Source: a virus. Taken from it: a stretch of DNA of 64,000 nt. The notes beneath the pieces were generated by a model, which saw nothing but the letters and a program-made list of their open reading frames with translations, was not told the DNA's origin and did not search any database. Positions 1 to 64,000 of this stretch are shown one piece after another; within the stretch, counting starts at the first letter, position 1, and every line of letters starts with the position of its first letter. The stretch lies in the IMG/VR virus record IMGVR_UViG_3300031485_000046; one strand, given 5' to 3'. Position numbers and translations under genes: made by a program.

Positions 1-250
1 GCTGATATACTCAATATCATCTTTCTGCATACCTTTCTTTATCTTCTCCGTGAATATGCCTTCAATATCACGGAACGGAGCTTTATTATATTTCTTGAAG
101 TAATCCACACACCAACTGGATAATAATTTAGCCGTAGATGCTTCCATGTAATGGATTGACCATATCGGAGCGATAGCACGAATAAAATCATCGGACACGA
201 TTAAGCCAATAAGGATTTTTCGTTCTATGAATTTATCTGGCTTTTCCATT
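1..250 (-). CDS. Partial CDS (N-terminal 83 codons; continues beyond window start); possible DnaB-like replicative helicase N-terminal region
   Basis: ATG at 248-250 preceded by AGGAGGG RBS; open to position 1; sits directly downstream of the DnaC-like loader gene; weak resemblance to DnaB N-terminal domain. Confidence 0.5.
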
Positions 251-259
251 TAGGCCCTC

Positions 260-910
260 CTACTCGTTATTGTAATGGTACTTTATGATTTGTGAGCACA
301 TCCGTCCAATTCTAGATGGTATCCTAGCATCATCCATCATTTCAGACAATCCTTCAATGGACACGTTGCTAGTAAATATGGTTGGGCGCAAATATTCATA
401 TCGGGTATTTATCAACTTGTATATTTTCTCATAATTAGCTGGATTGAATATTCCCTTTTCCACTCCAAAATCATCTAATACTAATAATGGAATTTGAGAT
501 GCAACCTCTATGGGAGTGGCTAAAGCCCAGTCACGGTGATTGTGCTTACTTTCTTTGTCCAGCAAATCTGCCATAGAAGTGAAAATAAAATTCCTAGATG
601 TATTCTGGATATATGCTCTTTTCATTATTTCCACATATATGAACATGGCTAGTACAGTTTTGCCTGACCTGGGTTGATTATGCCATATGTATATCCCGCT
701 ACCTTCAGTAGCTGTCATGGCATCCGCAATCTTACTAACCTTTTGCTTGATAGATTTGGATGAATACGTTTCCAATTCTTTGAGCATTCTAGGAGTAAAA
801 TGCCCTCGCAAATGCATTTCAATAGGATGATTGTCCCATACATTTTCCCTTGCACAAAACTCGCATACTGTAAACTTATATTCTCTTCCGCATTTGTTGC
901 ACATACTCAT
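260..910 (-). CDS. DnaC/IstB-like helicase loader ATPase with N-terminal CxxC zinc ribbon
   Basis: Walker A GSGIYIWHNQPRSGKT, Walker B LLVLDDFG, sensor TSN; RBS AAGGAGGG 6 nt upstream of ATG. Confidence 0.85.
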   Translation of the reverse strand: MSMCNKCGREYKFTVCEFCARENVWDNHPIEMHLRGHFTPRMLKELETYSSKSIKQKVSKIADAMTATEGSGIYIWHNQPRSGKTVLAMFIYVEIMKRAYIQNTSRNFIFTSMADLLDKESKHNHRDWALATPIEVASQIPLLVLDDFGVEKGIFNPANYEKIYKLINTRYEYLRPTIFTSNVSIEGLSEMMDDARIPSRIGRMCSQIIKYHYNNE

Positions 911-930
911 AGGTATCCCTCCTTACAGGA

Positions 931-2346
931 TTATTCTGACTGAATCACATTACCCAACGCATCATAAAACACTATCTTTTCATCCACATGGAGTTTATTC
1001 TTTCCATTATGTCTTCGTATCCTGCTACGGAAATCTTCTATCATCCGATATTTTTTTACGAATTCTTCCATATCTCGTACTACGGGCATATAATCCATAG
1101 TTTTGTTATGAATATGCCATGACAGCAAAGTAGATAAATTGGCGGGCGGAACCTCCTCAGACATACTGAATCGGTACAAAGAATTTGCCCATTTCAGTAT
1201 TGGCGGATTCTTGGTTTTCAATGATTCTGCTAATTCTCTAGCCATTTCGACGAACGCCGGAGGCGTATTGTCGAGGGCTAATGAATAATAAAACCAGCTG
1301 AAAGCTGTTTTAGTACCTTCTTTATCTCTGGATGCAAACTCATTCCAAAGTAGGTTTGGAAGAGATACTTTTCCGGTTTCTTTAGATTTATTCCTACTTG
1401 TAACTGCTGTAAGCAGGAGATTCTTAATCTCTTCCGTTGTCCATTGTTTTCTCAGGTAAACCTGGTCGATCTTAAAGGTTTGGAAGAACTCTCGTAATTC
1501 TTTTCTTGGTTGATTGTTCTTCATGCTGACTATCGGTATTCCCTGCAACAATGCTGAAAGCATCTTGCAGGCGGATTGTATCGTTTTACTCTTTGGATCA
1601 AGGTTATGCTTTGTCACATTTGGAAGAGTATTCCAATAAGAAATTATTTCTGAATTAATATCAGATAAAACACTGGCGGACACGCATGTGTCCGATAAAG
1701 TTTTTATTCTTGTATCTTCTTTAGAAGATACAGGAAGAATAACTTTAGTTATTCTTTTGTATTTGTTTATATGTTTATTAGGTTTATATTGTGCCTCGGT
1801 GTTAGGCGTAATGTTAGCATTGATGTTAGGAGTAATGCTGTGAGTGTCATTTTCGATACTCTGGGCGAAAGCTGTTCGTACAACTGAATCGGTACGTTCA
1901 TTGACCTTTTCTACGGGTTCTGTAGAAGGTGTAAATAGTTCTATCAGCTTCAACGGGTTTATTTTGTACCATTCTTTTGCAGGTAAACCTCTGAATTCCG
2001 ATTGCATTACACCTTTTTGAATAAGGATCTTTTTTGCGTATATCACAAATTGTCCAGAAAGGTGCCCTTTTTCATACAGGTCCTTCTTGGTATAGTAAAA
2101 CCATCCTTTATGATTAGGGTACTTCTGCATGTTATACATACACATTTCAATATACATGGATACAAGTCCAGCAAACATCCATCCGTACTTTTTGACCAAT
2201 TCTTTGTTAACGGTATAATAGCTGATTTTACATACCAGGCGATTCATTATTTCGCATTCCTGTTCGTAAGTCAATTCTTTACATTTACCATATTTCTTTT
2301 GTAAAGATTCAATGGTTATTTTTTTATCTTTTTTTATTTTTTCCAT
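931..2346 (-). CDS. Hypothetical protein; possible replication initiation/replisome organiser (by position upstream of loader)
   Basis: Long ORF; start taken at MEKIKK (ATG 2344-2346); function inferred only from context. Confidence 0.65.
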   Translation of the reverse strand: MEKIKKDKKITIESLQKKYGKCKELTYEQECEIMNRLVCKISYYTVNKELVKKYGWMFAGLVSMYIEMCMYNMQKYPNHKGWFYYTKKDLYEKGHLSGQFVIYAKKILIQKGVMQSEFRGLPAKEWYKINPLKLIELFTPSTEPVEKVNERTDSVVRTAFAQSIENDTHSITPNINANITPNTEAQYKPNKHINKYKRITKVILPVSSKEDTRIKTLSDTCVSASVLSDINSEIISYWNTLPNVTKHNLDPKSKTIQSACKMLSALLQGIPIVSMKNNQPRKELREFFQTFKIDQVYLRKQWTTEEIKNLLLTAVTSRNKSKETGKVSLPNLLWNEFASRDKEGTKTAFSWFYYSLALDNTPPAFVEMARELAESLKTKNPPILKWANSLYRFSMSEEVPPANLSTLLSWHIHNKTMDYMPVVRDMEEFVKKYRMIEDFRSRIRRHNGKNKLHVDEKIVFYDALGNVIQSE

Positions 2347-2855
2347 GGCAATACATCTCTCGCTTTCCATGCACAATAATACAACATACTTGTACAAGAT
2401 GCCGCAGGAATATAATACCATGTAACAGATTTTTTGAATCGTTTTTCCTTTTCAATCTTGATAAAGTTAATGGATTGTAGAAATTTAATAACCTCCCGTA
2501 TCTTTTTAAGCGGGAATAGCGTTCTCTCTTGCATTTTTCGTAAAGGGTACGTAAACCAGATATTTCCTTGTTTATCTTCATGGTACTTATCTATCTCATC
2601 TAATTTTCGTTCTGCTGGATATAAATAGTAATGATCATACCCGGAATTTCCGTATGTGTCTTCCGCTATTTGTTTGGCTTCTATCATTAGTGAAATGATT
2701 ACTGCCGTTTCAGTACCCATTATTTTAAGGATATTTGAGTCAATCATAATCCTATCCATCCCACATAGATTCCATGCTACTTTTTCACGAATATCGGAAG
2801 TTATTTCCTTTCCATATACTTTCATAAATGTTTCCATATTCGGTAAACTTTCCAT
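2334..2855 (-). CDS. Hypothetical protein
   Basis: 173-codon ORF with RBS GGAGGTAC upstream of ATG. Confidence 0.7.
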   Translation of the reverse strand: MESLPNMETFMKVYGKEITSDIREKVAWNLCGMDRIMIDSNILKIMGTETAVIISLMIEAKQIAEDTYGNSGYDHYYLYPAERKLDEIDKYHEDKQGNIWFTYPLRKMQERTLFPLKKIREVIKFLQSINFIKIEKEKRFKKSVTWYYIPAASCTSMLYYCAWKARDVLPWKK

Positions 2856-2880
2856 TTATGTACCTCCTTCCGAAAAACCT

Positions 2881-3398
2881 TCAGGCCCTCCATTGTTAAA
2901 AAAGAGCGGAGGTTTTCAAAATTTGGCAACCTCCGCCCTTCCCACGCCCCTAATTCGTGTTTTTGTTTTTTGGAACAATGATGGTGAAACTTTTGCTTTA
3001 TTTACTCGAAACCTTTGTTGCAAGAATGACTGTTTCTGCTTGTCAGGAAATGAAAATCGTCATCATTTTCACATCCAAACTAGGATGATTACAATTATAA
3101 AATAGAATGCTGTTGTGCCGCACCTAGATCGGCCTAAGATTTTTGGTGAGTACATTCTATTTTATTTTTGTAAAATCCAAGCAGGCGTGTTCACTCTTTT
3201 GGAGCAAAACTACAGCCTCCTTTCATGTGTTTCAAGATATGGAGCTAATCTCGCTTCGTGCGAGAATGCATATTATCATACAATAGAAATTTGTCCTAGT
3301 AAAGTTGTCGAAATATTGATAGCAACGGCAGAGAAACGTATAGCGCCTTGCGTTGCATACGCATGGCGGAGAAACGGTCGGCGGAGAAACGGAGAAAC
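2881..3398. repeat. Non-coding element A: conserved TCAGGCCCTCCATT box (2881-2894) and GGCGGAGAAAC direct repeats (3365-3375, 3380-3390, partial 3391-3398); homologous to element at 15169-15697
   Basis: Shared end motifs at near-identical spacing (about 485 bp) in two intergenic regions. Confidence 0.6.
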
Positions 3399-3567
3399 TC
3401 CGCTCCTAAATCTCTGCATGGATCTCCGGAGTGCCTTCTGGATTCCTGAAAACGGTAATACTGCTTACCTCAGAAGTTATACCTGTTCCAGAATCGTATA
3501 CCTTTAAGCGGTGCTGGAACAAAGGTATTGCCAAATTGAGAAGCCTTACCGCGTCTTCTAATTCCAT

Positions 3568-3822
3568 TTACTGTTCCACCTTTGTCATAATTGTGGTACC
3601 GCCCATTTCTACAAACAGGATTGTATATTTACCTTCTGTTTTTTTGGCATACTTGTCGAAAAAGGCCATAAACGTAACAAATTCCATACATATTGTCCGT
3701 ACTACCGTAGGAACGCCTTCTGGAGTAGTTGCCCATTCCACATTAATGCTGATAATACCGTCTGGTAACTGGATTCTATCTGTTTTAGTTATCAATTTAT
3801 AAATCTTAATCCTTTCGTCCAT
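3568..3822 (-). CDS. Hypothetical small protein
   Basis: 84-codon ORF with RBS AAAGGAGAAGG. Confidence 0.6.
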   Translation of the reverse strand: MDERIKIYKLITKTDRIQLPDGIISINVEWATTPEGVPTVVRTICMEFVTFMAFFDKYAKKTEGKYTILFVEMGGTTIMTKVEQ

Positions 3823-4108
3823 TTTTATACCTTCTCCTTTCTATTATGAAAAATAGACTGATAACCACACCTATTACTTCCACGGATTTCATGTTTCCTT
3901 GGTTGGTACGCTATAGCCTTTACTTTCAAGCTATAGTTTCATGTCTTTTTTGCTACCTAGTGATCCTGAGCGATTCTAGAGCCAAGGTTATACTTCTCGT
4001 TTACATCTATCCGATATATAATACACAGGTAATTCTTTTCCTTCAGATGATGGAAAGAAAAAAAGTAGAATATATTAATCAGCTATATTTTTCACAAACG
4101 AATATGGG

Positions 4109-4134
4109 TAAAAAGAAGGCAAGGTACTGCCTTC
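4109..4134 (-). terminator. Rho-independent terminator downstream of primase gene
   Basis: Stem GAAGGCA/TGCCTTC (4115-4121, 4128-4134), 6-nt loop, U-run on minus strand (A-run 4110-4114 on plus). Confidence 0.5.
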
Positions 4135-4137
4135 TTC

Positions 4138-5046
4138 CTAAATCCAACCTAGCAATTCTTTCTTCAAGGCATCCGCGTCAGTTTGTGCCATATCACCGGG
4201 GTCACCTTGTATTTTTATAGAATAGGCATCCACGCCTCTAAGTATAAGTTCCGCAGTCAATTTTTCCGATTGTTTTATTGCCTGCGGATCATCATCGAAT
4301 ACCACAAATACTTTCTTGAACCTTTTGCTTATTTCCCTTACCTGATATTTAGTGTATTTTATCCCAAAAGTAGCAATAGCACCGTACCCAAATCTCCATG
4401 CGTCTGTGACACCCTCCACACAAATGCAAGCATCATAATCCTTAATTGGTATCGCTTGGTAAAATACGTGCTTGTGTTTTACTATCTCTCGTTGTTCTGG
4501 ACACGTTATATAGCGGAGGGAATGCTTGGCAGTAATATCCCTCGTCTGAAAAGACACAATACGATTTTCCCAATAGATGGGAATAACTAATCTGTGGGAG
4601 AATGATATTCCATCCATAAGACTGATAGGACCTGTGCCTTGTACATCCCATATCTTTTCGATTACCTCTGGATTAAACTTTCTTTTGGTAAGGTATCTTT
4701 TATGACGATCGTTCATTGGTGCAGTAGAAGGAGGCAGTCTGAATTTTTTCTGACCGACTCTTACTGTTACAGTAGATTTTACATGACTCTTACCTCCGTA
4801 TTTCCTTGCTATTTCCTTTGCTTCTTTCTCTGATACGTGTATAAGTAGTGCTAGAGCTTTATGGGTCGCTTTCCAACCGCATCTCCAACAGACATAAAAA
4901 TCATCCGCCATATTGTATCCTAAATGCATTCCTGGATTACCAATGCAAAAAGGGCAGGTCGTATTGACCCACCCTTCCCGACAATGTTTATGCCCTTCCG
5001 TAGCAAATGGTACGTTAAAATCCTTGTACAATTGGATTATATTCAC
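4138..5046 (-). CDS. DNA primase (DnaG-like, CHC2 zinc finger plus TOPRIM)
   Basis: HKHCREGWVNTTCPFC zinc finger; TOPRIM motifs CVEGVTDAWRF, VFDDDPQA, GDPGDM; GTG start with AGGAGG RBS. Confidence 0.85.
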   Translation of the reverse strand: MNIIQLYKDFNVPFATEGHKHCREGWVNTTCPFCIGNPGMHLGYNMADDFYVCWRCGWKATHKALALLIHVSEKEAKEIARKYGGKSHVKSTVTVRVGQKKFRLPPSTAPMNDRHKRYLTKRKFNPEVIEKIWDVQGTGPISLMDGISFSHRLVIPIYWENRIVSFQTRDITAKHSLRYITCPEQREIVKHKHVFYQAIPIKDYDACICVEGVTDAWRFGYGAIATFGIKYTKYQVREISKRFKKVFVVFDDDPQAIKQSEKLTAELILRGVDAYSIKIQGDPGDMAQTDADALKKELLGWI

Positions 5047-5551
5047 GGCAATCCTCCTGCATTAGGGCTTTCAGTTCGTTTATCGTATCCCAAATTCTTT
5101 CGTGTGTCCAACCTTTCTCTCTGAGGATGTGGCGCAATTTCCCACGAACTGCTCTACCGCTCATGCTACCATATTCTTCTTGTGCCTCTATAATCATATC
5201 ATATACGATTTTGGCAGAAGGACTCATACGATCCATCTTTTCTTCCCATTCTTCTTTAGCATCTACCGATTCAGGTGATGGTATAGTATATTCCATTTCT
5301 TCATCGAAAAAAGTACATGGAACCTTTTTCTGATGATACAGGTAATTGTTCAGTTTGGATTTTACGCACAAGGCAATCCAATTTATCAATGGTACGTTTT
5401 TATCCGCTTTGTATGTATTCAAGGCAACTGTATAGCCAACTGTAGCCTCAGAAAAAAGTTCCTCAAAATCTACTCCAGAGGTTTTATTGTACGACCAAGC
5501 TAATTTCCTTAGAAAGTTCTGGTACTTTTTATAGGTAGCGGTATCAGTCAC
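5015..5551 (-). CDS. Sigma-70 family-like transcription factor (regions 2 and 4)
   Basis: DFEELFSEATVGYTVALNTYKADKNVPLINWIALCVKSKL resembles sigma region 2; C-terminal HTH-like segment; start placed at GTG 5549-5551 with AGGAGGA RBS. Confidence 0.55.
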   Translation of the reverse strand: MTDTATYKKYQNFLRKLAWSYNKTSGVDFEELFSEATVGYTVALNTYKADKNVPLINWIALCVKSKLNNYLYHQKKVPCTFFDEEMEYTIPSPESVDAKEEWEEKMDRMSPSAKIVYDMIIEAQEEYGSMSGRAVRGKLRHILREKGWTHERIWDTINELKALMQEDCREYNPIVQGF

Positions 5552-5565
5552 AATATATTCCTCCT

Positions 5566-5784
5566 TTAGGATTTTCTGCTGTACTTGTGATGGTGTGGGC
5601 AGTAACAACGCCTATCAGAACGTAACACCAACCAATCCGCTTTTTTAGCACGGAAGACGCATTCTTCAAACGTATCACCAACAAATATCGCCTTGCGTTT
5701 ATACTTGTGGGAAGAGCAATATCTACAATCACATACCATTTCCATGTAGACTCTATCTCCCCACGTCACTCCCACAATAATCAT
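5566..5784 (-). CDS. Small Cys/His-rich protein
   Basis: 72-codon ORF immediately downstream of SNF2 gene; stop inside RBS of next gene. Confidence 0.45.
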   Translation of the reverse strand: MIIVGVTWGDRVYMEMVCDCRYCSSHKYKRKAIFVGDTFEECVFRAKKADWLVLRSDRRCYCPHHHKYSRKS

Positions 5785-5789
5785 AATAC

Positions 5790-7817
5790 CTACTCCGCAT
5801 AGGAATTCAGCATCGCGGTAAGCATAGAGCCTTCAGGAACATCTTCCCCATCCAGTACCGCAGTAATCACCTTTCTCTTTTCATCTATCATTTCTGCCAA
5901 CCTTTCTTCAATTGTGCCTCTGGGAAGAAGATACCAAATGTTGACAGCATTTTTTTGTCCAATACGATTGCACCTGTCCTCCGCCTGATCTAGGAGCCCA
6001 GGTGTCCAAGGCAGTTCAAGGAAAGCTACGTTGTGGGAAGCGGTAAGTGTGATACCTACTCCAGCCGCCTTAATATTACCTACGAACAATCTTACGGAAG
6101 GGTCATTCTGAAATCTATCCACTATCTCTGCTCGTTTTTGGGCAGATACAGACCCGTCTATTTTTACCGCAATCCCTGTATTGAATTCATCCATAATGGC
6201 TGATATGATTTCCTTGTGGACAGCAAACACTACAAGTTTATGGGAAGTATCGTTCAGGAAATCTTTAATCCATTCAATCGCACCCTTTAATGCACCCTTA
6301 GCCGCCATAAACCTAAGAGCAGAAATCTGGGCAAGTGCTTCCGCATTAGAAGCCTTAGCCGCTGCCAACGCACCTTTATTTTCAGTAACCCAACCAATAA
6401 AATCTCTTTCTACCTTTCGATATTCCTTCTCATTAGACAAGGCTACAGGGATGACTGCTCTCTGCTTAGGTGGCAATTCTGTCAGGACTTCTTCTTTCCT
6501 TCTACGGATCATAACTCCCTGAAGTTTTTCGTACAATTCTTCGAGATTAGAAGCACCATTGTAATCCCAACCGAATCCATTGTGCTTGGCATCGCAGTAC
6601 CGATTGGCAAAGTGCATGAAATTAGGAAAGAGATTAGGTTCTACCATGCGGATAGCATTGTATATCTCCTTAGGCCGATTGATTACGGGTGTTCCTGACA
6701 TAGGAATAATATGAGGGATCCTTTTTGCCAATGCTTTCACGGCTTTGGTTCGGATAGTAGCATTGTTCATTATTGCCTGACATTCATCCAGTACCAGCAC
6801 CTTAGGACTAAGGCTTGCAAGGTATTCTTGCCATCCTGCCACTATATCATAATTAAGGATGATTATGTCAGGGTTATCAAGTTGGTATGCCTTTTTTCCT
6901 TCAAGTACAACTGCCTTTCTATCATCAGAAAGGCATCCTTTCACTTCTTTCAGCCAATTATATTTTACCACTGCTGGTGAAATGACAATAGTAGGCTTCA
7001 GTTCAGGATGGGCATGAATGTAGGCAAGGGCTTGAATAGTTTTGCCTAGTCCCATATCATCTCCAATTATTGCTTTACCATTCCGATGTTCCAAAAAAGC
7101 TACTCCCTGTGCTTGGAAAGGGTACAGCTTTTTCTTCAAACCTTCTATATTCGCTTCCTTCATATCATGGACAGATTTCTCTATCCTTGATATGATGTTC
7201 ACCAGCCCTTCATCAATAGAGAAACCCCATTCTTTTACCTGTTTGATAGAGGCAGGCGAAGCAGAAGCAACCCAATACTTTTCGGTTTCCTTGCTGACAA
7301 ATGACCTGTTAGGAAGCGATTTTACCTTCCCAAGCAGATCACCTGTAGGCTCGAAGGTTAGTTTCATCATATCGCCAGCGACTAATGTGGCGATACTTTT
7401 CTGAGGTTCCCGATTACCATCGTAGGATTTGTGAGTAGAAGGCACCTGAACAGTTCCCGCGTCCTCGTAGGCTATGAGAACAGATTTAGGGAACCAAGAA
7501 TCAACAACCTTGCTTCTCGTAACACCTTTTGCCATCTCGATCTGTTCTGGCGTAAGGGATTCAAGAACAAGGTCACGCAAGCCCCAGTCCTTAAGACACT
7601 CAGGACCAATGCCAATGAGTTTAGAACCGGGATGGGTAAGTGCTCTTCCACATTTGGAACAACGAACTTCTGGATCAATCTCACCGTACCCGTATAGGTA
7701 AACTGCTCTTGCAGTTTCCCTAAGGATTGCGGCTTTGAAGTATATTGGTACACCTTTCTCTCTTGCTACTATGGGTCTGGTTCGATAGAACTTTGCAGGC
7801 AGCTCCATGAATGTCAT
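5790..7817 (-). CDS. SNF2/RAD54-family helicase
   Basis: DMGLGKTIQ (motif I), LVLDECQ (motif II), helicase C motifs LFVGNIKAAGVGITL and QAEDRCNRIGQ; RBS AAGGAGGG. Confidence 0.9.
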   Translation of the reverse strand: MTFMELPAKFYRTRPIVAREKGVPIYFKAAILRETARAVYLYGYGEIDPEVRCSKCGRALTHPGSKLIGIGPECLKDWGLRDLVLESLTPEQIEMAKGVTRSKVVDSWFPKSVLIAYEDAGTVQVPSTHKSYDGNREPQKSIATLVAGDMMKLTFEPTGDLLGKVKSLPNRSFVSKETEKYWVASASPASIKQVKEWGFSIDEGLVNIISRIEKSVHDMKEANIEGLKKKLYPFQAQGVAFLEHRNGKAIIGDDMGLGKTIQALAYIHAHPELKPTIVISPAVVKYNWLKEVKGCLSDDRKAVVLEGKKAYQLDNPDIIILNYDIVAGWQEYLASLSPKVLVLDECQAIMNNATIRTKAVKALAKRIPHIIPMSGTPVINRPKEIYNAIRMVEPNLFPNFMHFANRYCDAKHNGFGWDYNGASNLEELYEKLQGVMIRRRKEEVLTELPPKQRAVIPVALSNEKEYRKVERDFIGWVTENKGALAAAKASNAEALAQISALRFMAAKGALKGAIEWIKDFLNDTSHKLVVFAVHKEIISAIMDEFNTGIAVKIDGSVSAQKRAEIVDRFQNDPSVRLFVGNIKAAGVGITLTASHNVAFLELPWTPGLLDQAEDRCNRIGQKNAVNIWYLLPRGTIEERLAEMIDEKRKVITAVLDGEDVPEGSMLTAMLNSYAE

Positions 7818-7840
7818 GGTTTAATGCCCTCCTTTGGATT

Positions 7841-8152
7841 TTAGATGAGTTTCTGGTTCCTATTTAGCATTCCCTTCAGTTCATACTCCTTTTTTAACTT
7901 GTGGTAATACAAGTGCCAATCTGGAAGGGGATTCATGTGCAATTTCCCATCCCCCGATTCTGAAATGAACCATACTGCAAATCCTAACTTTCCTGAATAC
8001 CGAACGAGGAACTGGTCCCCGTTCTCGTTCATCCGCACCGCGTAACTCCAGCGGATGGTTTCTCCGCGGGCCTTCATATTCCGCATGGAAAAATGCTGAT
8101 CGCCTTGTGATATAAAGGCCCTACGAAGTTCGTTTACCGTATACTTTTTCAC
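7841..8152 (-). CDS. Hypothetical protein
   Basis: GTG start 8 nt after AAGGAGG; follows upstream stop directly. Confidence 0.6.
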   Translation of the reverse strand: MKKYTVNELRRAFISQGDQHFSMRNMKARGETIRWSYAVRMNENGDQFLVRYSGKLGFAVWFISESGDGKLHMNPLPDWHLYYHKLKKEYELKGMLNRNQKLI

Positions 8153-8455
8153 CTACATACCCTCCTTTATTCCGTATCTTTTTACTACCTCAAGTCTGCC
8201 ACAAGGTATACCCCCTATTTCAAATTCTACATAATCCTCTTCCTTTACCATAAATGTGATATTGGACAATCTTACGGTAGGTTTCAACAGGTATTTCTTT
8301 ATAACCTTTTTAAGTAGTTTATCCGTAGTCCATGTTTCCTCGTCCATTGTTAAAGGGGAATCGTGTTTCCATTGATCATTGACTTCATATCCCTCTTTTT
8401 TGTTGCCCCATACATCATACAGCCATATCTGAACATCCATATACTTTTGTTCCAT
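8153..8455 (-). CDS. Hypothetical protein
   Basis: Start placed at internal ATG (8453-8455) preceded by AAGGGGGG RBS. Confidence 0.55.
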   Translation of the reverse strand: MEQKYMDVQIWLYDVWGNKKEGYEVNDQWKHDSPLTMDEETWTTDKLLKKVIKKYLLKPTVRLSNITFMVKEEDYVEFEIGGIPCGRLEVVKRYGIKEGM

Positions 8456-8548
8456 CTTTAGTCCCCCCTTCATATTGATAAGGTACAAGAGCAAGGTATG
8501 ATACTATTTTATTTCATAGTGTAATAATATCATACCTTTTTTGTTATG

Positions 8549-9316
8549 TCAAACGCCAGTTGTGTCTGGCTTCATTATTTCATCAGCAATATACATACCA
8601 TTTCTGGAAAACACTTCGCCTAATTTCACAAGCCCTTCAATAATTTCCTTTTCATCCGTTAGCTCCTCGTAAAAATCCCTAAGTTTTAGAAAGGTATACC
8701 TAGAAAGCATTTTTATATAATGAGTTAGCCGTTCCTCTAGCAAGGAAATATTTCTCTGAATAGTATCCATTACCTCATCAGATACAGGTACAAGAATCCC
8801 CTCACCAATATCCGTTGAAGGAAATAGGGTGTTTTCATGGCAGTATATATTAGTGGAGCCGGAAATATAAATATCTAACTTTCCTAGATATTCAACCTTA
8901 GTATATTCCACATTAGGGAAGGGGTGTTCTACATACGAAAGTATCCTATAAACCAAATCTGGATATGTTTGTTCAAGATGGTGCCAGAATGATCCAAACC
9001 CTCGAAAGGTACGGCAATCTTTCTCTACCGTTTTTTCAAACCATTCTTCATGCCAGCTACCAACTGCTTGAGGAATATCTGTATCCTTGAGGACACAAGT
9101 AATTCTAGCACCATCATTCTTACAAGGATACGTAAAATCAGAATGTTCAAAGCCAATAAATGTTATCCCTTGCAATTTAAGAAACAACCGTACCTCTGCA
9201 TAAAAATGCTCGTCCCATTCCTCGGGAAGCTCTACCTTATATTCCGCAAGTGCCTTTCTCTGGATATTGGCGTCCAATTCATTATATCCGTACACTCGTA
9301 TTTTCCTGATTTTCAT
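8549..9316 (-). CDS. Hypothetical protein
   Basis: 255-codon ORF, coupled to upstream small ORF. Confidence 0.7.
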   Translation of the reverse strand: MKIRKIRVYGYNELDANIQRKALAEYKVELPEEWDEHFYAEVRLFLKLQGITFIGFEHSDFTYPCKNDGARITCVLKDTDIPQAVGSWHEEWFEKTVEKDCRTFRGFGSFWHHLEQTYPDLVYRILSYVEHPFPNVEYTKVEYLGKLDIYISGSTNIYCHENTLFPSTDIGEGILVPVSDEVMDTIQRNISLLEERLTHYIKMLSRYTFLKLRDFYEELTDEKEIIEGLVKLGEVFSRNGMYIADEIMKPDTTGV

Positions 9317-9468
9317 ATCCTACACCCTCCTATTCTGATATGGTGTAGGTTAATATTTTCTTTACCTGCATGTTCTTTTTCCTCCTTTGCTTTCTGGATA
9401 GCCTTTATAACCTCGTCAATGTCCTTATACAGGTATACCACATTATTTATGGTTATTTTGTGTATCAT
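9313..9468 (-). CDS. Small ORF (51 aa), not in the supplied ORF track
   Basis: ATG at 9466-9468 with AGGAGG RBS; stop TGA overlaps ATG of next gene (ATATGA). Confidence 0.4.
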   Translation of the reverse strand: MIHKITINNVVYLYKDIDEVIKAIQKAKEEKEHAGKENINLHHIRIGGCRI

Positions 9469-9479
9469 ACCTTTTCCTC

Positions 9480-9782
9480 CTATCCTTTGCAAAAAGAGTA
9501 AAATACCTTAGCGCATTCTCCATCCTTACTAAGGTGGATAAGGTTTGCCGTAAACATCGAAGAACAGGCAACGGCGTGTATTTCCATTCCGCATAGTGCC
9601 GATTCTTCCTTGAACCCATTTGGGCTTGTGGTAAATTCATCAAGCCAGATTCTCTGATTCCTGTATCTAACATAGGGAGAAGATACATCCATATTACCAT
9701 GCTCTTTGTTTACCGCATATTTGATTTCCTGCCAATGGTTACTGCCGAAGATCACCATTTTAGCATTTTCCCAATGTTTCAT
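9480..9782 (-). CDS. Hypothetical protein
   Basis: ORF with 4-nt overlap to upstream gene. Confidence 0.55.
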   Translation of the reverse strand: MKHWENAKMVIFGSNHWQEIKYAVNKEHGNMDVSSPYVRYRNQRIWLDEFTTSPNGFKEESALCGMEIHAVACSSMFTANLIHLSKDGECAKVFYSFCKG

Positions 9783-10072
9783 ACCTGCACCATCCTTTCT
9801 AGGATAGAAAACTCCTTCTCCAATACCTTTAGGGCCGTGTAAATATGGTCATCATTGTAATCCTTACTGTAAAACAAACTGGATATAGCAAAATCATTTT
9901 TCCTGTTTACAAAACCAAATATATCGAATAGTATTCTTCTCCTAAAATCTTTGTAGTCACCCCGTTCCTTTATCCATTTGGCATACCCAATGGCTTCTTC
10001 TTCTGGCGTAGTAGCAAGAAATTTAGCCATTTCCTCTTTCAGGTACTGGTAGTCTTCAGGCGTGATTTTCAT
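9779..10072 (-). CDS. Hypothetical protein
   Basis: 97-codon ORF in operon context. Confidence 0.6.
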   Translation of the reverse strand: MKITPEDYQYLKEEMAKFLATTPEEEAIGYAKWIKERGDYKDFRRRILFDIFGFVNRKNDFAISSLFYSKDYNDDHIYTALKVLEKEFSILERMVQV

Positions 10073-10324
10073 TTACCTTTCCTCCTGAGGATTATACGTA
10101 TGATCGAAAATGGTGCAATGGTCCGCATTGTAAACCCTTATCCTAAGAGTCCCATCTTCCTGAGGAATGCAAGATATACGAAGTATCTTATTTGGCTCAC
10201 CATTTTCCTTTACGAAAAGATCCGTGGCCATTTCCCCTGTTTTACTTCTGGGACCACCTGCAAGCAAAGTTTCCCTACCTTCAATTTCTGACCTGATCCA
10301 AAAATTTCTGATAGTCATACCCAA
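10073..10324 (-). CDS. Hypothetical protein
   Basis: 83-codon ORF in operon context. Confidence 0.55.
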   Translation of the reverse strand: MGMTIRNFWIRSEIEGRETLLAGGPRSKTGEMATDLFVKENGEPNKILRISCIPQEDGTLRIRVYNADHCTIFDHTYNPQEER

Positions 10325-10698
10325 AGCTCTCCTTCGTCATTATCCACCTTGAGGTTTCCGTCTTCTTCAAGAATCCATTTCACGGGATGGTATTGAGGAT
10401 TGATGTCCTTCATCATTACCATCCTTGTATCAGTAATCATGGCAACATATCCGCTTACTAGCTTCTGTCCTTTGGCGTTGCATAGGAAGAGTGTAGTGTT
10501 TCCTGCCGATCCTACGCCTAGTCCGAGGTAAATTGCGTCCTCATTTTCGTTGAATCCAACGAAAATGGGTGTAGGGGAGTGTGTGACTCCCCCCTCCGTG
10601 TCTACTTCTGGCTTCTGCAAACGGGTGACCTGAATATCATCACCCTCTGCCGTAATGCGGTACCGGTTTCCATCTATATTTACTATTTTCTTTGCCAT
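10315..10698 (-). CDS. Hypothetical protein
   Basis: Start at internal ATG (10696-10698) with AGAGGAGG RBS. Confidence 0.6.
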   Translation of the reverse strand: MAKKIVNIDGNRYRITAEGDDIQVTRLQKPEVDTEGGVTHSPTPIFVGFNENEDAIYLGLGVGSAGNTTLFLCNAKGQKLVSGYVAMITDTRMVMMKDINPQYHPVKWILEEDGNLKVDNDEGELWV

Positions 10699-10699
10699 T

Positions 10700-11092
10700 T
10701 TAGTTATCCTCCTCTTCAAAGTTTACCAACTCAGGCAGATACTTCCTGAGTGCGGGCAGACTGTAGAAAAACCTTGACGGTTTTCCTGTACCTGTTCTTG
10801 CCCTGAGGCATCCACCGCCTTCAGGGTAGAGGCTCATGGAGATCATGCGCCCGTTGGTGAAAGTGCCCTTCCAGGTAAGAGTTACCCTTCCAAAAATGTC
10901 TTCCTTAACTTCGATGTCAGGGTTGGGTTCCTCCCCTCTGACCTTTTCAAGTACCTCTACCCCTATTGAAAGGGGCCCGTAGGTGGTGATTTCTTTGCTG
11001 GGAGTGCCCCAGCAGTGGAGCATCCACCTGGCAAACTCGTGATATACCCTTTCTGCCTCCCTCGGGTCTTTTATGGTACGCCTTTCATCCAT
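10700..11092 (-). CDS. Hypothetical protein
   Basis: 130-codon ORF with AAAGGAGG RBS. Confidence 0.65.
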   Translation of the reverse strand: MDERRTIKDPREAERVYHEFARWMLHCWGTPSKEITTYGPLSIGVEVLEKVRGEEPNPDIEVKEDIFGRVTLTWKGTFTNGRMISMSLYPEGGGCLRARTGTGKPSRFFYSLPALRKYLPELVNFEEEDN

Positions 11093-11093
11093 G

Positions 11094-11348
11094 TTAGTTA
11101 TCCTCCTTTGCGGCTTTTCTGAAAACCGCCTTCAGCAGCTCGTGTCCTTCTTTTGAGATGCCTTTAATGTACTCTACCTTACCGCCGGGCTTCCTGGTAT
11201 TTCTAGGGGCATCATGTATAATGAAGAGCCCTGCCCTTCCGTACATTAGCCTAGTTTCTTTGCGCGGATCATCCTCGCTTCTTTTCGAGGCGAGGATGAT
11301 TTCAACTACCTGTTCGAGATGGTTTCTTACTGTCCTCATGGTACACAT
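11094..11348 (-). CDS. Hypothetical protein (first gene of leftward operon; start may be the ATG at 11337-11339)
   Basis: ORF with AAAGGAGG RBS; upstream is a divergent promoter region. Confidence 0.6.
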   Translation of the reverse strand: MCTMRTVRNHLEQVVEIILASKRSEDDPRKETRLMYGRAGLFIIHDAPRNTRKPGGKVEYIKGISKEGHELLKAVFRKAAKEDN

Positions 11349-11486
11349 TCCTCCTTTGGTTTTCTGTACTAAGGATTAGGTTGTCAAGGGTCACGGGTTT
11401 GTGCTCACTTCGCTGTCTGATGCTATTCTCTCATACCATATTTGATATGTCAAATGTCCAGTTTGTCAAACAATAGAGTCTTTTTA

Positions 11487-11515
11487 TTGACAGGATACGG
11501 TTAAGGATATATACT
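11487..11515 (+). promoter_or_regulatory. Sigma-70-type promoter for terminase operon
   Basis: TTGACA (11487-11492), 17-nt spacer, TATACT (11510-11515). Confidence 0.55.
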
Positions 11516-11595
11516 ATTTCAATCTACCTGTAATATTTTCATCTCGAAAAAATGTATATAATAGAAGCCAATTTTGAAAGGAGTGTTTCATACAC

Positions 11596-12162
11596 ATGGC
11601 ATATCGAAAATCAGGGAGACCTTTAGCAGTAGCAGAACCGTGGAATGAATCAATCCCAGAAAGGGCGTATGATCTTTGCCTTCTAGGATTGCGTGATGCC
11701 GATTTAGCCACGGCATTCGGAGTTTCTATATATACCATTGATAAATGGAAACAGACTCATCCAGAGTTTAGAGAAGCACTATCCAGAGGTAAAGAACAAG
11801 CTGACGCTAAAGTGGCAGACGCACTTTACCATAAGGCAGTAGGCTATGCCCATAAAGCTGTGGACATCAGAATAGTTGACGGCGAGGTAGTGAAAATACC
11901 ATACACTAAAATCTATCCACCAGATACTACTGCCTGCATATTCTGGTTGAAGAATAGGCAAAGACAGTACTGGACGGATACCAAGCAAAATGTTCATACT
12001 GGTACAGTGGGTGTGGAACATACTATGAGACGTCAACTTGACCTTTCTGATTTCTCCAAAGAAGAACTTGCCCTAGCAGAAAAACTAGCCTCTAGGATGC
12101 TTCAGGAGGGTACTCAGGATGCAGAGTTTACAGAAGAGGGGGAGAATGACGGGGATGAGTAA
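11596..12162 (+). CDS. terS: Terminase small subunit
   Basis: Immediately upstream of and overlapping terL; RBS AAAGGAG; family assignment is recalled resemblance to HTH-type small terminases. Confidence 0.7.
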   Translation: MAYRKSGRPLAVAEPWNESIPERAYDLCLLGLRDADLATAFGVSIYTIDKWKQTHPEFREALSRGKEQADAKVADALYHKAVGYAHKAVDIRIVDGEVVKIPYTKIYPPDTTACIFWLKNRQRQYWTDTKQNVHTGTVGVEHTMRRQLDLSDFSKEELALAEKLASRMLQEGTQDAEFTEEGENDGDE

Positions 12163-13714
12163 ATATGAACGTAAGGACGCCTTAAAACGCCAAAGAGAAA
12201 ACATCATCCCAAAATCAGATAGGTTCCAAGCATTACTTTTGAACCCATTGCAGATAAAAGCAGAAAAATGCCGTAGGTCCCTATTTGAATTTATGAAAGA
12301 ATTCTGGCCAGAAGTATCCACAAGTGACCCTACATGGAATTGGCATCTAGAATACCTAGCTAACGAACTGGAAAGGATGATGTATAGAGTAGCAAACAGA
12401 CAACCAAAAGAATACGACCTCATAATAAACATAAGCCCCGGTACCACAAAGTCTACCCTATGTTCCATAATGCTGAATGCATGGGTGTGGGCTAAATGGC
12501 CTTGGCTCCGATTCATCAACGCATCCTATTCTGGAGCCCTATCTCTGGAACATTCAGAATTGTGTCGTGACCTTATACGGTCAGAACGATACAAAAGGTT
12601 ATTCCCGTATTTGGAAATAAAGCAAGACAAGGATACCAAAACTAACTTTAAAATTTTATATGATGAAGAGCGTCTGGATTCCATAACAGGCGAAGCATCT
12701 ACACTAAAAAAGAGTGGTGGTAACAGATACTCCACCTCCGTAGGCGGCACCTTGACTGGATTCCATGCTGATGTACTGTTAGTAGACGATCCATTGGATC
12801 CGCAAAGAGCTGTATCCGACGTGGAAGTCCTTAAAGCCAACACATGGATAGATCAGACACTATCTACCAGAAAGGTAGATAAAGCGGTAACACCAACCAT
12901 AATCATAATGCAAAGGCTCCATCAGAATGACCCTACGGGTTATCTGCTATCCAAGAAGAATAAAAAGATAAAGCATATCTGCCTACCAGGTGAAATACGG
13001 AATTACAGGAAAAATTTGAAACCTAAAGCCCTAGCCAAGTATTATAAGGATGATCTGTTCGACCCTATAAGAATGCCATGGAAAGTCCTTGACGACCTAA
13101 GAGTAGACCTTGGTGAATTCGGGTATGCTTCCCAGATCGGCCAATCCGCAGTATCAGACAAGGGCAACTTATTCAAGGTAGAACACTTTCAAATCATCCA
13201 TAGTATGGTACCAGACCCAGACATAGTAAGATCCATACGATACTGGGACAAAGCCGGTACAGCTGGAGCTGGAGCATACACGGTGGGGGTACGAATGCTT
13301 GCATTGAATAATGGAAAATTCCTTATCACGGATGTTAAAAGAGGGCGGTGGTCCACAGAACAACGGGAAGCCATCATCAGACAGACTGCAGAAGCCGACG
13401 GTACAGACACAATAATCTGGCATGAACAAGAACCAGGTTCAGGCGGAAAAGAATCCGCAGAAGGCACTATAAGAAACCTAGCTGGATACACCACGTATGC
13501 AGATAGGGTAACTAGAAACAAGGAAATGAGAGCGGATCCATATTCAGTCCAAGTAAATAATGGTAACGTACTGTTACTATATGCTCCGTGGAACCAAGAC
13601 TTCATAGAAGAGCACAGATACTTCCCAAATTCAACATATAAGGATCAGGTAGACGCAGCCTCAGGAGCGTTCTCTAAGGCAGTACGGAAAAAGATAGCCG
13701 GTGCGATAGGATAA
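12155..13714 (+). CDS. terL: Terminase large subunit (ATPase plus RNase H-like nuclease)
   Basis: N-terminal ATPase region; C-terminal nuclease-domain pattern (IRYWDKAGTAGAGAY...DQVDAASGAF); start at ATG 12155 with RBS, overlapping terS stop. Confidence 0.9.
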   Translation: MSKYERKDALKRQRENIIPKSDRFQALLLNPLQIKAEKCRRSLFEFMKEFWPEVSTSDPTWNWHLEYLANELERMMYRVANRQPKEYDLIINISPGTTKSTLCSIMLNAWVWAKWPWLRFINASYSGALSLEHSELCRDLIRSERYKRLFPYLEIKQDKDTKTNFKILYDEERLDSITGEASTLKKSGGNRYSTSVGGTLTGFHADVLLVDDPLDPQRAVSDVEVLKANTWIDQTLSTRKVDKAVTPTIIIMQRLHQNDPTGYLLSKKNKKIKHICLPGEIRNYRKNLKPKALAKYYKDDLFDPIRMPWKVLDDLRVDLGEFGYASQIGQSAVSDKGNLFKVEHFQIIHSMVPDPDIVRSIRYWDKAGTAGAGAYTVGVRMLALNNGKFLITDVKRGRWSTEQREAIIRQTAEADGTDTIIWHEQEPGSGGKESAEGTIRNLAGYTTYADRVTRNKEMRADPYSVQVNNGNVLLLYAPWNQDFIEEHRYFPNSTYKDQVDAASGAFSKAVRKKIAGAIG

Positions 13715-13772
13715 ACATATAAAGGTAACCAAACAGATAACCCGTTTAGCCGTAGGCTATAGGGATAAATAA

Positions 13773-13817
13773 TGATACAGATAGATATGGATTCACCTAT
13801 CTGTATCATTTTTTTAT
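13773..13817 (+). terminator. Rho-independent terminator after terL
   Basis: Perfect 12-bp stem TGATACAGATAG/CTATCTGTATCA, 12-nt loop, T-run 13809-13817. Confidence 0.6.
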
Positions 13818-14325
13818 GGTAAAATACTCATACCGTAAGGTAAGCTATGATATAGTAAAAATTGGGTAGTTTGGTAGTTATAGAGGTAGTCAGATAGAAT
13901 AGGAAAAAAACTATCCATAAAAATAACATAGATAGGTAGACTAATATGGTATAATCTATAGAAACCTATATATCAATACAATCCATACTTTTACTATCCA
14001 AATAAGCTAATAATCCAATATAATCCAGATAATCCTAAACAGGTACATATAGTCAATTATAATAAGATACAGAAGAGGCAATCCCAAATCATACTAAGAT
14101 GGTATACCAATATATCTGATACACCATATAACCTATCTCATGTAACCATACGAATATGCATATGGATAAACAGTAAGAACGACATAATACAAATATACAC
14201 CAATTCAATCAAGCTAATAGGAACATACGCAATAAGCTAATATCCGATAAGCCTAAACAGGTACATAGTCAATATCAATATCTAGTCAATAGTAAACTAA
14301 CATGCGAGCCTCCCTAAGGTAGGTC

Positions 14326-14370
14326 CCATAAATTGGTACCATAAATTGGTACCATATCCTGGTTTACCAG
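14326..14370. repeat. Tandem repeat ATAAATTGGTACC (about 2.5 copies)
   Basis: Direct read of sequence. Confidence 0.6.
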
Positions 14371-14688
14371 CATGTGGTAACCTTACCTCCATCCTTACCA
14401 TCACCTATACCACCATTCATCTGGATCTAATCTGCCTATACCCATATTTAATCTATGGTATTTAATAAATGGACACCATATTTCATAAATGGATAGCCAA
14501 AACCATACAAGCCATATCCTATTCCGTATTCCAATCCAATATATAGATACCTATACCTCCACTTCACCATGTACTGGGAAACCCAGTAATTGGTATAAAA
14601 AAATGGGACCTAAGTGTGGTAACCTAGATTTATCTATGTATGATCGTTTATATAGTGAAACCGAGATTTATACCTATTATTTTGTCCT

Positions 14689-15080
14689 CCACTATACCAA
14701 TACGGTGGTATGCTGGATTGTAATCAGGAAATTCAAATACGGAGTAGACCTCGATGTTTTACTATGTATATATAGAACGTATCTTTATAACAGTACCTAC
14801 CAACTATCCACTACGGTGGTGTGTTGGATTGTACTTATAAATATGTGGAAAATAGAAAATGGGAGGTATTTCGATGTTTTACTATGTAGAACCGACGGTC
14901 TGTTTTTGTCAGGAATCTTCCAACTATCCACTACGGTGGTATATTGGGAGATACTTACCGAAACGTGTATGATATGAAATGGGAGGTATTTCGATGTTTT
15001 ACTATGCATATATAGAGATATTGATTGGTTCCCATTTACCCTATATCTTACCCAGTATCCACTACGGTGGTATGTTGGGT
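14689..15080. repeat. Four direct repeats, period about 120-130 bp, with conserved cores CCACTACGGTGGT and GGGAGGTATTTCGATGTTTTACTATG
   Basis: Core copies at about 14689, 14801, 14921, 15051; second core at 14751, 14871, 14991. Confidence 0.7.
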
Positions 15081-15168
15081 AGTATTAATCCGTAGTATGG
15101 GTAGGTACTGTCTAGATTGTTTATCTATATATAGAGAATGAATAAGGTGTGTCCATTCCCAAAATACC

Positions 15169-15697
15169 TCAGGCCCTCCATTATCTAGAATTTTCCCCAA
15201 TTATAAAAATTTGTCAACCTCTGGCAGCTAAATGGAGTATAAGTATCCTACGGATACATGTATAAAAATGAAATCTTGGACACGTATCCAACGGATTATT
15301 TTATAAAAATGGGATTGGATTATTTTTATTTATACAGGTTCAATTTGAGAAAATGCACCTGTTTGAGTTTTCGATGGGTAATTGGTATAACAATAGTTGG
15401 ATTATATAAAAACGGTATGGGATAATACCAGACCCGTTTTGAAGGCATAAATTGCATAAATCAGTTCCGTTTATTTTTTTATTTCCTATGGATGGTACCG
15501 AATATTTCGAGGAGAAAAGGAATCCATAAAAATCATACGAGGTTTTTCATGCTACCTAATCCAAAATACGTGGCGAATTTTCGGCTCCGTAATCGTTTTT
15601 CTAGAGGTGAGCGGTGAATTCATACCGGTAGAAAATGAGCGCCTTCTAGCGCACCGCTGGCGGAGAAACTCATTGGCGGAGAAACTGGCGGAGAAAA
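15169..15697. repeat. Non-coding element B: TCAGGCCCTCCATT box (15169-15182) and three GGCGGAGAAA(C/A) repeats (15659-15669, 15675-15685, 15687-15697)
   Basis: Homologous end motifs and spacing to element A (2881-3398). Confidence 0.6.
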
Positions 15698-15748
15698 TGG
15701 ATGGATTTTTCTGTTTTTCTGTTTTTCTGATTGTTGTACATCGTTTCT

Positions 15749-15797
15749 ACATTCTACATTCTACATTCTACATTCTACATTCTACATTCTGCATTTC
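15749..15797. repeat. Heptanucleotide tandem repeat ATTCTAC, about 7 copies
   Basis: Direct read of sequence. Confidence 0.75.
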
Positions 15798-16019
15798 AGA
15801 AGAATGCATGTGGTACTTTATAAGATGCATGTATGCAATGTCATATGCATCCTTAATTGTCTCCTGATTACTATACAATTATACACTATTCCTATTCCTG
15901 TTTCAATCGTAACAGATATTTTACTATTATATAATAATCTATAGTATTGTGTCATATTGTAGAATATTCTTATATTCATGAATATCAGACAAGCATAATG
16001 CAGAATGCATATTATACAA

Positions 16020-16213
16020 TGCATTATTCAGCTATATTTTTCACAAGCATTTTTTAGTAGTACAATGCATAATGCAGAATGCATCATGCATTATTCAATG
16101 AAACATTTCACAAGTGTTCATACAGTGCATACAATACATTCTGCATCATGCATCATGCATTATTCAGCTATATTTTTCACAAGCATTTTTTAGTAGTACA
16201 ATACATTCTGCAA
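16020..16213. repeat. Two copies of a 50-bp direct repeat (16021-16070, 16157-16206) plus three copies of TTCAATGAAAYATTTCACAAG
   Basis: Direct read of sequence; repeats about 136 bp apart. Confidence 0.6.
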
Positions 16214-16439
16214 TATGCATTGTATAGCATGTATTATTCAATGAAACATTTCACAAGTGTTACTGTATCCGAAGAGTATACAATGCATTTTTCAATGAAA
16301 TATTTCACAAGCGATACTGTGATCGAATTGTATCTGAATGACTATACAATTCACTATTATTTTATAAAACTCTATAGTATTGCAGAATACAGTAGAATTC
16401 AGTAGAATTATATTAAGTGTATAGTCTTTTCATGCATAG

Positions 16440-16467
16440 TTGACATTCTATCGTAGAGTGCTATACT
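16440..16467 (+). promoter_or_regulatory. Sigma-70-type promoter for three-gene cassette
   Basis: TTGACA (16440-16445), 16-nt spacer, TATACT (16462-16467). Confidence 0.5.
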
Positions 16468-16584
16468 GTACTCGTAGCAAGCGAGCGAGCAAGTTCTTTG
16501 ACAACTGAAGAAGCAAGCTCATAACAGAGTAACACTTCTTCAGAACATACGCGCACAACGTTGCGCAGAAAGAGAGTGTGTAGC

Positions 16585-16923
16585 ATGACAACGAGCAGCA
16601 AGAAGAACGTAAACAGTAAGAAAGCTGAAATAGTCGAACAGAAAGCAGTTGAAGTAAAGAAAGAAGAAGTAAGAGAAGCAAAGAAGATTAGCAATACTCA
16701 GAAGTGTGCTGATATGATCATGCAACTTGCGAAAGACGCTAAGTATACTCGCAGTGAAATTTGTAATGCTGTTTCAGATGCACTAACAGCATTAAGCATA
16801 GTCACAGTAAAGACTATGCTTTCAGACTTGCAGAACAGCAAGTATGCAAGACGTTATAGCACTCATACTATCGCAGTAAACAAAGAAACAAAGATTGTAA
16901 CAGTAGCAAGTGAGATAAAATGA
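16585..16923 (+). CDS. Hypothetical lysine-rich protein (cassette gene 1)
   Basis: ATG at 16585 downstream of promoter; 5' leader contains 9-bp inverted repeat CTGAAGAAG/CTTCTTCAG (16503-16545). Confidence 0.55.
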   Translation: MTTSSKKNVNSKKAEIVEQKAVEVKKEEVREAKKISNTQKCADMIMQLAKDAKYTRSEICNAVSDALTALSIVTVKTMLSDLQNSKYARRYSTHTIAVNKETKIVTVASEIK

Positions 16924-17132
16924 AGTATCAGCATGTTGAACGTTCGCAAGCTCTCGCAGTAAGTGACGTTGAAACTTTGCAGAATATTGCAAAAAGACGT
17001 CTGATCGATTTGAAACAGCTTGCAAGAGAAGCAGACTCTTTACTTGTCTTTTCAGTAATAAGAAATACATGTATTCAAATCGATCGAAGCATCGATGATG
17101 CACTTGAAAACGCAAGAAAATTACTGAAGTAG
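16920..17132 (+). CDS. Hypothetical protein (cassette gene 2)
   Basis: ATGA overlap with upstream stop. Confidence 0.5.
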   Translation: MKYQHVERSQALAVSDVETLQNIAKRRLIDLKQLAREADSLLVFSVIRNTCIQIDRSIDDALENARKLLK

Positions 17133-17141
17133 TACAAAAAA

Positions 17142-17185
17142 AGATAGTCAAGTATCTACAATTCGATACTTGACTATCTTTTTAT
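17142..17185 (+). terminator. Rho-independent terminator
   Basis: Perfect 15-bp stem AGATAGTCAAGTATC/GATACTTGACTATCT, 8-nt loop, T-rich tail. Confidence 0.6.
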
Positions 17186-17208
17186 CTCATTTGAAAGAGA
17201 GTGATACT

Positions 17209-17532
17209 ATGTTAGATAATCAGTATGAATTACATCAAAAGATACAAAAAATAGAACACAAGCATATCAGATTACATGCAAGCAATTGTATGTACAAATT
17301 GATGAATATTCAATTGTTACTTGAAGAACAGATTAATCTACTCATTTCTGATATTGTAGCAAATGATGCTTCTGTTAGTGAAATATTGCTAACAGAACGT
17401 CAAAGTACATTTGATAATGAACTTTTTGCGATAACGACAAAAGAAGATAGAAAAGCAATAGCAATACTGCATAATACTATAATCGATAGTATGAATGCAG
17501 TAAGAAAGACAATCATCTATACAGACGAATAA
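17209..17532 (+). CDS. Hypothetical protein (cassette gene 3)
   Basis: ATG at 17209 (MLDNQYELHQ) after weak RBS; ORF track start at 17170 lies inside the terminator. Confidence 0.5.
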   Translation: MLDNQYELHQKIQKIEHKHIRLHASNCMYKLMNIQLLLEEQINLLISDIVANDASVSEILLTERQSTFDNELFAITTKEDRKAIAILHNTIIDSMNAVRKTIIYTDE

Positions 17533-17574
17533 AATTACACAATAGAGCATAATTGATAGCAATTGAATAGAAAA

Positions 17575-17612
17575 GAGTAGTCAATACTAGACTACTCTTT
17601 TCTTTTTTATTC
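17575..17612 (+). terminator. Rho-independent terminator
   Basis: Stem AGAGTAGTC/GACTACTCT, 7-nt loop, T-run. Confidence 0.6.
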
Positions 17613-17750
17613 ATGCATACAATGCATGATGCATCCTGCACTATGCATAGTATAAGCGTTCATAGTAGCATTTGATAACATAACACTACACTATTTATTA
17701 CAATTAGACAATATACTACAATATGATAGTGTAGTGTGTATTGTCTATTC

Positions 17751-17794
17751 TATACACTACAATATAGACAAGTATACACTACAATATAGACAAG
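17751..17794. repeat. Tandem 22-bp direct repeat TATACACTACAATATAGACAAG (2 copies), flanked by inverted repeat ACACTACACTAT/ATAGTGTAGTGT
   Basis: Direct read of sequence. Confidence 0.6.
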
Positions 17795-17998
17795 TATAGA
17801 ATAGAGTATAATAATCTATAGTATGCTACACTATATAGCAATATAATATAATAATATATAATTGTATAGTAAAGCAGATACAATTCAATACAATGACTGC
17901 GCTAGTATACAATGCATGATGCATGATGCATCGTACACAATGCATAATGTAAAATCGATTTTACACGTTGCAGAATGCATGCTGGCTCCTGGCCCCCT

Positions 17999-18152
17999 CT
18001 AAAATTGTGACAAATTTTTCTGGATATTAAAATGGGTAATCCATTATTTTCTAAAGCATATTCATTATTTATTCTACGTATCTTTCACACACCCCTCGTA
18101 AAATTGCTACTGATTTTTCCCAATACTAAAGTGGGTAATCCATTATTTTCGA
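17999..18152. repeat. Two copies of about 55-bp element ending in TGGGTAATCCATTATTTTC (promoter-like)
   Basis: Copies at about 17999-18052 and 18094-18150; degenerate third at about 18340-18375. Confidence 0.55.
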
Positions 18153-18414
18153 TATATCTATTCTGTATGACTGTATAGATAGTATAAGATGCAGTATCCA
18201 ATTTTAACTAATGGATTAATATACCCAATTTACTCATACTATACGTATCTTCATGGATCCGTTTTCTTTCGTCTTTATTTTTACCATACCCCGTCATTCT
18301 GTATGAATTTATCCAAAAATAACCGCATAAATATTTTGTAAAAATTTATATGGGAGTTAAAATGGGTTGATTAGATCAGTAGAGAGGTTAGATCACACTA
18401 GGGAGTTAGATACG

Positions 18415-18452
18415 ATGCATCCTAGCCCGGATCCTGATAGGCTAGGATGCAT
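18415..18452. other. Perfect 13-bp inverted repeat (stem-loop) ATGCATCCTAGCC / GGCTAGGATGCAT with 12-nt loop
   Basis: Direct read of sequence; no T-run follows. Confidence 0.5.
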
Positions 18453-18674
18453 ATAGAAACTATGTTTGTCGTAATATATCTTGAAAACGCATCAGATTCG
18501 TTTCATACTGTGCGATTTCCTTGCTTATGGAAGCTGTTCGTTCTGTTTCAGACGTTGTTTCTATCGTCTAGAGTGAAAAAGATCGAATACCGTGCAAGGA
18601 TTTAACGTGTCATGCCATCCCATTCGGTTGTTCCCTCCGTCCTTGCGACTTTCCTATAAGGGATGGAAACCGGG

Positions 18675-18893
18675 TCATTTCGCCCGCTCCTCCCAGAACC
18701 GTCTGCGTCGCTCCTCCCTGTGACGCTTGATATTCTCCCGCACCCTCTGCGTGCGGGGCGGGAACGTGTTCAGATGGGTCAGCACCGGCTCCACGCTGAC
18801 AGCTCTGCCGAATTCCCTCTCCCATTCCTGGGCGTAGATTTCCTCGTAGGATAACATTTCGCGAAATCTGAGCCCCGTGCATCGTCCGCTCAT
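18675..18893 (-). CDS. Small basic, arginine-rich protein encoded in a GC-rich patch
   Basis: ATG overlaps stop of KdsB-like gene (ATGA); local composition visibly GC-richer than surroundings. Confidence 0.4.
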   Translation of the reverse strand: MSGRCTGLRFREMLSYEEIYAQEWEREFGRAVSVEPVLTHLNTFPPRTQRVRENIKRHREERRRRFWEERAK

Positions 18894-19684
18894 TCCTTAC
18901 CCTCCTTTTTTTCTATAATTTCATCATATTCATTTTCTTTACCAGAGTTTATTATACAACGAACAGCTTCCAAATCAGCAGGAGTATCTACACTAGGTCC
19001 AACTTTTTTTGCTCTTGTTATTTCTACTTTAATGGAAAAATCATGTTCTAATATTCTGAGCTGTTCCAGTGATTCTGCTGATGCCAAAGGTGTTTGTGGC
19101 ATTTTGGCATAATAATGGATTAAGAAACGTCTAGTAAATCCATAAATTCCTATATGTCGGTAGATGGGATATACTTCTTCCGGATCTCTAATAAAAGGGA
19201 TAGGAGACCTACTGAAATATAAAGCATCTCCATTTATTCTGAATGCCACTTTTACTACCGATGGATCATTGATAGTAGCGGTATCTGTAATAAGGGCACA
19301 TATCGTAGCAGATTCCGTAGCCCTATTTTCAGTTTTATAAAATAATGATATTACTTCATCAATCATACAAGGATTAAGTAATGGTTCATCCCCTTGTATG
19401 TTTATCACTATATTATTATTAGAGAATTTTTTAGCTATTTCCACAACTCTACTAGTTCCGTTTGTATGATTTGGAGAAGTTAGCATAGCTTCTCCACCGA
19501 AATTATTTACAGCCTGCACGATTCTTTCATCGTCAGTAGCTACAATCAACCGGTCAAGTAAAGTAGATCGTGAGGCTCGCTCGTACACTCTCTGGATCAT
19601 TGTTTTTCCGCATATATCAGCTAGAGGTTTACCGGGGAGCCTTGTAGAATTGTATCTAGCGGGGATAACTCCTAAAGTTATCAT
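18890..19684 (-). CDS. kdsB: CMP-Kdo synthetase-like cytidylyltransferase (3-deoxy-manno-octulosonate cytidylyltransferase family)
   Basis: IPARYNSTRLPGKPL, VATDDE, GGE, QGDEP, ALYFSR, HIGIYGF, LEQLR, VDTPADLE match KdsB signature blocks as recalled. Confidence 0.85.
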   Translation of the reverse strand: MITLGVIPARYNSTRLPGKPLADICGKTMIQRVYERASRSTLLDRLIVATDDERIVQAVNNFGGEAMLTSPNHTNGTSRVVEIAKKFSNNNIVINIQGDEPLLNPCMIDEVISLFYKTENRATESATICALITDTATINDPSVVKVAFRINGDALYFSRSPIPFIRDPEEVYPIYRHIGIYGFTRRFLIHYYAKMPQTPLASAESLEQLRILEHDFSIKVEITRAKKVGPSVDTPADLEAVRCIINSGKENEYDEIIEKKEGKE

Positions 19685-19703
19685 TATTTATCACTTCCAT
19701 TCA

Positions 19704-19850
19704 TTATTTAAGATTATGTGGTACTTTTTTGTCAAGTTCCAGTAATTTTGCATTAACTTTTTCTAGTTCAGCCATGAGAAATATTACCATATCGCATCTA
19801 TCAGGTAGTATTTTTTCTTTACCTGTTACTTTCCTCCATAATTCTACCAT
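19704..19850 (-). CDS. Short ORF (48 aa) paralogous to C-terminal half of the 20615-20914 protein; not in ORF track
   Basis: ELWRKVTGKEKILPDRCDMVIFLMAELEKVNAKL vs RLWRKTTGKDFIMPDRCDLVVYLMEELDKAKRRI; no clear RBS. Confidence 0.3.
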   Translation of the reverse strand: MVELWRKVTGKEKILPDRCDMVIFLMAELEKVNAKLLELDKKVPHNLK

Positions 19851-19906
19851 CGGGATTTGTCCAAAGTTTCTTGTTATTGTCGTATTTCTATCCAGTTCTA
19901 TAATAC

Positions 19907-20443
19907 TTATTCAGAAAGGTTGTCATGTTCACTTGCATTTTCCTCCTTTGTTGGAAGTGGTACCGGTAACTTTTCTTTTATGCAATTCATAAGGATTGTA
20001 TATTTCCTTTCTTGCATCATTTCTAATGCTTTTACCATCGTTTTTCCCCAACCATTACATGAATATTTTCCTAAGTCTTTAATGTAGGCAACGTATCCTT
20101 TCATTCCGTTTAGTTCTGTAGTCATTGGCTGAATTGTAATGGAATACGGAATTTTCATCAATTCATCTATAGTGGGATCCTCGTTTCTGTTTATATTTTG
20201 TGAAATTACCGACATATTTATCATGTCAAACCTATTAGACATACGGTCAGGTACGTTAATCGTAGCACCACATCCGGAGCATCGCAAAATTAAGGAATCT
20301 AATTCTGCAATCATTTTATATGGATTTGGATACGCATACTGTATTTGGTCAAGAGTGTCAATTGGTTTAGCGCAAAGTGGGCAAATTATTTGTCTACCGT
20401 CACAAAACAATACATAACGCCCTTGTCCTATAGAAAGACTCAT
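19907..20443 (-). CDS. Hypothetical protein with paired CxxC motifs
   Basis: 178-codon ORF with AAAGGAG RBS. Confidence 0.6.
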   Translation of the reverse strand: MSLSIGQGRYVLFCDGRQIICPLCAKPIDTLDQIQYAYPNPYKMIAELDSLILRCSGCGATINVPDRMSNRFDMINMSVISQNINRNEDPTIDELMKIPYSITIQPMTTELNGMKGYVAYIKDLGKYSCNGWGKTMVKALEMMQERKYTILMNCIKEKLPVPLPTKEENASEHDNLSE

Positions 20444-20637
20444 TCTTCCATCTCCTTTTTAAGCAAAGCCTTCTGCATTTTCCCCAAAGCCGCAAACAAC
20501 GTATCTTTACAACCCGTATAGATATACAGACTGCCCACAACTTTACCATCAACGAGTACAGTATATGTAGGAGATTTGATTGGCCCATGGTTCTCTTCGA
20601 GTATTATCACTATTTCATTCCCCCTTTTCCATTTCAC
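20440..20637 (-). CDS. Hypothetical small protein
   Basis: GTG start, no clear RBS, overlaps upstream gene by 23 nt. Confidence 0.35.
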   Translation of the reverse strand: MKWKRGNEIVIILEENHGPIKSPTYTVLVDGKVVGSLYIYTGCKDTLFAALGKMQKALLKKEMEE

Positions 20638-20914
20638 GTATTCTACGTTTAGCTTTATCCAATTCCTCCATCAGATATACTACTAAATCACATCTGTCTG
20701 GCATGATAAAATCTTTCCCTGTTGTTTTTCGCCATAGTCTTACCGCTCTCATATCCGCTTTCCATACAATATCGAACACATTCTGGAGTTGTTTAGCGTC
20801 TTCTTTCAAGGAATCCACGAGCATTTTCATATTTTCTAACCGTTTTTTCAAGGAATCTCTCTCTTTAACCAGCTTTTCTAGTTCTTGCATGAGCAATTTT
20901 CGATCACTTTCCAT
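20615..20914 (-). CDS. Hypothetical coiled-coil protein
   Basis: ATG 20912-20914 with AAGGAGGG RBS. Confidence 0.55.
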   Translation of the reverse strand: MESDRKLLMQELEKLVKERDSLKKRLENMKMLVDSLKEDAKQLQNVFDIVWKADMRAVRLWRKTTGKDFIMPDRCDLVVYLMEELDKAKRRIREMEKGE

Positions 20915-21044
20915 CAATGTCCCTCCTTATAAATTTGCGCTTCACTATATTATACAACACCATTTTTGCTCATTTATACATAGTTTTCCATGAAAATTGT
21001 GTTTAATTTGCAATTATAGTATACTGTATAGTTTTCTGTCATAG

Positions 21045-21073
21045 TAGACAAAATTGAATTATGGGTATATAAT
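21045..21073 (+). promoter_or_regulatory. Sigma-70-like promoter for morphogenesis operon
   Basis: TAGACA (21045-21050), 17-nt spacer, TATAAT (21068-21073). Confidence 0.5.
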
Positions 21074-21095
21074 GTATTTATAATACGGTAAGGAG

Positions 21096-22556
21096 GTGAG
21101 TAGGATAGAAAATATCAGTACCAACGAATTGGTTGGGCAATTACAGCGGATTACAGCTATGGCTGAACTGGCTACAAGAATGAATGTCGGTGCTAGGATG
21201 GGAATGCAGTATGACGGCCAACGGGATATTGCAAAAGCTCTTGGCTACCCACAAACAATACGGTACAACGACCTCCTTGCCGCATATACCCGTCAGGATA
21301 TGGCGAAAGCCATTATAGATCGTCCCGTAAAATCTACTTGGCGTGGAGATTTCAAGCTAGTAGAAACCCACAGGGACGATGATACGCAACTCGAAACAGC
21401 TTGGTCTACATTATATAGGAAATTGCACATAAAACAGAATTTCCTTAGAGTGGACAAGCTAGCCTGCCTCGGTAATTATGCTCTTCTTTTTCTTGGTTTC
21501 AATGATGTGAATAGTCCTGAAGAATTGATACGACCTGTTTCTGCTGGAGTAGGACGTGAATTGCTGTATTTGAAACCGTTTGGACAGAATGTCATTCAGA
21601 TCAAAGATTGGGAAGATGATACAAGTTCACCTGAATATGGAATGCCGCTTATTTATGAAGTAGACATTGGAGAAGCATCATCTAAAAAGAGCCGAACTGT
21701 CAGCATCCATCGGTCAAGGATTGTTCATGTAGCTTTCGACCTACTTGAATCAGAGTATGAAGGTGCTCCTGTTCTAGAAGTTGTTTTTAACCGTCTGAAA
21801 GACCTTGAAAAGCTAGTAGGCGGTTCTGCTGAAATGTTCTGGAGAGGTGCTAGACCTGGATATGCAGGTAAAATTGATCCAGAATACATGCTGACGAAAG
21901 ATACGGAAGAGGGATTGAAACGCCAGCTGGATGAGTTTGAAAATAATCTGCGAAGGATACTCATGCTTGAAGGTGTTACACTCGATAGCCTTGAGCCGCA
22001 GGTAGTTGACCCGTCTATGCACGTTGATATCCAGATTCAGATGATTTCTGCTATTACTGGTATTCCTAAGAGAATTCTTACAGGAAGTGAGCGAGGTGAT
22101 CTTGCTTCTACGCAAGACAAAGATAACTGGCTCGACCTTATCCAAATGCGACGGGAAGAATATGCTGAACCTAAGATCATTCGAGCAACCATTGACCGTT
22201 GTATTGAATTTGGTGTGCTTCCTAAGCCTGAAAAGGAAACATACAAAATAAAATGGCAGGATCTTTATGCACCGTCTGTTAAGGATCAAGCGGACATTGG
22301 GCAGATACGTTCGCTTGCCTTGAAACATTATACGTACAATCCTGAAGCAGAGCAGTTTATCCCGTTTGAAGCGTTCCTTACATTCTTCCTTGGTTTGGAA
22401 GATGAGGAAGTGGAGTATATCAAAAAGCTCCAGCAAACAAGTGAAAGGATATTGACGCCTGAATTAAAGGAACTTGCGAATGAAAATGCACCAACACGGA
22501 GAGAACGCCCTCCGCGGAGAGGAATACCTCGAGAGGATGAAGAACTAGAAAAGTGA
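21096..22556 (+). CDS. Portal protein
   Basis: Size and position (first gene of head module after terminase region); GTG start abuts RBS so true start may be downstream. Confidence 0.75.
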   Translation: MSRIENISTNELVGQLQRITAMAELATRMNVGARMGMQYDGQRDIAKALGYPQTIRYNDLLAAYTRQDMAKAIIDRPVKSTWRGDFKLVETHRDDDTQLETAWSTLYRKLHIKQNFLRVDKLACLGNYALLFLGFNDVNSPEELIRPVSAGVGRELLYLKPFGQNVIQIKDWEDDTSSPEYGMPLIYEVDIGEASSKKSRTVSIHRSRIVHVAFDLLESEYEGAPVLEVVFNRLKDLEKLVGGSAEMFWRGARPGYAGKIDPEYMLTKDTEEGLKRQLDEFENNLRRILMLEGVTLDSLEPQVVDPSMHVDIQIQMISAITGIPKRILTGSERGDLASTQDKDNWLDLIQMRREEYAEPKIIRATIDRCIEFGVLPKPEKETYKIKWQDLYAPSVKDQADIGQIRSLALKHYTYNPEAEQFIPFEAFLTFFLGLEDEEVEYIKKLQQTSERILTPELKELANENAPTRRERPPRRGIPREDEELEK

Positions 22557-22568
22557 GCAGGCTATTGG

Positions 22569-22629
22569 GGCAGACTAGGGAAATAACTACACTTACTTAT
22601 AATGGGCAGGTTTATTTGCCCTAGTCTGC
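22569..22629 (+). promoter_or_regulatory. Stem-loop between portal and scaffold genes
   Basis: GGCAGACTAGGG (22569-22580) pairs with CCCTAGTCTGC (22619-22629); internal GGGCA/TGCCC sub-hairpin. Confidence 0.4.
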
Positions 22630-22696
22630 TTCTCCTGCTCCAGCTATTCTTCATTCTCCTGATAATATAGATTGCAAAGGAGGTGGTGATTAAACA

Positions 22697-24121
22697 ATGA
22701 CAACCGCAGTAATCAGTATGTATCAGGTGCAGGCAAATAATTATGAAATTCGTATGGAAACGTACATGGGAAGAAAGCATTTGATCGTTCCTGTAGTGAT
22801 GATGGTAGAAGGTGTGCATTGTGGTAGTGCTGGCCCGTTGTTTCATTCAATAGAAGAGCTTGGTAAGTACCCTGATTCTTGGAATGGAATCCCTGTTTCT
22901 ATTCAGCATCCCGAGCAAGATGGGCAGTATATTTCCGCAAACAGTCCTGAAGTTCTTGAACGGCAGACTGTTGGGCAGGTTTTCAATACGTTTGTTGATG
23001 GAAATAAGCTAAAAGCAGAGTGCTGGATTGACATTGAACGTATTACCACTATTAGTCCAGAAGCATACGCATATCTCCAGAATAAACGACCTCTGGAAGT
23101 GAGTATTGGTGTGTTTTCAGATGATATTCCACAAGAAGGCGATTGGAACGGAGAACATTATATAGCTGTTGCCACCAATCATCGTCCTGATCATCTTGCT
23201 CTTCTTCCTGGTGGCAGAGGTGCGTGTTCCTGGGCAGATGGAGCAGGTATCAGAGCCAATTCTATGAAGAAAGGAGGAGAGCCGGTGGATATTACTGCAA
23301 CGATAAAGGATCTTGTGTGTAAAGGATATGGAGTTCTATCGTATCAGAGTAATGAAGGTTTTCGTTCCATTATGTCGCAGATACAGGATGTGCTCAATGG
23401 GTACGATACGGGTCTAAAACTGCATTATCTGTCGGAAGTATACGAGGATTTTTTCGTATATGAGGTGAATTCTCGTATCAATCCAGAAACCTACATTACA
23501 TCCGTAAAGTATTACAAACGTCCGTATTCTGTTAATGAAGATGGAAAAGTTACGCTGGGAGATGTAGCTACGGAAGTGATGCGCAAAATTGTGTATGATG
23601 AGGTTAAAACTAATTCCAAGTATCGAAGAAAGGATGATGTGAAAGTGGACAAAGCAAAAATGGATATTCTGGTCCAGAGCGGAGTGTTTTCCGAAGCTGA
23701 CCAGGAGTGGCTTACGGGACTCGATGCCGAGCGCCTTGATAAGCTGGTTACTGCTTGCACTAAGAAAGTGGAAACTCCGCAGGCGAATGAGGCGAAAGTG
23801 GATATTCCCACAGTCATTCAGGCACTGGCTGAACAGTTTAAGACTCCTGAGCAGTACATCCAGCTGATGCCGGAAGAAATGCGTGATCAGATGGAATCGG
23901 GACTGAAACTGCACAGGGAACAGCGTCAGGCAGTCATTGACAAGATCAAGGCGTTCAATGTATTTTCGGAAGAAGAGCTTCAGAAAAAATCTATGGATGA
24001 ACTGAACAAGATTTCTAAGCTGATTCCTGCGCCTAGGGATTATTCGCTTGCCGGAGCCAAATCTGTCAATACGAATACGGAAACTGAGGAAGTTCTGCTT
24101 CCTCTCGGGCTGAAAGCCTAA
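22697..24121 (+). CDS. Putative prohead protease/scaffolding protein
   Basis: Position after portal; N-terminal globular domain followed by acidic coiled-coil region; RBS AAAGGAGGTGGTG. Confidence 0.55.
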   Translation: MTTAVISMYQVQANNYEIRMETYMGRKHLIVPVVMMVEGVHCGSAGPLFHSIEELGKYPDSWNGIPVSIQHPEQDGQYISANSPEVLERQTVGQVFNTFVDGNKLKAECWIDIERITTISPEAYAYLQNKRPLEVSIGVFSDDIPQEGDWNGEHYIAVATNHRPDHLALLPGGRGACSWADGAGIRANSMKKGGEPVDITATIKDLVCKGYGVLSYQSNEGFRSIMSQIQDVLNGYDTGLKLHYLSEVYEDFFVYEVNSRINPETYITSVKYYKRPYSVNEDGKVTLGDVATEVMRKIVYDEVKTNSKYRRKDDVKVDKAKMDILVQSGVFSEADQEWLTGLDAERLDKLVTACTKKVETPQANEAKVDIPTVIQALAEQFKTPEQYIQLMPEEMRDQMESGLKLHREQRQAVIDKIKAFNVFSEEELQKKSMDELNKISKLIPAPRDYSLAGAKSVNTNTETEEVLLPLGLKA

Positions 24122-24142
24122 TAAAAAGGAGGGTAAAAGAAT

Positions 24143-24634
24143 ATGGCGTACAATACCATCAAAGTTAAGAAGTATTCGGATGTTATTGAGGAGAAAGTTG
24201 CCAGTGCGGCAATCACTCCGGGTATGCTTCTCATCATTGAAAGTGCAGGTACTGTGAAAGCGCACGATCAGGCGGATAAGGACGCATTTCCTATTTTCGC
24301 ACTTGAGGACGAACTTCAGGGCAAAGGGATTGATGATGCGTATGCAGCGAATGACCCTGTCCAGTGCTGGATTCCCTATCGCGGAGATATTGTGAATGCT
24401 ATTCTCGCTGACGGACAGAAGGTTGTTATTGGGGATCCTCTTACCAGTGATGGCTACGGTCGCCTGAAGAAGCATGTTACCGACGTTGGTGCGTCTGCGG
24501 CTGAACTTGTTTCCGTGTACCCGCTACAGATTGTTGGGTATGCCGCCGAAGCTCTTGACCTGTCTGGTTCTAGCGGAGCCGAAGTTTCAGGCCCTCTCGG
24601 CTATCACAAGCGCCTGCTCGTCAGGATTGCGTAA
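24143..24634 (+). CDS. Putative head decoration protein
   Basis: Small ORF immediately upstream of capsid gene (lambda D-E-like order); RBS AAGGAGGG. Confidence 0.45.
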   Translation: MAYNTIKVKKYSDVIEEKVASAAITPGMLLIIESAGTVKAHDQADKDAFPIFALEDELQGKGIDDAYAANDPVQCWIPYRGDIVNAILADGQKVVIGDPLTSDGYGRLKKHVTDVGASAAELVSVYPLQIVGYAAEALDLSGSSGAEVSGPLGYHKRLLVRIA

Positions 24635-24661
24635 TCACAAACATAAGGAGGAGTGCTGAAT

Positions 24662-25783
24662 ATGGAACCCAATGTCTATATGGATTTTCTTGCTAACGGA
24701 GCGGCTCAGGGAGAAGTTGCCCAGAACCTTCAGGTGAATGGTCGGCTTGATCCTGCTATGCTTCGTCCGTATATTGGAAGGGATGGAGCATCCTACATCA
24801 CCGTCTGCAAACACGGTGCTGATCCCAAGGATCCTAAGAGTTATCAGTCTATCCGCGTGAATTCTGGTGCAACTCTTCGCAGAGAAGAGTGGCAGTATCT
24901 GGACGAGGCTGTTCTCAATGTTTCTCGGTATCGTCTTGGCGGTATTGCTGACCTTGAGGCAAACGGACTTGTTTACAACCTCAACAATGCTATGGGAACC
25001 ACCGTTCTTGAGTACCATGATGTATCTGACGCTTTCGAGGCAGAACTTACGATGGATGGGGTTACTAGGAGCAAGGGAGACCGTGTGAATTTCGGTGCAA
25101 AGTACCTGCCCATTCCTATCATTCATGTGGACTACGAGATTAATGCTCGTGTTCTTGCCGCTTCTCGTAGCCTTGGTAATGCGCTCGATACGACTCAGGC
25201 AGAAGTTGCCGCTCGTAAGGTTATGGAGAAGCTAGAGAAAATGATGTTCACCAGCGAAACTTACTCGTTTGGTGGGGGAACAATCTATTCTCTTGTCAAT
25301 CATCCTCATCGTAATCCTGTTACTCTCACGGTGAATTGGGATGATAGTACGTCTACTTCTTCTGGTGATCCTGTCATTACAGGTGCAAAGATCATTCAGG
25401 ATGTTCTTGCTATGAAGCAGGCAAGCATTGATGCTTACCACTATGGTCCCTGGATGCTATACATTCCGACCGCATACGAAACAGTCCTTGACTCGGATTA
25501 TGATACCGTTACGCCTGGCACTACGATTCGGGAGAGGATTATGAAGATCGAAGGTATCAAAGGTATCAAGGTTATTGATGTACTCGCTTCCAATAACGTG
25601 CTCCTTGTGCAGATGACCCCCGATGTGGTTCGCCTTGTGAAGGGCATGGCTATTCAGAACGTGGAATGGCAGACTGAGGGACGCTTCATCAATAAGTACA
25701 AAGTTATGACGATCCAGGTTCCTCAGGTTCGTTCTGACTACAACCAGAAGAGCGGCATCGTTCATCTCGCTCCTGCACCCTAA
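24662..25783 (+). CDS. Major capsid protein
   Basis: Size and position; ATG 24662 with AAGGAGG RBS. Confidence 0.7.
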   Translation: MEPNVYMDFLANGAAQGEVAQNLQVNGRLDPAMLRPYIGRDGASYITVCKHGADPKDPKSYQSIRVNSGATLRREEWQYLDEAVLNVSRYRLGGIADLEANGLVYNLNNAMGTTVLEYHDVSDAFEAELTMDGVTRSKGDRVNFGAKYLPIPIIHVDYEINARVLAASRSLGNALDTTQAEVAARKVMEKLEKMMFTSETYSFGGGTIYSLVNHPHRNPVTLTVNWDDSTSTSSGDPVITGAKIIQDVLAMKQASIDAYHYGPWMLYIPTAYETVLDSDYDTVTPGTTIRERIMKIEGIKGIKVIDVLASNNVLLVQMTPDVVRLVKGMAIQNVEWQTEGRFINKYKVMTIQVPQVRSDYNQKSGIVHLAPAP

Positions 25784-25830
25784 AGGTTAATATCAGGCTA
25801 ATCACGCCTATATAAAGGAGGCATGTAAAA

Positions 25831-26259
25831 ATGGTTGAAAGTAAGGCAGTAAAGAAAAAGGTAGTAAAGAAAAAGGTTGTTGAAAAGAAAGAACCTGAAA
25901 TTACTACTTCCAAAACTGAGGTGATTACTCCTCAGATTGTTGTTACCCCTCCGGGAATGTGTACATGGAGGAAAAAGGAAGGTGCTACATTCAGGCTTGG
26001 TAATGGTAAGAAAGTAAAGCCGAATGAAGTATTCAAGGCGTATCCTCGTGAAATTCCGCCTGCATTTCGTGACCTGTTTGAATTGCTTGAAGGTGATGAG
26101 AATGCTGTGGAACGAGTGATTACCGCTCCTTCTAAGTTTGCTATTGGTGAACGTGAAGACGGTATGTTTGATGTAGTTGATCCTGATGGTAAGTGTATCA
26201 ATGATGTTCCGCTCGGTAAAGAGGATGCCGAAAAACTGCTTATAGCACTCTCTACTTGA
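25831..26259 (+). CDS. Hypothetical protein with lysine-rich N-terminus
   Basis: RBS AAGGAGG; 142 codons. Confidence 0.6.
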   Translation: MVESKAVKKKVVKKKVVEKKEPEITTSKTEVITPQIVVTPPGMCTWRKKEGATFRLGNGKKVKPNEVFKAYPREIPPAFRDLFELLEGDENAVERVITAPSKFAIGEREDGMFDVVDPDGKCINDVPLGKEDAEKLLIALST

Positions 26260-26263
26260 TACA

Positions 26264-26977
26264 ATGCGGGCGTGGAATACTCCGAGGATATGGGATAAAG
26301 GTGAATGTTGGATAATAGGAGGAGGACCTTCTATTATGCGACAGTTCCATATTCCTGAGAATGTGATTGAGGCGGTTAGAGAAAAAAGATTACCGCTTTC
26401 TGCATATTCTCCGTACATGGAAAGCATTCATTCTAAGCATATCATCGGAGTAAACATGGCATTCCAGCTAGGAAATTGGGTTGATTTTTGTTTCTTCGGA
26501 GACGATGGTTGGTTTCGGGACCATAGAAAAGAATTAGCCCAATTTACTGGTGTAAGGGTATCTTGCGCACCTATGTTCAGTAAAAATACGTACCATGCAG
26601 ATAATGGGGAACGTATTAAGTACCTAGCGCAGGATCCTAAAAAATCACACGGTATTAGTGAAGTACCTTACACCGTATGTTGGAATGCAAATAGCGGAGC
26701 GGCGGCAATCAGCCTAGCTTCTCATCTAGGTGCTAAAAAGATTGTTCTGTTAGGATTCGATATGCAGTTAGATCCTAATGGAAATAGTCATTGGCACAAA
26801 GAGTATCAAATGAATCCAGCAAAACGATCCGTGTTTCCTCGACACCTTAGAGGGTTTCCAATTATCGCCGCGGATGCTAAACGGATGGGCATCGAAATAC
26901 TAAATGCCTCACCTGAAAGCGTAATAGACGATTTTCCTAAAATGACAGTGGAGGCGATATTGAATGGTTCTCCATAA
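26264..26977 (+). CDS. Sialyltransferase-like (CMP-sugar-dependent) glycosyltransferase candidate 1
   Basis: Motifs CWIIGGGPS, SGAAAISLASHLGAKKIVLLGFD, HWHKE resemble GT42/GT29-type and Maf/DUF115-type transferases (recalled). Confidence 0.6.
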   Translation: MRAWNTPRIWDKGECWIIGGGPSIMRQFHIPENVIEAVREKRLPLSAYSPYMESIHSKHIIGVNMAFQLGNWVDFCFFGDDGWFRDHRKELAQFTGVRVSCAPMFSKNTYHADNGERIKYLAQDPKKSHGISEVPYTVCWNANSGAAAISLASHLGAKKIVLLGFDMQLDPNGNSHWHKEYQMNPAKRSVFPRHLRGFPIIAADAKRMGIEILNASPESVIDDFPKMTVEAILNGSP

Positions 26978-27578
26978 AAACAATATCGCGGTTATAGGAC
27001 ACGGTCCTAGCACTCGTGGAAGGAAACTAGGCAGTTTCATTAACCTTTGTGATACGGTCATTCGCATGATCGAATGTGATTGGCAGGATGCAGAAGATTA
27101 CGGTAGTAAATATACGATCGGTGTATATGCTACGGGAGGATCTGACGATTTTACAAAGGTGATTGAACGAAAGCCTTCTCTTTGCTGGTGGGTGTACGTT
27201 GCGGCTGGAACCCGTCCTTCTACGGCGATGAATGATGATACAGTAGATGCTCCAGGTGTTGCGGGTCGTCCGATACGGTGGTTACGAAGAACCGTATGGG
27301 ATTGGATCGGTGATAATAAAAAGTTCTCTAGAGGTACTGCTGCCGCGATTGCGTCTATGGCGATCCTAAAACCCACTACAGTTCATTTAGTTGGGTTTGA
27401 TGATGTTGCAAGGGGTGGAATGCTGAAAGGAGCATATCATCCTCCTGAGTTGCAACAGTACCTCAAAGAACAAGGAAAGACACTTGCCAGAAGTGAAACA
27501 GACCATGATTGGAATAATGAAGGCACCGTACTCCAACGTGCCGCAGACTATTACGGAGTTGAGGTGAATTTTCTATGA
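26964..27578 (+). CDS. Sialyltransferase-like glycosyltransferase candidate 2 (paralogue)
   Basis: Motifs IAVIGHGPS, RGTAAAIASMAILKPTTVHLVGFDD, HDWNNE; RBS GGAGGCG. Confidence 0.6.
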   Translation: MVLHKNNIAVIGHGPSTRGRKLGSFINLCDTVIRMIECDWQDAEDYGSKYTIGVYATGGSDDFTKVIERKPSLCWWVYVAAGTRPSTAMNDDTVDAPGVAGRPIRWLRRTVWDWIGDNKKFSRGTAAAIASMAILKPTTVHLVGFDDVARGGMLKGAYHPPELQQYLKEQGKTLARSETDHDWNNEGTVLQRAADYYGVEVNFL

Positions 27579-28813
27579 AGACAATATCAGAGGAATATAT
27601 TCGCCTTAATTCTGAGGTACACAACCAGCGGAGAGGGTACGGTAATTCAGCCAATCGGTTTGCTAAGGACATTGGGCTTGTTTTGCATCAGTTCCACACA
27701 ATGTCTTTTCTGGATTATGGATGCGGAAAAGAATCTTTGATCCGTTGTATTACGAAGGACTATCCGTATCTTGCCCAGAGAGCAAAGTATGGAGCATACG
27801 ATCCAGCTATACCGCACCGGTCCGTTAAGCCGGAAGAGCAGTATGATATGGTTATTTCTACAGATGTTCTTGAACACATTGAACCTGAATATCTGTCAGC
27901 CGTGCTGGAAGAGATCAAAGGATATGCTAAAAAAGGCGTCTATCTGAATATCTGTATGCGACCGTCAGGAGATATTCTACCTGATGGTCGAAATGCCCAT
28001 CTGATCGTTAAAGATGCCCCGTGGTGGCGTGAAACACTATCCAAAGCGTTTGAAGGATGGGCACTGGAAGAACGGGATGTACTTGACTCTTGGCGCAATT
28101 ATACAGTAGTATTGACACCACCTAAGATTCAAAAGCCATTAAATATCGTCTGTTTCTACTGGAAAGGTACGAGTAATCGGTACCCAGGATGGGACGATGT
28201 GGATTTGGCAAAGATTTATGTCAACAATCTGTATAATGGCGTCCGTCGAAATTTGAACAAGGATTACAAGTTCATCTTGTTTTCCAATGATATTGAAGAT
28301 GGGCTGGATCCACATGTAGAGATACGAAAGTTCCAGCCTATCTCGTGGACAGGGTGCAATCCTAAGTTGTATGTGCATAGCCCAGATGCAGGATTAGAGG
28401 GAAGGGTGCTTACGTTTGATATGGATACTATCATCGTAGGAGACCTTACTAATTTTGCAGAATACGATGGGGCTTTCACTACACGGATGGAACCTGACCG
28501 AAGAAGAGTAACAGCAGGAGACCTGCTAGGATTTGAAGCAGGTGAAACGTACCAGTTATGGGAGAATTATAAGAATATCTCCAAGTATGCTGAAAAGTAT
28601 CAAGGAGATGAAAGGGAGATCTACAAACTTCTTTGGAAACATTTGCTGTACTGGCAAGAAGAAATACCCGGGCAGTTGGTTTCTTATAAAGGTGATGTTC
28701 GTCCTAATCAGAACAGACTGCCTAGAAATGCAAGAATTGTAAGTGCGCACGGTAAGCCTCGTCCGCATGAGATCAATGCGGAATGGATTAAATCGTGTTG
28801 GTGGGGAAAATGA
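27575..28813 (+). CDS. Fusion protein: N-terminal class I SAM-dependent methyltransferase, C-terminal domain of unknown (possibly transferase) function
   Basis: FLDYGCGKESL (motif I-like) and MVISTDVLEHIEP (motif II-like); C-terminal FDMDTIIVGD. Confidence 0.6.
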   Translation: MKTISEEYIRLNSEVHNQRRGYGNSANRFAKDIGLVLHQFHTMSFLDYGCGKESLIRCITKDYPYLAQRAKYGAYDPAIPHRSVKPEEQYDMVISTDVLEHIEPEYLSAVLEEIKGYAKKGVYLNICMRPSGDILPDGRNAHLIVKDAPWWRETLSKAFEGWALEERDVLDSWRNYTVVLTPPKIQKPLNIVCFYWKGTSNRYPGWDDVDLAKIYVNNLYNGVRRNLNKDYKFILFSNDIEDGLDPHVEIRKFQPISWTGCNPKLYVHSPDAGLEGRVLTFDMDTIIVGDLTNFAEYDGAFTTRMEPDRRRVTAGDLLGFEAGETYQLWENYKNISKYAEKYQGDEREIYKLLWKHLLYWQEEIPGQLVSYKGDVRPNQNRLPRNARIVSAHGKPRPHEINAEWIKSCWWGK

Positions 28814-29526
28814 AACCGTATGTAGAATCTCCCATTATCATAACAGGTTGTCCACGAAGCGGAACTAGCATCATTTCTGGGATGTTAGAAATATGTGGTG
28901 CATTTGCAGGAACTATTCCACAGCCTACGAAACACGAAACAAGAGGCATGGGAGAGAATCGGGTTATATATGAGGATGTTGTTAAACCGTATATTCAGAG
29001 TTTGCAAGCGGATCCATCTGGACAATGGCCATTGATGGATTCTGAAAAACTGATGATTCCTATCGACTGGGAATCAATGATTTCAGACGCCTTGCACAAG
29101 GATGGCTATATGGGAGGCAAATGGCTATATAAGAGTAATACTGCGGCTCTTATGTGGAAAGTGTGGTCCTACGCCTATCCTAGCGCCAAATGGGTCCTAG
29201 TACGCAGGCGTACAGGTGACATAGTTTCTTCATGTTTGCAGACCTCGTATATGAAAGCATTCAAAAATCCTGCATATCGTAAGGAAATTGGAGCGGAAAC
29301 AGAATCAGAAGCATGGATCCATTGGGTACATAAGTATGAAGAAGCCTTTGTAGGGATGTTGACTGCGGGAGTTAATTGTAAGGTTGTCTGGCCGGAAAGA
29401 TTCGTAAGAAACGATTATCAACAGTTGTATGAAGTAATTGAATGGGTAGGGCTTGAATGGAAATCTTCTGTAGCAGATTATCTAGACCCAAAGCTATGGA
29501 AGAATGAACGGAAGGAGGAGTGCTGA
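28810..29526 (+). CDS. Sulfotransferase
   Basis: IIITGCPRSGTSIISGML (5'-PSB PAPS-binding motif) and VLVRRRTGDIVSS (3'-PB-like); ATG 28810 overlaps upstream stop (ATGA). Confidence 0.7.
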   Translation: MKPYVESPIIITGCPRSGTSIISGMLEICGAFAGTIPQPTKHETRGMGENRVIYEDVVKPYIQSLQADPSGQWPLMDSEKLMIPIDWESMISDALHKDGYMGGKWLYKSNTAALMWKVWSYAYPSAKWVLVRRRTGDIVSSCLQTSYMKAFKNPAYRKEIGAETESEAWIHWVHKYEEAFVGMLTAGVNCKVVWPERFVRNDYQQLYEVIEWVGLEWKSSVADYLDPKLWKNERKEEC

Positions 29527-29894
29527 TGGCTAGAGTAACTCCAGCGGAAGTAAAATTGATCCTTCCTGATTCTGAACTGACAGATCCTACGATCACTGCG
29601 TTTATCACCAGTGCGAATAATCTGGTAAATGCAGTGCTTACGGATTACTTGACGGAGCCGTTGCTTACCGAAGTAGAAAAATGGCTGACCGCGCACATGA
29701 TTGCTTCTACAGTTGAGAGAATGGCAACTAGGGAAGGTGCCGGCGGTGCAGAAATTTACTACACGGGTAAGTACGGACAGAATCTAACATCCACACCATA
29801 CGGCCAGATGGTGCTGTCGTTAGATCCATCAGGAAGAATGGCGGCTCTCGGTGGCAAGACTGTCACCATGATTGCCATTAAGAATTTTGATTGA
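29527..29894 (+). CDS. Putative head-tail connector/adaptor protein
   Basis: Position and size; ATG 29527 with AGGAGG RBS. Confidence 0.55.
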
Positions 29895-30277
29895 TGGTTA
29901 GCGGGCTTATCAAGTTCATAAAAAAAGTGTGTGTTCAGCCTGCCGTTTATTGGGGTGCTCCGAAGCCCGATGGATTTGGCGGAATGACATACGGCACTCC
30001 CGTAGAAATAAAATGTAGGTGGACAGATAAAGTGCAGGTAATAAAGTGGCAAAGTGCATACGTACCGACAAGTAATGAATTTATTTCTTATGCGGAAATA
30101 CTGTTGTATTATGATGTGGAGCTTCAAGGTGTGTTATGGCTTGGTTCTCTTACATCCTTGTCTACCACACAAAAAGCCGCTCCACTTACAATACCTGGCG
30201 CACGGGAAATAAAGACATTGGAACGGGTTCCTTTGTTCAGATCGTCTACGGAATTCGTAAAGAAGGTGTATCTGTAA
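29891..30277 (+). CDS. Hypothetical head-tail joining protein
   Basis: Operon position; 4-nt overlaps. Confidence 0.55.
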   Translation: MMVSGLIKFIKKVCVQPAVYWGAPKPDGFGGMTYGTPVEIKCRWTDKVQVIKWQSAYVPTSNEFISYAEILLYYDVELQGVLWLGSLTSLSTTQKAAPLTIPGAREIKTLERVPLFRSSTEFVKKVYL

Positions 30278-30771
30278 TGGCATACGCGGTATGGAATGGT
30301 TTGCCAAAAGTGATTCAAAATCTAAATGCACAGATAATGAAAATTCAGGGACGAACACTACTTGGATTGATACGTGGTGCATCAATTATCAAAGATACGA
30401 TGGATTCTATGCCTCCTGTTATACCTGTTGATACAGGAAATATGCGCCATAGTTGGTTTGTTGTCACGAACAATGGTGGTGTTCGAGCTGGAAAGAATCC
30501 TAGTTTTCTGCCGGGTCCGCATAATGATCGAGATGTTGCAAAGCTAAAGAGTGACCACGCTAAGGCGATTTCAGTATCCGCTTCTATGATTAAAGGCAAA
30601 GAACCGGCGGTAGCATTAGGTTTTTCTGCCTATTATACGATGTGGGTACATGAAAACGTAGGCGCACATTTTACAAAACCGGGTTCTGGTGCTAAGTTTT
30701 TTGAAGCAGGAATAAAAAATAGTACCAAACGAGTATTGATGGTGATACAATCGGAGGCGAAAATACGATGA
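30277..30771 (+). CDS. HK97 gp10-like neck/tail completion protein
   Basis: VDTGNMRHSW motif; ATG 30277 overlaps upstream stop (TAATG). Confidence 0.6.
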   Translation: MAYAVWNGLPKVIQNLNAQIMKIQGRTLLGLIRGASIIKDTMDSMPPVIPVDTGNMRHSWFVVTNNGGVRAGKNPSFLPGPHNDRDVAKLKSDHAKAISVSASMIKGKEPAVALGFSAYYTMWVHENVGAHFTKPGSGAKFFEAGIKNSTKRVLMVIQSEAKIR

Positions 30772-31205
30772 ATGCTCCTTCTATTGATATAAAGGATATT
30801 TTAGCGTATATTCCTCCTTCCGAATCATCTAGTGGATACGATCCTGTTAATGAGTTTGGATTAACATTCGGATCAAATTTATTTGTAGGACGAGAGCCTG
30901 CACAACCAGACGAAACAGTTACAATTTTCGACGTTGTAGGATGGGAGCCTCAGCTTACCTTTAACAAAGAAGAGATATATGAGTACCCGGCTGTTCAAGT
31001 AAGAGTTCGTTCCAGATCGTATGTCACTGGTTGGAATCTTCTTGAACAGATTGTACGGAGGTTGCACGGAATTGCTCAGGAAACATGGAATGGGACATTG
31101 TATAGTGTAGTGCGGTGTTCCAGAGCACCGATGCTCTTGGATTGGGATGAAAATGCAAGAGTGCGGTTAATTGCTAGTTTTGAAATTCAAAGGAGGAGTG
31201 CTTAA
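30768..31205 (+). CDS. Putative tail terminator/neck protein
   Basis: Position between neck genes and major tail protein. Confidence 0.55.
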   Translation: MNAPSIDIKDILAYIPPSESSSGYDPVNEFGLTFGSNLFVGREPAQPDETVTIFDVVGWEPQLTFNKEEIYEYPAVQVRVRSRSYVTGWNLLEQIVRRLHGIAQETWNGTLYSVVRCSRAPMLLDWDENARVRLIASFEIQRRSA

Positions 31206-31206
31206 T

Positions 31207-31641
31207 ATGGCAATTGCTGGTGTTGGAACAGTATTCAACCGTTGGGACCCTACAGCGGGATCGTCGGGCGGATGGAAAAGAATTGCGGAGATTAACAATA
31301 TCACTGGCCCGGGTATGTCGAGGGATACGATTGATACATCCACCCTTGATACTGAGGGCGGATATCGGACATTCATCACAGGATTCAGAAATGCAGGCAC
31401 CATGACCCTTGCGATGAATTTTACTCAGGCAACCTATCTTCAGATGAAGGCAGATTTTGAGAGTAATGATCCTGTTTCTTATCAGGTCATTCTTCCGGAT
31501 GATGAAGAAACTGTGATCGAATTCGATGGACTTGTTACTGAAATTCCGTTGACGATTCCTACGGATGACAAGATTACTGCGGATGTTACGATTCAGATCA
31601 GCGGCCCTGTTGATGTATTCAAGGGCAGTAGTGGAATGTAA
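31207..31641 (+). CDS. Major tail protein
   Basis: Position upstream of chaperone pair and tape measure; ATG 31207 with AAAGGAGG RBS. Confidence 0.7.
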   Translation: MAIAGVGTVFNRWDPTAGSSGGWKRIAEINNITGPGMSRDTIDTSTLDTEGGYRTFITGFRNAGTMTLAMNFTQATYLQMKADFESNDPVSYQVILPDDEETVIEFDGLVTEIPLTIPTDDKITADVTIQISGPVDVFKGSSGM

Positions 31642-31660
31642 TTAAGAGAGGAGCCTAATC

Positions 31661-32083
31661 ATGGCATTTTTGAACAGGGAAGAACTTCTGAAAAAAGCAC
31701 CGTTTAGGGTGGAACGAGTAGATTTTCCTAATGGGGATTTTGTGTTCGTTCGCCAAATGTCTTCTAAGATGAAAGATCAGCTAGAAAATTCGGTTCTTAG
31801 GCGTAGTATTGACAAGAACGGACAGGTACAGTTTGAACAGGATCTTTCAGGATTCAATGCAAAAGTAGCGGCACTTTCTCTTTGTGATGAAGAAGGTAAT
31901 CTGCTTCTTTCTTTGAAGGATGCAGACCTGCTTGCAGAGAACAAACCCGCAGAAATGATTGATACCATTTCTCTTAAAGCAGGTGAACTGAACGGCATTT
32001 CTGTCAATGCGAAAGAGGAAGCAGTAAAAAACTCCGAGAGCGGCACACCCGAAGATTCCTCTTCAGGTTGTGTCGAGAATTAG
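31661..32083 (+). CDS. Tail assembly chaperone (gpG-like)
   Basis: Acidic small protein directly upstream of tape measure, with overlapping -1 frame ORF. Confidence 0.7.
   Translation: MAFLNREELLKKAPFRVERVDFPNGDFVFVRQMSSKMKDQLENSVLRRSIDKNGQVQFEQDLSGFNAKVAALSLCDEEGNLLLSLKDADLLAENKPAEMIDTISLKAGELNGISVNAKEEAVKNSESGTPEDSSSGCVEN
32026..32032 (+). other. Candidate -1 programmed ribosomal frameshift slippery site A_AAA_AAC
   Basis: Heptamer in zero frame of chaperone ORF (codons GTA AAA AAC); -1 frame open from 31987 to 32433. Confidence 0.55.
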
Positions 32084-32433
32084 GATACACACACCCTAAC
32101 GATCTGCTGGAATGCCTCTCACTTGAGGAACTCCAAGAATGGGAGGCATTCGATTCCTTAGAGCCTGTGGGAAGATTAGAAGAACGAATGGAATATATGT
32201 TTGGGATGGTTTGCGCAGTTATCACAAACAATATTGCCGCCATATTCGGTAAGAAGGGTTCTAATCAGACTACAGTAACTCCAGCAGATTTCATGCCTAA
32301 ATGGGGTGTGTTCCCTGAAGAAGTAAAAAAGGAAAAACAGATACAATCTGTTGAGGAAATGAAACAAATACTGCTTTCTATGGCTAAAGTACAGAATACC
32401 AAACATCCTAGAGAAAGGAGGCGAAGAAAATAA
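32032..32433 (+). CDS. Frameshift extension of tail assembly chaperone (gpGT-like C-terminal part)
   Basis: -1 frame ORF ending at tape measure start; no independent RBS. Confidence 0.55.
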   Translation, partial: LRERHTRRFLFRLCRELGYTHPNDLLECLSLEELQEWEAFDSLEPVGRLEERMEYMFGMVCAVITNNIAAIFGKKGSNQTTVTPADFMPKWGVFPEEVKKEKQIQSVEEMKQILLSMAKVQNTKHPRERRRRK

Positions 32434-35067
32434 ATGGCGATAGGTGGTACTGCTAGTCTTGGAACACTTGTTACCACACTTGGTGTTAATTCAAAACCAC
32501 TGTTGACTGCGGAAAAGCAGGTAGCCACATTTGCTAATAGAACGAATACGTTGATGGCGTCTGTCCGTAGGACAATGATGACCGTATTCGCTACTGTTGG
32601 TGTGGGCCGTCTTGCTAAAGGATTTCTTGATGCCGCCGTATCTGTGGAAAATTACAAAGTATCTTTGAACGCCGTTATCAAGGACGCACAAAAAACGGAA
32701 GCTGTATTCCAAGACCTTTTCAAATGGGCGTCCATCAATCCTATTGATACGGATGATGCTATTAAATCATTTGTTCGTCTGAAAACAGCTGGTGTGGAAA
32801 ATACAAAAGCCGCTGTTGTCGCCGCGGCAGATGCGGCAACAGTTATGCAGAAACCTGTTGAATACGTAGCAAATGCGATGGTTTCTACGAATAATAAGAT
32901 GCTTCGGCAGATAGGTGTACAGCTTGACCGTACAGGTAAAACAGCTATTATCCGAAGTGGTAAAGTACGAATTGAAGTTGAAAAAGATATAGACAAGATC
33001 CGTCAAGGCATTATCGAGGTTCTTCAAAAGAATTTCGGTGGTGCGATGGATGCTTTCAAAAATACCTGGAGAGGTTCTCTGAATACCATGAAAGGTCTTT
33101 GGTGGACTTTCATGGCGGAAGTTATGGGAACAAACAATTCAGGAGGTCCTTATGAAACATTGGTCAAAGGGATAAACAGGGTTCGGGATGCTTGGATAGA
33201 ATGGAGAGAAACTACGGATTATACAGAATTTGTAGCAAATACCCAAGCAGTATTTTCAGCCATGATTGATGGGATGATAAAGGGTATTGAGATGTTAGTA
33301 AAAGGGTTTAAGTGGTTGCTTGATAATCTAGAGATGGTAAAAACAGCGATTATTGTACTTGCAAGTGCGAGAGTGATGGGGCTTCTTATCCGTTCCTTTG
33401 CTCTCCTTCGTACTGAATTAATTGCAGGAAGTGCAGCCACTTCGTTATTTATGAAGGCGATATATGCGCTCAGGCTTGCATTTCTTGAACTACGCACGGC
33501 AAATACAATTTTAGGAGGGCTAAAAGGGGCACTTGCCGCTTTGGGGCTAGGGCCGGGTGGTTTGTTAATCGGAGCAATCGGTGGTTTGGTACTCCTTGCG
33601 GAAAATTTGAAACCTCCGTTCCAAGTTGCGTATGATGAGATTCGCAGATTCAAGCAGGAATTACGCACCATCCCTGTAGACAAGATTAAGGAGATTGTTG
33701 ATCTTAGTTATTCCATGGGTGGGTTTGGGATGGGGGGAAATTATAAAGCCTCCATAGCGCAAGCAGTACAAAATGAAACAGGTAGAACATTGGCTGAAAT
33801 AAAAACACAAGCTGGTAAAATGAAAGCTATGTGGAATTACATGAAGCAAAAAGGGTATGGGGATAAGATATATGTAGAGCCAGAAACAACAGATCAACCT
33901 AGTATGGGCGGCGGTGAATCTAAGTATAAAAAACTCATCCAGCAAATGAAGGATGAGGCAAAATATCTTGGTGCAAACGTACAAGCCTTTCTTCCTATAC
34001 TGGATCAATGGGCATCTAAGATGAAACCTCTTTCTGAGGATTGGAAGCTGATTAAAGATTATGCTGTGGAAATAAGAACAGGAATGGCTAAAGAAGCTGG
34101 GAAAGAAGCCGCTGATACAATGAAACGGCTGGAAGAGCAAATAAAATTGCAAAAGGAAGCGAGAGAAGCGGCGGAACAAGGAGTAGAAAAGTTCTGGAGC
34201 ACCGCGGCTAATGGATTTTCGCAAGGACTTATTAAAGGTCAAGAGTATTTCCAGATGCTCACAAATGAATTTGAAAAATTGAAAGAAGCGGTAAATGCAG
34301 AAGCCGGTGGGTTTTTGAATATGGAAGATATATTCAATTGGACTGAACCGATGTGGACTATATTTTCTGAATTGCAGAGTGTGGGAGGACATCTTGCTAA
34401 TCTTGACCTTACTAGGCTCAACGAGCAGTTGGAAAAAGGGGTTCTTTCTCAAAAAGAGTGGAATGCGGCCGTACAGGAATTACTCGACAAATACTCCGCG
34501 CTTCCTTCTGTCGTGGAACAAGTAAACAACGCTCAGCAAAACACAAAGAAGACCTCCGACGAGTTCGGAATAAGCGCAAAACTCTGGGCGAACGACCTCT
34601 CACAAGGACTTGCACAAGCCATTGTCAACGCCGAAGACCTGGGTGACGCGCTGCGGAATATTGCCAAGTCCATAGCAGGGAGTTTTTTACAAAAGCTCAT
34701 CGGTGGATGGATCGGCGGTTTATTCGCCGACGGCGCGGCCTTTCAAGGCGGGAGCGTCATCCCGTTCGCAAAAGGTGGTATCGTGGGCCGCCCGACAATC
34801 TTCCCTATGGCTCGCGGCATGGGCTTGATGGGGGAAGCTGGCCCGGAGGCGGTCATGCCGTTGACACGGACAGCAGGGGGCGAGCTTGGCGTTAAGGCAG
34901 AGGGTAACGGCAGCGGCGAGATGAATATCACCATGAATATCAACGCCGTTGATAGCCGCTCCTTCGTGGAGATGATGCGGTCGAACAGGGCGAGCGTTGA
35001 AAGCATCGTTGTGGAAAATATTATGAAAAACGGGGCTGTTAGGAGTGCTATGAGGGGGATGGCGTAA
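32434..35067 (+). CDS. Tail tape measure protein
   Basis: 877 codons, hydrophobic segments, position after chaperone pair. Confidence 0.9.
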   Translation: MAIGGTASLGTLVTTLGVNSKPLLTAEKQVATFANRTNTLMASVRRTMMTVFATVGVGRLAKGFLDAAVSVENYKVSLNAVIKDAQKTEAVFQDLFKWASINPIDTDDAIKSFVRLKTAGVENTKAAVVAAADAATVMQKPVEYVANAMVSTNNKMLRQIGVQLDRTGKTAIIRSGKVRIEVEKDIDKIRQGIIEVLQKNFGGAMDAFKNTWRGSLNTMKGLWWTFMAEVMGTNNSGGPYETLVKGINRVRDAWIEWRETTDYTEFVANTQAVFSAMIDGMIKGIEMLVKGFKWLLDNLEMVKTAIIVLASARVMGLLIRSFALLRTELIAGSAATSLFMKAIYALRLAFLELRTANTILGGLKGALAALGLGPGGLLIGAIGGLVLLAENLKPPFQVAYDEIRRFKQELRTIPVDKIKEIVDLSYSMGGFGMGGNYKASIAQAVQNETGRTLAEIKTQAGKMKAMWNYMKQKGYGDKIYVEPETTDQPSMGGGESKYKKLIQQMKDEAKYLGANVQAFLPILDQWASKMKPLSEDWKLIKDYAVEIRTGMAKEAGKEAADTMKRLEEQIKLQKEAREAAEQGVEKFWSTAANGFSQGLIKGQEYFQMLTNEFEKLKEAVNAEAGGFLNMEDIFNWTEPMWTIFSELQSVGGHLANLDLTRLNEQLEKGVLSQKEWNAAVQELLDKYSALPSVVEQVNNAQQNTKKTSDEFGISAKLWANDLSQGLAQAIVNAEDLGDALRNIAKSIAGSFLQKLIGGWIGGLFADGAAFQGGSVIPFAKGGIVGRPTIFPMARGMGLMGEAGPEAVMPLTRTAGGELGVKAEGNGSGEMNITMNINAVDSRSFVEMMRSNRASVESIVVENIMKNGAVRSAMRGMA

Positions 35068-35399
35068 TGGCAGAGACATTTTCCTATTCGCCTCTCTATG
35101 CGTATCAAAGAGGATTAAATCATAATGTCCTGATAACGGAGTTTGAATCAGGAAAAGAGCAACGTAAGTATTTAGGAGTTCGTGCTAGGACGTGGACACT
35201 CGGATTCCGAGCCGACGTTGCTACCATCCAGGGAATCGAGGATTTCTACAATGCCCGTGGTGGTAATTACGAGGCGTTCAACTGGACACCTCCGGGAGGA
35301 AGCGCCATTTCCGTCCGGTTTGAGGAAGGGAGCCTGTCGGTCAGTTATTACGGCTCTCAGTACGGCGAATGTGAAGTCACATTGAGGGAGATATTATGA
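35067..35399 (+). CDS. Minor tail protein M-like (lambda gpM family)
   Basis: GGNYEAFNWTPP resembles lambda gpM GGWKSFLWTPP (recalled); TAATG coupling to tape measure. Confidence 0.75.
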   Translation: MAETFSYSPLYAYQRGLNHNVLITEFESGKEQRKYLGVRARTWTLGFRADVATIQGIEDFYNARGGNYEAFNWTPPGGSAISVRFEEGSLSVSYYGSQYGECEVTLREIL

Positions 35400-35938
35400 G
35401 CAGGGCAGGAGCGGCATATATAGCAGAATCGGCGAATGACGAACTGAAGCCTATCCTGCTGGTGCGTGCGCTGGATATTCCACAGGTGCTCAATCCTTCG
35501 GTCAAGGTCAGTCTGTATTTGACCAATGCGCAAACGGACATATCCTTTTTTGACGAGAATGATAACACCCAATTGTACACTGCATGCGCCCTGTCCTATG
35601 ACCAGGTGCAGGCGTCCACGGATAATGAGATCGGCACGGTAAACGTGCGGCTGGACAACGTATCAGGGACGTTTACCAGCCTTGCGAAGGACTACCTTTT
35701 ACGCGGCGTGAGAATGCATCTGCTGGAGGCGTTCCAGGATACGTTATTGTCTCCTGCCGGGGCGCGGTGGATATTCCAGGGACATCTCGAAAAAGCGATT
35801 ATAGGGATGTCAGCCATCGAGGTGATGGTCAAGGCGGATTTTTCTCTTTCGACGCGGGTTCCTCGCAGGCTCTACTGGGTGAAGGACTTCCCGCATCTCC
35901 CGTCTGCGAAAGACCCGCGGACGCTGGCGCTGAAATGA
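35396..35938 (+). CDS. Minor tail protein L-like
   Basis: Position in M-L-K-J order. Confidence 0.6.
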   Translation: MSRAGAAYIAESANDELKPILLVRALDIPQVLNPSVKVSLYLTNAQTDISFFDENDNTQLYTACALSYDQVQASTDNEIGTVNVRLDNVSGTFTSLAKDYLLRGVRMHLLEAFQDTLLSPAGARWIFQGHLEKAIIGMSAIEVMVKADFSLSTRVPRRLYWVKDFPHLPSAKDPRTLALK

Positions 35939-36321
35939 TCGGTATTCCGTGGAAGACGAAAGGGCGGGACCGGGACGGGATTGACTGCGTCGGTCTAGCC
36001 CTTCTCGCGCAAAAGGAGCTGTACGGGCGGGAGTATGACTTCCCATTTGACTACGACCCGGAGACGGGGGATGAGCGCGTTTTGCTCGACTGGCTGGAAG
36101 ACATAGCTGATGAAGTGGACATACCGCAGAATGGAGACCTGGTGATTTATCGGATGCCGGGAATTGACGGGATTGTAAAACATCACATCGGTACGGTCGT
36201 TGGCGAGGCATTGTTGCACATTTATCCGGGGAAGAGTTCTCGGAAGGTGAAAATCAGGATGAAACGGATCTACAAAATCTACCGGGCGAAGGAGGTGGAG
36301 ACATGCCGGGAGCGGCAATAG
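35935..36321 (+). CDS. Tail assembly protein K-like (NlpC/P60 peptidase fold)
   Basis: GIDCVGLALL (Cys) and HHIG (His) motifs; start at internal ATG 35935. Confidence 0.7.
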   Translation: MIGIPWKTKGRDRDGIDCVGLALLAQKELYGREYDFPFDYDPETGDERVLLDWLEDIADEVDIPQNGDLVIYRMPGIDGIVKHHIGTVVGEALLHIYPGKSSRKVKIRMKRIYKIYRAKEVETCRERQ

Positions 36322-39300
36322 GGGCGCTGTTAGGATTTGCCTTGTCAGGAACTGGGCTTGGGATAGGACTTGCAGGATTCCTTGGCGTTTCAGCCGGTAC
36401 CCTCTGGATGGTTGGGGCCTCCCTCGGTTCGTTGTTCGACGGACCGGATATCGACCTTGGAGGTTCGACGCCTAATTACACATTCGGACAGCTGTCGAAT
36501 ACGAAGAGCCAAATGCTCCCCATCCCCATCGTATACGGGCGGTGCAGGGTCGGCGGGAATGTGTTCATGCAGACGTTTTACGACGATACCTTGCAGAAAA
36601 TGGATATGCTGGTCGGTGTTTCCGAAGGGCCAATCCAGTCCATAAAATCCATTTACGCCAGCGACACGGAACTGACGGATGTAAACGGTGATATTACCCA
36701 CGAATTGGAAGAGGTGACGCTGAACGTCCACCTCGGTGAACCAGGCCAGGTTGCTGACAGCCGAGACCCCAGCGGGAGCACATATGCGAATGTGGCTTAT
36801 GTGGGGCTGACGCTGAAGGCGCAGGACGGGCTATCAGGCAACCCTACCATATCGTCCATAGTGGAAGGGCGGAAGATATGGACGCCTGCTGGTACGATGT
36901 TTTCAAGGAACCCAGCGTGGATCGTCTATGACTTCCTGACCAATACCCGCTACGGCGTCGGCATTCCAACAGACCTGATCGACCTCGACTCATTCATGGC
37001 GTCCGCCGACTATTGTGACGCTCTGGTTGAGGGTGAACCTCGTTTCACACTGGATTATATCATCGACACTCAGCGACCGGCGGTGGACCATCTGCAATCC
37101 ATGCTGGCTTGTTTTAGAGGGTATTTCCTCGCCCGGGACAAGATCGAATTGCACGTGGAGCAGGCCGGGAGTGTGTACAAGGCCCTTGGGCCGGATAATT
37201 TCGTGAAGGACAGCTTCACCTGGTGGCAGAAGAGCGGCGACGATTCACCGAACAGAATCACCCTGGAGTGGATCGACCCGGACAACCATTACGAGCAGTC
37301 CTCGGCTGTGTTTGAGTATCAGGAGGATATGCAGGCTCGTGGTGTTTTTGAAAAATCATTCTCCGTGCTCGGAGTAACCCGCTCGTCCCAGGTAGGTCGG
37401 TTGGGTAATTACCTGATGGAAACAGCAAAGCGGGTACAGAATTTCTGCTCGTTCCAGGTGGGACTCCAAGATGCCGACATCGAGGCAGGGGAAATCATAT
37501 CCCTGACATATCCCGATTTTACGGGGTGGGATTCGAAACCCTTCCGGGTTGTGGCGGTGCAGGACCACGGTGATTCGGGTTTAGTTACAATCACCTGTGC
37601 GGAATATGATGCGACGGTATACGGTGATGATGCGCTGCCTGTGCAGACACCCATAGTAGACCCGACGCCCGTTACCTATGACGATGTGTACTCCCTCGCT
37701 CTTGAGGATATGGGGCATATCGCCGATGACGGGACATGGTTCCCGGTAATTCGTGCTACGTGGCAGAACCCGTCCGACTACACGCCCGCTGCACTTAACA
37801 TCCGCTGGCGATATAGCGGCGATACGGTATGGAACCTGCATCTGAACACGTCCCGGCTGACCACGCAGACCAACATTACCGGGCTGACTACCGGAGAGGA
37901 TCTGGAAGTTTGGGTTAATTGCGTTAAGCCAAATAATGGCAGGGAGACAACCGGGGCGACGGCAACGCTGTCCGTAGGACGGGATGTTACCCCTCCGGCG
38001 GCCCCAACTTCCCTTACTGCAACGGGATGGTTTGGAAGCATTAATCTGGAATGGGTGAATCCTGCTGACAGGGACCTTAGTCATATCGAGGTATGGGAAA
38101 ATGCCATTGATAACAGGGCAACCGCAGTAAAAATTGCCGAGACAAAAGGGACATCATACCAGCGGTATGTAGGGTCGTTCATTACTCGTTACTACTGGGT
38201 GCGGGCGGTTGATTTCTCAGGCAACGTGGGCGCATGGAACGCTACGGCAGGCACGGCTGGCAACTCTGACCAGAAGAACCATCAGGATTTTGTAGATTTG
38301 GTGCTACAGGAAAATCCGTATCTCGCAGAAGTACAGACAGACCTCAACTCAGCGATAGTTTTAGGCGACACAAACATTAAGACAATTGACCTGCCTGGCT
38401 ATGAGCAGAGGATAGCCAACCGCATTGATGAGGTCAACGATGACATAATGACGCAGGTCAACACGTATGCTGACGGAACTATCGATGCGATGCTTGACGC
38501 TTCCGAAGCAATAAGTGCAGTAAGAGATGCGGGGATTATTACCGATCCTGTTACGGGATTGACAAGCATTTTCGCCCTTGATGCATACAAGACAGCAAAT
38601 GACGCAAGAGTATCAAACGTTGAGATTGACCTTGATGCAGTCGAATCCACTCTTACATCTAAGGTCACTCTGGCACAGGTGGACGAGCGGATCGCAGGGG
38701 CTGTCTTCGGCGATGCAGGGGAATTGCTCCTGTCCGGCGTGGATGCACGGGTGTCGCTGGTAGAGGAGACCCTTGACGGTGTTGAGGCCGAACTTCTCGA
38801 AAAGGCAACATACGTGGAGGTGAACGAACTCGGCGGGCGAATCGGCACAGCAGAGTCAAGGTTAGACGGTCATGATGCGGAGATTGCCATGCTTGCCACG
38901 TCACAGGAACTTGACGAGGTAGAGAGCCGTGTGACAACGGCAGAGCTTAATATCGATGCCCTTGAAGGATCAATTGTCAATAAGGTTGCCAGCACGGTAA
39001 CGATTACACAAGACCAAGAGGAGCTAATAGCACAGGGCCTGGTTGATGCGATGCTAAACGACCGTGAGGCACAGACCGATGCTAAGGCAAAAACGCAGAG
39101 TGCATTAGCAATAGCGGAGTCTGAACTGTACGCCCATGTCAATGATGAGATGGAAGCAGAGGCGGGGCAGAGATTGTTGTTGGCGGCGAAAGTTGACAAT
39201 AATCAAGCGACTATCCAGAGTGAGTCTGTCGCACGAGCAAATGCTGATTCCGCCATAGCCTCTAATGTATCAACATTGTCAACCACCGTAGGGAACAACA

Positions 39301-39773
39301 CATCAGCGATACAGACAATTGACAGTTCAGTAGACGGGATTCAATCAAAACACGCCGTTAAAATCGATACAAACGGATATGTCACAGGCTATGAACTTAT
39401 CGGCACAGGCGCATCAAGCTCCATGGTGTTCCACGTTGATAATTTCCTAGTCGGCAAGCCGGGTACAACCAACAAATATCCGTTTGTAATCGGCACGGTA
39501 GACGGTGTATCGCGGGTTTCTATGGACTCGGCGTTTATACAGGATGCGGCAATCGAGAATGTGAAGATTGCAAATGCAACAATAACAAGGTTAAAAATTG
39601 AAGGACACACTCTGACTGAGGTCGCATCGTATTACGTTGCAGCAGCGAAGGATATGTTAGAGGACGCAACGTGGACTTACTACACGGATATCGACCAAAT
39701 AACAATTACAACAGAAGCGGGTTATCCAGCACCGATAACGTGGACGGCAGTGCTCAATACAGGAGCAGGGTGA
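36303..39773 (+). CDS. Host specificity/tip attachment protein J-like, with glycine-rich hydrophobic N-terminal segment
   Basis: NPAWIVYDFLTNTRYGVGIP region resembles lambda gpJ NNMAWCLWDMLTHPRYGMG (recalled); 1156 codons; RBS AAGGAGGTGGAG. Confidence 0.85.
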   Translation: MPGAAIGALLGFALSGTGLGIGLAGFLGVSAGTLWMVGASLGSLFDGPDIDLGGSTPNYTFGQLSNTKSQMLPIPIVYGRCRVGGNVFMQTFYDDTLQKMDMLVGVSEGPIQSIKSIYASDTELTDVNGDITHELEEVTLNVHLGEPGQVADSRDPSGSTYANVAYVGLTLKAQDGLSGNPTISSIVEGRKIWTPAGTMFSRNPAWIVYDFLTNTRYGVGIPTDLIDLDSFMASADYCDALVEGEPRFTLDYIIDTQRPAVDHLQSMLACFRGYFLARDKIELHVEQAGSVYKALGPDNFVKDSFTWWQKSGDDSPNRITLEWIDPDNHYEQSSAVFEYQEDMQARGVFEKSFSVLGVTRSSQVGRLGNYLMETAKRVQNFCSFQVGLQDADIEAGEIISLTYPDFTGWDSKPFRVVAVQDHGDSGLVTITCAEYDATVYGDDALPVQTPIVDPTPVTYDDVYSLALEDMGHIADDGTWFPVIRATWQNPSDYTPAALNIRWRYSGDTVWNLHLNTSRLTTQTNITGLTTGEDLEVWVNCVKPNNGRETTGATATLSVGRDVTPPAAPTSLTATGWFGSINLEWVNPADRDLSHIEVWENAIDNRATAVKIAETKGTSYQRYVGSFITRYYWVRAVDFSGNVGAWNATAGTAGNSDQKNHQDFVDLVLQENPYLAEVQTDLNSAIVLGDTNIKTIDLPGYEQRIANRIDEVNDDIMTQVNTYADGTIDAMLDASEAISAVRDAGIITDPVTGLTSIFALDAYKTANDARVSNVEIDLDAVESTLTSKVTLAQVDERIAGAVFGDAGELLLSGVDARVSLVEETLDGVEAELLEKATYVEVNELGGRIGTAESRLDGHDAEIAMLATSQELDEVESRVTTAELNIDALEGSIVNKVASTVTITQDQEELIAQGLVDAMLNDREAQTDAKAKTQSALAIAESELYAHVNDEMEAEAGQRLLLAAKVDNNQATIQSESVARANADSAIASNVSTLSTTVGNNTSAIQTIDSSVDGIQSKHAVKIDTNGYVTGYELIGTGASSSMVFHVDNFLVGKPGTTNKYPFVIGTVDGVSRVSMDSAFIQDAAIENVKIANATITRLKIEGHTLTEVASYYVAAAKDMLEDATWTYYTDIDQITITTEAGYPAPITWTAVLNTGAG

Positions 39774-39794
39774 AACGTTACTTTCGGGGCAAGG

Positions 39795-40004
39795 TTGCTC
39801 CGTAACGGTGTAGTAATCAACACAAGGGACGCTTTTTATTACTCTTTATATCAAGGGATGTCTCCGGTTGTTTTTAGTTTTGTTGATACAGGGGCATCGA
39901 CAGGATCAACTACTTATAAGATACAGGTTAAGCGGGTTCGGTCTCTGGACTGTCATGTTTCGGCATCGGAGAGGACGATGGTGGTTCATTATGCCTACAG
40001 ATAG
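39795..40004 (+). CDS. Hypothetical small protein
   Basis: TTG start, weak RBS. Confidence 0.3.
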   Translation: MLRNGVVINTRDAFYYSLYQGMSPVVFSFVDTGASTGSTTYKIQVKRVRSLDCHVSASERTMVVHYAYR

Positions 40005-40350
40005 GGGAACATGGTTTACGTATTATTCTCAAAACGGGGAGATTTACGGGAGCTATTCAAATACACGCGAGAACATGCTGATTGACCTAGCTGACAAGTC
40101 ATACATCGAAGCACCCGACAATGACATTGACATCAGCAATAAATATGTAGACAACGGAGAAGTTAAAATCAGACCTAACATGAACCTTGCCATTATTGGA
40201 GGGGTAATCACGGGCATACCGCAGGGCGCAACGGTCACACTGGGCGAGCAGTCTTTTACTGTCGATGATGGGGAAGCTGACATCGAGGGATATACAGGGA
40301 TAGTTAAAATAACATGCTGGCCCTATCTTGATGCGGAGGTGACGCTATGA
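39991..40350 (+). CDS. Hypothetical protein
   Basis: Internal ATG 39991 overlapping upstream stop. Confidence 0.5.
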   Translation: MPTDRGTWFTYYSQNGEIYGSYSNTRENMLIDLADKSYIEAPDNDIDISNKYVDNGEVKIRPNMNLAIIGGVITGIPQGATVTLGEQSFTVDDGEADIEGYTGIVKITCWPYLDAEVTL

Positions 40351-40541
40351 AAATAAACTACAAGCCGACCTCTGCGGAGGTGCGGAAAAAACGCAAAGAG
40401 GACTATCTGCAACGCTTCCCGGTTGAACGGCAGTTGGAAGCCCTCACGGAAGCGGCATCGGGCAGACCGGAAAAACTGAATGAACTCATGCAGGGCCTCG
40501 CTGAAATACGCAGGGCCTTGCCATTTGCGAAGGAGGAATGA
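40347..40541 (+). CDS. Hypothetical small protein
   Basis: ATGA coupling. Confidence 0.5.
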   Translation: MKINYKPTSAEVRKKRKEDYLQRFPVERQLEALTEAASGRPEKLNELMQGLAEIRRALPFAKEE

Positions 40542-41947
40542 ATTTGAGCTGGTATAGAACAGGTACCGTAGCCGTAACAAACGGAAGTAAGACAGTCACA
40601 GGAGTAGGTACGTTGTGGACAACGGCAGTCAATGCTGGTGACGCTTTCGCCCTTGTTGACGCAAATCTAAACCCGACTGATGCATGGTATGAGGTGGAGT
40701 CCGTCACGAACAATACGACTCTGGTGCTGAAGCAGAGTTACGCCGGGACAACCGGGAGCAATAATCAATATTGTGTATTTAACATGGTCGGCAACATGAC
40801 CACGCCGTCATTTGCTCAGAGGTTGGCTACGTTCTTCGCATCCTTCCAGAGTTTGATCGACAAGCCGACGACCACACCTACGGCATCCAGCATCCCGGTT
40901 GCGGACTCCGGCGGGAAAATCGCCGACGGATGGGTTCCTGACACTATAGCACGTCTCGCCTCACCAGCACTCACTGGCTCCCCCACAGCCCCCACGCAGT
41001 CAGCGAGCGATGATAGCACGAAGATTGCCACGACTGCGTTTGTGAAGGATCAGGTGGCATCGGAGACTGTTGCCGGAATGGTTGAACTCGCCACGTCAGC
41101 AGAGGTTTTAGCAGGGGAGGATACAGAAAGGGCGGTAACACCTGCGGGCTTAAAAGCGGGATTAGAAGCATCTTACGCTATCTTTGACTCTGACCGCATT
41201 TATGATGGCGTGAACCTCGAAACCAAGTTTGCCGCTGAGATAGCGGGATATACAGATGTTTGGGCATGGATAAAGGCACGTATTGCAGCAGGAGATTACA
41301 GTGGTCTGCATGTCGGTGATTACGTCCAGTTTACGGTAGGGTCTGATACGGTTCAAGCTCAGATTGCAGGAATGGATACGTATTATAGGACTGGAGACTC
41401 CCCACTCGGTCACCACATTGATTTTATCTCTAGGGATTGCCTGACGGCAACATATCAATGGAATACAACAGGCAACAACAACGGCAACTCATCTAATCCA
41501 TCTCCGTGGATGGTGTCTGCACTCAAAGCAAGCCTTGACGGACTTGTAACAAGCCTCCCAGCGGGGTTGCAGTCTGTTGTGGTTACAAAACGAGCATTTA
41601 TTGAAACACGATATACAAGTGGGTCAACGTTGATTGACTCGACATCGTGGGCTTGGAACAACATGGGCAAGTTGTGGGTTCCGTCTGAGTTCGAGGTTTT
41701 TGGCACTATAGTTTGGGGGACACGTGGATACAGTAATAACGGCGGGGTGCAGTATCCTATTTTTGGGAACTCATGGAAAAACAGGATGAAAGGCGCAGGG
41801 CATAACGGGGAGCGCACCGTCTGGTGGTTGTCTTCCGTCTATAGTGGCAATTCTGAGTCATGTTGCAATGTCGGCAACGGCGGGATTATCGGCCGCAGTA
41901 ACGCATCCGACGCTTATAGGGTGCCGCTCTGCTTCCGAATATCGTAG
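40538..41947 (+). CDS. Side tail fibre protein
   Basis: SDDSTKIATTAFVKDQV motif typical of tail fibres; RBS AGGAGG. Confidence 0.8.
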   Translation: MNLSWYRTGTVAVTNGSKTVTGVGTLWTTAVNAGDAFALVDANLNPTDAWYEVESVTNNTTLVLKQSYAGTTGSNNQYCVFNMVGNMTTPSFAQRLATFFASFQSLIDKPTTTPTASSIPVADSGGKIADGWVPDTIARLASPALTGSPTAPTQSASDDSTKIATTAFVKDQVASETVAGMVELATSAEVLAGEDTERAVTPAGLKAGLEASYAIFDSDRIYDGVNLETKFAAEIAGYTDVWAWIKARIAAGDYSGLHVGDYVQFTVGSDTVQAQIAGMDTYYRTGDSPLGHHIDFISRDCLTATYQWNTTGNNNGNSSNPSPWMVSALKASLDGLVTSLPAGLQSVVVTKRAFIETRYTSGSTLIDSTSWAWNNMGKLWVPSEFEVFGTIVWGTRGYSNNGGVQYPIFGNSWKNRMKGAGHNGERTVWWLSSVYSGNSESCCNVGNGGIIGRSNASDAYRVPLCFRIS

Positions 41948-41953
41948 GAGGTG

Positions 41954-42478
41954 ATGGATATGAACGACATGGAGTACAACAATGCTGTACAGATACTGCG
42001 ACAAACGGATTATGTCGCGCTGAAGCTCGCAGAGGGCGCAGACCCTCTCGAATATGCCGAGGTCTTAAAACTCCGTCAATCGTGCCGAGATAAAATTAAC
42101 GATTGGAACGGAGAAGATTTCATCGCACCGACATTTGAGGATTTGAGAAACAGAAAATATCGGGAAATCTCACAGGCCCACAAGGAGCATGTGGCAGGAA
42201 GCATCATGACATCCCTCGGCTTCCCCATGCAGTTCGACATGAAGGACAATCTCATGGTGGAAGGAACCATAAAACTGGCACAGGCAAGCGGAGCAACTAC
42301 AATTTACCTGACTGACGCAGAGGATGTCACTCATTACGACATCCCTCTTGCAGACGCACAGGCCGTGTTGCTTGAGATGAGTACTGCATTTGCACAGGCT
42401 CATGCTAAAAAACAGACGCTTCGGGAGCGGACAGCAGAAGCACAGACCCAGAGCGATCTGGACAAGATAAGCTGGTAG
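41954..42478 (+). CDS. Tail fibre assembly protein (Tfa-like)
   Basis: Position immediately after tail fibre; RBS AGGAGGTG; start ambiguous (41954 or 41960). Confidence 0.6.
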   Translation: MDMNDMEYNNAVQILRQTDYVALKLAEGADPLEYAEVLKLRQSCRDKINDWNGEDFIAPTFEDLRNRKYREISQAHKEHVAGSIMTSLGFPMQFDMKDNLMVEGTIKLAQASGATTIYLTDAEDVTHYDIPLADAQAVLLEMSTAFAQAHAKKQTLRERTAEAQTQSDLDKISW

Positions 42479-42490
42479 GAGGGGGATCGT

Positions 42491-42577
42491 GTGGTAGTGA
42501 TTCAGTGTCAGGATTTCTGGCCGATTGTTCTTGGCGGTGCGATCATCTTTATATTGGTGATGATGCTAAGGAGGTGA
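42491..42577 (+). CDS. Very small hydrophobic ORF (28 aa) upstream of endolysin
   Basis: GTG 5 nt after GGAGGGGG; single predicted TM segment. Confidence 0.25.
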   Translation: MVVIQCQDFWPIVLGGAIIFILVMMLRR

Positions 42578-42581
42578 AAAA

Positions 42582-42968
42582 ATGGGAAATCTTTCCAAAA
42601 ACTTTTCTAGTTCAGAATTTGAATGTCCACATTGTCATCAATCTCCAATGGATCCGTTGCTGATTTCTATATTGCAGATAATTAGAAACTATGTGAAATT
42701 GCCTATTGTTGTAAATTCAGGGTATCGTTGCCCTGAACATAACAAAAGGGTGGGAGGTGTTGCCAACTCCCAACATATCTTTGGTAAAGCGGCGGATATT
42801 TATGTTGAAGGCTGGTCAAATAAACAGTTGTTAGATGTAATCCGCGCCCTGACTGTAGCGAAAAAGATTTATGTAGGGTATGCGTACATTATAAAAAACT
42901 CGAATCGTGCCGTACATATTGATGTTCGTATACCCGAATCCAATACAGTCAGGGGGTGGATGAAATAG
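42582..42968 (+). CDS. Endolysin, peptidase M15-type (zinc D-Ala-D-Ala carboxypeptidase-like)
   Basis: SGYRCPEHNKRVGGVANSQHIFGKAADI with His/Asp metal ligands; RBS AAGGAGGTG. Confidence 0.85.
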   Translation: MGNLSKNFSSSEFECPHCHQSPMDPLLISILQIIRNYVKLPIVVNSGYRCPEHNKRVGGVANSQHIFGKAADIYVEGWSNKQLLDVIRALTVAKKIYVGYAYIIKNSNRAVHIDVRIPESNTVRGWMK

Positions 42969-43345
42969 AGTCCCAGAACATAGAACTTCGTGAACTTCGG
43001 GACGATATAAAAGAGATCAAGGATACGATGAAAGAACTGGCAAAGGTAGCAAGTACCCAAGCCCTTCAAAATCAACGCCTTGACATGGTAGAAAGGGATA
43101 TGTCCAATATTAAAGATGATTTGCTTTCAATCCATCGAGAACTTGTTATTATTGATAAACGATGCCTTGAACGATCACCTGTTATAGAGTTTGGGAAAAA
43201 ACGAATGGATAGTCCGGATAAGTATATGTCTAATGATACGTGGTGGACAATGTTTATCGGTAGTGCAGTTCGGAATGGGGTATGGATCGTTTTAACGGGT
43301 TTGATTGTTCCGTTGATTCTTTATTTAACGGGGGTGAAAAAATGA
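42956..43345 (+). CDS. Lysis-associated membrane protein (coiled coil plus C-terminal TM)
   Basis: C-terminal hydrophobic segment; start uncertain. Confidence 0.5.
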   Translation: MDEIESQNIELRELRDDIKEIKDTMKELAKVASTQALQNQRLDMVERDMSNIKDDLLSIHRELVIIDKRCLERSPVIEFGKKRMDSPDKYMSNDTWWTMFIGSAVRNGVWIVLTGLIVPLILYLTGVKK

Positions 43346-43881
43346 ATCTCCTGGAAGTGGTACCTGCACTTGATTCAATTATTGGTAAGATCATTCAAGA
43401 TCCAAATCAAGCAGGGAATCTAAAACTGGAACTAGAAAAATTGGATGTTCAAAAAGATATTGAACGGTATAAAGTACAGCAGAGTTGGTTGAGCAATAAA
43501 TCCGTATACGTTGCGGGAGCAATCCCTACAATCCTATGGCTTCTGTCAGTAGTGGTAGCATTCAACCACATCATCGCTCCACTACTTATAGGAATGGGCA
43601 TGAATATTCCTGTTCTGGAACTACCTTCGTATTATACTGATCTTGCTGGTACGATTGTTCTTGGTTTGTTTGCGAAGAAGGCGTGGGATGGTAGCACTAT
43701 TGAGAAGTTAGGTAAAAAACCTAAAGAAGAAAAGGCTGTAGAAGTAAAGGTAGTAGAAAAAGTAAAAGTTCCTGTTGTGGACGAATCTGGAGAAGAGCCT
43801 GTTTCTGAAATACCGAAAGATGATCCAGACTATTACAATAAGCGGTATGAGGAACTTATCAAGAAATTTAACAAGACATAA
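43342..43881 (+). CDS. Putative holin-like membrane protein
   Basis: Multiple hydrophobic helices; ATGA coupling; last gene before terminator. Confidence 0.55.
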   Translation: MNLLEVVPALDSIIGKIIQDPNQAGNLKLELEKLDVQKDIERYKVQQSWLSNKSVYVAGAIPTILWLLSVVVAFNHIIAPLLIGMGMNIPVLELPSYYTDLAGTIVLGLFAKKAWDGSTIEKLGKKPKEEKAVEVKVVEKVKVPVVDESGEEPVSEIPKDDPDYYNKRYEELIKKFNKT

Positions 43882-43895
43882 AGTTAAAACAAAAA

Positions 43896-43928
43896 GGGAG
43901 GGTCAAACTTCGACCACTCCCTTTTTTT
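43896..43928. terminator. Bidirectional rho-independent terminator between convergent gene blocks
   Basis: Imperfect stem GGGAGGGTC/GACCACTCCC, A-run upstream, T-run 43922-43928. Confidence 0.6.
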
Positions 43929-43930
43929 GT

Positions 43931-44581
43931 TTATTCTGCTACAAGAATTTCTGCAAGAGATTCATCTAGTTTATATACCGCGTCCCATAACGCATTACAA
44001 AAATCATTGAATTCCTTCATAGCGGGAGGGTTCCCTCTAAGTTTGTAAATATGTCGCCATTCTCGCATATTACCTGTAACAAGCATTTTTGTTGGAGTAC
44101 ATTCAGGCAATAGGTATTTAGCTGTATCATTCCCGTGCTTTTCTTGAATCTTTTTTACAAGCTGGGTTCCTTTATACAACCAATCCAATACTTCTGCATC
44201 TTGTTCAATAGCTTCAGGAAGTATGAACCCAATAGGATTCTTAATGATGGATTTAAGTGACCATCGTGTGCTTTGTACGGAAAAGGAAAGCAACCTATGC
44301 CGTGCAAATTGCTGAAGAAGAGCCCTAGAGATGTTAGAAACTTCCACGACGAGGACAATGTGTTCTATCACACTTTCATGACCGTCTTTGATTCGTTTAA
44401 GGACATACTGTTTTGCTGTTTCCGTATCATACCCATCTTCTTTCCAGAATACAATTAGGTCTTCATACTCATCAGTTATTGCAGGAAAAGCCTCTTGATT
44501 CACACAAATCTTAGATCCATGTAAAGCGTTTTGCAAAACAGTGGCATCTAACACTTTTACAGTCACAGGAAACTCTCTCAT
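43931..44581 (-). CDS. thyX: Flavin-dependent thymidylate synthase ThyX
   Basis: RHRLLSFSVQS matches ThyX RHR(x7)S motif; start at ATG 44579-44581 with AGAGGAG RBS. Confidence 0.85.
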   Translation of the reverse strand: MREFPVTVKVLDATVLQNALHGSKICVNQEAFPAITDEYEDLIVFWKEDGYDTETAKQYVLKRIKDGHESVIEHIVLVVEVSNISRALLQQFARHRLLSFSVQSTRWSLKSIIKNPIGFILPEAIEQDAEVLDWLYKGTQLVKKIQEKHGNDTAKYLLPECTPTKMLVTGNMREWRHIYKLRGNPPAMKEFNDFCNALWDAVYKLDESLAEILVAE

Positions 44582-44749
44582 AAAATCATCACTCCTCTTA
44601 CGTAAATACATACGTATCCTTGGCGAATCCTTGCGTCAGGATCGCATTCTTTTAGAAAAGAGATATAGAATCATGTCTAAACTGTTTTTTATTGCAGGAA
44701 AGCGTATTATCCGTCAGAATGACGTGTGCCCATCCTGCGATGTTAAATC

Positions 44750-45265
44750 CTAATAAGCACCCGACGTAAAACAGGAAGAAGCTATGCATATCAAATCTCC
44801 TATTGTTCCAGAGTTTTCTATAATATGGTCAAAACAGAATCCATCTAATTCCGTTTCTGACGGATGATTCTTCTGTTCTTCTGTAAGACCATTATCATAG
44901 TTAGGACGTTCGATACGAACCGTAATCACTTTGTATCCATTCTTTTTTCCCCATTGTCGCATAATCTGGATCTCATTCAAATACCGGCAGTCTGTTATTG
45001 CTATTTGATTTGGATAACTGTTAGTCTCCAGCATGCGACAGACAAGATTCACCCAAGTATCTCGATTATATTCCCTTACGGTAGAAGCAAGATCCTGTAG
45101 AAATTTACGACCTCGTTCATCTTTGTGCCCATTCCAACCCAACTTGATAGCAAAATCCTTAAGCCGACCAGCAAAGGAATATTTATTGTACCCATCTAAT
45201 CCTAACGCAAATGTATCTTTACCGGCTCTAGCTTTACCAGATATAAGAATGATCGTTTTATTCAT
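44750..45265 (-). CDS. Deoxynucleoside monophosphate kinase (P-loop)
   Basis: ISGKARAGKDT P-loop; size and context. Confidence 0.75.
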   Translation of the reverse strand: MNKTIILISGKARAGKDTFALGLDGYNKYSFAGRLKDFAIKLGWNGHKDERGRKFLQDLASTVREYNRDTWVNLVCRMLETNSYPNQIAITDCRYLNEIQIMRQWGKKNGYKVITVRIERPNYDNGLTEEQKNHPSETELDGFCFDHIIENSGTIGDLICIASSCFTSGAY

Positions 45266-45407
45266 CCGAAGTATTACCTTTTTCTACAGAAGGTAAGGGT
45301 TCATTTGTTTGTGCTGGACTAAAACATTTAGCCAATGTGGGTAGTCCATCTTCTTCTGCTACTTGCCGCATAATTTCCCGCAATTTCTGAGGCATGATTC
45401 TTGCCAT
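45258..45407 (-). CDS. Small ORF (49 aa)
   Basis: ATG 45405-45407 with GTGAGGT RBS-like sequence. Confidence 0.35.
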   Translation of the reverse strand: MARIMPQKLREIMRQVAEEDGLPTLAKCFSPAQTNEPLPSVEKGNTSDE

Positions 45408-45412
45408 GCTGA

Positions 45413-45829
45413 TTACCTCACTTTCGTCAATAACATAGGAATATATACTTTTACTTTTCTTCTTCCCCACCGTAGTGCCTCTTGCCGAGTATGGAAACAA
45501 ATATCTATCTTGTTTCCAGTTATTCTTTTTCCTCTATCATCTACCCTGCGCCATCCAATGCCTTGCAAATGTACCCATGTACCAAATGGAATATATTTTG
45601 GTGCGGCAATTGTAACATCAGGTGTCGTTCGATTCCCGCTTGCTGTTACTGTAGGATCTCCAGAATAACACATACCTTTAATTGCTTTAGGATCTAATGG
45701 AGCGTATCCTGTGGCAACCATTTCAATTGTCTTAGATAAAGGATACGAAAAAACGGGATGTACTGAAAGTAACATCCCGAAACCAAACATCATACTACCG
45801 AGAAGGAGGATCTTCTTTATCGACATCAT
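45413..45829 (-). CDS. Secreted 3D-domain protein (putative cell-wall hydrolase)
   Basis: N-terminal signal peptide; 3D-domain pattern TASG...PFGT...DRG...GNKIDI. Confidence 0.7.
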   Translation of the reverse strand: MMSIKKILLLGSMMFGFGMLLSVHPVFSYPLSKTIEMVATGYAPLDPKAIKGMCYSGDPTVTASGNRTTPDVTIAAPKYIPFGTWVHLQGIGWRRVDDRGKRITGNKIDICFHTRQEALRWGRRKVKVYIPMLLTKVR

Positions 45830-45956
45830 TCCAAAACTGGGTCATTTTCTTACCTACCCAAATGTACATTACGATAAGAGCAATAATGTACAATCCGATA
45901 AGTGTGCCGATAACCGTCAACAACCAAAATATCCACATAGGTAGATATATTGTCAT
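45795..45956 (-). CDS. Small membrane protein
   Basis: Two hydrophobic helices; starts 1 nt after dUTPase stop. Confidence 0.4.
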   Translation of the reverse strand: MTIYLPMWIFWLLTVIGTLIGLYIIALIVMYIWVGKKMTQFWNDVDKEDPPSR

Positions 45957-45957
45957 A

Positions 45958-46428
45958 TCAGACACCTGTACTTCCAAAACCACCCGCACCTCTATCAGTA
46001 TCCGTGAGGGAATTTACATACTCATTAAGCGCATGAACTACTGGAACCACAACAGCTTGGGCGATTCTGTCACCATGCTCAATAATAATGTCTGGATCAG
46101 TTATCCACCCCGCATGTTCAATCAATACCTTTATTTCACCGCGGTAATCAGAATCAATAGTGCCTGGGGCGTTTGGAATCCTTAGTTTTGTAGTAAATGA
46201 CAGTCCTGATCTTGGGCGTATTTGCATTTCACAGCCTTCAGGTATTTCTACTGCAAGTCCTGTGGGAATAGCTTTAATCTGCCCAGGTTTTACCGTTATA
46301 TTCCCGTCAGGGTACAGGAAAGGATCTGCTAGACATGCTTTTAGATCCATCCCGCTTGCTCCTACAGACATATACTTAGGTGAAGTAGCTGCAGGGTCAA
46401 GCAGTTTCCACTTCAGGATAACAGTCAT
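45958..46428 (-). CDS. dut: dUTP diphosphatase
   Basis: Motifs RSGL, GTIDSDYRGE, GAGGFGSTG. Confidence 0.85.
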   Translation of the reverse strand: MTVILKWKLLDPAATSPKYMSVGASGMDLKACLADPFLYPDGNITVKPGQIKAIPTGLAVEIPEGCEMQIRPRSGLSFTTKLRIPNAPGTIDSDYRGEIKVLIEHAGWITDPDIIIEHGDRIAQAVVVPVVHALNEYVNSLTDTDRGAGGFGSTGV

Positions 46429-46439
46429 TATACTCCTCC

Positions 46440-47090
46440 TTATCTAATCTGGAATGTTTTTGTAAATCCGTTTCTACTTTTGCACCATCCTACTAGCCAA
46501 TAACAAAATGGTGTATCACTCAATGCGATCAATATTTTAACAACCCACTGGCTCATTATCATGGAAAATAAAACAGGCATGGGCATAATTCCATAAAATG
46601 CAATAACGATAAAGATTACCGTATCGAAAAACTGGCTAGATATGGTACCTACGTTATTTCTAAGCCACAAATGTTTTCCATGTGTTAAATCCTTTAGCTT
46701 ATGAAATACCCATACATCATTCAGCTGGCTGACAAGATAAGCAGTCAATGAAGCTCCAGTAATCCTACCAACTCTTCCAAAGAGTTCTGTAAAGAATTCC
46801 TGCCTCTCATAGAAAGGAGCGGCGGGAAGCATAACAGCGATAAACCCTAGTGACATAGCAAGCAGACTACAAAAGAATCCTGCCCATACAACCCTTGTAA
46901 CTACTTTCTTACCCCATACCTCTCCAATCACATCAGTCATAAGAAAAGTAATTGGGTATGCGATAACACCTGCTGGTAGAATGAAATCCCCAAACATAAA
47001 CAGTTTTGTTGCCAATACGTTTGCAGTTACCAACGATGTCACAAATACTGCAACCAGTGTGATGAATGTTCTTGGAATCTTGAGTTCCAT
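46440..47090 (-). CDS. YhhQ/VUT-family queuosine-precursor transporter
   Basis: Multi-pass membrane protein; YPITFLMTDVIGEVWG, LTAYLVSQLNDVWVFHKLK, FFDTVIFIVIAF align with recalled E. coli YhhQ blocks. Confidence 0.7.
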   Translation of the reverse strand: MELKIPRTFITLVAVFVTSLVTANVLATKLFMFGDFILPAGVIAYPITFLMTDVIGEVWGKKVVTRVVWAGFFCSLLAMSLGFIAVMLPAAPFYERQEFFTELFGRVGRITGASLTAYLVSQLNDVWVFHKLKDLTHGKHLWLRNNVGTISSQFFDTVIFIVIAFYGIMPMPVLFSMIMSQWVVKILIALSDTPFCYWLVGWCKSRNGFTKTFQIR

Positions 47091-47105
47091 GCTGATACTC
47101 CTCCC

Positions 47106-47714
47106 TTAGATTACGGTACTTCGTCTTTTTCTGTTCTGTATCTGAAATACTTTATCCGCCGATTCAATCAAAGCATCAGAATGGGTAATCATGATAATTT
47201 GTAATCCGAGTTTGTCTGATACCTGTTTTAGCATCTCACTTGCTTTAGGTAGCAATCCTTCAGAAAGATTCTTGAATGGTTCATCCAGTAACAGCACATT
47301 CCGAGTTTTTGGCCGTTGCATAGACCATGATGCAACCCTAAGCGCAAAACTAGCTACATCTACTGCACCACCTCCAGACGCTGATAAAGGATCTATCACC
47401 TGCTTTCCTCGTTGAAACATCAGATCACATTCAGTCTTACCTCTCCTTTGCACAAATTCTACCAACATACTGTATGGATCATCAAATACAGAATCAAGTG
47501 CCATCGAAACCGTATCTGCTATATGGTACTGCAACGATTGTTGTGTTTTCAATCCTACTTCCTTTACTACCGCTATCGCTTGTTCGTGCTTTCTTATTTC
47601 TCGGTGTGTTTCTGCTAATCCTTGTTTGGCAGTTTCTAATGACTGTTCAAGCTGTTCTTTCTGCCCTTTCAATCGTTCAAGCTGGATTCGCAATTGCCTT
47701 ATCTCATTTTTCAT
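47106..47714 (-). CDS. SbcC/Rad50-like ATPase, C-terminal half
   Basis: Signature-like LSASGGGAVD, Walker B LLLDEP, H-loop ITHS, preceded by coiled coil. Confidence 0.75.
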   Translation of the reverse strand: MKNEIRQLRIQLERLKGQKEQLEQSLETAKQGLAETHREIRKHEQAIAVVKEVGLKTQQSLQYHIADTVSMALDSVFDDPYSMLVEFVQRRGKTECDLMFQRGKQVIDPLSASGGGAVDVASFALRVASWSMQRPKTRNVLLLDEPFKNLSEGLLPKASEMLKQVSDKLGLQIIMITHSDALIESADKVFQIQNRKRRSTVI

Positions 47715-47982
47715 TGTCTGAATATGATTGCGCTATTTCTTCAAGAAGCGAATCCAGTTTAGAGGAAACAGTATCCAAATTACTCTGGATTTTTGCAAGA
47801 GTTTTTTCCGCTTCTTCTAAATCCTTACAACCCCATTTTTCCGCTAGTTCTTTCAACATATAGTCTTTCTTGCCTTTTAATTCAGCTATTTTTGCTTTAC
47901 CGTCTTCAATCTTCTTCTTTAGTACAAATAGTTCCTTTTCTGTCAGTTTAGAGGAGCGAATTGCCATCTTTATCACATCCAT
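47704..47982 (-). CDS. Coiled-coil protein
   Basis: 92-codon ORF overlapping the SbcC C-half by 11 nt. Confidence 0.5.
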   Translation of the reverse strand: MDVIKMAIRSSKLTEKELFVLKKKIEDGKAKIAELKGKKDYMLKELAEKWGCKDLEEAEKTLAKIQSNLDTVSSKLDSLLEEIAQSYSDNEK

Positions 47983-48271
47983 TCATATAGTTTTGGTACC
48001 GCCTACAATGGTCCTTTTTAACACAAGTATGGAAGCATATTTGAGCCGCAACCATACATTCTCTTGCAGTACACCACAAGAATTCTGTTTCATGCAAAGC
48101 AGCCAATTCCTCGAATCGTTTCATTCTGTTTCTGCTCAATACTTTAGGTTTTTCCCCGAATACCCACTGTCGAATCATAGGAGGATTAATTGTGCCGTTT
48201 ACGGGAACTTCAACAATTCCTTTAGGTTTTTTTAGGAATTTACGAGTTTTCTTCTTAGCATACTTTTTCAT
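47948..48271 (-). CDS. Small Cys-rich basic protein
   Basis: ATGA overlap with SbcD stop. Confidence 0.45.
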   Translation of the reverse strand: MKKYAKKKTRKFLKKPKGIVEVPVNGTINPPMIRQWVFGEKPKVLSRNRMKRFEELAALHETEFLWCTARECMVAAQICFHTCVKKDHCRRYQNYMNGCDKDGNSLL

Positions 48272-49170
48272 AGCACTTCACCATCCATCGCTTTATGGAT
48301 AAGTGATATAACTGATTTTCTTAGTTTATTGGTTGAAAGAAATTCCCTTAGATTGTCTTCGAATGACAATGACACATTCCAGTCCTCCTTCAGGCGTGAT
48401 ATAAATGCTTCCATCCGCATATCTCTTTCTGCCTTTACCTCAAGATGTTCCTTTGTAATCACATCTGTCTTTATTGGTAGATATTCTGCGGTTACACTAT
48501 TTGTTTCAGCAAACCATAAATATACCCTAGGTTTGTGTTCCGCCTGATCCGCAGTTTGTCTTGTGATAGATCCAGGATTTACTAGCAATCTATCTTTATA
48601 TTTTACCACAAAAGGTGTATGGTTGTCACCTGTCAATATTAATTTATACTTAGAAAATTTTCTAAGTATTTGCTCCGCAGTAGGATCTGTACATCCTAGC
48701 CATGGTTTATTGCCTGTATATGTAAACTTGTGCCATACAGCAACATTTTCAAATGCACTACCTGCTAGTAGTTCTGAAATAGCCTCATTGGGTTTTTCTT
48801 CCCCCCAATGCCCATTTCTTAAAACTGTAATGTTATGTGCTGTACTTAAAGTATACATCCCAGACCGTTGTGCAAGTTCCATATTATGTTGTGGCAAATC
48901 GTGATTCCCGTATACCGTTAAAAAAGCAGGACCATTTTTGAATTCAGAAAACTGGTTGAAAAATGATATTGATGCAGAGAGTAAATAGGGTGATGTTTTC
49001 CATGTATGGAATAAATCTCCAGCATGGATAACAGGGCAACCATACTTTCTTTGCAATTCCATAATATAGTTCGCTTTTATCCATTGGGATTCCCAAAAAT
49101 TATCAGTACGGCAGATTGGTTGTGTGTCTCTCAAATGCCAATCTGCCGTAAGAATTGCCGTAGGTTTCAT
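48268..49170 (-). CDS. SbcD/Mre11-like nuclease (calcineurin-like phosphoesterase)
   Basis: Motifs TADWHL, GDLFH, GNHD, GDNH. Confidence 0.85.
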   Translation of the reverse strand: MKPTAILTADWHLRDTQPICRTDNFWESQWIKANYIMELQRKYGCPVIHAGDLFHTWKTSPYLLSASISFFNQFSEFKNGPAFLTVYGNHDLPQHNMELAQRSGMYTLSTAHNITVLRNGHWGEEKPNEAISELLAGSAFENVAVWHKFTYTGNKPWLGCTDPTAEQILRKFSKYKLILTGDNHTPFVVKYKDRLLVNPGSITRQTADQAEHKPRVYLWFAETNSVTAEYLPIKTDVITKEHLEVKAERDMRMEAFISRLKEDWNVSLSFEDNLREFLSTNKLRKSVISLIHKAMDGEVL

Positions 49171-50219
49171 TTCTTACCTCCTTTTTTACTGCCGCATAAA
49201 GGACAAGTATCTGGAAATAGCGCATCAAACTTTTCCTGAAGTTTATTAGTTTCTTGCACTATATTATACATATCCTCGTCATTTTCCTTTATGTTTGTGA
49301 AAAGAAGGTATACATCTTTTTTATTATCGTAAAGTGTTCTTAGGTTTTGAAACAATTCAATAGCATTGTCTACTTGCGTTTCCTTAATAGGAAATGCTTC
49401 AAGTTTTTTTAATGCTTGTGATACTGCTTTTATTTCTGAAACAATGTCTGAAGCTCGAAGGAAAGTGTGTTCCAGTTGCGTTTTTTCTTCACGCAAAGTA
49501 AAATACTCCGTTACTTTTTTATCTATAGCAAAAAGAGGTTCAAATTCTTCCATTTGTAAATCAACCTCTTCTATGACATCAATAATCCTACTCAATTCCA
49601 TCAGGTCTTTGTCAAGTTTCTCTATCCTATTTTGAAGTTTCTCCGCACGGATAATTTTCTTTTCCATTTCAGAAATATGATTAAACTTAATAAGGGAATT
49701 TTCATATTCCTCTATTTTGCTTTCGTATACCCGTACATCCTGATTTAATTGCCTTTGCCACGATGCAAGTGTTTTCATTGTAGCATCAATAATGTCTAGG
49801 TGTGCGATCCTATTAAAATGAGCCGCTACCTCACCTGCACTAGAATCAAGTAAAAAGGGTCGGTCAAACTGCTGTTGCAGATTTACCTCGTCAATATTAA
49901 GGATTCGCACAACATCATCGGGAACATCTGTTTTGATAGCAGTCAGCTTGCTACCGTTTATTGTGTACCCATGTCCGCTATCATGTTTCCAACGGGTAAT
50001 CTCGTTATCAGGTACTTGAATAGTAACAGAAGTATCTCCGCCCCAGTCAGAACGAAAAGCATCTCCTAAGGGTCTATTCCAAATAACCCATCGTAATGCT
50101 CTTAGGATAGCAGTCTTGCCAGAGTCTGAGGGGCCAATGATAGCATTGACCCCTGCTTCAAACTCGAATTGGCTTTTCGTATGTGACTGGAAATTTCTTA
50201 GCTCCACTCGCTCAATCAT
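49167..50219 (-). CDS. SbcC/Rad50-like ATPase, N-terminal half with coiled coil and C-terminal CxxC hook
   Basis: Walker A GPSDSGKT; long coiled coil; CPLCG. Confidence 0.8.
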   Translation of the reverse strand: MIERVELRNFQSHTKSQFEFEAGVNAIIGPSDSGKTAILRALRWVIWNRPLGDAFRSDWGGDTSVTIQVPDNEITRWKHDSGHGYTINGSKLTAIKTDVPDDVVRILNIDEVNLQQQFDRPFLLDSSAGEVAAHFNRIAHLDIIDATMKTLASWQRQLNQDVRVYESKIEEYENSLIKFNHISEMEKKIIRAEKLQNRIEKLDKDLMELSRIIDVIEEVDLQMEEFEPLFAIDKKVTEYFTLREEKTQLEHTFLRASDIVSEIKAVSQALKKLEAFPIKETQVDNAIELFQNLRTLYDNKKDVYLLFTNIKENDEDMYNIVQETNKLQEKFDALFPDTCPLCGSKKGGKK

Positions 50220-50221
50220 AA

Positions 50222-50590
50222 TTATTTACCTTTGTTTTTCTGCAAAAGCTGAAAGAATACTTTTGCATCCATAATTACGATAGGATCTTTTCGACTTTTT
50301 TTCGCAAACAGCAACCATTCTGTTCCTGGAATGGTATTGGTTTGCGCTTGCTCTATCCAAGATGGGATAGACCAATTTTCCTGTGCTTTACACTCAACAG
50401 AGTATGGAAATTCTTTCAGCACTTTTGCTTCCATGCGAACATCTACGCCATTCTGCCCCATACCTCTAGATTCGATAGGGCAATCGTGGCCCCATTCATA
50501 CCCAGTTAGATTCGATATTTGTTCACAAACCCATTTCTGTAGCCTGCGACCTTTATCCTTAGCAGATGCAACAGATATCCGTTTTTTCAT
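50222..50590 (-). CDS. Putative PD-(D/E)xK nuclease (Holliday junction resolvase-like)
   Basis: GVDV...VECK arrangement; placed between recombinase and SbcCD. Confidence 0.5.
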   Translation of the reverse strand: MKKRISVASAKDKGRRLQKWVCEQISNLTGYEWGHDCPIESRGMGQNGVDVRMEAKVLKEFPYSVECKAQENWSIPSWIEQAQTNTIPGTEWLLFAKKSRKDPIVIMDAKVFFQLLQKNKGK

Positions 50591-51651
50591 ACCAATACCC
50601 TGCGTTTCCTATTGGAATCGAATTGTGATTCAACTTCTTCCCATAAATCAATTACAGCATCTTCCAATTTCTTTTCAAGCCCGTCTTCTTCAATCATCCG
50701 AATAGATTCTTCTAATGATTTGCCTAGTTTCGTATCTCCAAGCGCATAAACAGTATTACCGCTCATCTTCTTCAGGTATTGCAGATTCTCTCGAATATTA
50801 TCAATACCATAATCAAAGATTATAGTTAAAGGAGCAGAACGATACGGCTTCCATACAGAATTCTTGTATACTTCCACTTCTGTAGTTACGCCAATTACTC
50901 GTTCCACTTCCTTTTTGTTGATAGTTTTTACAACCTTTATCTTTTTAGGACTACTGAATTTCAGTCGAGTGGATGCATAAAATCCAATTGCAAATCCACC
51001 TGCGGCAGAAGTTTTTTCAGCATAAGGAGAAGAATCTCCTGAACTCCTTACCTGATTAGAACAGACCACAAGAAACTTCTTTTCCGTAATGACACGGCAG
51101 GTTTTTCGTAGCTGTTCCGAAAACTCCTTTGCCCTTCTCATTCCCATTTTGTCGCCTTCTTTTCCCTCTAATTCAAGGTTGGTAGAAAGAGCGGCTAGAG
51201 AATCCACAAATACTCCGTGCAAATTTCCTTCAGGTTCTGGTGCCCATTTACGAATAGGTTCAAACACTTCAGGTACAGTATCAGGGTGGTCTATCTCCAT
51301 TTCCTCTACATCAAGATCGAACATCGTAGCAAATTGCCTATTCAACCTTGCTTCGGGATCACGAAAGAAAATAGAACCACCCTGCCTTTGTATTGCACCT
51401 GCTATCTGACATAACACAACTGTCTTACCACTGCCTGATGGGCCAAATGCTTCTACGAGCACTCCACCCGGCAACCCACCACCTCTTACCCTTCCACCTG
51501 ATATAGCAAGGTCAAGCAACGTAGAACCCGTAGATACTTTGTGCGTAAAATCACCATCATACTCCTTTTTCTTTGCAGGTGGTTCACTCATTCTTTGCTT
51601 TATCTGGGTAGTTAATTTACTTGGCGTCAGCTTTTTCTTTCTTACCACCAT
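50587..51651 (-). CDS. RecA/UvsX-family recombinase
   Basis: Walker A GPSGSGKT preceded by STGSTLLDLAISGG; RBS AGGAGG. Confidence 0.8.
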   Translation of the reverse strand: MVVRKKKLTPSKLTTQIKQRMSEPPAKKKEYDGDFTHKVSTGSTLLDLAISGGRVRGGGLPGGVLVEAFGPSGSGKTVVLCQIAGAIQRQGGSIFFRDPEARLNRQFATMFDLDVEEMEIDHPDTVPEVFEPIRKWAPEPEGNLHGVFVDSLAALSTNLELEGKEGDKMGMRRAKEFSEQLRKTCRVITEKKFLVVCSNQVRSSGDSSPYAEKTSAAGGFAIGFYASTRLKFSSPKKIKVVKTINKKEVERVIGVTTEVEVYKNSVWKPYRSAPLTIIFDYGIDNIRENLQYLKKMSGNTVYALGDTKLGKSLEESIRMIEEDGLEKKLEDAVIDLWEEVESQFDSNRKRRVLV

Positions 51652-52027
51652 TCTCTATCTCCTCCATGCGTTTGATGATAGCTTCAATCTGGTCTACTGT
51701 AAGTTTCTTTTTATTCAGTAGACCACTGGCAGTAATCTTATACCGATCCATTGGTATATTATCAGCCTTAAGGAGTAAGAGCCGTTTTGCAATATCATTC
51801 ACCATTGTAGGCGTTGAAGGAGCTTCCTTGCTTAGTTCCTTCTCCACTAAATCACATATAACATGTGATCTGGACAGACCTTTGTACACCGTATATAGGC
51901 TAAACTTGTCGGCAAGGGCAGGGGGAAGATACCCCCCTGCCATCTTGTTCCGATCAAGAAGAGCCTTAGGCTTTTTTTCTACAGGAGCAATCACTTCAGC
52001 CTTTTTCTTCTTAATCGTCTTCGCCAT
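51617..52027 (-). CDS. Hypothetical protein
   Basis: RBS AAGGAGG; 136 codons. Confidence 0.6.
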   Translation of the reverse strand: MAKTIKKKKAEVIAPVEKKPKALLDRNKMAGGYLPPALADKFSLYTVYKGLSRSHVICDLVEKELSKEAPSTPTMVNDIAKRLLLLKADNIPMDRYKITASGLLNKKKLTVDQIEAIIKRMEEIENGGKKEKADAK

Positions 52028-52029
52028 AA

Positions 52030-53304
52030 TTAATCCTCCTTAGCATCCATACAATCGTCCCATTTCGCACAATCATCACATTCATCATATTCTTCACAAT
52101 CTTTTCCGAATACATGACCGTGCGGACACTTGTTCTTTCCAGCTTTCTTATTTACCTTTTCTTCTTTCTTTCCCTTTTTAGCAGGTTCTTCTTTCAGTTT
52201 CTTTCTACCAGTACCATCACAGGGATTGCATACGCCCCCTCTAGAATTCTTACCAGTACCCTTGCAAGCCACACATTTTTCCTTTTCCGGAATATCTTCC
52301 TCTTCTTCCTCTTCTTCTACTTCATCATCATCTTCATCATCGTCCGTATCCTCTTCATCCTCCTCTTCTTCATCTTCGTCATCCGTATCTTCATCCTCAT
52401 CTTCGTCAGAGATGTCGTCCTCGTCCTCGTCATCCTCGTCAGAAGAATCATCAGCATCGTCTTCATCCTCTTCGTCAGGATCAGCCTCTTTCTTTTTCTT
52501 GGATTTCATCATACTACGGACAGAAGTTCCATCTTCTTCTTCGTCATCCTCAGTTTCATACTCAAAGAATTTAGCTTCCAGCTCATTATACGTAAGCACC
52601 TGAAGAATCTCATCCAGATTAGGAACATCTTTCAGATCCTTTTCCTTATATGGCTTTTCACGTTCTTCAAAATCAATTCTGGAGGTAGCGGCGTACTTAT
52701 TCTTACCAAACTGTTCCTCGCTGAAACGAATCTTGAGAGTAAGCCCTTCATCAGGATCAGGGAATACAGCATTCGTATCATCTTCTTCAAGTTCCTCATT
52801 CAGCTTATCCTGAAAAAGATACTGCGAAATATCCCAAATATGAGGTTTCTTTTCGTGATCCTTTGAATTCAGAGGCACCACTACGTACAAGTTCCGAAGA
52901 GAAGGCTTGAGTGCCTTCAGTTCATCGTCTTCCGCATCTCCATCTTTCACTCGCTTAGCTCGATGTTCGCAGATAGGACATTTCTTACCGAAAGTTGTGA
53001 GGCAGACAAAGGTTTCCTTATTTGCCCCTATTCCGCGATGTACTTTATACGGCTTCTTATACCACTGCTCTCCAACAGTAGCAATACCAAGATCCACATT
53101 CTTATCCATATGCTTTGGGTCTGTAACAGTATATGGAAGAATGTCGAGTGATACTCTAGAACCCGGCTCTTCTTTGAATACTCGAATATTTTTAGGCAGA
53201 TTCAGATATCCGTATTTAGAACCTTGTGCTTTCTGCTGTTTCACATTACCAGCAACTGCCGCCCTGAATTTGCTGTTACTGCCCTTTTTTCCAAGTTTAG
53301 CCAT
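52030..53304 (-). CDS. Putative ssDNA-binding protein with long acidic D/E tract and Cys-rich C-terminus
   Basis: Position in replication module; zinc-ligand-like CPICEH; function inferred. Confidence 0.55.
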   Translation of the reverse strand: MAKLGKKGSNSKFRAAVAGNVKQQKAQGSKYGYLNLPKNIRVFKEEPGSRVSLDILPYTVTDPKHMDKNVDLGIATVGEQWYKKPYKVHRGIGANKETFVCLTTFGKKCPICEHRAKRVKDGDAEDDELKALKPSLRNLYVVVPLNSKDHEKKPHIWDISQYLFQDKLNEELEEDDTNAVFPDPDEGLTLKIRFSEEQFGKNKYAATSRIDFEEREKPYKEKDLKDVPNLDEILQVLTYNELEAKFFEYETEDDEEEDGTSVRSMMKSKKKKEADPDEEDEDDADDSSDEDDEDEDDISDEDEDEDTDDEDEEEEDEEDTDDDEDDDEVEEEEEEEDIPEKEKCVACKGTGKNSRGGVCNPCDGTGRKKLKEEPAKKGKKEEKVNKKAGKNKCPHGHVFGKDCEEYDECDDCAKWDDCMDAKED

Positions 53305-53306
53305 AT

Positions 53307-53459
53307 TTACTTTTCCTCCTTATGATTTATAATGTGAATTGGCCCTTCACAATCAGGATCCACACATTCTTTACAACCGATAGTTCGTCTTGCCTGCGTA
53401 ATATGCTCACAATGCACACAACCCTCTTCAGGGTAGTTTCTGCACTGGAACCAAGGCAT
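53307..53459 (-). CDS. Small zinc-ribbon ORF (50 aa), not in ORF track
   Basis: ATG 53457-53459 with AGGAGG RBS; CxxC...CxxC...C. Confidence 0.45.
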   Translation of the reverse strand: MPWFQCRNYPEEGCVHCEHITQARRTIGCKECVDPDCEGPIHIINHKEEK

Positions 53460-53623
53460 GTTTTATTCCTCCTCTTCTTCTTCGTTCTCTCCTGCTTTCT
53501 TTTTAAGAAAATCATCAAATGCATTTAGCCATGCAGTCATTTGAAGCCTGCTGAAAAGATATACAAAGAATGGTATGATAAATGCACAAAGGACGCTGAT
53601 AATAAGGATTTGGGTAAATGACA

Positions 53624-54118
53624 CTATGATTTCCTCGCTTTCTTTTTCTTCACCATAGAAGCGGCAACGGTTTCATTCACTTTCTCATTTTTCCGCGTCC
53701 TCTCTTCTGAAAGATTTCTAGGAATAGACGGCCCTGCAAAATACTGCATACCATGTAGCTTGATTAACCCATCAAGTGTATCTTTTCTGGAAGCGATCGC
53801 ATCGAATGCTGATTTAGCCATACCGTACCTATACTGTGCTTCGATTACTTCCTCCGCGGCTTTCTTGTAAGAATCTTGAAGGATGATTGTATCTGCTACA
53901 AGATTCTCGGTTATCTTGCCCAAACCAAATGCATCAGGATCTGCTCGTATCTCTTTACTCAACTCAGCCTTAACAGCGTCAAACTGTTCCTTCATATAGT
54001 CAAGTTCCTTCCTAGCTTCACTTACTACATCTCCGTATTTCTTCATCAGGATCGGCTGTTCAAGCAATTCTACATCAAGGGCAGTTTCGTCAATGTTTAC
54101 ATCAAGATTGTACTCCAT
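53624..54118 (-). CDS. Hypothetical protein
   Basis: 164-codon ORF in replication operon. Confidence 0.6.
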   Translation of the reverse strand: MEYNLDVNIDETALDVELLEQPILMKKYGDVVSEARKELDYMKEQFDAVKAELSKEIRADPDAFGLGKITENLVADTIILQDSYKKAAEEVIEAQYRYGMAKSAFDAIASRKDTLDGLIKLHGMQYFAGPSIPRNLSEERTRKNEKVNETVAASMVKKKKARKS

Positions 54119-54189
54119 TATAATTCTCCTTTCTTAATTTATTTTCGTTGCTACACTATATAATACAACCTGCTTTTATCCTATTTAGA

Positions 54190-55104
54190 TCAATTTTCTC
54201 CGCAAACAATAGAAAAACATGCAAACGTAAGTCCTGGAAATCCCGTATTGTAGAACGGTTCTATGAACTGTTCCATAACTAGCCCTGCTTGCATGTTCTC
54301 TCCCTTAAGGAGAATCGTGTTGCAGTAGCTAAGAACCAGCCTGCGAATTGACTCAGGATCTTGGTCTTTCAACTTAGTAAGAATTCCTGCCACTTTCTTC
54401 CAAGGTGCTTTTTGCATAAGAACACGGCATAATTCAATAGCATCTGATTGTACCTCAGCCGCTCTCTTTGCAACTTCTATCCGCATTTCAGCGGGCACAC
54501 CAAGCACCTGATCCAATATCTGCAACGCATTTCTTGGATGACCCTGACTATCCATAATAATCTGTTCATACACTTCTTTAGTCAATTTATGTCCTTCTGT
54601 TTTTACAACAGAACGAAGCAAGGTCATCATTTCTGAATCTGTTAACTGTTTCACCTGATACTGTGAACATCTTCCTTTTATCGTAGCAATCAATTTCTGT
54701 GGATCTGTCGTAGCCAATATATAGTAAACATGTGGTGGTGTATCTTCCAACGCTTTTAGTAGTGCGGACTGGGCATCATTGGTTAGTCGATGAACTTCAT
54801 CCAGTAACCACACTCTACATTTACCTGATAAAGGTTTATACTGCGATTGCCTGCGTATTTCCCTTACAGTTTCAATGCCTCGAAAATCAGCACTATCCAC
54901 TTCCTTAAAATCATCTTCTGAACAACCAAGTTCCGTAGCGATGATTCTACCAAGGGTAGTCTTACCACAACCGGTAGGGCCGTGCAGAAGATATGCATGA
55001 GGATGATCTTCTTTAGCCAGATCCGATTTGAGTGCCGCTACCACTTCTACGTTGCCAACAACCTCGTCAAAAGTAGCTGGACGATATTTATGATAAAGGG
55101 ACAT
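54190..55104 (-). CDS. Clamp loader subunit (AAA+; DNA polymerase III gamma/tau or RFC-like)
   Basis: KYRPATFDEVVGN, Walker A GPTGCGKTT, Walker B LLDEVH, GRCSQ sensor. Confidence 0.85.
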   Translation of the reverse strand: MSLYHKYRPATFDEVVGNVEVVAALKSDLAKEDHPHAYLLHGPTGCGKTTLGRIIATELGCSEDDFKEVDSADFRGIETVREIRRQSQYKPLSGKCRVWLLDEVHRLTNDAQSALLKALEDTPPHVYYILATTDPQKLIATIKGRCSQYQVKQLTDSEMMTLLRSVVKTEGHKLTKEVYEQIIMDSQGHPRNALQILDQVLGVPAEMRIEVAKRAAEVQSDAIELCRVLMQKAPWKKVAGILTKLKDQDPESIRRLVLSYCNTILLKGENMQAGLVMEQFIEPFYNTGFPGLTFACFSIVCGEN

Positions 55105-55109
55105 AGTAA

Positions 55110-55316
55110 TTACTCCCTAAACGGAATACACATTTGTCCTTTTGCAGGTGCACCAGATAGAGATACATTCGTACACATTCCGAGTACCTGTTTCATATCA
55201 TCCACAGCACATTCCTCGATCATTCCCACAATTTCTCCATCACGAATTCTAACCAGAAGATAATTGAACCCAATCTCGCTGAACTTACTAGGATACGCCA
55301 CTATTGTGAATTTCAT
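55110..55316 (-). CDS. Hypothetical small protein
   Basis: 68-codon ORF. Confidence 0.5.
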   Translation of the reverse strand: MKFTIVAYPSKFSEIGFNYLLVRIRDGEIVGMIEECAVDDMKQVLGMCTNVSLSGAPAKGQMCIPFRE

Positions 55317-55498
55317 AATTTACCCTCCTTCTCAATGCATTCAGTACACCTGACAGGTTTTCTGTTATGGCAGAACAACCTGATCCCATACATCAGACAA
55401 CCGTAGCATGTGTCCATATAATCATACGTAGTTGTGTCAAGGTACTCACATGATTCACAATACTTGTTCTTAGGCTTTGCTACTTTTATAATTGCCAA
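55313..55498 (-). CDS. Small Cys-rich zinc-finger protein
   Basis: Multiple CxxC pairs. Confidence 0.5.
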   Translation of the reverse strand: MAIIKVAKPKNKYCESCEYLDTTTYDYMDTCYGCLMYGIRLFCHNRKPVRCTECIEKEGKL

Positions 55499-55510
55499 TC
55501 CTACCCCTCC

Positions 55511-57328
55511 TTATTTGAAATGGTAATCTCCCTTCTCATTCCAAGAACAATCAACAGGACACACTTCTGCTTCTACTTCCAAGGGTACATTTATCCAGCT
55601 CCAGTGCTTAGGTAAATCTTCACAAGTAATCCTATGAACAGTAGACGCAACCATATCTAATTCGTCAGGATGCACATCCAACACCATTGCGTCATGTATC
55701 TGTCCGATCAATCTGGATTTCCAGTTCTGTTCTCTGGATATCTTGTCAACCTGAATGAACGACCATAACAGACAATGAAATGCACTTCCCTGAATAGGAA
55801 TATTTATGCATTCATTCCTACGCATGATACCAGAACATCTGAATCCTGTGTACATGCTCACATACCCGTTTTTTTGATACCCTTCCCACCACTTGTCTTT
55901 CCAACGATTATACACTTTGAATCGCCTATTCCAAAAATCATCTTCAATTTTCTTGATATGGTCCGTAAACTTATCGAAGGAATCTAGCTTGTTTGCAATC
56001 AAGTGGTCGGAAATATGACCTCCGTCATGCTCAATGCCTTCACCTTTCTTCCATTTGCCTTTAGATAATCCGCACCATTTACAAGCAATATTTTCGGCGC
56101 AGTTTACATAATAGTCACCATAGAACTGCGGAAATACAAATCCGTTCTTTGCCGCTTGCCTCATCATTTTATGCGATGGTATACTCTTGTCTAACTTATC
56201 AAGTACAAATATCTGACAAGCCATATCACCGTGCATATCCGATGAAGGATCTTCAATGTACTTTCTCATAACAGGGTCATGATGGTAACACTCGCTGATT
56301 CTTACTTCCACTCCTGAATAGTCTATTTCAAGTAGCTGGTGACCTGGCTTAGGAAATATCGCTTTGCGAGTAATCTCCATAGCCTCTTTATCTCGCTTGG
56401 GAATATTTTGGAAGTTTATCCGCTCCGATGAATTATGTACGCATATTTGGTTCACGATAAAATTATGATATTTTTCCACTTCAATATCGTACACATCTAC
56501 CGGCTCATCAAGGTACTCTATTGTGTGGTCTGTATGATTAGACAATACCTTATTAGAAAGACGTGTATCTGATAACGCCCTCGCTTGCACGTATGTTCCA
56601 TCTATTAGACGGATTTTGTGCTCAGGTGTCACATCTAAGTATCCTTTCCCACCTCCACCGTTTATAGAGTAATGGATTCGCACAACTTTCTTATGTCCTG
56701 TTTTGCCAGCCCATATAACTTTTTGAATAGAAGGGCGGAGTTTATCGTCAAAACAATACACATAATCACCCTTCTTTACATTTTCAATAGGGGTCCCTTC
56801 TGGTTGTGCTTCAAAATCTTTCATTACCAATACTTTAGATCCTTTAGCTACACAAGAGCGAAATGTCTTTACTGTATGCAAATTAAAGAAAGGATGCAAG
56901 TATCCGCCTACTTGTTCTCTTATGAAAGCATCCAGATACGTATCTCGCACCTTTTTCAATTTGCGCATTTCCAAAATCCACTTTATCTCAGGAATATCAA
57001 TCTGGGAAAGTGCTTCATCGTCTGTTGCACCCTTGCCAGATGGTGTCAACTTTGCAGGGGTGATTTTCCTAACATTGTACAAAAGGTGTGCTAACTGCCA
57101 ATTAGAATCAGGGTTAGCCTTAGCACCATACACCTTCGTCCAATGCATATAGAATTTAGTATCCCTGAGTTTTCTATCCAATCGTGCTATTTTTTTGTCA
57201 AGGTACTCTTTTTTCTTTAAGCAGTAATCAACATCAATCCGCATTCCTTCTTGTTCTGCCCTCGCAAAAGCAAGGATGCCATCTTGCAATAGCTGATATG
57301 CTTCAGGAAGATTAGGTGTCAGTTGCAT
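55511..57328 (-). CDS. DNA polymerase family A, polymerase subunit (intein-containing)
   Basis: NFQNIP, motif A DYSGVEVRI, motif B RQAAKNGFVFPQFYG, motif C QIHDAMV; start at ATG 57326-57328 with AAGGAGGG RBS. Confidence 0.9.
   Translation of the reverse strand: MQLTPNLPEAYQLLQDGILAFARAEQEGMRIDVDYCLKKKEYLDKKIARLDRKLRDTKFYMHWTKVYGAKANPDSNWQLAHLLYNVRKITPAKLTPSGKGATDDEALSQIDIPEIKWILEMRKLKKVRDTYLDAFIREQVGGYLHPFFNLHTVKTFRSCVAKGSKVLVMKDFEAQPEGTPIENVKKGDYVYCFDDKLRPSIQKVIWAGKTGHKKVVRIHYSINGGGGKGYLDVTPEHKIRLIDGTYVQARALSDTRLSNKVLSNHTDHTIEYLDEPVDVYDIEVEKYHNFIVNQICVHNSSERINFQNIPKRDKEAMEITRKAIFPKPGHQLLEIDYSGVEVRISECYHHDPVMRKYIEDPSSDMHGDMACQIFVLDKLDKSIPSHKMMRQAAKNGFVFPQFYGDYYVNCAENIACKWCGLSKGKWKKGEGIEHDGGHISDHLIANKLDSFDKFTDHIKKIEDDFWNRRFKVYNRWKDKWWEGYQKNGYVSMYTGFRCSGIMRRNECINIPIQGSAFHCLLWSFIQVDKISREQNWKSRLIGQIHDAMVLDVHPDELDMVASTVHRITCEDLPKHWSWINVPLEVEAEVCPVDCSWNEKGDYHFK
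56432..56854 (-). mobile_element. Mini-intein (141 aa) inserted in polymerase
   Basis: Begins Cys (CVAKGSKV), TPEH block B, ends YHNFIVNQICVHN followed by Ser; flanking exteins reconstitute HTVKTFRS-SERINFQNIP. Confidence 0.8.
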
Positions 57329-58590
57329 CCTATGTACCCTCCTTGCTGAATCCATCGCATTTGTTTAGATGCTAACCGGTAAGTGAACAAACTATCCATA
57401 CCACAGTATATCAATAGTTTATTCCAAATATCAGATCCTACAGGAACATCAAGCAATTTGTTCATGGAATTGCTATCTTTATCATCCGCCCCTTTAAGAT
57501 ATGGAGCGACCTCATCATCATACCCTGCTACACCAAAATTGATATAGGTTTGTATCTTCAATCCTGTGATGTCTGGTCTGTTATCAAGAATGTGTGTAGC
57601 CAACATAGTATCCCATATCCAGTTTTTTACTTCATACCCCAGAATATTTTGTGTCCATGTGTGTTCAAACTTCAGATTTTGGGCAATCTTTCCTATCTTG
57701 TCTGATTGCAAAATTTCCTTAAGCAGTCTATTTCCTTTCTTACTTTTAGGCATCCCAAAAACTATTGCATCTTCAGGATTACTACACATGGACATGCAGA
57801 TGATTTTGTGCTTGCTTGTATCATGCGGTTTAAGGCCCGTCGTTTCATAATCAATAGCAATAGAAAACGGAAACTTTCTAGAAAGAAACTCTTCAAAAAT
57901 TCCTACTAGCTCACTTTCTGATTTTACTATCTTGATAGCCGTCATTTCATCTGGATATGTTTGCATAGACATGTCCACTGTATTTAATGCCCTGTCAAGG
58001 TCCTGTTTCCATACTGTTCGATATTCCTGTGCATCTTGTTTTTCTACAAACTCTGGATGAAATATCGGGCAGATCCACGTATTGTATTTCCTATCTGGAA
58101 TAGTAAATCCTCTCCATTTATTCATTCCACCTAAATTCTTTGTCCAGATAGAACCTATCACGGAGTTTAATGCTAGTTCACCTACAAGAATTATCACTTT
58201 AGGTTTATACTGCTCAATAGTAGATAGCACTCTTCGTCGGCAACATTGAACTTCTTTTGTCCACGGATTGGTGGTTTCCTTGGACCCTGAAGCATAGCAA
58301 GACAAAGCAAAGAGATTCAGACAGTCTTTGAACAAATCAACGCCTCTACGTTCAAATTCTCGCCTAAGCGTTGTTCCAAATCTGTCTTGCCACGGTTTGC
58401 CTACTCGATCATCTCTACTGCTTGGCATATCACCAATGACCATTATTTTCTTTTCAAATTCCCCGAATGGTGCCATTCTAGGAGACGAAATATCTTTATA
58501 CAACCCACAAGAAGCGCAAGAGAAAGCCTTATTACCACTAGGCCTAGTTTTAGATTTAGTTTCTTCTACTGAAAAGAATCCACTAGCCAT
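57319..58590 (-). CDS. DNA polymerase A accessory subunit: UDG-like domain plus 3'-5' exonuclease domain
   Basis: N-terminal CASCG and IMVIGDMPS (family-4 UDG-like, variant motif); Exo I IDYETTGL; separate ORF overlapping pol subunit by 10 nt. Confidence 0.85.
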   Translation of the reverse strand: MASGFFSVEETKSKTRPSGNKAFSCASCGLYKDISSPRMAPFGEFEKKIMVIGDMPSSRDDRVGKPWQDRFGTTLRREFERRGVDLFKDCLNLFALSCYASGSKETTNPWTKEVQCCRRRVLSTIEQYKPKVIILVGELALNSVIGSIWTKNLGGMNKWRGFTIPDRKYNTWICPIFHPEFVEKQDAQEYRTVWKQDLDRALNTVDMSMQTYPDEMTAIKIVKSESELVGIFEEFLSRKFPFSIAIDYETTGLKPHDTSKHKIICMSMCSNPEDAIVFGMPKSKKGNRLLKEILQSDKIGKIAQNLKFEHTWTQNILGYEVKNWIWDTMLATHILDNRPDITGLKIQTYINFGVAGYDDEVAPYLKGADDKDSNSMNKLLDVPVGSDIWNKLLIYCGMDSLFTYRLASKQMRWIQQGGYIGCN

Positions 58591-58594
58591 CTTA

Positions 58595-59602
58595 CTAACC
58601 TTTCATTTCTAGAACGCCAACATACTCCCAATTATCTCCTATGAACTTGATAGCGTTTTCACCAAGAATGCATTTTTTAAGCATTTTACTTACATCCTTA
58701 AGAAGTTCAGGACGAATAGTAAATTTCTTTTCCTCACCTTTATATTTCAGATTCATCTCTTCTTCAAACCAGCCAACTTCAGACTGACCACGAATAATCA
58801 TGCGTTTGGGCTTGATAGTTATTGTTACAGCATTACTTTCTGCTTCACTGGAAAAGATAGACGCACGGTCTAACACCTCTTCAATAGCTCTAGGCAATTC
58901 AAAATCCGCACCCTGCACATCCATATATTTCGACACATCTGGAAATGTATCTCCGAAGAAAGTTCGGCAAGAATACTCCGTACCTTTCTCAGTCTTGAAA
59001 TGAATCCACCCGTGCCCTTCTGCAATATGTGTGGGTACACATCCATTCAATCTCTTTATAGTGCTTGCTGGCAAAAGAAACGTAGACACAGGCATCTTTT
59101 CAGTTAACTTGTACACCATTATTCTATAACTGTCAGACGCTTCAACGGAACCTTTTTCTGTCACATTTACACAAGTAATGATCGGACGGCTCATATCATT
59201 GGAACAAGCAAAGGAAACAAATTTAAGCGCCTTCATAAGACCTTCAGGTACTTTCTTCCATTTGCTTTTCTCACCAATCGCTTCTAGAGGCATCCGTATC
59301 TTTTCTTGAAGAGTAAGTCCTGCTTTAGCTTTACCTGCTTTCATGCGAACCTCAGAACCATTTGCCTCTATTTCTACATCATTGGTTTTCATTTTGCACA
59401 GCACCTGATAAAACTCGTCAGCCTTGATAGCACCCTCAAGCCCATCTAATCCTTCCACAGGATGGGACACACTTATTTCGTCATTGAATGTCATTACTTT
59501 CCCATCCTTAAAAGCAAAGCAGGTAGACTGTTCAATGTGCTCCTTAGACGCAAGACCGGGCTTCACTATTTCAAGAGCTTCCAGAATATCTTCCCTATTC
59601 AT
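58595..59602 (-). CDS. Putative sliding clamp (DnaN-like)
   Basis: Size and position between polymerase and other replication genes; weak pattern similarity. Confidence 0.5.
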   Translation of the reverse strand: MNREDILEALEIVKPGLASKEHIEQSTCFAFKDGKVMTFNDEISVSHPVEGLDGLEGAIKADEFYQVLCKMKTNDVEIEANGSEVRMKAGKAKAGLTLQEKIRMPLEAIGEKSKWKKVPEGLMKALKFVSFACSNDMSRPIITCVNVTEKGSVEASDSYRIMVYKLTEKMPVSTFLLPASTIKRLNGCVPTHIAEGHGWIHFKTEKGTEYSCRTFFGDTFPDVSKYMDVQGADFELPRAIEEVLDRASIFSSEAESNAVTITIKPKRMIIRGQSEVGWFEEEMNLKYKGEEKKFTIRPELLKDVSKMLKKCILGENAIKFIGDNWEYVGVLEMKG

Positions 59603-60189
59603 ATTATATCCACCCCTTTTGCCCTATTTCGTTTTACCTGCCGATGTATAAGAAATGCAAACTGTTTATACATGTTAATAAAATTATACCCAACATGCTT
59701 TAGTTTGCCTTTCTGTATTTCCCACGGAGTGCATATCCTATCTGCTTTCTCCCATCGCATGTCAAGTACATATTTATCAAAAGGAATAAAATCGTATCGT
59801 TCCGCCCAATAAGAAGACATAAGCCCATTATTCAGAACAAGTACACAAAAATGGATGTCGTATTTACTGCATTTATTATACAATTCCTCACAACTATGCA
59901 TTGTCTTGGGCAGATGCAGTCTAGGGTAATTACGAAGCTGGGAGTAAGACTGCCTTATCCAGAATTTTACTGGAATTGTTGTCTGTTCATTTTTTAGTCC
60001 TACATCCACAATTAAACCAATCCCTGAGAACATGTTTTGCGTCTTACCGGGTAATTCACACCGCAACGGACTCATAGGCATATTAACTAATTTTTCAACA
60101 TACCTGAGAACCATGCCGTTGTACTTATTTATATCTTCCTGCGGATTTCTTCCCTTAGTGTCTGATTCTACCTTGAACATCGGTTCCAT
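59599..60189 (-). CDS. Hypothetical protein adjacent to DpdA-like gene
   Basis: 196-codon ORF. Confidence 0.6.
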   Translation of the reverse strand: MEPMFKVESDTKGRNPQEDINKYNGMVLRYVEKLVNMPMSPLRCELPGKTQNMFSGIGLIVDVGLKNEQTTIPVKFWIRQSYSQLRNYPRLHLPKTMHSCEELYNKCSKYDIHFCVLVLNNGLMSSYWAERYDFIPFDKYVLDMRWEKADRICTPWEIQKGKLKHVGYNFINMYKQFAFLIHRQVKRNRAKGVDII

Positions 60190-60204
60190 ATTATGTTTCC
60201 CTCC

Positions 60205-61176
60205 TTATATAGTGAATAATCCTTTGCTTACTTGGAATTGAACTCCTTTGCGATATTCATTCACCCATTGCTCTAATCCTAGAATGTATCGGATGTTAAT
60301 TTCACAACGAACATCAAAGGATTGAATCTCATCATACGTGTACCCATCATCTTCAATCTGTTTTAATTTCCGAGGTGTAAGTACACCCATTCCTTTACTA
60401 GACCGTTGCTTCGATACACAAAACACCATCGGTTGCTTTGAATAATCAGGATTCTTGAATCCACCGATAGGGTACATGATAGAACCCCACGCGGCAACTA
60501 TTCTCCAAGTAGCGGCATCAGCACTAGTAAAAGGTAGCGTTTTCAGCACGGGCAACATCCATACTGCAAATCCGTGTGTTTTAACACGGATTCTATTTAT
60601 ATGGATGTAAGAAAATACTGACCGCATCCAAGATAGCCTAGATTGGACACTCATATCGTTTGCAGGTGACACTCCGATATAGTCAGTAAGTTCTACCATT
60701 TTGTGCAACCATTCCCAATCTTCTCCTTGATGGAAGACATGAATAGGAGTGATCCCTGCATCTTTCATCCTAAGAAGATTTTCGTATCCTTTCGCGGCCG
60801 CTGTATTGATAATTTTCTTATTCTCCGCAGTCTTCACTCGATTGAGATGTGTAGAAGTACCAGGAGAACCGGGGATCACATCGAGGTTGACTACCCTCAA
60901 CTTTTTATTATCATCCGCCGCTATTTGGATTGCCTCTTTAGCATAACTAATGTAGGCGTCAATGGGAATAGAATGACCTTTAGCCCATGCTGAAAACGCA
61001 CCTGAATCAAGAATGATGTTTCCATTTAATGTAGGAACTTGTCTGCACCATTCTTTAAGCTGTTTTGGATAGAGATAAGAAACCAGTCTGTTCGTAATCC
61101 GCCTGTTGAGTTCCTTACCGCGTTCTTCCTTAGGATTAAAAACAGGACCGGCAAAATACAAACGGACTGGCTTCAT
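60205..61176 (-). CDS. dpdA: DpdA-like tRNA-guanine transglycosylase-family protein (7-deazaguanine DNA transglycosylase candidate)
   Basis: ILDSGAF motif resembling TGT catalytic DSGGFQ; no zinc subdomain; adjacent to queF and queC. Confidence 0.65.
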   Translation of the reverse strand: MKPVRLYFAGPVFNPKEERGKELNRRITNRLVSYLYPKQLKEWCRQVPTLNGNIILDSGAFSAWAKGHSIPIDAYISYAKEAIQIAADDNKKLRVVNLDVIPGSPGTSTHLNRVKTAENKKIINTAAAKGYENLLRMKDAGITPIHVFHQGEDWEWLHKMVELTDYIGVSPANDMSVQSRLSWMRSVFSYIHINRIRVKTHGFAVWMLPVLKTLPFTSADAATWRIVAAWGSIMYPIGGFKNPDYSKQPMVFCVSKQRSSKGMGVLTPRKLKQIEDDGYTYDEIQSFDVRCEINIRYILGLEQWVNEYRKGVQFQVSKGLFTI

Positions 61177-61178
61177 TT

Positions 61179-61604
61179 TCAGTTACCTGTTCCGTCGTAC
61201 TCGGCAATCACCGAAATATCAGTACCACCTCTGCGATTGAAATTAGCCTCTATTCGCATGTGGTACGGTTTGCAAGCGTTCGACAGATCGTCCAGTATTT
61301 TGTTTGTAACAGACTCCATAAACGCTCCGTGCTGACGATATGCTCCCATGTATATCTTGAGTGCTTTCGTTTCCAAACAAAAATCCTTTGGAAAGTATCG
61401 AATCGTGATAGTGCCAAAATCAGGATTTCCTGTACGCGGACACAGACTGGAAAATTCCGTGAATACGAACTCCGTGGCGTATTGCCTGTCTTTGCACGGA
61501 TTATCAAATACTTCAAGAAGAGCTGGATCTGGATTATTGTACCTGTCGTACGGTACGACTGTTCCGAGGTTTTTCAGATGGTCTACATTCACTTTTCTAT
61601 CCAT
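61179..61604 (-). CDS. queF: NADPH-dependent 7-cyano-7-deazaguanine reductase QueF
   Basis: EFSSLCPRTGNPDFGT (catalytic Cys motif) and ETKALKIYM (QueF motif); start ATG 61602-61604 with GAGGAGGG RBS. Confidence 0.85.
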   Translation of the reverse strand: MDRKVNVDHLKNLGTVVPYDRYNNPDPALLEVFDNPCKDRQYATEFVFTEFSSLCPRTGNPDFGTITIRYFPKDFCLETKALKIYMGAYRQHGAFMESVTNKILDDLSNACKPYHMRIEANFNRRGGTDISVIAEYDGTGN

Positions 61605-62292
61605 TGTTTGCACCCTCCTCATAGAATACTGGGTCGATCAGATTGTTTTCTGCAAAGGCCTCAAGGCGTTCATAACAACTTCCACATTTTCCGCAAGGAT
61701 TCGGTTGGTTCTTGTAACAAGTTCTTGTAAGGTGATATGGTGCGTTATTTGCAATACCATACTGCACTATCTGACTTTTAGACATGTGAAGGAACGGTGC
61801 AAGTATATTCACATTTCTATCCGTACCAAGATAAATCGCTGTATCCATTGCTTTATGAAATTCTGGGCGACAATCAGGGTAAATAGCATGATCGCCTCTA
61901 TGAATTCCTATAGCAATATTCTCTATACCTTTTGACCACGCCATACCGGCTAGGATCGACAGGAACACTAGATTACGAGCAGGTACCACCGTCTGACTCA
62001 TATTCGATGATTCATAGTGTCCTTCCGGTATTTCTCCACCGCTTAGAAGCAGACTAGATTCCATTCCAGTAAATGCTCCGGACAGGTCTACAACTTCGTA
62101 GGTCAATTCGCAAGGAACGGCAGACACATAATATTTCAATACTGCGTCTGCCGCTCTTCGTTCGTACACATTGTGTTTGCTACCGTACTGGAAATTTACA
62201 CAATGGATTTTCTTGAATTCCTTGCGAATAAGCCAAGCAAGAACTGTTGCAGAATCCAGTCCTCCTGAGAAAGAAAGGACTGCGGAACGCAT
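61597..62292 (-). CDS. queC: 7-cyano-7-deazaguanine synthase QueC
   Basis: PP-loop SFSGGLDS; C-terminal CGKCGSC; start at ATG 62290-62292 (longer ORF-track N-terminus rejected). Confidence 0.85.
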   Translation of the reverse strand: MRSAVLSFSGGLDSATVLAWLIRKEFKKIHCVNFQYGSKHNVYERRAADAVLKYYVSAVPCELTYEVVDLSGAFTGMESSLLLSGGEIPEGHYESSNMSQTVVPARNLVFLSILAGMAWSKGIENIAIGIHRGDHAIYPDCRPEFHKAMDTAIYLGTDRNVNILAPFLHMSKSQIVQYGIANNAPYHLTRTCYKNQPNPCGKCGSCYERLEAFAENNLIDPVFYEEGANNG

Positions 62293-62293
62293 C

Positions 62294-63211
62294 TTACTTC
62301 TTCTTTCCAGCCTTCTTGCCAGCTTTCGCTTCCTTAGCCGGAGCGGTCTTTGCAGGCGCTTCCTTCTTTGCAGAAGCTTTCTTTTCCGCCATTTCTGCCT
62401 TCGCCTCCTTCTTTTTAGAAGATTTACTACCACCATCGTGCTTCACGATTTCCTTAGTGATCTTACTGCCTTTCTCACACTTGATATCCGTGAACTTCAC
62501 GATGTTGCCATCTTCCTTGTCAATGTAGATAAGCACAGGGAAGCGGCAATATTTAGGATTAGTCCCATCAGAAAGAATTGTAGAAAGAGCGGCGATGGTT
62601 GCGTCGGGGAACTGCTTTGCCGCAAGTTCGATCAGATCCTTTTTGCTGTACCGACCCTCATTGATAAGGTCGATAAAAAATTCGATCCTTTTGGCAGTCT
62701 TATTGCCACCAAATATCTCATCCTTCGTTTTCGTGGGCTTATCAGATTTTGCAGGCTTTTCTGCCTTCGGAGCCTTAGCAGGCTTTTCTTCCTTGGCTTT
62801 ACTCTTGCCCTTCTTAGGAATAGGAAGTACCTCTATTTCGTCTTCCTCTTCTTCCTCTACATCGTCACCGTCTTCGACATCTTCGTCCTCATCGCTTTCG
62901 TCCCCATCTTCCCCTTCCTCGTTGACCCCTTCATCGTCTTCGTCTTCATCGTCAGCTTCTTCGTCCCCTTCGACTTCTTCCTCATCCGCATCCTCCTCGT
63001 CGGCATCCTCTTCCTCTTCATCAGCATACTTAGCCTGAATCTGTGCAAGAATATCCATCGTTTCCTCGGAAAGTCCATCCTCTTCGCTTACAGCTTCAGA
63101 AGCCTCAAGCAGTTCAGCTTCCAGTTCGTCAGTACCGAGCTTTACATCAATGGGAGGCTCGATAATAGTATTAATCTCCTTAGCCGCCTTAACCAGTTCA
63201 CTTTTCTTCAT
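62294..63211 (-). CDS. Hypothetical protein with long acidic (D/E) and lysine-rich low-complexity tracts
   Basis: RBS TAGGAGGG; 305 codons. Confidence 0.6.
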   Translation of the reverse strand: MKKSELVKAAKEINTIIEPPIDVKLGTDELEAELLEASEAVSEEDGLSEETMDILAQIQAKYADEEEEDADEEDADEEEVEGDEEADDEDEDDEGVNEEGEDGDESDEDEDVEDGDDVEEEEEDEIEVLPIPKKGKSKAKEEKPAKAPKAEKPAKSDKPTKTKDEIFGGNKTAKRIEFFIDLINEGRYSKKDLIELAAKQFPDATIAALSTILSDGTNPKYCRFPVLIYIDKEDGNIVKFTDIKCEKGSKITKEIVKHDGGSKSSKKKEAKAEMAEKKASAKKEAPAKTAPAKEAKAGKKAGKKK

Positions 63212-63321
63212 AATCTTTGTTCCCTCCTAAATAGATTTTTGTGGATCGCTTGTTTTTTTGCTCTCTGACATATAATAACATATAATTCACGTCCAGTCAG
63301 ATTGTATATAAAACAGATTTA

Positions 63322-64000
63322 TTAAAAATAACTCCCGATAAAGGGTCGGCCTCGTTGCAAGCATTGAAGCACTTTCACTTGCCTTGTCCTGTCAAATTCT
63401 GATTCCCTTACAACTAATTCTCCTAAGCGCATAATACCGATTTTCTTTTCCTCGTCTGTTTGATTCAAACTATATGTAGCCGTTGTGTGGGCATACTTTC
63501 GTTTGTCTTCCGAGAAGTCTGACAAAGATAAGGTTTCCTTGTCATAACTTGACGCTGCCGCTTGTGTAGCCGTAATCAATAAACAATGTTTCTCCTGACT
63601 CAACTTTCGCATCCTTTGCCAAATCTTGTTTATCTGCCCCCTCCCGTCTAACCTGCTACAGTCATAATCTGGAGCAAGAATGTCCGCATAATCTATCAGA
63701 ACTACATCAGGTACGAACCCATCCTGTCGCTCCCACAACGTAAGCAGATTGCTAATTTCCTGCATGGTAAGAGTTTCATTTGGATATGTGGCTAACTTAA
63801 ATTTCTTATTATGTTTCTTCTGCCATGCTTTCATAATCTTGTATGCGTCCTTCCATGTAAGTGTTTTGACAGAAGGACTGTACTCTAGCCAAACAGCACC
63901 TCGTATTCTATCACAATTCCTACATGGTTTATACTCTGGATAATCTTGTTTTGCTTCCATCAGCATATCAAAGGTAATCTTCTTTTGTTCCATATCCGGA
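63322..64000 (-). CDS. Partial CDS (C-terminal region; N-terminus beyond window end): RecA-fold DnaB-like helicase
   Basis: VVLIDYADIL (Walker B-like) and CLLITATQ blocks spaced as in DnaB C-terminal domain; ORF open to window edge. Confidence 0.55.
   Translation of the reverse strand, partial: PDMEQKKITFDMLMEAKQDYPEYKPCRNCDRIRGAVWLEYSPSVKTLTWKDAYKIMKAWQKKHNKKFKLATYPNETLTMQEISNLLTLWERQDGFVPDVVLIDYADILAPDYDCSRLDGRGQINKIWQRMRKLSQEKHCLLITATQAAASSYDKETLSLSDFSEDKRKYAHTTATYSLNQTDEEKKIGIMRLGELVVRESEFDRTRQVKVLQCLQRGRPFIGSYF

What the first reader, a model, noticed from the sequence alone, without database searches (positions are those of the whole stretch)
52030..53304. Very long acidic low-complexity tracts in two proteins
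The SSB-like protein (52030-53304) contains roughly 90 consecutive residues that are almost entirely Asp/Glu, and the protein at 62294-63211 has a similar 60-residue acidic run followed by lysine-rich repeats. Such tracts can act as DNA mimics (anti-restriction), protein-interaction tails, or chaperone-like regions, and they generate spurious antisense ORFs.
Basis: seen in the sequence. Interest (0 to 1): 0.4.

Follow-up and report, generated by a model that had tools for sequence, protein, structure and literature searches.

The report
Acidic disordered tails in two phage replication proteins
Two genuine runs of about 60 acidic residues sit in flexible linkers of a phage single-stranded-DNA-binding protein and a neighbouring uncharacterised DNA-binding-like protein; the first is an unusually long version of the acidic tail such proteins normally carry, and the two runs lengthen together in related phages.

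Summary
The protein at 52030-53304 (-) has a 61-residue tract with 53 Asp/Glu (aa 277-337), not about 90. The protein at 62294-63211 (-) has 62 residues with 48 Asp/Glu, followed by Lys-rich segments.

Neither tract is an artefact. Independent assemblies reproduce both, differing only by small in-frame indels, and the codons are mixed.

Protein A is a T4 gp32-type SSB. Its core is a Zn-containing OB fold (Foldseek to RB69 and T4 gp32), and it lies between UvsY-like and UvsX/RecA genes. The tract is predicted disordered. It links the core to a DnaJ-type CxxCxGxG pair and a conserved, very acidic Cys-rich C-terminal module. Across the family the linker is nearly always net negative, but tract length ranges from 2 to 68 residues.

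I read it as an enlarged gp32-style acidic tail that gates DNA binding and tethers a partner-binding tip. Anti-restriction DNA mimicry is not supported.

Protein B belongs to an uncharacterised, metagenome-only family that sits next to the phage 7-deazaguanine (Que/DpdA) genes.

On contigs carrying both genes, the tracts are long in both (3 lineages) or short in both (8), never mixed.

In two relatives the SSB's C-terminal modules lie in the -1 frame after an A9 run.

The parts
52030..53304 (-). Gene for protein A, a gp32-type single-stranded DNA-binding protein (424 aa plus stop)
   Evidence: ORF. PHROG 1192 SSB, E 3.4e-9. Foldseek top hits are RB69 and T4 gp32. AGGAGG lies upstream of the ATG.
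53215..53304 (-). Basic N-terminal segment, aa 1-30 (net +8). Possible counterpart of the gp32 N-terminal cooperativity segment.
   Evidence: Charge. Predicted helix around aa 12-28 (model numbering is protein numbering minus 1). The function is inferred.
52558..53214 (-). Zn-containing OB-fold core, aa 31-249, with invariant H89, C101, C109, C112
   Evidence: pLDDT above 90. Foldseek 2a1k E 1.5e-6, TM 0.65 normalised to the target. Invariant columns (that numbering is 1 lower than the protein numbering used here). hhalign 92% to cyanophage gp32 over the Cys motif.
52477..52557 (-). Short acidic patch ETEDDEEED (aa 250-258) plus neutral/basic break (aa 259-276)
52294..52476 (-). Main polyacidic tract of protein A, aa 277-337 (61 residues, 53 D/E), predicted disordered
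   Evidence: pLDDT below 50. Length polymorphism among near-identical homologues.
52207..52275 (-). Pair of CxxCxGxG motifs (C344-G351 and C359-G366), a DnaJ-type zinc hairpin
   Evidence: Motifs. pLDDT about 94. Pfam DnaJ_CXXCXGXG sub-threshold in 9 of 75 family members. phrog_3931, E 9e-4. Present in only part of the family.
52129..52206 (-). Lys-rich linker, aa 367-392
   Evidence: 12 K/R in aa 366-391. pLDDT below 50.
52033..52128 (-). Conserved acidic Cys-rich C-terminal module, aa 393-424 (CPHGHVFGKDCEEYDECDDCAKWDDCMDAKED). C393, C409, C412 and C418 are nearly invariant. Net charge -8.
   Evidence: Conservation. Present in 82 of 88 parsed homologues, mean net charge -8.7. pLDDT about 90.
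62294..63211 (-). Gene for protein B (305 aa plus stop), an uncharacterised family placed beside QueC
   Evidence: ORF. 56 close homologues and 169 remote ones. No Pfam match above the gathering cut-off and no PHROG or NCBIfam match.
63023..63211 (-). Conserved N-terminal three-helix domain of B, aa 1-63
   Evidence: pLDDT 81-89. The domain recurs in remote homologues.
62837..63022 (-). Polyacidic tract of protein B, aa 64-125 (62 residues, 48 D/E)
   Evidence: pLDDT below 50 for most of the tract.
62717..62836 (-). Lys-rich PAK-type segment, aa 126-165
62426..62716 (-). Conserved C-terminal globular domain of B, aa 166-262. Three helices then strands, possibly a winged helix.
   Evidence: 169 remote homologues. 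Secondary structure (low confidence). Sub-threshold Cac1_C winged-helix hits in 14 of 41 members. No PDB hit.
62297..62425 (-). Lys/Ala-rich basic tail of B, aa 263-305 (net +12)
52114..52866 (+). Spurious antisense ORFs across tract A (also 52130-52603)
   Evidence: Phe/Leu/Ile-rich and Ser-rich translations of the complement of GAN codons.
62595..63038 (+). Spurious antisense ORF across tract B (also 62171-63268)

Best explanation
Both tracts are real, protein-level, intrinsically disordered polyanionic linkers. They are not repeats of DNA and not artefacts.

Protein A is the phage's gp32-type SSB. It has a basic N-terminal segment, a Zn-containing OB core and an acidic C-terminal region. 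Here that acidic region is enlarged to about 175 residues with net charge -55. It carries two small Cys-rich modules, presumed to bind zinc.

Proposed mechanism, inferred by analogy with T4 gp32, T7 gp2.5 and E. coli SSB:
1. The polyacid competes with ssDNA for the basic binding cleft of the core, acting as a salt-sensitive gate.
2. It also acts as a long flexible tether. The tether presents the conserved acidic, aromatic-containing Cys-rich tip to partner proteins at the fork and in recombination.

Protein B has an N-terminal helical domain, the acidic tract, and then a basic, probably winged-helix, DNA-binding end. Its tract probably plays the same intramolecular electrostatic role.

The two tracts expand together in related lineages. 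They therefore probably answer a shared requirement rather than drifting independently.
For: Shown here:
- gp32-like fold: 2a1k E 1.5e-6, 8gme E 2.1e-5.
- The invariant H-x11-C-x7-C-x2-C motif aligns with the gp32 Cys motif.
- Conserved synteny of clamp loader, UvsY-like, SSB, RecA/UvsX, resolvase and SbcCD.
- The tract is predicted disordered, while both flanking Cys modules are confidently folded.
- The family linker is net negative in 97% of 88 homologues, median -11. The window protein is the extreme at -43.
- The C-terminal module is present in 82 of 88 homologues, with mean charge -8.7.
- Several members end in DDIPF, DDVPF or DDIPY, like the E. coli SSB tip.
- Annotated gp32/SSB proteins of cultured phages also end in acidic tails.
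- Co-variation: tract lengths for A|B are 61|62, 54|103 and 58|~67 in three divergent lineages. Both are at most 18 in eight others. There are no discordant cases, and at least two expansions are independent.

From the literature: the gp32 acidic C-domain binds at or near the ssDNA-binding surface of the core and blocks ssDNA interaction (PMC5892887).
Against: - No biochemistry is available. Autoinhibition and partner binding are inferred by analogy.
- The window protein itself does not reach any Pfam threshold, and a PDB profile search found no gp32 hit by sequence.
- Tract length varies from 2 to 68 residues among orthologues, so a long tract is not required for basic SSB function.
- Some lineages lack the C-terminal module altogether.
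- The co-variation rests on 11 lineages without phylogenetic correction. Fisher p is 0.006, but Spearman rho is 0.55 with p 0.08.
- The model of B is poor (mean pLDDT 56), and its winged-helix assignment is sub-threshold.
Confidence: 0.6

Rival explanations
1. The long tracts are near-neutral by-products. Replication slippage on GA-rich codons expands stretches in linkers that tolerate any length and need only be net acidic. The exact length does nothing.
For: - Tract length ranges from 2 to 68 residues among orthologues with conserved cores.
- Near-identical strains differ by in-frame indels in poly-E and poly-D runs.
- Tandem Repeats Finder sees weak period-3, -9 and -12 structure.
- Some relatives reach at least 25 consecutive Glu (L048).
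Against: - Codons are mixed, and Ser, Thr, Gly and Val interruptions are conserved among strains.
- Only two proteins in the window carry such tracts. The same two carry them in a divergent relative.
- The two tracts are long together or short together in 11 of 11 lineages. Independent drift does not predict that.
Confidence: 0.2
2. The tracts are DNA-mimicking decoys. They would titrate host DNA-binding defence or nucleoid proteins, such as restriction enzymes or sensors of phage SSB. This is an anti-defence function added onto replication proteins.
For: - Extreme negative charge density.
- The phage invests in anti-restriction elsewhere, through a 7-deazaguanine DNA-modification cluster next to protein B.
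- Parallel expansion in two proteins could reflect a common external target.
Against: - Known DNA mimics such as Ocr and ArdA are folded proteins with a fixed charge geometry (PMC3439906, PMC2731889). These tracts are predicted disordered.
- No similarity to any anti-restriction family was found in Pfam, PHROGs or NCBIfam.
- A long/long lineage and a short/short lineage occur in the same metagenome (3300028602).
Confidence: 0.08
3. The acidic blocks and the adjacent Lys-rich blocks make both proteins block polyampholytes. These would co-assemble by complex coacervation into a replication or recombination compartment on phage DNA.
For: - Both proteins have an acidic block followed by Lys-rich blocks.
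- D/E and K/R counts in linkers rise together across both families, rho 0.73 and 0.78.
- The two tracts co-expand.
Against: - The evidence is purely compositional.
- The D/E to K/R correlation is largely a length effect.
- No direct evidence of interaction or condensation exists.
Confidence: 0.1
4. The tracts are assembly artefacts, that is, collapsed or expanded repeats.
For: Some related contigs terminate inside the tract (L015, L033, L048).
Against: - The same tracts recur in many independent assemblies from different sources, with only 1-6 residue differences.
- Repeat identity at the DNA level is low.
- The reading frame is always preserved.
Confidence: 0.02

Closest known systems
Bacteriophage T4/RB69 gp32 (Pfam PF08804)
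   Same: - Monomer-type OB core with a His/Cys3 zinc subdomain.
- Basic N-terminus and an acidic, disordered C-terminal domain.
- Encoded alongside UvsX and UvsY recombination proteins.
   Different: - Only 14-16% identity in the structural alignments to gp32.
- The window protein gives no Pfam hit.
- From my own knowledge the gp32 C-domain is about 50 residues. Here the C-terminal region is about 175 residues with net charge -55.
- It carries a CxxCxGxG pair and a Cys4-type acidic terminal module that gp32 lacks.
E. coli SSB disordered linker plus acidic tip (DDDIPF), and the T7 gp2.5 acidic C-terminal tail
   Same: - A disordered linker ends in an acidic, aromatic-containing tip.
- That tip both modulates DNA binding and recruits partners.
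- Some family members literally end in DDIPF, DDVPF or DDIPY.
   Different: - The core fold and oligomeric type differ.
- The window protein ends in ...CMDAKED, not IPF.
- Its tip is a Cys-rich, probably metal-stabilised module rather than a free peptide.
DnaJ cysteine-rich domain (PF00684)
   Same: Two CxxCxGxG motifs spaced as a hairpin, confidently modelled.
   Different: - Only one pair is present, whereas DnaJ has four motifs and two Zn centres.
- Pfam scores are sub-threshold, best E 0.011.
- There is no J domain.
- The pair is absent from most of the family.
Acidic-tail autoinhibited DNA binders (HMGB1 acidic tail; the CAF-1 Cac1 acidic ED region plus C-terminal winged helix), for protein B
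   Same: - An acidic disordered block sits in the same chain as a basic DNA-binding end.
- Weak Cac1_C winged-helix profile hits in 14 of 41 family members.
   Different: - All hits are below the gathering threshold.
- No structural match was found.
- The comparison is eukaryotic and rests on architecture only, recalled from my own knowledge.
dnaX tau/gamma recoding (for the side observation in relatives)
   Same: An A-rich slippery or slippage site separates a core product from a C-terminal extension that carries interaction modules. Runs of 9 A are documented transcriptional slippage sites (PMC5009743).
   Different: - Here the long form would need the shift.
- This arrangement is not present in the window gene.
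- Expression of two isoforms is untested.

Membership tests
gp32-type SSB (PF08804) | OB-fold core structurally superposable on gp32 | tested here: met
   Foldseek against the PDB: RB69 gp32 2a1k E 1.5e-6, probability 1.0, TM 0.65 normalised to the target; T4 gp32 8gme E 2.1e-5. The model has pLDDT above 90 over the core.
gp32-type SSB (PF08804) | Zinc subdomain with one His and three Cys ligands | tested here: met
   Invariant H89, C101, C109 and C112 (H-x11-C-x7-C-x2-C) in 75 homologues (that numbering is 1 lower). hhalign aligns VCLTTFGKKCPICEH with NCLTTNGDKCPVCAH of cyanophage Syn1 gp32 at 92% probability. Metal binding itself was not tested.
gp32-type SSB (PF08804) | Sequence match to the Pfam model above its cut-off | tested here: not met
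   The window protein has no Pfam hit at E <= 0.01. 18 of 75 family members hit PF08804 at E <= 1, best 6.7e-7. One homologue, P0107, carries a precomputed PF08804 hit. PHROG 1192 'SSB' matches at E 3.4e-9.
gp32-type SSB (PF08804) | Acidic C-terminal domain and basic N-terminal segment | tested here: met
   N-terminal 30 aa have net charge +8. The C-terminal 175 aa have net charge -55. The linker is net negative in 97% of the family.
gp32-type SSB (PF08804) | Cooperative ssDNA binding | not testable with these tools
   Needs purified protein.
gp32-type SSB (PF08804) | Encoded with UvsX/UvsY-type recombination and replisome genes | tested here: met
   UvsY-like gene at 53624-54118 and RecA/UvsX at 50587-51651. 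The same order is found in L001, L003 and L117.
Bacterial SSB (PF00436) with C-terminal DDDIPF tip | Homotetrameric SSB OB domain and a terminal D-D-D-I-P-F peptide | tested here: not met
   No PF00436 hit. The window protein ends in AKED. Only some relatives end in DDIPF, DDVPF or DDIPY.
DNA-mimic anti-restriction proteins (Ocr, ArdA) | Folded domain displaying acidic side chains in B-DNA-like geometry, or family sequence similarity | tested here: not met
   The tract has pLDDT below 50 with no secondary structure. No Pfam, PHROG or NCBIfam match to such families.
DnaJ-type zinc finger (PF00684) | CxxCxGxG motifs forming a zinc centre | tested here: inconclusive
   Two exact motifs at C344 and C359, modelled with pLDDT about 94. 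Pfam is sub-threshold, 9 of 75 members, best E 0.011.
Winged-helix DNA-binding domain (for protein B) | Three helices followed by a beta hairpin wing, or a profile match | tested here: inconclusive
   Predicted helices at about aa 172-185, 190-200 and 203-215, followed by strands, but pLDDT is only 52-71 over aa 171-221. Cac1_C hits 14 of 41 members, best E 1.4e-4, below the cut-off. No PDB hit by sequence or fold.

The most novel reading that the evidence does not exclude
The polyacidic tracts of the SSB and of the Que-cluster protein B form a functionally coupled pair. They expand together, at least twice independently. The cause would be that they act on a common target or co-assemble with the Lys-rich blocks into a replication compartment. 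In addition, this SSB family's C-terminal Cys-rich modules are a regulated add-on. In some lineages they would be produced only after a -1 shift at an A9 run, giving short and long SSB isoforms in the manner of dnaX gamma and tau.
Probability: 0.2. Interest if true: 0.7.

Novelty: new variant of a known kind. Interest (0 to 1): 0.45.

Why it matters
Acidic tails are how SSBs regulate their own DNA binding and recruit other replication and repair proteins.

This family is large and metagenome-only: more than 600 protein clusters and more than 300 IMG/VR loci. It shows that design taken to an extreme, capped with Cys-rich, probably metal-binding modules that have not been described for gp32-type proteins.

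Tract length varies naturally from 2 to 68 residues on a conserved core. That gives a ready-made series for testing how tail length and charge tune SSB behaviour.

The correlated expansion with a second, uncharacterised protein beside the 7-deazaguanine DNA-modification genes points to an interaction or shared pressure that could be tested directly.

The A9 frame-split relatives may add an example of recoding in a phage replication gene.

Tried and rejected
- Megablast of 14 kb and tblastn of protein A against 50,697 GenBank phages gave no match at default stringency. At E <= 1, only weak hits to annotated gp32/SSB genes appeared.
- A PDB profile search with the SSB family alignment gave no gp32 hit. 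Its only hit, an antibody knob domain, is chance.
- A homologue search with the C-terminal 87 residues of A returned only two fragments, P0177 and P0178. These are truncated or error-laden pieces of the same gene, not a stand-alone family.
- Protein B gave no PHROG or NCBIfam match, only a sub-threshold Pfam Nop14 hit on its acidic region, and no match in cultured phages. Its AlphaFold model was poor and its Foldseek search empty. The PDB profile search of its domain gave only chance hits.
- I checked whether SSB lineages that lack the C-terminal module hide it in another frame. It is truly absent in L008, L009 and L010.
- An IMG/VR pattern scan for the L001 A9 site with variable A count found nothing.
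- I considered a habitat explanation for long tracts and set it aside. A long/long lineage and a short/short lineage occur in the same metagenome.
Full report
**1. Context**

The window is a nearly complete siphovirus-like phage genome of about 64 kb.
- Structural genes: large terminase at 12119-13714, portal at 21096-22556, head protein at 24653-25783, tape measure at 32434-35067 and central tail fibre at 36303-39773.
- The minus strand carries a long replication, recombination and nucleotide-metabolism block.
- In transcription order that block reads: DnaB-like helicase (63322-63993), protein B, QueC, QueF, DpdA/TGT-like, sliding clamp, UDG/exonuclease, PolA with an intein, clamp loader, UvsY-like, protein A, a small gene, RecA/UvsX, a resolvase-like nuclease, SbcCD-like genes, dUTPase, dNMP kinase and thymidylate synthase.
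- No GenBank phage is similar at the DNA level.

**2. The observation**

- Protein A (52030-53304, minus strand, 424 aa) has its best D/E segment at aa 277-337. That is 61 residues with 53 D/E.
That gives 88 residues with 63 D/E.
- Protein B (62294-63211, minus strand, 305 aa) has 62 residues with 48 D/E at aa 64-125, followed by Lys-rich segments.
- No other six-frame translation in the window contains such a tract.
- Shuffles of each protein's own residues never approach the observed scores: 37 and 20, against a maximum of 13 in 20,000 shuffles.
- Both genes have AGGAGG 7-9 nt upstream of the ATG.

**3. Not an artefact**

- Codon use in the tracts is mixed.
- Tandem Repeats Finder reports only weak periodicity, 61-74% matches for the arrays that span the tracts.
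- Proteins 96-100% identical over the core come from independent assemblies (Logan, ENA, JGI, IMG/VR). They keep the tract and differ only by in-frame changes in homopolymeric codon runs.
The tracts are stable in outline and slightly polymorphic in length.
- In a few relatives the contig ends inside the tract, so such tracts can break assemblies.

**4. What protein A is**

- A search with aa 1-249 found 605 protein clusters, all from metagenomes or metagenome-assembled genomes (MAGs). An IMG/VR scan found at least 329 viral loci.
- An AlphaFold model built on 75 homologues is confident over aa 30-250.
- Its best PDB matches are the RB69 and T4 gp32 cores. BFVD matches include annotated phage SSBs.
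- Invariant H89, C101, C109 and C112 form a gp32-like zinc motif. A profile comparison aligns this stretch with a cyanophage gp32 at 92% probability.
- Sequence-only methods are weak: no Pfam hit for the window protein, and PF08804 in 18 of 75 relatives.
- Synteny with clamp loader, UvsY-like, RecA/UvsX and SbcCD is conserved in divergent relatives.
- I conclude it is a distant gp32-type SSB.

**5. Anatomy of the tail**

After the core come, in order:
- the acidic patch and the basic break;
- the 61-residue tract (pLDDT below 50);
- a pair of CxxCxGxG motifs (pLDDT about 94);
- a Lys-rich linker (pLDDT below 50);
- a 32-residue module, CPHGHVFGKDCEEYDECDDCAKWDDCMDAKED (pLDDT about 90, net charge -8). 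Four of its Cys, plus Pro, Phe, Gly and Asp, are nearly invariant.

Across 88 parsed homologues:
- linker length is 2-149 residues;
- the linker is net negative in 97%, median -11;
- the window lineage is the extreme at -43;
- the terminal module is present in 82 of 88;
- the CxxCxGxG pair is present in 20 of 88.

Tract length runs from 2 to 68 residues. Several members add DDIPF, DDVPF or DDIPY after the module, the signature of the E. coli SSB tip. Annotated phage gp32/SSB proteins also end in acidic tails.

**6. Mechanism**

- Established work on gp32 holds that its acidic C-domain binds at or near the ssDNA-binding surface of the core and blocks ssDNA interaction. Its removal changes the salt dependence of association (PMC5892887).
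- A net-negative linker and an acidic aromatic tip are conserved here, on a gp32-type core.
- The most economical reading is therefore the same two jobs on a larger scale: an electrostatic gate, and a flexible tether for a partner-binding tip.
- These steps are inferred, not shown.
- The wide natural variation in length says the extreme length is not needed for core function. That keeps a near-neutral slippage explanation alive.

**7. Protein B**

- Close homologues (56) all keep the tract, with small indels.
- A library-wide search with its globular domain found 169 remote relatives.
- The common plan is an N-terminal helical domain, a variable linker, and a C-terminal domain of about 65 residues followed by a basic tail.
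- Tracts of 40 or more residues occur in only 3 of 148 representatives.
- No curated family, solved structure or cultured phage matches. Sub-threshold Cac1_C winged-helix hits and the predicted helix-helix-helix-strand order hint at a winged helix.
- In every informative locus the gene lies among the 7-deazaguanine genes, usually directly upstream of QueC. In the window its stop codon is 1 nt from the QueC start.
- This could be inherited gene order or a functional link. I cannot tell which.

**8. Co-variation**

On contigs that carry both genes, tract lengths for A|B are:

| Lineage | A tract | B tract |
|---|---|---|
| Window | 61 | 62 |
| L117 | 54 | 103 |
| L177/L195 | 58 | about 67 |
| L131 | 5 | 5 |
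| L151 | 10 | 7 |
| L166 | 10 | 4 |
| L103 | 14 | 5 |
| L107 | 9 | 4 |
| L135 | 5 | 2 |
| L139 | 6 | 5 |
| L172 | 3 | 18 (B cut by the contig end) |

- None of the 11 is discordant. Fisher p is 0.006 and Spearman rho is 0.55 with p 0.08, both uncorrected for phylogeny.
- On a neighbour-joining tree of SSB cores, L177 groups with short-tract lineages. The window and L117 are only weak sisters at 58% identity. That implies at least two independent co-expansions.
- In L117 these are again the only two long (54 or more residues) tracts in 21 kb; the only other segment is an 11-residue patch in the same SSB.
- A long/long lineage and a short/short lineage come from the same metagenome.
- The pattern is suggestive but rests on few lineages.

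**9. Frame-split relatives**

- In L001/L002/L117 the SSB ORF stops five codons after CGT AAA AAA AAA. The CxxCxGxG pair and the terminal module continue in the -1 frame from that A9 run. This exact protein was read on 24 contigs.
- L087, a different lineage, has the same layout at CCA AAA AAA AAG AAA TAG.
- Runs of 9 A are documented sites of transcriptional slippage (PMC5009743).
- Other lineages without the module truly lack it.
- The window gene is unsplit.

**10. Verdict**

- The finding is real.
- The first protein is a new variant of a known kind: a gp32-type SSB with a much enlarged acidic tail and added Cys-rich modules.
- The second belongs to an uncharacterised family.
- Anti-restriction mimicry is not supported.
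- The co-expansion and the A9 frame split are the parts worth following up.

Noticed in passing
L001/L002 7045-7073 (same site in L117 near 11045-11073); L087 about 2590-2605: In two divergent relatives the SSB ORF ends a few codons after an A9 run. The CxxCxGxG pair plus the acidic Cys-rich module continue in the -1 frame. This may be programmed frameshifting or transcriptional slippage giving short and long SSB isoforms.
   Followed up: partly
L019, L028, L060, L065, L069, L082; proteins P0078, P0079, P0109: Some members of this gp32-type family end in DDIPF, DDVPF or DDIPY (P0078 and P0079 in DIPF), the motif of the E. coli SSB C-terminal tip. This suggests recruitment of host SSB-interacting proteins.
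   Followed up: partly
window 60205-63211; L004, L005, L091, L093, L195: The protein B family always lies among the phage 7-deazaguanine genes (QueC, QueD, QueE, QueF, FolE, DpdA-like), usually directly upstream of QueC. In the window its stop codon is 1 nt from the QueC ATG at 62292.
   Followed up: partly
window 61597-62436 (-): The mechanical ORF for QueC starts at 62436. That gives an Arg-rich 48-residue extension, which is just the alternative frame of protein B's Lys-rich tail. The likely true start is the ATG at 62292 (MRSAVLSFSGGLDS).
   Followed up: yes
window 55511-57355 (-); L004 2143-4899: The PolA polymerase gene appears to carry an intein: an insertion absent from intein-less relatives of 462-469 aa. 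A relative's polymerase gene has precomputed Intein_splicing hits, and a relative's helicase gene carries an intein with a LAGLIDADG domain.
   Followed up: no
window 51617-52027 (-): A small gene (136 aa) follows the SSB after a 2-nt gap. Its Shine-Dalgarno sequence (AGGAGG) is formed by the SSB's last codons, AAG GAG GAT TAA. By eye the sequence looks ribbon-helix-helix-like. It has no family match.
   Followed up: no
L015, L033, L048 (locus ends): Contigs of some relatives terminate inside the acidic tract, with at least 25 consecutive Glu codons in L048. Such tracts can therefore break short-read assemblies.
   Followed up: no
L195 2941-3759 (-): One relative's gene upstream of QueC keeps the protein B N-terminal domain and a long acidic tract. 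Its C-terminal domain differs, and it has a middle segment that by eye looks HeH/SAP-like. The family is therefore modular.
   Followed up: no
window 27575-28813 (+): A 412-aa ORF inside the structural module matches both methyltransferase and glycosyltransferase PHROGs.
   Followed up: no

What the first reader, a model, noticed from the sequence alone, without database searches (positions are those of the whole stretch)
56432..56854. Mini-intein inside the DNA polymerase gene
A 141-residue insertion begins with Cys, contains a TxxH block (TPEH) and ends with the canonical YHNF...VHN block followed by Ser. Removing it restores a continuous polymerase motif (HTVKTFRS-SERINFQNIP). It has no homing-endonuclease domain, so it is a mini-intein.
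Basis: partly seen in the sequence, partly recalled or inferred. Interest (0 to 1): 0.6.

Follow-up and report, generated by a model that had tools for sequence, protein, structure and literature searches.

The report
Mini-intein in a phage DNA polymerase
The 141-residue insert is a genuine self-splicing protein element (a mini-intein) that has lost its homing nuclease and sits in the active-site region of a phage DNA polymerase; it is a well-understood kind of selfish element, here caught alongside empty and nuclease-bearing versions of the same gene in near-identical phages.

Summary
Observation confirmed, interpretation supported. Window 56432-56854 (minus strand) encodes 141 residues, Cys1 to Asn141, followed by Ser. 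They lie in frame inside a family-A DNA polymerase gene (55511-57328, minus strand).

- **Empty site:** homologues up to 99% identical read ...HTVKTFRS|SSERINFQNIP with nothing between. A phage contig 96.6-98% identical over 7.4 kb differs structurally only by these 423 nt.
- **Full intein:** other relatives, one at 95-96.5% nucleotide identity, carry a ~359-residue intein with an HNH nuclease at the same site.
- **Origin of the mini form:** it arose by deletion of the nuclease domain; the scar is visible at DNA level.
- **Intein features:** catalytic residues are invariant (C1, T76xxH79, D123, H140, N141, Ser+1). The AlphaFold model (pLDDT 86) matches only intein/HINT structures. dN/dS is about 0.06-0.10, so splicing is under selection.
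- **Movement:** intein and polymerase phylogenies disagree, so the element moved horizontally, apparently even after losing its nuclease.
- **Genome:** an uncultured siphovirus-like phage with its own replisome.

This is a new member of a known kind: HNH-type phage inteins and their mini derivatives. Splicing itself is inferred, not shown. Interest is modest.

The parts
55511..57328 (-). Family-A DNA polymerase (polymerase domain only) precursor gene: 605 codons plus stop, interrupted by the intein. The ORF is open back to 57355, but ATG 57328 is the start used by homologues.
   Evidence: Pfam DNA_pol_A 6.6e-38, split around residues 168-308. Homologues start MQLTPNL. Shine-Dalgarno AAGGAGG lies 8 nt upstream of the ATG.
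56855..57328 (-). N-extein (158 residues), ending ...HPFFNLHTVKTFRS.
   Evidence: Alignment A1. 96.6% nt identity to the intein-free locus L007.
56432..56854 (-). Class 1 mini-intein, 141 residues (Cys1...Asn141).
   Evidence: The gap sits exactly here in intein-free alleles.
56852..56854 (-). Cys1 codon (block A nucleophile).
   Evidence: Invariant C1 in 10 of 10 inteins at this site.
56618..56629 (-). Block B, T76-P-E-H79 (TxxH).
   Evidence: T76 and H79 are invariant.
56525..56572 (-). Linker left by loss of the HNH endonuclease domain (residues 95-110). The main 624-nt deletion junction lies between S105 and N106 (56539|56540).
   Evidence: DNA alignment to the full intein of L002 shows deletions of 27, 3 and 624 nt, shared with L003/L004. 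This is the lowest-pLDDT stretch of the model.
56453..56497 (-). Block F, D120-VYDIEVEKYHNFIV-134, containing D123 and H130.
   Evidence: D120, V121, Y122, D123, E125, N131, F132 and I133 are invariant. TIGR01443 match to residues 120-141.
56429..56446 (-). Block G, I137-C-V-H140-N141, plus the +1 Ser codon (56429-56431).
   Evidence: V139, H140 and N141 are invariant. S309 is invariant in all 16 polymerases of A1.
55511..56431 (-). C-extein (306 residues plus stop). It starts SSERINFQNIP and contains motif A (DYSGVEVRI) about 35 residues downstream.
   Evidence: 98.5% nt identity to L007.
57319..58590 (-). Separate ORF for the family-4 UDG-like and 3'-5' exonuclease domains of the polymerase (423 aa). 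It is translationally coupled to the polymerase ORF: its TGA stop codon (57319-57321) lies 4 nt downstream of the polymerase ATG (57326-57328), so the two ORFs overlap by 10 nt.
   Evidence: Pfam UDG 1.9e-13 and DNA_pol_A_exo1 1.9e-12. The same two-ORF layout occurs in L002, L003, L084, L086 and L087.

Best explanation
Window 56432-56854 (minus strand) encodes a class 1 mini-intein in the polymerase subunit of a split family-A DNA polymerase of an uncultured tailed phage. It is translated as part of a 605-residue precursor.

Inferred mechanism (by homology, not shown here): the intein folds into a HINT domain and removes itself by the canonical four steps.
1. An N-S acyl shift at Ser(-1)-Cys1, assisted by T76/H79.
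2. Transesterification to the hydroxyl of Ser+1.
3. Cyclisation of Asn141, assisted by H140 and the block-F Asp/His.
4. An O-N acyl shift that joins ...KTFRS to SSERINFQNIP.

This restores the conserved primer-terminus-binding motif. HMMER aligns it to Klenow TGRL|SSTDPNLQNIP. From memory, that is next to E. coli Pol I Arg668.

Evolutionary origin: the element descends from a roughly 359-residue homing intein with an in-frame HNH_3 endonuclease that still circulates at the same site in sister phages. The endonuclease was deleted, leaving a short disordered linker. The splicing domain is kept by purifying selection, because a non-splicing insert at this position would inactivate the phage's replicative polymerase.
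For: - **Precise presence/absence.** Intein-free alleles read FRS|SSER. L007 is 96.6-98.0% identical over 7.4 kb, gapless except for the 423 nt.
- **Same site, full intein.** Sister alleles carry a full intein with PF13392 HNH_3. L002 is 95.3-96.5% identical in its flanks.
- **Deletion scars.** They are visible at DNA level and shared with L003/L004. L084 has an independent deletion.
- **Catalytic residues.** C1, T76, H79, D123, H140 and N141 are invariant among inteins at this site. Ser+1 is invariant among polymerases.
- **Fold.** AF2 model with pLDDT 86.3 and pTM 0.81. The listed top 50 Foldseek PDB hits (52 at E<=1e-3) are all inteins or HINT domains. Ssp and Npu DnaB mini-inteins reach TM 0.75.
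- **Profiles.** PF14890 scores 36.4 against a cut-off of 35.8. TIGR01443 scores 29.9 against 15.6.
- **Selection.** Intein dN/dS is 0.06-0.10, comparable to the exteins at 0.03-0.13.
- **Site usage.** The same DNA_pol_A profile position (121|122) is interrupted by related inteins in fused and split PolA architectures.
- **Sporadic distribution.** 11 occupied against 62 empty sites among the classifiable loci, IMG/VR relatives plus four loci fetched by exact protein and the window.
- **Horizontal movement.** Window vs L003: intein dS 0.68 while extein dS is saturated. Window vs L002: intein dS 1.46 while extein dS is 0.18-0.33.
Against: - No experiment: splicing is inferred from sequence, fold and selection only.
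- The Pfam score is borderline. The excised segment alone scores 35.5, just under the 35.8 cut-off.
- The best sequence matches to solved inteins are weak (E 6.5e-5 at best).
- The AF2 alignment had only 10 sequences.
- The window's intein is a mosaic. Its first 50 codons are 63-83% identical to its nearest mini relatives and the rest 80-100%. A recombinant could in principle be impaired, although all catalytic residues are intact.
Confidence: 0.9

Rival explanations
1. The 141 residues are a fixed, non-splicing accessory domain of the polymerase: a HINT-like insertion retained in the mature enzyme.
For: HINT-fold domains without splicing function exist; BIL and hedgehog domains appear among the fold hits. 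The insert is under purifying selection, which a functional domain would also show.
Against: 62 of 73 classifiable homologous loci lack it entirely, including genomes 96-98% identical. It interrupts the invariant TGRxS|SxxPNxQNIP motif beside the primer-terminus contact. All splicing residues, including Asn141 and Ser+1, are invariant. Its phylogeny disagrees with that of the polymerase.
Confidence: 0.02
2. It is a dead intein remnant that no longer splices, so the polymerase gene in this genome is non-functional (a defective phage or an assembly of a non-viable variant).
For: The window's intein is a recombinant mosaic. The endonuclease has already decayed, showing that the element is in the degenerative phase of the homing cycle.
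Against: The reading frame is intact and all catalytic residues are present. dN/dS is 0.09-0.10 against its mini relatives. The identical protein occurs on an independently assembled 60.6-kb contig. The same mini form persists in lineages separated by dS about 0.26-0.68. No second replicative polymerase was seen in the ORFs annotated in the window.
Confidence: 0.04
3. It is a conditional, environment-sensing intein whose splicing, and hence polymerase activity, is regulated, for example by a redox-sensitive disulfide involving Cys1, rather than a purely selfish passenger.
For: Cys34 is invariant alongside Cys1 in all ten inteins at this site. Cys138 is present in most. The intein sits at a functionally critical site, as Novikova et al. 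noted for replisome inteins (PMC4760082).
Against: Nothing here tests regulation. Near-identical phages do without the intein, so it is dispensable. The sporadic distribution, mosaicism and endonuclease-bearing sisters fit a selfish element.
Confidence: 0.08

Closest known systems
HNH_3-containing phage inteins, e.g. the dCTP deaminase intein of cyanophage vB_AphaS-CL131 (PMC6293099); in-frame HNH inteins in actinobacteriophage DNA polymerases (bioRxiv 10.1101/2025.01.02.630785)
   Same: The full-length sister alleles at this site (P0001, P0005, P0006 and others) have the same architecture: HINT N-part, HNH_3 endonuclease, HINT C-part. They also sit in a phage nucleotide/replication enzyme. 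The CL131 intein was shown to self-excise in E. coli.
   Different: The window's copy has lost the HNH domain. The host protein and insertion site differ. No sequence comparison with the CL131 intein was run here.
Unannotated intein in the DNA polymerase (gp74, UUV43815.1) of Rhodobacter phage RcKickapoo, OP009274.1
   Same: It is the only cultured-phage PolA hit in the GenBank phage set. Its intein N-part is 35.8% identical over residues 1-94 (E 2e-8). It has Cys1, a ...CVHN|S end and an HNH-like motif inside, and it interrupts the same TGRxS..PNxQNxP motif.
   Different: It is inserted one codon further downstream (TGRSA|C...N|SDNP against TFRS|C...N|SSER). It is roughly 320 residues long and still carries its endonuclease. 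Its polymerase is a single fused UDG-exo-pol protein of 1247 aa. Polymerase identity is only about 27%.
Structurally characterised class 1 mini-inteins: Ssp DnaB (1mi8), Npu DnaB (4o1r), Npu DnaE (4kl5), Mtu RecA splicing domain (2in0)
   Same: Predicted fold with TM 0.67-0.75. Size about 140 residues. Cys1, TxxH, a terminal HN, and Ser+1 as in the DnaB inteins.
   Different: Only 19-23% sequence identity. Several of those mini forms were engineered by deleting the endonuclease, whereas this one is a natural deletion. Different host proteins.
PhoCDC21-1 intein (6rpp/6rpq)
   Same: Best sequence match among solved structures (E 6.5e-5). Shares TP.H in block B and VYD..V..YHNF..N.I.VH in blocks F/G.
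   Different: An archaeal MCM/Cdc21 host protein; a distant relationship only.
Intein presence/absence polymorphism among near-identical phage genomes in metagenomes (Bellas et al. 2020, PMC7468147) and the homing-cycle model
   Same: Empty, full and degenerate alleles coexist among phages of at least 95% nucleotide identity.
   Different: Here all three states are resolved for one site in PolA, with the deletion scars and recombination mosaics defined at nucleotide level.

Membership tests
Intein (class 1, HINT superfamily) | In-frame insertion in a conserved host protein, absent from close homologues with a seamless junction | tested here: met
   P0007/8/9/11 and L001/L007/L008 read FRS|SSER. 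62 of 73 loci are empty.
Intein (class 1, HINT superfamily) | Block A: Cys/Ser/Thr nucleophile as first residue | tested here: met
   Cys1, invariant in 10 of 10.
Intein (class 1, HINT superfamily) | Block B: TxxH | tested here: met
   T76-P-E-H79. T and H are invariant.
Intein (class 1, HINT superfamily) | Blocks F/G: conserved Asp/His in F, penultimate His, C-terminal Asn | tested here: met
   D123, H130, H140 and N141. TIGR01443 scores 29.9 bits against a cut-off of 15.6.
Intein (class 1, HINT superfamily) | +1 extein nucleophile (Cys/Ser/Thr) | tested here: met
   Ser309 of the ORF, invariant in all 16 polymerases of A1.
Intein (class 1, HINT superfamily) | HINT fold | tested here: met
   Predicted only: AF2 pLDDT 86.3. 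The listed top 50 Foldseek hits are inteins, BIL or hedgehog domains, with TM up to 0.75.
Intein (class 1, HINT superfamily) | Curated profile match above threshold | tested here: met
   PF14890 scores 36.4 against 35.8 on the whole protein, which is marginal; the isolated segment scores 35.5. TIGR01443 is clearly above its cut-off.
Intein (class 1, HINT superfamily) | Autocatalytic protein splicing | not testable with these tools
   Indirect support only: dN/dS 0.06-0.10 and the essential host site.
Mini-intein | No homing-endonuclease domain in frame, out of frame or antisense | tested here: met
   141 residues. No HNH or LAGLIDADG hit. tblastn with the HEN part of P0001 finds nothing significant in the window (best E 1.4). 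Alternative-frame ORFs are not conserved among mini alleles.
Class 3 intein | WCT triplet with an internal block-F Cys nucleophile, and no Cys1/Ser1 | tested here: not met
   Has Cys1. Block F reads DVYDIEVEKYHNF, with no WCT.
Bacterial intein-like (BIL) domain | Located in variable, non-conserved proteins; no conserved +1 nucleophile; not flanked by a restorable conserved motif | tested here: not met
   It sits in the invariant PolA motif with an invariant Ser+1. Excision restores the motif. The BIL structures 2lwy and 6y75 are only fold-level hits.

The most novel reading that the evidence does not exclude
The endonuclease-less mini-intein is still mobile: it spreads between phage lineages as a parasite of its full-length relatives. 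The HNH endonuclease made by a co-infecting phage with the full intein would cut empty polymerase alleles, and repair could copy either the full or the mini form.

Evidence compatible with this:
- The window and L003/L004 share the same three deletion scars, which indicates a single origin of this mini form.
- Their intein dS is 0.68 while their exteins are saturated. The window's closest genomes are empty or carry a different, full intein.
- Eleven synonymous changes are packed into the 27 nt flanking the junction relative to the nearest empty allele (binomial p about 5e-11). The C-side 12 nt match the other occupied alleles. The +1 Ser codon is TCN in 11 of 11 occupied alleles against 28 of 62 empty ones (Fisher p = 5.5e-4).
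- The HNH domains in the population are under purifying selection, with dN/dS 0.06-0.24.

Ordinary homologous recombination during co-infection, without any targeted cut, explains the same data.
Probability: 0.3. Interest if true: 0.5.

Novelty: new member of a known kind. Interest (0 to 1): 0.3.

Why it matters
- **Annotation.** The polymerase gene should be described as a 605-aa precursor giving a ~464-aa mature enzyme. The related intein in the cultured phage RcKickapoo is not annotated in its GenBank record.
- **Intein biology.** One PolA site offers all stages of the homing cycle within a single phage population at about 95-98% nucleotide identity: empty, full HNH intein, partly decayed, and at least two independent mini forms. 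There is also evidence of recombination inside the intein and of movement after endonuclease loss. This is a convenient natural system for asking whether mini-inteins are mobilised in trans.
- **Practical use.** A compact natural 141-residue Cys1/Ser+1 mini-intein with several natural variants could be screened as a protein-engineering tool.
- **Limits.** None of this changes current understanding of inteins.

Tried and rejected
- **Plus-strand translation.** Translating the given coordinates on the plus strand gives stop-ridden nonsense; the feature is on the minus strand.
- **Megablast of the 6-kb region.** No match against GenBank phages. The closest deposited phage polymerases are only 24-27% identical.
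- **Word-indexed protein search with the 141-aa intein alone.** It returned only one fragment and cost one capped search. The exhaustive profile search did the job instead.
- **Hidden homing endonuclease, out of frame or antisense.** Such arrangements are reported for some 'mini' inteins. The 140-aa antisense ORF 56672-57094 and other alternative-frame ORFs are not conserved in L003, L004 or L084. Rejected.
- **Another copy of the intein or of its HNH elsewhere in the 64 kb.** None found. A cis or neighbouring free-standing endonuclease of this family is rejected.
- **Programmed frameshift joining the exonuclease and polymerase ORFs.** A Shine-Dalgarno sequence and an ATG overlapping the upstream stop, conserved across relatives, indicate two coupled ORFs instead.
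- **Literature.** Searches found no named PolA intein allele at this site. Novikova et al. list bacterial Pol I among intein hosts without site detail in the main text.

Full report
**Observation**

The gene lies on the minus strand. ORF 55511-57355 encodes a 614-residue protein. Residues 168-308 correspond exactly to window 56432-56854 and read CVAKGSKVLV...DVTPEHKIRL...VDVYDIEVEKYHNFIVNQICVHN, followed by SSERINFQNIP. The plus-strand translation of the same coordinates is full of stops.

The true start is most likely ATG 57328, giving a protein that begins MQLTPNL. It lies 8 nt downstream of AAGGAGG, and the stop of the upstream ORF lies just inside it, 4 nt after the ATG. Homologues start there too.

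**What the host gene is**

- The flanks match Pfam DNA_pol_A (6.6e-38). The profile is interrupted between positions about 121 and 122.
- The spliced form aligns to Klenow fragment and Taq. The window's ...KTFRS|SSERINFQNIPKRDKE lies over ...ATGRL|SSTDPNLQNIPVRNEE, and motif A (DYSxxExRI) follows about 35 residues later.
- From memory, the Arg two residues before the insertion corresponds to E. coli Pol I Arg668, a primer-terminus contact. That numbering was not checked here.
- The 3'-5' exonuclease and a family-4 UDG-like domain are encoded by a separate, translationally coupled upstream ORF, 57319-58590.

**What the genome is**

The surrounding window is a tailed phage.

- Structural and packaging genes: large terminase, portal, head protein, tape measure and a J-like tail fibre.
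- Replication and recombination genes: helicase, clamp, clamp loader, SSB, RecA and SbcCD-like proteins.
- A QueC/QueF/DpdA-like 7-deazaguanine cluster.

Nothing in GenBank phages is close. Megablast finds nothing, and the best polymerase identity is 27%.

**Is it an intein?**

- *Profiles.* Pfam Intein_splicing scores 36.4 bits on the whole protein (cut-off 35.8) and 35.5 on the excised segment. TIGR01443 intein_Cterm scores 29.9 bits (cut-off 15.6).
- *Solved structures by sequence.* The best hits are inteins: PhoCDC21-1 at 6.5e-5, a BIL domain, and the Aes123 PolB1 intein.
- *Conserved residues.* An alignment of ten inserts from this site has invariant C1, T76, H79, D123, N131, F132, H140 and N141. 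Ser+1 is invariant in all polymerases aligned.
- *Fold.* The AlphaFold2 model (pLDDT 86.3, pTM 0.81) is all-beta. The 50 Foldseek PDB hits listed are all inteins or other HINT domains. Ssp and Npu DnaB mini-inteins reach TM 0.75.
- *Linker.* The only weakly predicted stretch is residues about 95-110, which is where the endonuclease is inserted in sister alleles.

**Comparison with homologues (decisive)**

A protein search returned three length classes.

| Class | Length | Content | Examples |
|---|---|---|---|
| Empty | ~464 aa | DNA_pol_A only | P0007, P0008 (99% and 96% identical to the window over the aligned exteins) |
| Mini | ~605-644 aa | adds Intein_splicing | P0002-P0004, P0039, P0041 |
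| Full | ~815-837 aa | adds HNH_3 | P0001 (97% identical in the exteins), P0005, P0006 |

- In the alignment, the short class reads HTVKTFRS|SSERINFQNIP with nothing between. All inserts begin with Cys and end with HN at the same point.
- Among 73 classifiable loci (IMG/VR relatives plus four loci fetched by exact protein and the window), 62 are empty. Three carry 141-residue inserts, two carry 183-residue inserts and six carry 357-366-residue inserts.
- At DNA level the window is 96.6-98.0% identical to the empty-site contig L007 over 7.4 kb, with no gap other than the 423 nt. It is 95.3-96.5% identical to L002, which carries a 1077-nt full intein.
- Gene order is the same in all relatives.

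**Origin of the mini form**

- Aligned to the full intein of L002, the window's intein shows deletions of 27, 3 and 624 nt. The 624-nt deletion removes the whole HNH region.
- L003 and L004 share exactly these scars. L084 has an independent 615-nt deletion with different end points.
- P0027 keeps a partial HNH domain. P0039 and P0041 have other linkers.
- Endonuclease loss has therefore happened several times at this site.
- The HNH domains that remain are under purifying selection (dN/dS 0.06-0.24) and keep the HH..N..H motif. They are probably active.

**Selection and mobility**

- The mini-intein's dN/dS is 0.098 (window-L003), 0.093 (window-L004) and 0.059 (L003-L004). The exteins give 0.03-0.13. 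This fits a requirement to keep splicing.
- Phylogenies disagree.
  - Window against L003/L004: exteins 76-80% identical with saturated dS, but the intein is 85% identical with dS 0.68.
  - Window against L002: exteins 92-96% identical with dS 0.18-0.33, but the intein is 77% identical with dS 1.46.
- The window's intein is itself a mosaic. In 10-codon windows, the first five windows (codons 1-50) are 63-83% identical to L003/L004. Windows six to eleven (codons 51-110) are 87-100% identical. The nearest relative for codons 1-60 is L084, at 83%.
- The full inteins of L002 and L087 are 100% identical in the splicing-domain segments compared, although their exteins are only about 74% identical. 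That indicates a very recent transfer.
- Against the nearest empty allele, 11 synonymous differences are packed into 15 nt on the N side and 12 nt on the C side of the junction (binomial p about 5e-11). The C-side codons match the other occupied alleles.
- The +1 Ser codon is TCN in 11 of 11 occupied alleles, against 28 of 62 empty ones (Fisher p = 5.5e-4).
- These are the expected marks of homing with co-conversion. They also suggest, without proving, that the mini form was transferred after it lost its nuclease.

**Breadth**

- A profile of the ten inserts finds 4075 representatives at E<=1e-3 and 102 at E<=1e-30.
- Of eight sampled hits, seven are PolA proteins of several architectures (fused UDG-exo-pol, exo-pol, pol only). 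In six of the seven, the intein match ends exactly where DNA_pol_A profile position 121-123 resumes. The eighth is a T4-like portal protein with several inteins.
- Among cultured phages, Rhodobacter phage RcKickapoo has a related HNH-type intein in its polymerase. It is unannotated and lies one codon downstream.

**Comparison with what is known**

- HNH-type inteins in phage genes are described, and one was shown to self-excise (PMC6293099; bioRxiv 10.1101/2025.01.02.630785).
- Bacterial Pol I is a listed intein host (PMC4760082).
- Intein presence/absence among near-identical metagenomic phages has been reported (PMC7468147).

The element is therefore a new member of a known kind.

**What is shown and what is inferred**

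- Shown: the sequence features, the precise presence/absence, the deletion scars, the predicted fold, the selection and the discordant phylogenies.
- Inferred: splicing chemistry and activity, endonuclease activity of the sister alleles, and the route of transfer.

**Verdict**

Observation confirmed and interpretation supported. It is an ordinary but cleanly documented mini-intein. Interest is 0.3.

Noticed in passing
window 57319-58590 (-) and 55511-57328 (-): The family-A polymerase is split into two translationally coupled ORFs. One encodes a UDG-like domain plus the 3'-5' exonuclease (423 aa); the other encodes the polymerase domain. A Shine-Dalgarno AAGGAGG precedes the polymerase ATG, and the upstream ORF's stop codon lies 4 nt after it. 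This layout is conserved in L002, L003, L084, L086 and L087. More distant relatives (P0125, P0130, RcKickapoo gp74) have one fused protein.
   Followed up: partly
window 60205-62436 (-): A 7-deazaguanine pathway cluster: a DpdA/TGT-like protein (60205-61176, phrog_887 1e-41), QueF-like (61179-61622) and QueC (61597-62436). It suggests the phage DNA carries a modified guanine. Whether this affects cutting by the HNH homing endonuclease was not examined.
   Followed up: partly
L087 5700-7742 (NCBI GCA_019137235.1, JAGVSS010000015.1): In this relative the clamp-loader gene is 680 aa and carries its own intein (Hom_end_hint plus Intein_splicing). The window's clamp loader (54190-55104) is 304 aa and intein-free. 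Several replisome genes of this phage group are therefore intein targets.
   Followed up: no
L002 8001-10472 vs L087 3001-5466: The full HNH inteins of two phages whose polymerase exteins are only about 74% identical are 100% identical at nucleotide level in the splicing-domain segments compared. Their endonuclease middles differ. This points to very recent transfer plus recombination inside the intein.
   Followed up: partly
L088 875-4618 (Rhodobacter phage RcKickapoo OP009274.1, gp74): The deposited 'DNA polymerase' of 1247 aa contains an unannotated intein with an HNH-like motif (TGRSA|CFVAGT...VCVHN|SDNPNGQNFP). It is inserted one codon downstream of the window's site in the same motif.
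   Followed up: partly
window 52030-53304 (-): An SSB-like protein (phrog_1192) has an unusually long Asp/Glu-rich tract of about 100 residues. Cys-rich CxxC-type motifs follow at the C-terminus.
   Followed up: no
window 56672-57094 (+): A 140-codon antisense ORF spans the intein/N-extein border. It is not conserved in the other mini-intein alleles and looks spurious.
   Followed up: yes
P0122 (1801 aa): A T4-like portal protein (Portal_T4) gives five Intein_splicing stretches in Pfam (seven stretches with the A2 profile), some related to this intein family. It is an extreme case of multiple inteins in one phage structural gene.
   Followed up: no

What the first reader, a model, noticed from the sequence alone, without database searches (positions are those of the whole stretch)
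55511..58590. Split family A DNA polymerase with UDG-like N-terminal domain
The exonuclease part (with an N-terminal family-4 UDG-like domain carrying CASCG and a variant GDMPS motif) and the polymerase part are separate ORFs in different frames overlapping by 10 nt, the second with its own AAGGAGGG RBS. This could be a genuine two-subunit polymerase, a programmed frameshift, or a sequencing frameshift. The UDG-like domain may relate to the modified-base content of the DNA.
Basis: seen in the sequence. Interest (0 to 1): 0.5.

Follow-up and report, generated by a model that had tools for sequence, protein, structure and literature searches.

The report
Two-gene phage DNA polymerase with intein
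This phage makes its replicative family A DNA polymerase from two adjacent genes, one for a uracil-glycosylase-like plus proofreading part and one for the polymerase part, which also carries a self-splicing mini-intein; the split is real and conserved across a large group of uncultured phages, so it is an uncommon variant of known enzymes rather than a sequencing error.

Summary
On the minus strand, a 423-aa ORF (57319-58590) encodes a family-4 UDG-like domain plus a 3'-5' exonuclease. A 605-aa ORF (55511-57328) encodes the PolA polymerase domain. They overlap by 10 nt (ATGCAACTGA), and AAGGAGGG lies 8 nt upstream of the second ATG.

The split is genuine. Of 86 related viral loci, 81 are split, with all three frame offsets and spacings from -25 to +3884 nt; 3 are fused. 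Independent assemblies at 76-98% identity share the same 10-nt junction. This rules out a sequencing indel and makes programmed frameshifting very unlikely.

It sits in the TGR motif (TFRS|C...VHN|SSERINFQNIP). Near-identical relatives carry no intein, this mini-intein, or a full intein with an HNH endonuclease at the same site.

The UDG domain keeps its four Fe-S cysteines and the motif-B His. Its motif A has degenerated from GEAPG to GDMPS in this subclade, so uracil excision is doubtful. The window's DNA-modification genes are for 7-deazaguanine and show no link to the UDG domain.

Fused UDG-PolAs and exo/pol gene fission (T7-like cyanophages) are both published. I did not find this combination described. 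Verdict: a new variant of a known kind, of moderate interest.

The parts
57319..58590 (-). Gene for the UDG-exo subunit (423 aa): an N-terminal family-4 UDG-like domain plus a DnaQ-like 3'-5' proofreading exonuclease.
   Evidence: Pfam PF03167 and PF01612 score above their cutoffs. The AlphaFold2 model has pLDDT 86 and pTM 0.84. The top Foldseek PDB hits are the phiLo UDG-PolA 9qhs_A, then family-4 UDGs, then the Klenow exonuclease. There are 906 homologues, and nearly all of the best 120 are 400-430 aa.
57976..58590 (-). UDG-like domain (aa 1-205). It carries an invariant N-terminal GFF (aa 4-6), CASCG (58504-58518), motif A GDMPSSRDD (58408-58434), Cys98 and Cys117, and motif B FHPEF (58048-58062).
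   Evidence: The four Cys are invariant in 83 of 83 relatives. Motif A is GEAPG in 60 of 83 relatives but degenerate in the window's subclade. The motif-B His is kept here but lost in several close relatives. The PDB sequence hits are UdgX, TM0511 and the Thermus thermophilus UDG.
57346..57948 (-). 3'-5' exonuclease domain (aa 215-415). ExoI is D247/E249, ExoII is N305/E309 and ExoIII is Y395/D399.
   Evidence: These residues are conserved in 81 of 83 relatives. The domain superimposes on the Klenow exonuclease.
57337..57344 (-). Shine-Dalgarno sequence AAGGAGGG for the polymerase-subunit gene, 8 nt upstream of its ATG and inside the end of the UDG-exo gene.
   Evidence: Read directly from the sequence.
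57319..57328 (-). The 10-nt overlap ATGCAACTGA: the start codon of the pol gene (57326-57328) and the stop codon of the UDG-exo gene (57319-57321). This geometry suggests translational coupling.
   Evidence: The same -10 overlap occurs in relatives at 76-98% identity (L001-L005, L012). Other relatives have -4 or -1 overlaps or gaps.
55511..57328 (-). Gene for the polymerase-subunit precursor (605 aa): a PolA thumb/palm/fingers domain interrupted by an intein. The spliced product is 464 aa.
   Evidence: Pfam PF00476 matches in 3 stretches, plus PF14890. The spliced sequence aligns to Klenow across the junction. The intein-less homologue P0127 is 99% identical and 464 aa long.
56855..57328 (-). 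N-extein (aa 1-158), ending ...HTVKTFRS, which is the TGR motif.
56432..56854 (-). Mini-intein (141 aa, aa 159-299). It has Cys1 (CVAKGSKVLV), block B TPEH, block F VDVYDIEVEKYHNF and block G VHN, followed by +1 Ser. It has no endonuclease domain.
   Evidence: PF14890 scores 36.6 bits and TIGR01443 scores 29.9 bits. PDB intein hits include 6rpp at 4.7e-5. The element is precisely absent from L001, L002, L005 and P0127, and a full HNH version sits at the same site in P0121.
55511..56431 (-). C-extein (aa 300-605) plus the stop codon. It starts SSERINFQNIP and contains pol motif A (LLEIDYSGVEVR), motif B (RQAAKNGFVFPQFYG) and motif C (GQIHDA).
58595..59602 (-). Context: a sliding-clamp (beta-like) gene that ends 4 nt before the UDG-exo start codon.
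   Evidence: Weak Pfam matches to DNA_pol3_beta domains, all below the Pfam cutoffs. The same gene lies upstream in relatives.
54190..55104 (-). Context: a clamp-loader (AAA+, DNA_pol3_delta2) gene downstream of pol, after two small ORFs (55313-55498 and 55110-55316).
   Evidence: No minus-strand terminator-like site was found between 53.5 and 61.5 kb.

Best explanation
The replicative family A DNA polymerase of this phage is encoded by two separate, translationally coupled genes.

Gene 1 makes a 423-aa subunit. It holds a [4Fe-4S]-type family-4 UDG-like domain and an active DEDDy-type 3'-5' proofreading exonuclease. Gene 2 has its own strong RBS and an ATG that overlaps gene 1's stop codon. 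It makes the polymerase domain as a 605-aa precursor. A 141-aa class-1 mini-intein in the TGR motif must splice out to restore ...TFRS-SSERINFQNIP... and give a 464-aa active subunit.

The two polypeptides are inferred to assemble non-covalently into a Klenow-like exo+pol body with the UDG-like domain attached. This is the arrangement seen in fused UDG-PolAs. The fission point is a disordered linker between the last exonuclease helix and the first polymerase helix.

In this subclade the UDG domain probably serves mainly as a structural or DNA-guiding module, because motif A has degenerated (GEAPG to GDMPS). Most relatives keep a canonical UDG active site.

Shown: gene structure, conservation of the split, intein anatomy and presence/absence polymorphism, catalytic motifs. 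Inferred: heterodimer formation, translational coupling, splicing competence, loss of UDG catalysis.
For: Split conserved:
- Of the best 120 homologues of ORF1 (44-97% identity), 115 are 400-431 aa; the rest are three shorter proteins (273-303 aa), one intein-bearing protein (P0052, 738 aa) and none with a polymerase domain.
- The best 120 homologues of ORF2 all lack an exonuclease domain.
- Of 86 distinct viral loci, 81 are split, 3 are fused and 2 lack pol within the fetched stretch. Gene spacing ranges from -25 to +3884 nt, and frame offsets are 39, 26 and 16.
- Unrelated genes lie between the two genes in many relatives.
- Among the best 150 representatives at 50% clustering, 117 are stand-alone and 33 are fused. 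There are 1162 representatives at E<=1e-30.

Independent assemblies: the identical junction occurs in independent assemblies, including an SRA-derived 60.6-kb contig with the same gene calls.

Fission point:
- Fused relatives continue straight through the junction.
- The AlphaFold2 model of the fused relative P0243 (pLDDT 89, pTM 0.87) has its only internal low-confidence segment at residues 408-418, the exo-pol linker.
- The exo+pol part of that model superimposes on Klenow with TMt about 0.8.

Catalytic residues: exo and pol catalytic residues are conserved.

Intein:
- All splicing blocks are present.
- The element is a precise 423-nt in-frame insertion relative to 97-99% identical intein-less alleles. 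The flanking SSER codons are synonymously recoded.
- The same site is occupied by a full intein with an HNH endonuclease in P0121, whose exteins are 97% identical.

Literature: fused UDG-PolAs read dU ahead of the fork (10.1101/2025.03.26.645540). An exo/pol fission with a predicted preserved complex is reported in T7-like cyanophages (PMC10201439).
Against: - There is no direct evidence here that the two polypeptides bind each other.
- In a quarter of the split relatives the genes are more than 300 nt apart, so tight co-translation is not required, and the UDG-exo protein could act partly on its own.
- Pfam's intein model only just passes its cutoff (36.6 against 35.8 bits), and splicing was not tested.
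- The motif-B His and the acidic pair after motif A (RDD) are retained in the window, so residual or altered glycosylase activity cannot be excluded.
Confidence: 0.82

Rival explanations
1. Programmed -1 ribosomal frameshifting within the last ~45 nt of ORF1 produces a fused UDG-exo-pol polypeptide, either alone or alongside the separate products.
For: ORF2 is in the -1 frame. The ORF2 frame is open for 14 codons upstream of the MQL start. A Shine-Dalgarno-like GGAGGG lies in the overlap region; such elements are known to stimulate frameshifting in dnaX. Fused homologues exist.
Against: There is no X_XXY_YYZ slippery heptamer between the ORF2-frame TAA and the ORF1 TGA (direct reading). ORF2 has its own well-spaced RBS and ATG. 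Relatives have every frame offset (39, 26 and 16), and 56 of 81 have no overlap at all, many with intervening genes. The enzyme therefore works as two chains across the family.
Confidence: 0.03
2. The split is a sequencing or assembly indel, or a recent pseudogenising frameshift, in a normally fused gene.
For: Fused relatives exist at 34-46% identity.
Against: The identical 10-nt overlap occurs in independent assemblies from different samples (L001-L005, L012, L089, L120). Cluster P0001 alone holds 101 member sequences of 423 aa. Catalytic residues are fully conserved on both sides.
Confidence: 0.01
3. The UDG-exo protein is an autonomous repair or editing enzyme that does not form a stable complex with the polymerase subunit. 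The pol subunit then replicates without a bound exonuclease.
For: The genes are separated by 0.3-3.9 kb in 25 of 81 split relatives. The UDG-exo model folds confidently on its own.
Against: The two genes co-occur in the same orientation in 84 of 86 loci. In a rough NJ tree, the fused forms (L021, L072) sit nested among split ones, which suggests the two parts can be re-joined without loss. PolA polymerase domains are reported to need the exonuclease domain for stability (PMC10201439). The fused relative models as one rigid Klenow-like body.
Confidence: 0.1
4. The two halves are joined after translation by a split intein at the ORF1/ORF2 junction (protein trans-splicing).
For: Inteins are rife in this family. 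ORF1 ends ...GCN.
Against: Only about 20 residues follow the ExoIII helix in ORF1, and the polymerase homology starts at residue ~5 of ORF2. That leaves no room for an N-intein (~100 aa) or a C-intein (~35 aa). No intein model hits the termini.
Confidence: 0.005

Closest known systems
Fused UDG-PolA polymerases: SP15-like (YerA41, phiLo; PDB 9QHS), SPO1-like, and N4-like cluster 17 (Czernecki et al. 2023, PMC10201439; Missoury et al. 2025, bioRxiv 10.1101/2025.03.26.645540)
   Same: [quoted passage not shown] Most relatives of the window keep the canonical UDG motifs GEAPG and HPS, as the active SPO1-like and SP15-like enzymes do. The window's own degenerate motif A recalls the inactive N4-like UDG.
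   Different: Here UDG-exo and pol are separate polypeptides. Identity to cultured UDG-PolA phages is only 22-26%. The combined length is 887 aa against 1175-1306 aa, so the SP15-like Insert 1, Insert 2 and C-terminal domain are absent. No thymidine-hypermodification genes were seen. The locus is flanked by sliding-clamp and clamp-loader genes.
Exo/pol gene fission in T7-like cyanophage PolAs (S-SBP1-like; PMC10201439 section 32; also bioRxiv 10.1101/325100)
   Same: The fission is at the exo/pol domain boundary. The genes are adjacent and overlapping in different frames, and the downstream gene has its own start. A constitutive frameshift was likewise dismissed there by comparison with uninterrupted relatives. 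The new termini are predicted to be solvent-exposed (compare).
   Different: That is a different PolA lineage (T7-like, cluster 5, no UDG domain), and the event is described as recent. Here the N-terminal subunit also carries a UDG domain. The split spans a very diverse clade (down to ~35% identity), with frequent separation of the two genes and occasional fused forms.
Class-1 inteins with an HNH homing endonuclease and their mini-intein derivatives (for example the Pyrococcus horikoshii CDC21 intein, PDB 6RPP)
   Same: The intein has Cys1, block B TxxH, block F, a terminal HN and +1 Ser. It is inserted in a highly conserved active-site motif. All three states are seen: empty site, full intein with endonuclease, and endonuclease-deleted mini-intein.
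   Different: The host site is the PolA TGR motif, between the equivalents of Klenow L669 and S670. I found no paper in the searchable library that describes an intein at this PolA site. That is absence of a find, not proof of novelty.
Multi-subunit replicases with a separate proofreading subunit (Pol III alpha/epsilon; archaeal PolD DP1/DP2)
   Same: Polymerase and 3'-5' exonuclease are on separate polypeptides and work with a sliding clamp and clamp loader encoded nearby. This is a functional analogy also noted in PMC10201439.
   Different: The polymerase folds are unrelated. Here both parts are simply the two halves of a Klenow-type enzyme.

Membership tests
Family A DNA polymerase (polymerase domain) | Pfam DNA_pol_A above the gathering score, with motif A (DYSxxE), motif B (RxxxKxxxFxxxYG-like) and motif C (HD). 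| tested here: met
   PF00476 scores 131.2 bits against a cutoff of 34.3. The motifs are LLEIDYSGVEVR, RQAAKNGFVFPQFYG and GQIHDA. The protein aligns with Klenow at 3.4e-27. D336, K394, Y403/G404 and H545/D546 are invariant in alignment A1.
Family A DNA polymerase (polymerase domain) | A continuous TGR(L)SS..PN(L/F)QNIP motif. | tested here: met
   The motif is met only after removal of the intein: TFRS|SSERINFQNIP aligns with Klenow TGRL|SSTDPNLQNIP.
DnaQ-like (DEDDy) 3'-5' exonuclease of PolA | The ExoI DxE, ExoII Nx2-3(F/Y)D and ExoIII Yx3D acidic residues. | tested here: met
   PF01612 scores 47.8 bits against a cutoff of 23.6. D247, E249, N305, Y395 and D399 are present. The ExoII acidic residue is Glu (E309) instead of Asp, and this is so throughout the family (81 of 83).
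Family 4 uracil-DNA glycosylase | Four cysteines that ligate a [4Fe-4S] cluster. | tested here: met
   C25, C28, C98 and C117 are invariant in 83 of 83 relatives. C25 and C28 align with the UdgX CxxC. Cofactor binding itself cannot be tested here.
Family 4 uracil-DNA glycosylase | Motif A GE(A/G)PG with the catalytic Glu (E53 and P55 in phiLo). | tested here: not met
   The window has GDMPS (E to D, A to M, G to S). Close relatives have GGMPS, LGMPS, VGMPS or GDFPS. In contrast, 62 of 83 family members have GEAPG or GEGPG. The catalytic residues are taken from 10.1101/2025.03.26.645540.
Family 4 uracil-DNA glycosylase | Motif B HPS with the catalytic His. | tested here: inconclusive
   The window has FHPEF, so His178 is kept and Ser is replaced by Glu. 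Several relatives at 59-77% identity have lost the His (FSPEF, FDPEY/FDPEF, HSPDY).
Family 4 uracil-DNA glycosylase | Curated family score (NCBIfam TIGR00758). | tested here: not met
   The score is 52.1 bits against a cutoff of 125.3. The Pfam superfamily model passes. The fold matches TM0511, the Thermus thermophilus UDG and UdgX with TMt about 0.7.
Class 1 intein | Cys/Ser1, block B TxxH, block F, C-terminal HN, a +1 Cys/Ser/Thr, and in-frame insertion in a host protein. | tested here: met
   The elements are C159, TPEH, VDVYDIEVEKYHNF, VHN299 and S300. PF14890 scores 36.6 against 35.8 and TIGR01443 scores 29.9 against 15.6. A precise 423-nt presence/absence polymorphism was found.
Class 1 intein | Protein-splicing activity. 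| not testable with these tools
   Needs expression of the precursor and mass spectrometry or a gel assay.
Homing (endonuclease-containing) intein | An embedded homing endonuclease domain. | tested here: not met
   The window's intein is 141 aa with no endonuclease domain. The allele in P0121 carries HNH_3 PF13392 (32.1 bits) at the same site.
SP15-like UDG-PolA subfamily | A C-terminal domain of ~80 aa plus Insert 1 (in exo) and Insert 2 (in thumb), with a total length of ~1175-1306 aa. | tested here: not met
   The combined spliced length is 887 aa. The polymerase subunit ends right after motif C, as Klenow does. No formal clustering was done.
Split (two-gene) PolA of the S-SBP1 type | Exo and pol are encoded by separate adjacent genes, with uninterrupted homologues showing fission at the domain linker. 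| tested here: met
   The lineage differs (not T7-like, and it carries a UDG domain), so this is an analogous fission and not membership of that clade.
Split (two-gene) PolA of the S-SBP1 type | The two products form a complex. | not testable with these tools
   No multimer prediction was available. Only the fused relative could be modelled.

The most novel reading that the evidence does not exclude
The UDG-exo polypeptide is a modular accessory subunit, not merely half of a broken gene. On this reading, its disordered N-terminal tail with the near-invariant GFF motif tethers the enzyme to the phage's own beta-like sliding clamp, which is encoded immediately upstream. Its Fe-S UDG fold acts mainly as a template-strand guide and bridging domain. 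That would explain why the catalytic UDG motifs have been lost repeatedly while the four cysteines never are. The result would be a clamp-dependent, three-part PolA replicase (pol + UDG-exo + clamp), organised like Pol III alpha-epsilon-beta, in a large clade of uncultured phages.
Probability: 0.25. Interest if true: 0.6.

Novelty: new variant of a known kind. Interest (0 to 1): 0.45.

Why it matters
Exo/pol gene fission in family A polymerases was reported only in 2023, for a small group of T7-like cyanophages. UDG-fused PolAs were structurally explained only in 2025. This locus shows both features combined, in a very large family that so far appears only in metagenomes. That family has more than 1000 clusters at 50% identity and no relative above ~26% identity among 50,697 deposited phage genomes.

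The family offers natural material for three questions:
- How does a Klenow-type enzyme tolerate being cut at the exo/pol linker?
- What does the UDG domain contribute when its catalytic motif decays but its Fe-S scaffold is kept?
- How do inteins cycle through a replication gene? Empty, HNH-bearing and mini-intein alleles occur at one site in near-identical genomes, and a second intein sits exactly in UDG motif A in relatives.

There is also a practical point. Gene callers and annotators will label the first gene 'uracil-DNA glycosylase' and may take the locus for a frameshifted pseudogene. MAG binning has assigned these phage contigs to wildly different phyla.

Tried and rejected
- Megablast of the locus against 50,697 phage records found nothing. 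tblastn found only relatives at 22-27% identity.
- An Rfam scan of the whole window found no family, hence no group I intron or known frameshift element.
- Promoter and terminator scans were at chance level, so they gave no positive operon evidence beyond the absence of a minus-strand terminator.
- The split-intein (trans-splicing) idea for the ORF1/ORF2 junction was rejected on anatomy.
- Host assignment through GTDB genomes failed. All 31 loci are MAG contigs attributed to unrelated phyla (Methanolobus, candidate-phyla-radiation (CPR) bacteria, Deferribacterales, Nitrospiraceae and others), most plausibly mis-binned phage contigs.
- Literature searches for inteins in PolA, or for a split UDG-exo/pol enzyme, returned nothing specific.
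- A test for wrap-around of the window against the 60.6-kb Logan contig found no terminal self-overlap.
- The NJ tree that places fused forms inside the split clade has no support values and is only suggestive.
- A direct prediction of the ORF1+ORF2 complex could not be run. The tool takes single chains only, so a natural fused relative was modelled instead.


Full report
**1. What is in the sequence**

Both ORFs lie on the minus strand.

ORF1 (57319..58590, 423 aa) matches Pfam UDG (PF03167, aa 41-191) and the PolA 3'-5' exonuclease (PF01612, aa 220-409).

ORF2 matches DNA_pol_A (PF00476) in three stretches. It also matches Intein_splicing (PF14890) at aa ~180-299.

The junction reads ...CAAGGAGGGTACATAGGATGCAACTGA:
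- AAGGAGGG at 57337-57344
- ATG at 57326-57328
- TGA at 57319-57321
- overlap of 10 nt
- ORF2 in the -1 frame relative to ORF1

A further in-frame ATG at 57355 gives the 614-aa ORF in the mechanical list. The RBS, the N-termini of homologues and an independent gene call on a 60.6-kb SRA-derived contig all point to the 605-aa start.

**2. The split is real, old and widespread**

ORF1 has 906 homologues in the 90%-clustered protein collection. Of the best 120 (44-97% identity), 115 are 400-431 aa long. Three are shorter (273-303 aa), one (P0005) is a 401-aa near-full-length protein, and one (P0052, 738 aa) is longer because it holds an intein. None has a polymerase domain.

ORF2 has 2131 homologues. 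The best 120 have no exonuclease domain and fall mainly into three length classes: ~460-495 aa, ~605-645 aa and ~780-840 aa.

I fetched 88 related loci from IMG/VR, of which 86 are distinct:
- 81 are split.
- 3 are fused: L008, L021 and L072.
- 2 show no polymerase gene within the fetched stretch.

Among the 81 split loci, the distance from the exo stop codon to the pol start codon is distributed as follows:
- negative (overlap) in 25 loci: -4 is commonest, and -10 occurs in the window's own group
- 0-50 nt in 19 loci
- 51-300 nt in 12 loci
- more than 300 nt, up to 3884 nt, in 25 loci

The three possible frame offsets occur 39, 26 and 16 times. In the long gaps sit unrelated genes; by my reading of their motifs, which I did not scan against a family library, these include a GIY-YIG-like ORF, a C5-methyltransferase-like ORF and radical-SAM-like ORFs.

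In a search of 1.84 billion cluster representatives at 50% identity, ORF1 finds 1162 proteins at E<=1e-30. Of the best 150, 117 are stand-alone UDG-exo proteins and 33 are fused UDG-exo-pol proteins.

The identical 10-nt overlap is present in independent assemblies at 76-98% identity from different samples: L001-L005, L012, L089 and L120.

A sequencing indel is thus excluded. Programmed frameshifting is very unlikely for three reasons. There is no slippery heptamer in the ~45-nt window where both frames are open. ORF2 has its own RBS. The family as a whole works with the genes in any frame and at any distance.

**3. Where the cut lies**

When aligned with the fused relatives, the window's ORF1 ends and ORF2 begins in the short linker between the long C-terminal exonuclease helix and the first polymerase helix. 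The residues GGYIGCN and MQLTPN are extra termini.

An AlphaFold2 model of the fused relative P0243 (876 aa, 45% identical to ORF1) is confident overall (pLDDT 89.1, pTM 0.87). Its only internal low-confidence segment is residues 408-418, which is exactly that linker. The exo+pol body of the model superimposes on the Klenow fragment with TMt about 0.8.

The ORF1 model (pLDDT 86.2, pTM 0.84) matches the phiLo UDG-PolA (9qhs_A) best. Family-4 UDGs (TM0511, the Thermus thermophilus UDG, UdgX) match the N-terminal half, and the Klenow exonuclease matches the C-terminal half.

In a rough NJ tree, two fused forms sit separately inside the split clade. This hints at re-fusion or repeated fission, but the tree has no support values.

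From all this I infer, but have not shown, that the two products reassemble into a Klenow-like enzyme with a UDG domain attached. Czernecki et al. predicted the same for the split T7-like cyanophage enzyme (PMC10201439).

**4.

Residues 159-299 of ORF2 (window 56432-56854) form a 141-aa class-1 mini-intein. It has Cys1 (CVAKGSKVLV), block B (DVTPEH), block F (VDVYDIEVEKYHNF) and block G (VHN), followed by Ser+1.

It interrupts the PolA TGR motif. After its removal, TFRS-SSERINFQNIP aligns with Klenow TGRL-SSTDPNLQNIP.

Relatives show all the states of an intein life cycle at this one site:
- L001, L002, L005 and P0127 lack exactly these 423 nt; the three loci are 96-99% identical in the exteins and P0127 is 99% identical over its aligned stretch.
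- L003, L004, L012 and P0122 carry the mini-intein.
- P0121 (97% identical exteins) carries a ~359-aa intein with an HNH_3 endonuclease at the same site. The window's intein looks like a deletion derivative of it.

The codons flanking the site are synonymously recoded between occupied and empty alleles: TCA TCG GAG CGG against AGT TCT GAA AGG. The intein is also more diverged than its exteins (88% against 96-98% nucleotide identity between the window and L003).

Other inteins occur in relatives. One sits exactly in UDG motif A (GEAPG|C...VHN|SEED in P0052) and one sits in the exonuclease domain (L007).

**5. The UDG-like domain**

The four cysteines C25, C28, C98 and C117 are invariant in 83 of 83 family members. 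They are the [4Fe-4S] ligands of family-4 UDGs; C25 and C28 align with the UdgX CxxC.

Motif A is canonical (GEAPG or GEGPG) in 62 of 83 members, and motif B is HPS in 71 of 83.

In the window's subclade motif A has degenerated: GDMPS, GGMPS, LGMPS, VGMPS or GDFPS. Several close relatives have also lost the motif-B His. The window itself keeps that His (FHPEF).

Degenerate motif A and a lost His co-occur in several unrelated branches (L013, L043, L057, L065, L087). So catalysis appears to have been given up repeatedly while the Fe-S scaffold never was.

By analogy with phiLo and YerA41, the ancestral role is excision of dU from the template ahead of the fork. In those enzymes E53, P55 and H178 are catalytic and the UDG domain sits over the fingers, reading the 5' template strand (10.1101/2025.03.26.645540). 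In this phage the domain is more likely structural or DNA-guiding, as proposed for N4-like enzymes (PMC10201439). This last point is inference.

**6. Context**

The locus sits in a tightly packed replication operon on the minus strand, in this order: sliding clamp (58595-59602), UDG-exo, pol, two small ORFs, clamp loader (54190-55104). No terminator-like site lies in this stretch.

Upstream of the operon are a DpdA-like gene, a QueF-like gene and QueC. Elsewhere in the window are a YhhQ-type transporter, ThyX, a dNMP kinase and a dUTPase. The modified base suggested by these genes is therefore a 7-deazaguanine, with ordinary thymidylate supply. Nothing ties it to the UDG domain.

The virion module is siphovirus-like. 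No deposited phage genome has a relative above ~26% identity. GTDB hits are all MAG contigs from unrelated phyla. The host is unknown.

**7. Comparison with what is known, and verdict**

Fused UDG-PolAs are known (N4-like, SPO1-like, SP15-like). Exo/pol fission in T7-like cyanophages is also known; it was described in 2023 as the first such case in PolAs.

The present enzyme works like a UDG-PolA cut at the exo/pol linker. It is not a member of the SP15-like subfamily, because it lacks the inserts and the C-terminal domain. It is not a member of the T7-like split group either. Its UDG domain fails the motif-A test for an active family-4 UDG.

I found no description of a separate UDG-exo subunit, or of an intein at the PolA TGR motif, in the searchable literature.

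I rate it a new variant of a known kind, with interest 0.45. It is solid and widespread, and it is mechanistically informative for polymerase modularity and intein dynamics. It is not a new principle.

Noticed in passing
window 60205-62436 (-) and 46440-47090 (-): A gene set for 7-deazaguanine DNA modification: DpdA-like transglycosylase (phrog_887, 60205-61176), QueF-like (PF14489, 61179-61622), QueC (PF06508, 61597-62436) and a YhhQ/Vut_1 precursor transporter (46440-47090). It concerns G, not U or T.
   Followed up: partly
window 58567-58590 (-), aa 1-8 of the UDG-exo protein: An N-terminal M-x-GFF is nearly invariant across the family, even at 34% identity. It lies in a tail that AlphaFold2 models as disordered (aa 1-35). 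A beta-like sliding-clamp gene sits immediately upstream. This could be a clamp-binding peptide, which would be unusual for a PolA.
   Followed up: partly
window 58595-59602 (-) and 54190-55104 (-): A family A polymerase is bracketed by its own sliding-clamp and clamp-loader genes in one operon. The clamp matches the Pfam beta-clamp models only weakly and below their cutoffs.
   Followed up: no
P0052 / L051 3731-5971; L007 5989-8313: Relatives carry further inteins in the UDG-exo subunit. One has an HNH domain and sits exactly inside UDG motif A (GEAPG|C...VHN|SEED). Another is a ~1-kb in-frame insert in the exonuclease domain.
   Followed up: partly
L006 1323-1721; L057 6520-7107; L069 6890-7486; P0140 and P0172 N-termini: A recurrent small gene that looks secreted and lytic-transglycosylase-like by eye lies between the UDG-exo and pol genes in some relatives. 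In P0140 and P0172 it appears fused to the N-terminus of the pol subunit. I did not scan it against family libraries.
   Followed up: no
window 43931-46428 (-): ThyX (PF02511), a dNMP kinase and a dUTPase lie together. This is a uracil-exclusion and thymidylate supply set alongside a polymerase whose UDG motif is decaying.
   Followed up: partly
window 55313-55498 (-) and 55110-55316 (-): Two small ORFs (61 and 68 aa) lie between pol and the clamp loader. The first is Cys-rich (CxxC...CxxC...CxxC, zinc-ribbon-like). They have no family hits and are absent from some relatives, for example L006.
   Followed up: no
window 27575-28813 (+): A 412-aa ORF in the structural module combines methyltransferase-like (aa 38-159) and glycosyltransferase-like (aa 218-409) PHROG matches.
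   Followed up: no
L089-L119 (GTDB genome contigs): Contigs of this phage family are binned into MAGs labelled Methanolobus, Shapirobacteria, Paceibacterota, Deferribacterales, Nitrospiraceae, Nitrosopumilaceae and others. This is probably binning contamination and a trap for host inference.
   Followed up: partly
window 47106-53304 (-): A recombination and repair module: SbcC/SbcD-like nuclease genes (47106-50219), a UvsX-like recombinase (50587-51651) and an SSB-like gene (52030-53304). A weak UvsY-like hit lies at 53624-54118.
   Followed up: no
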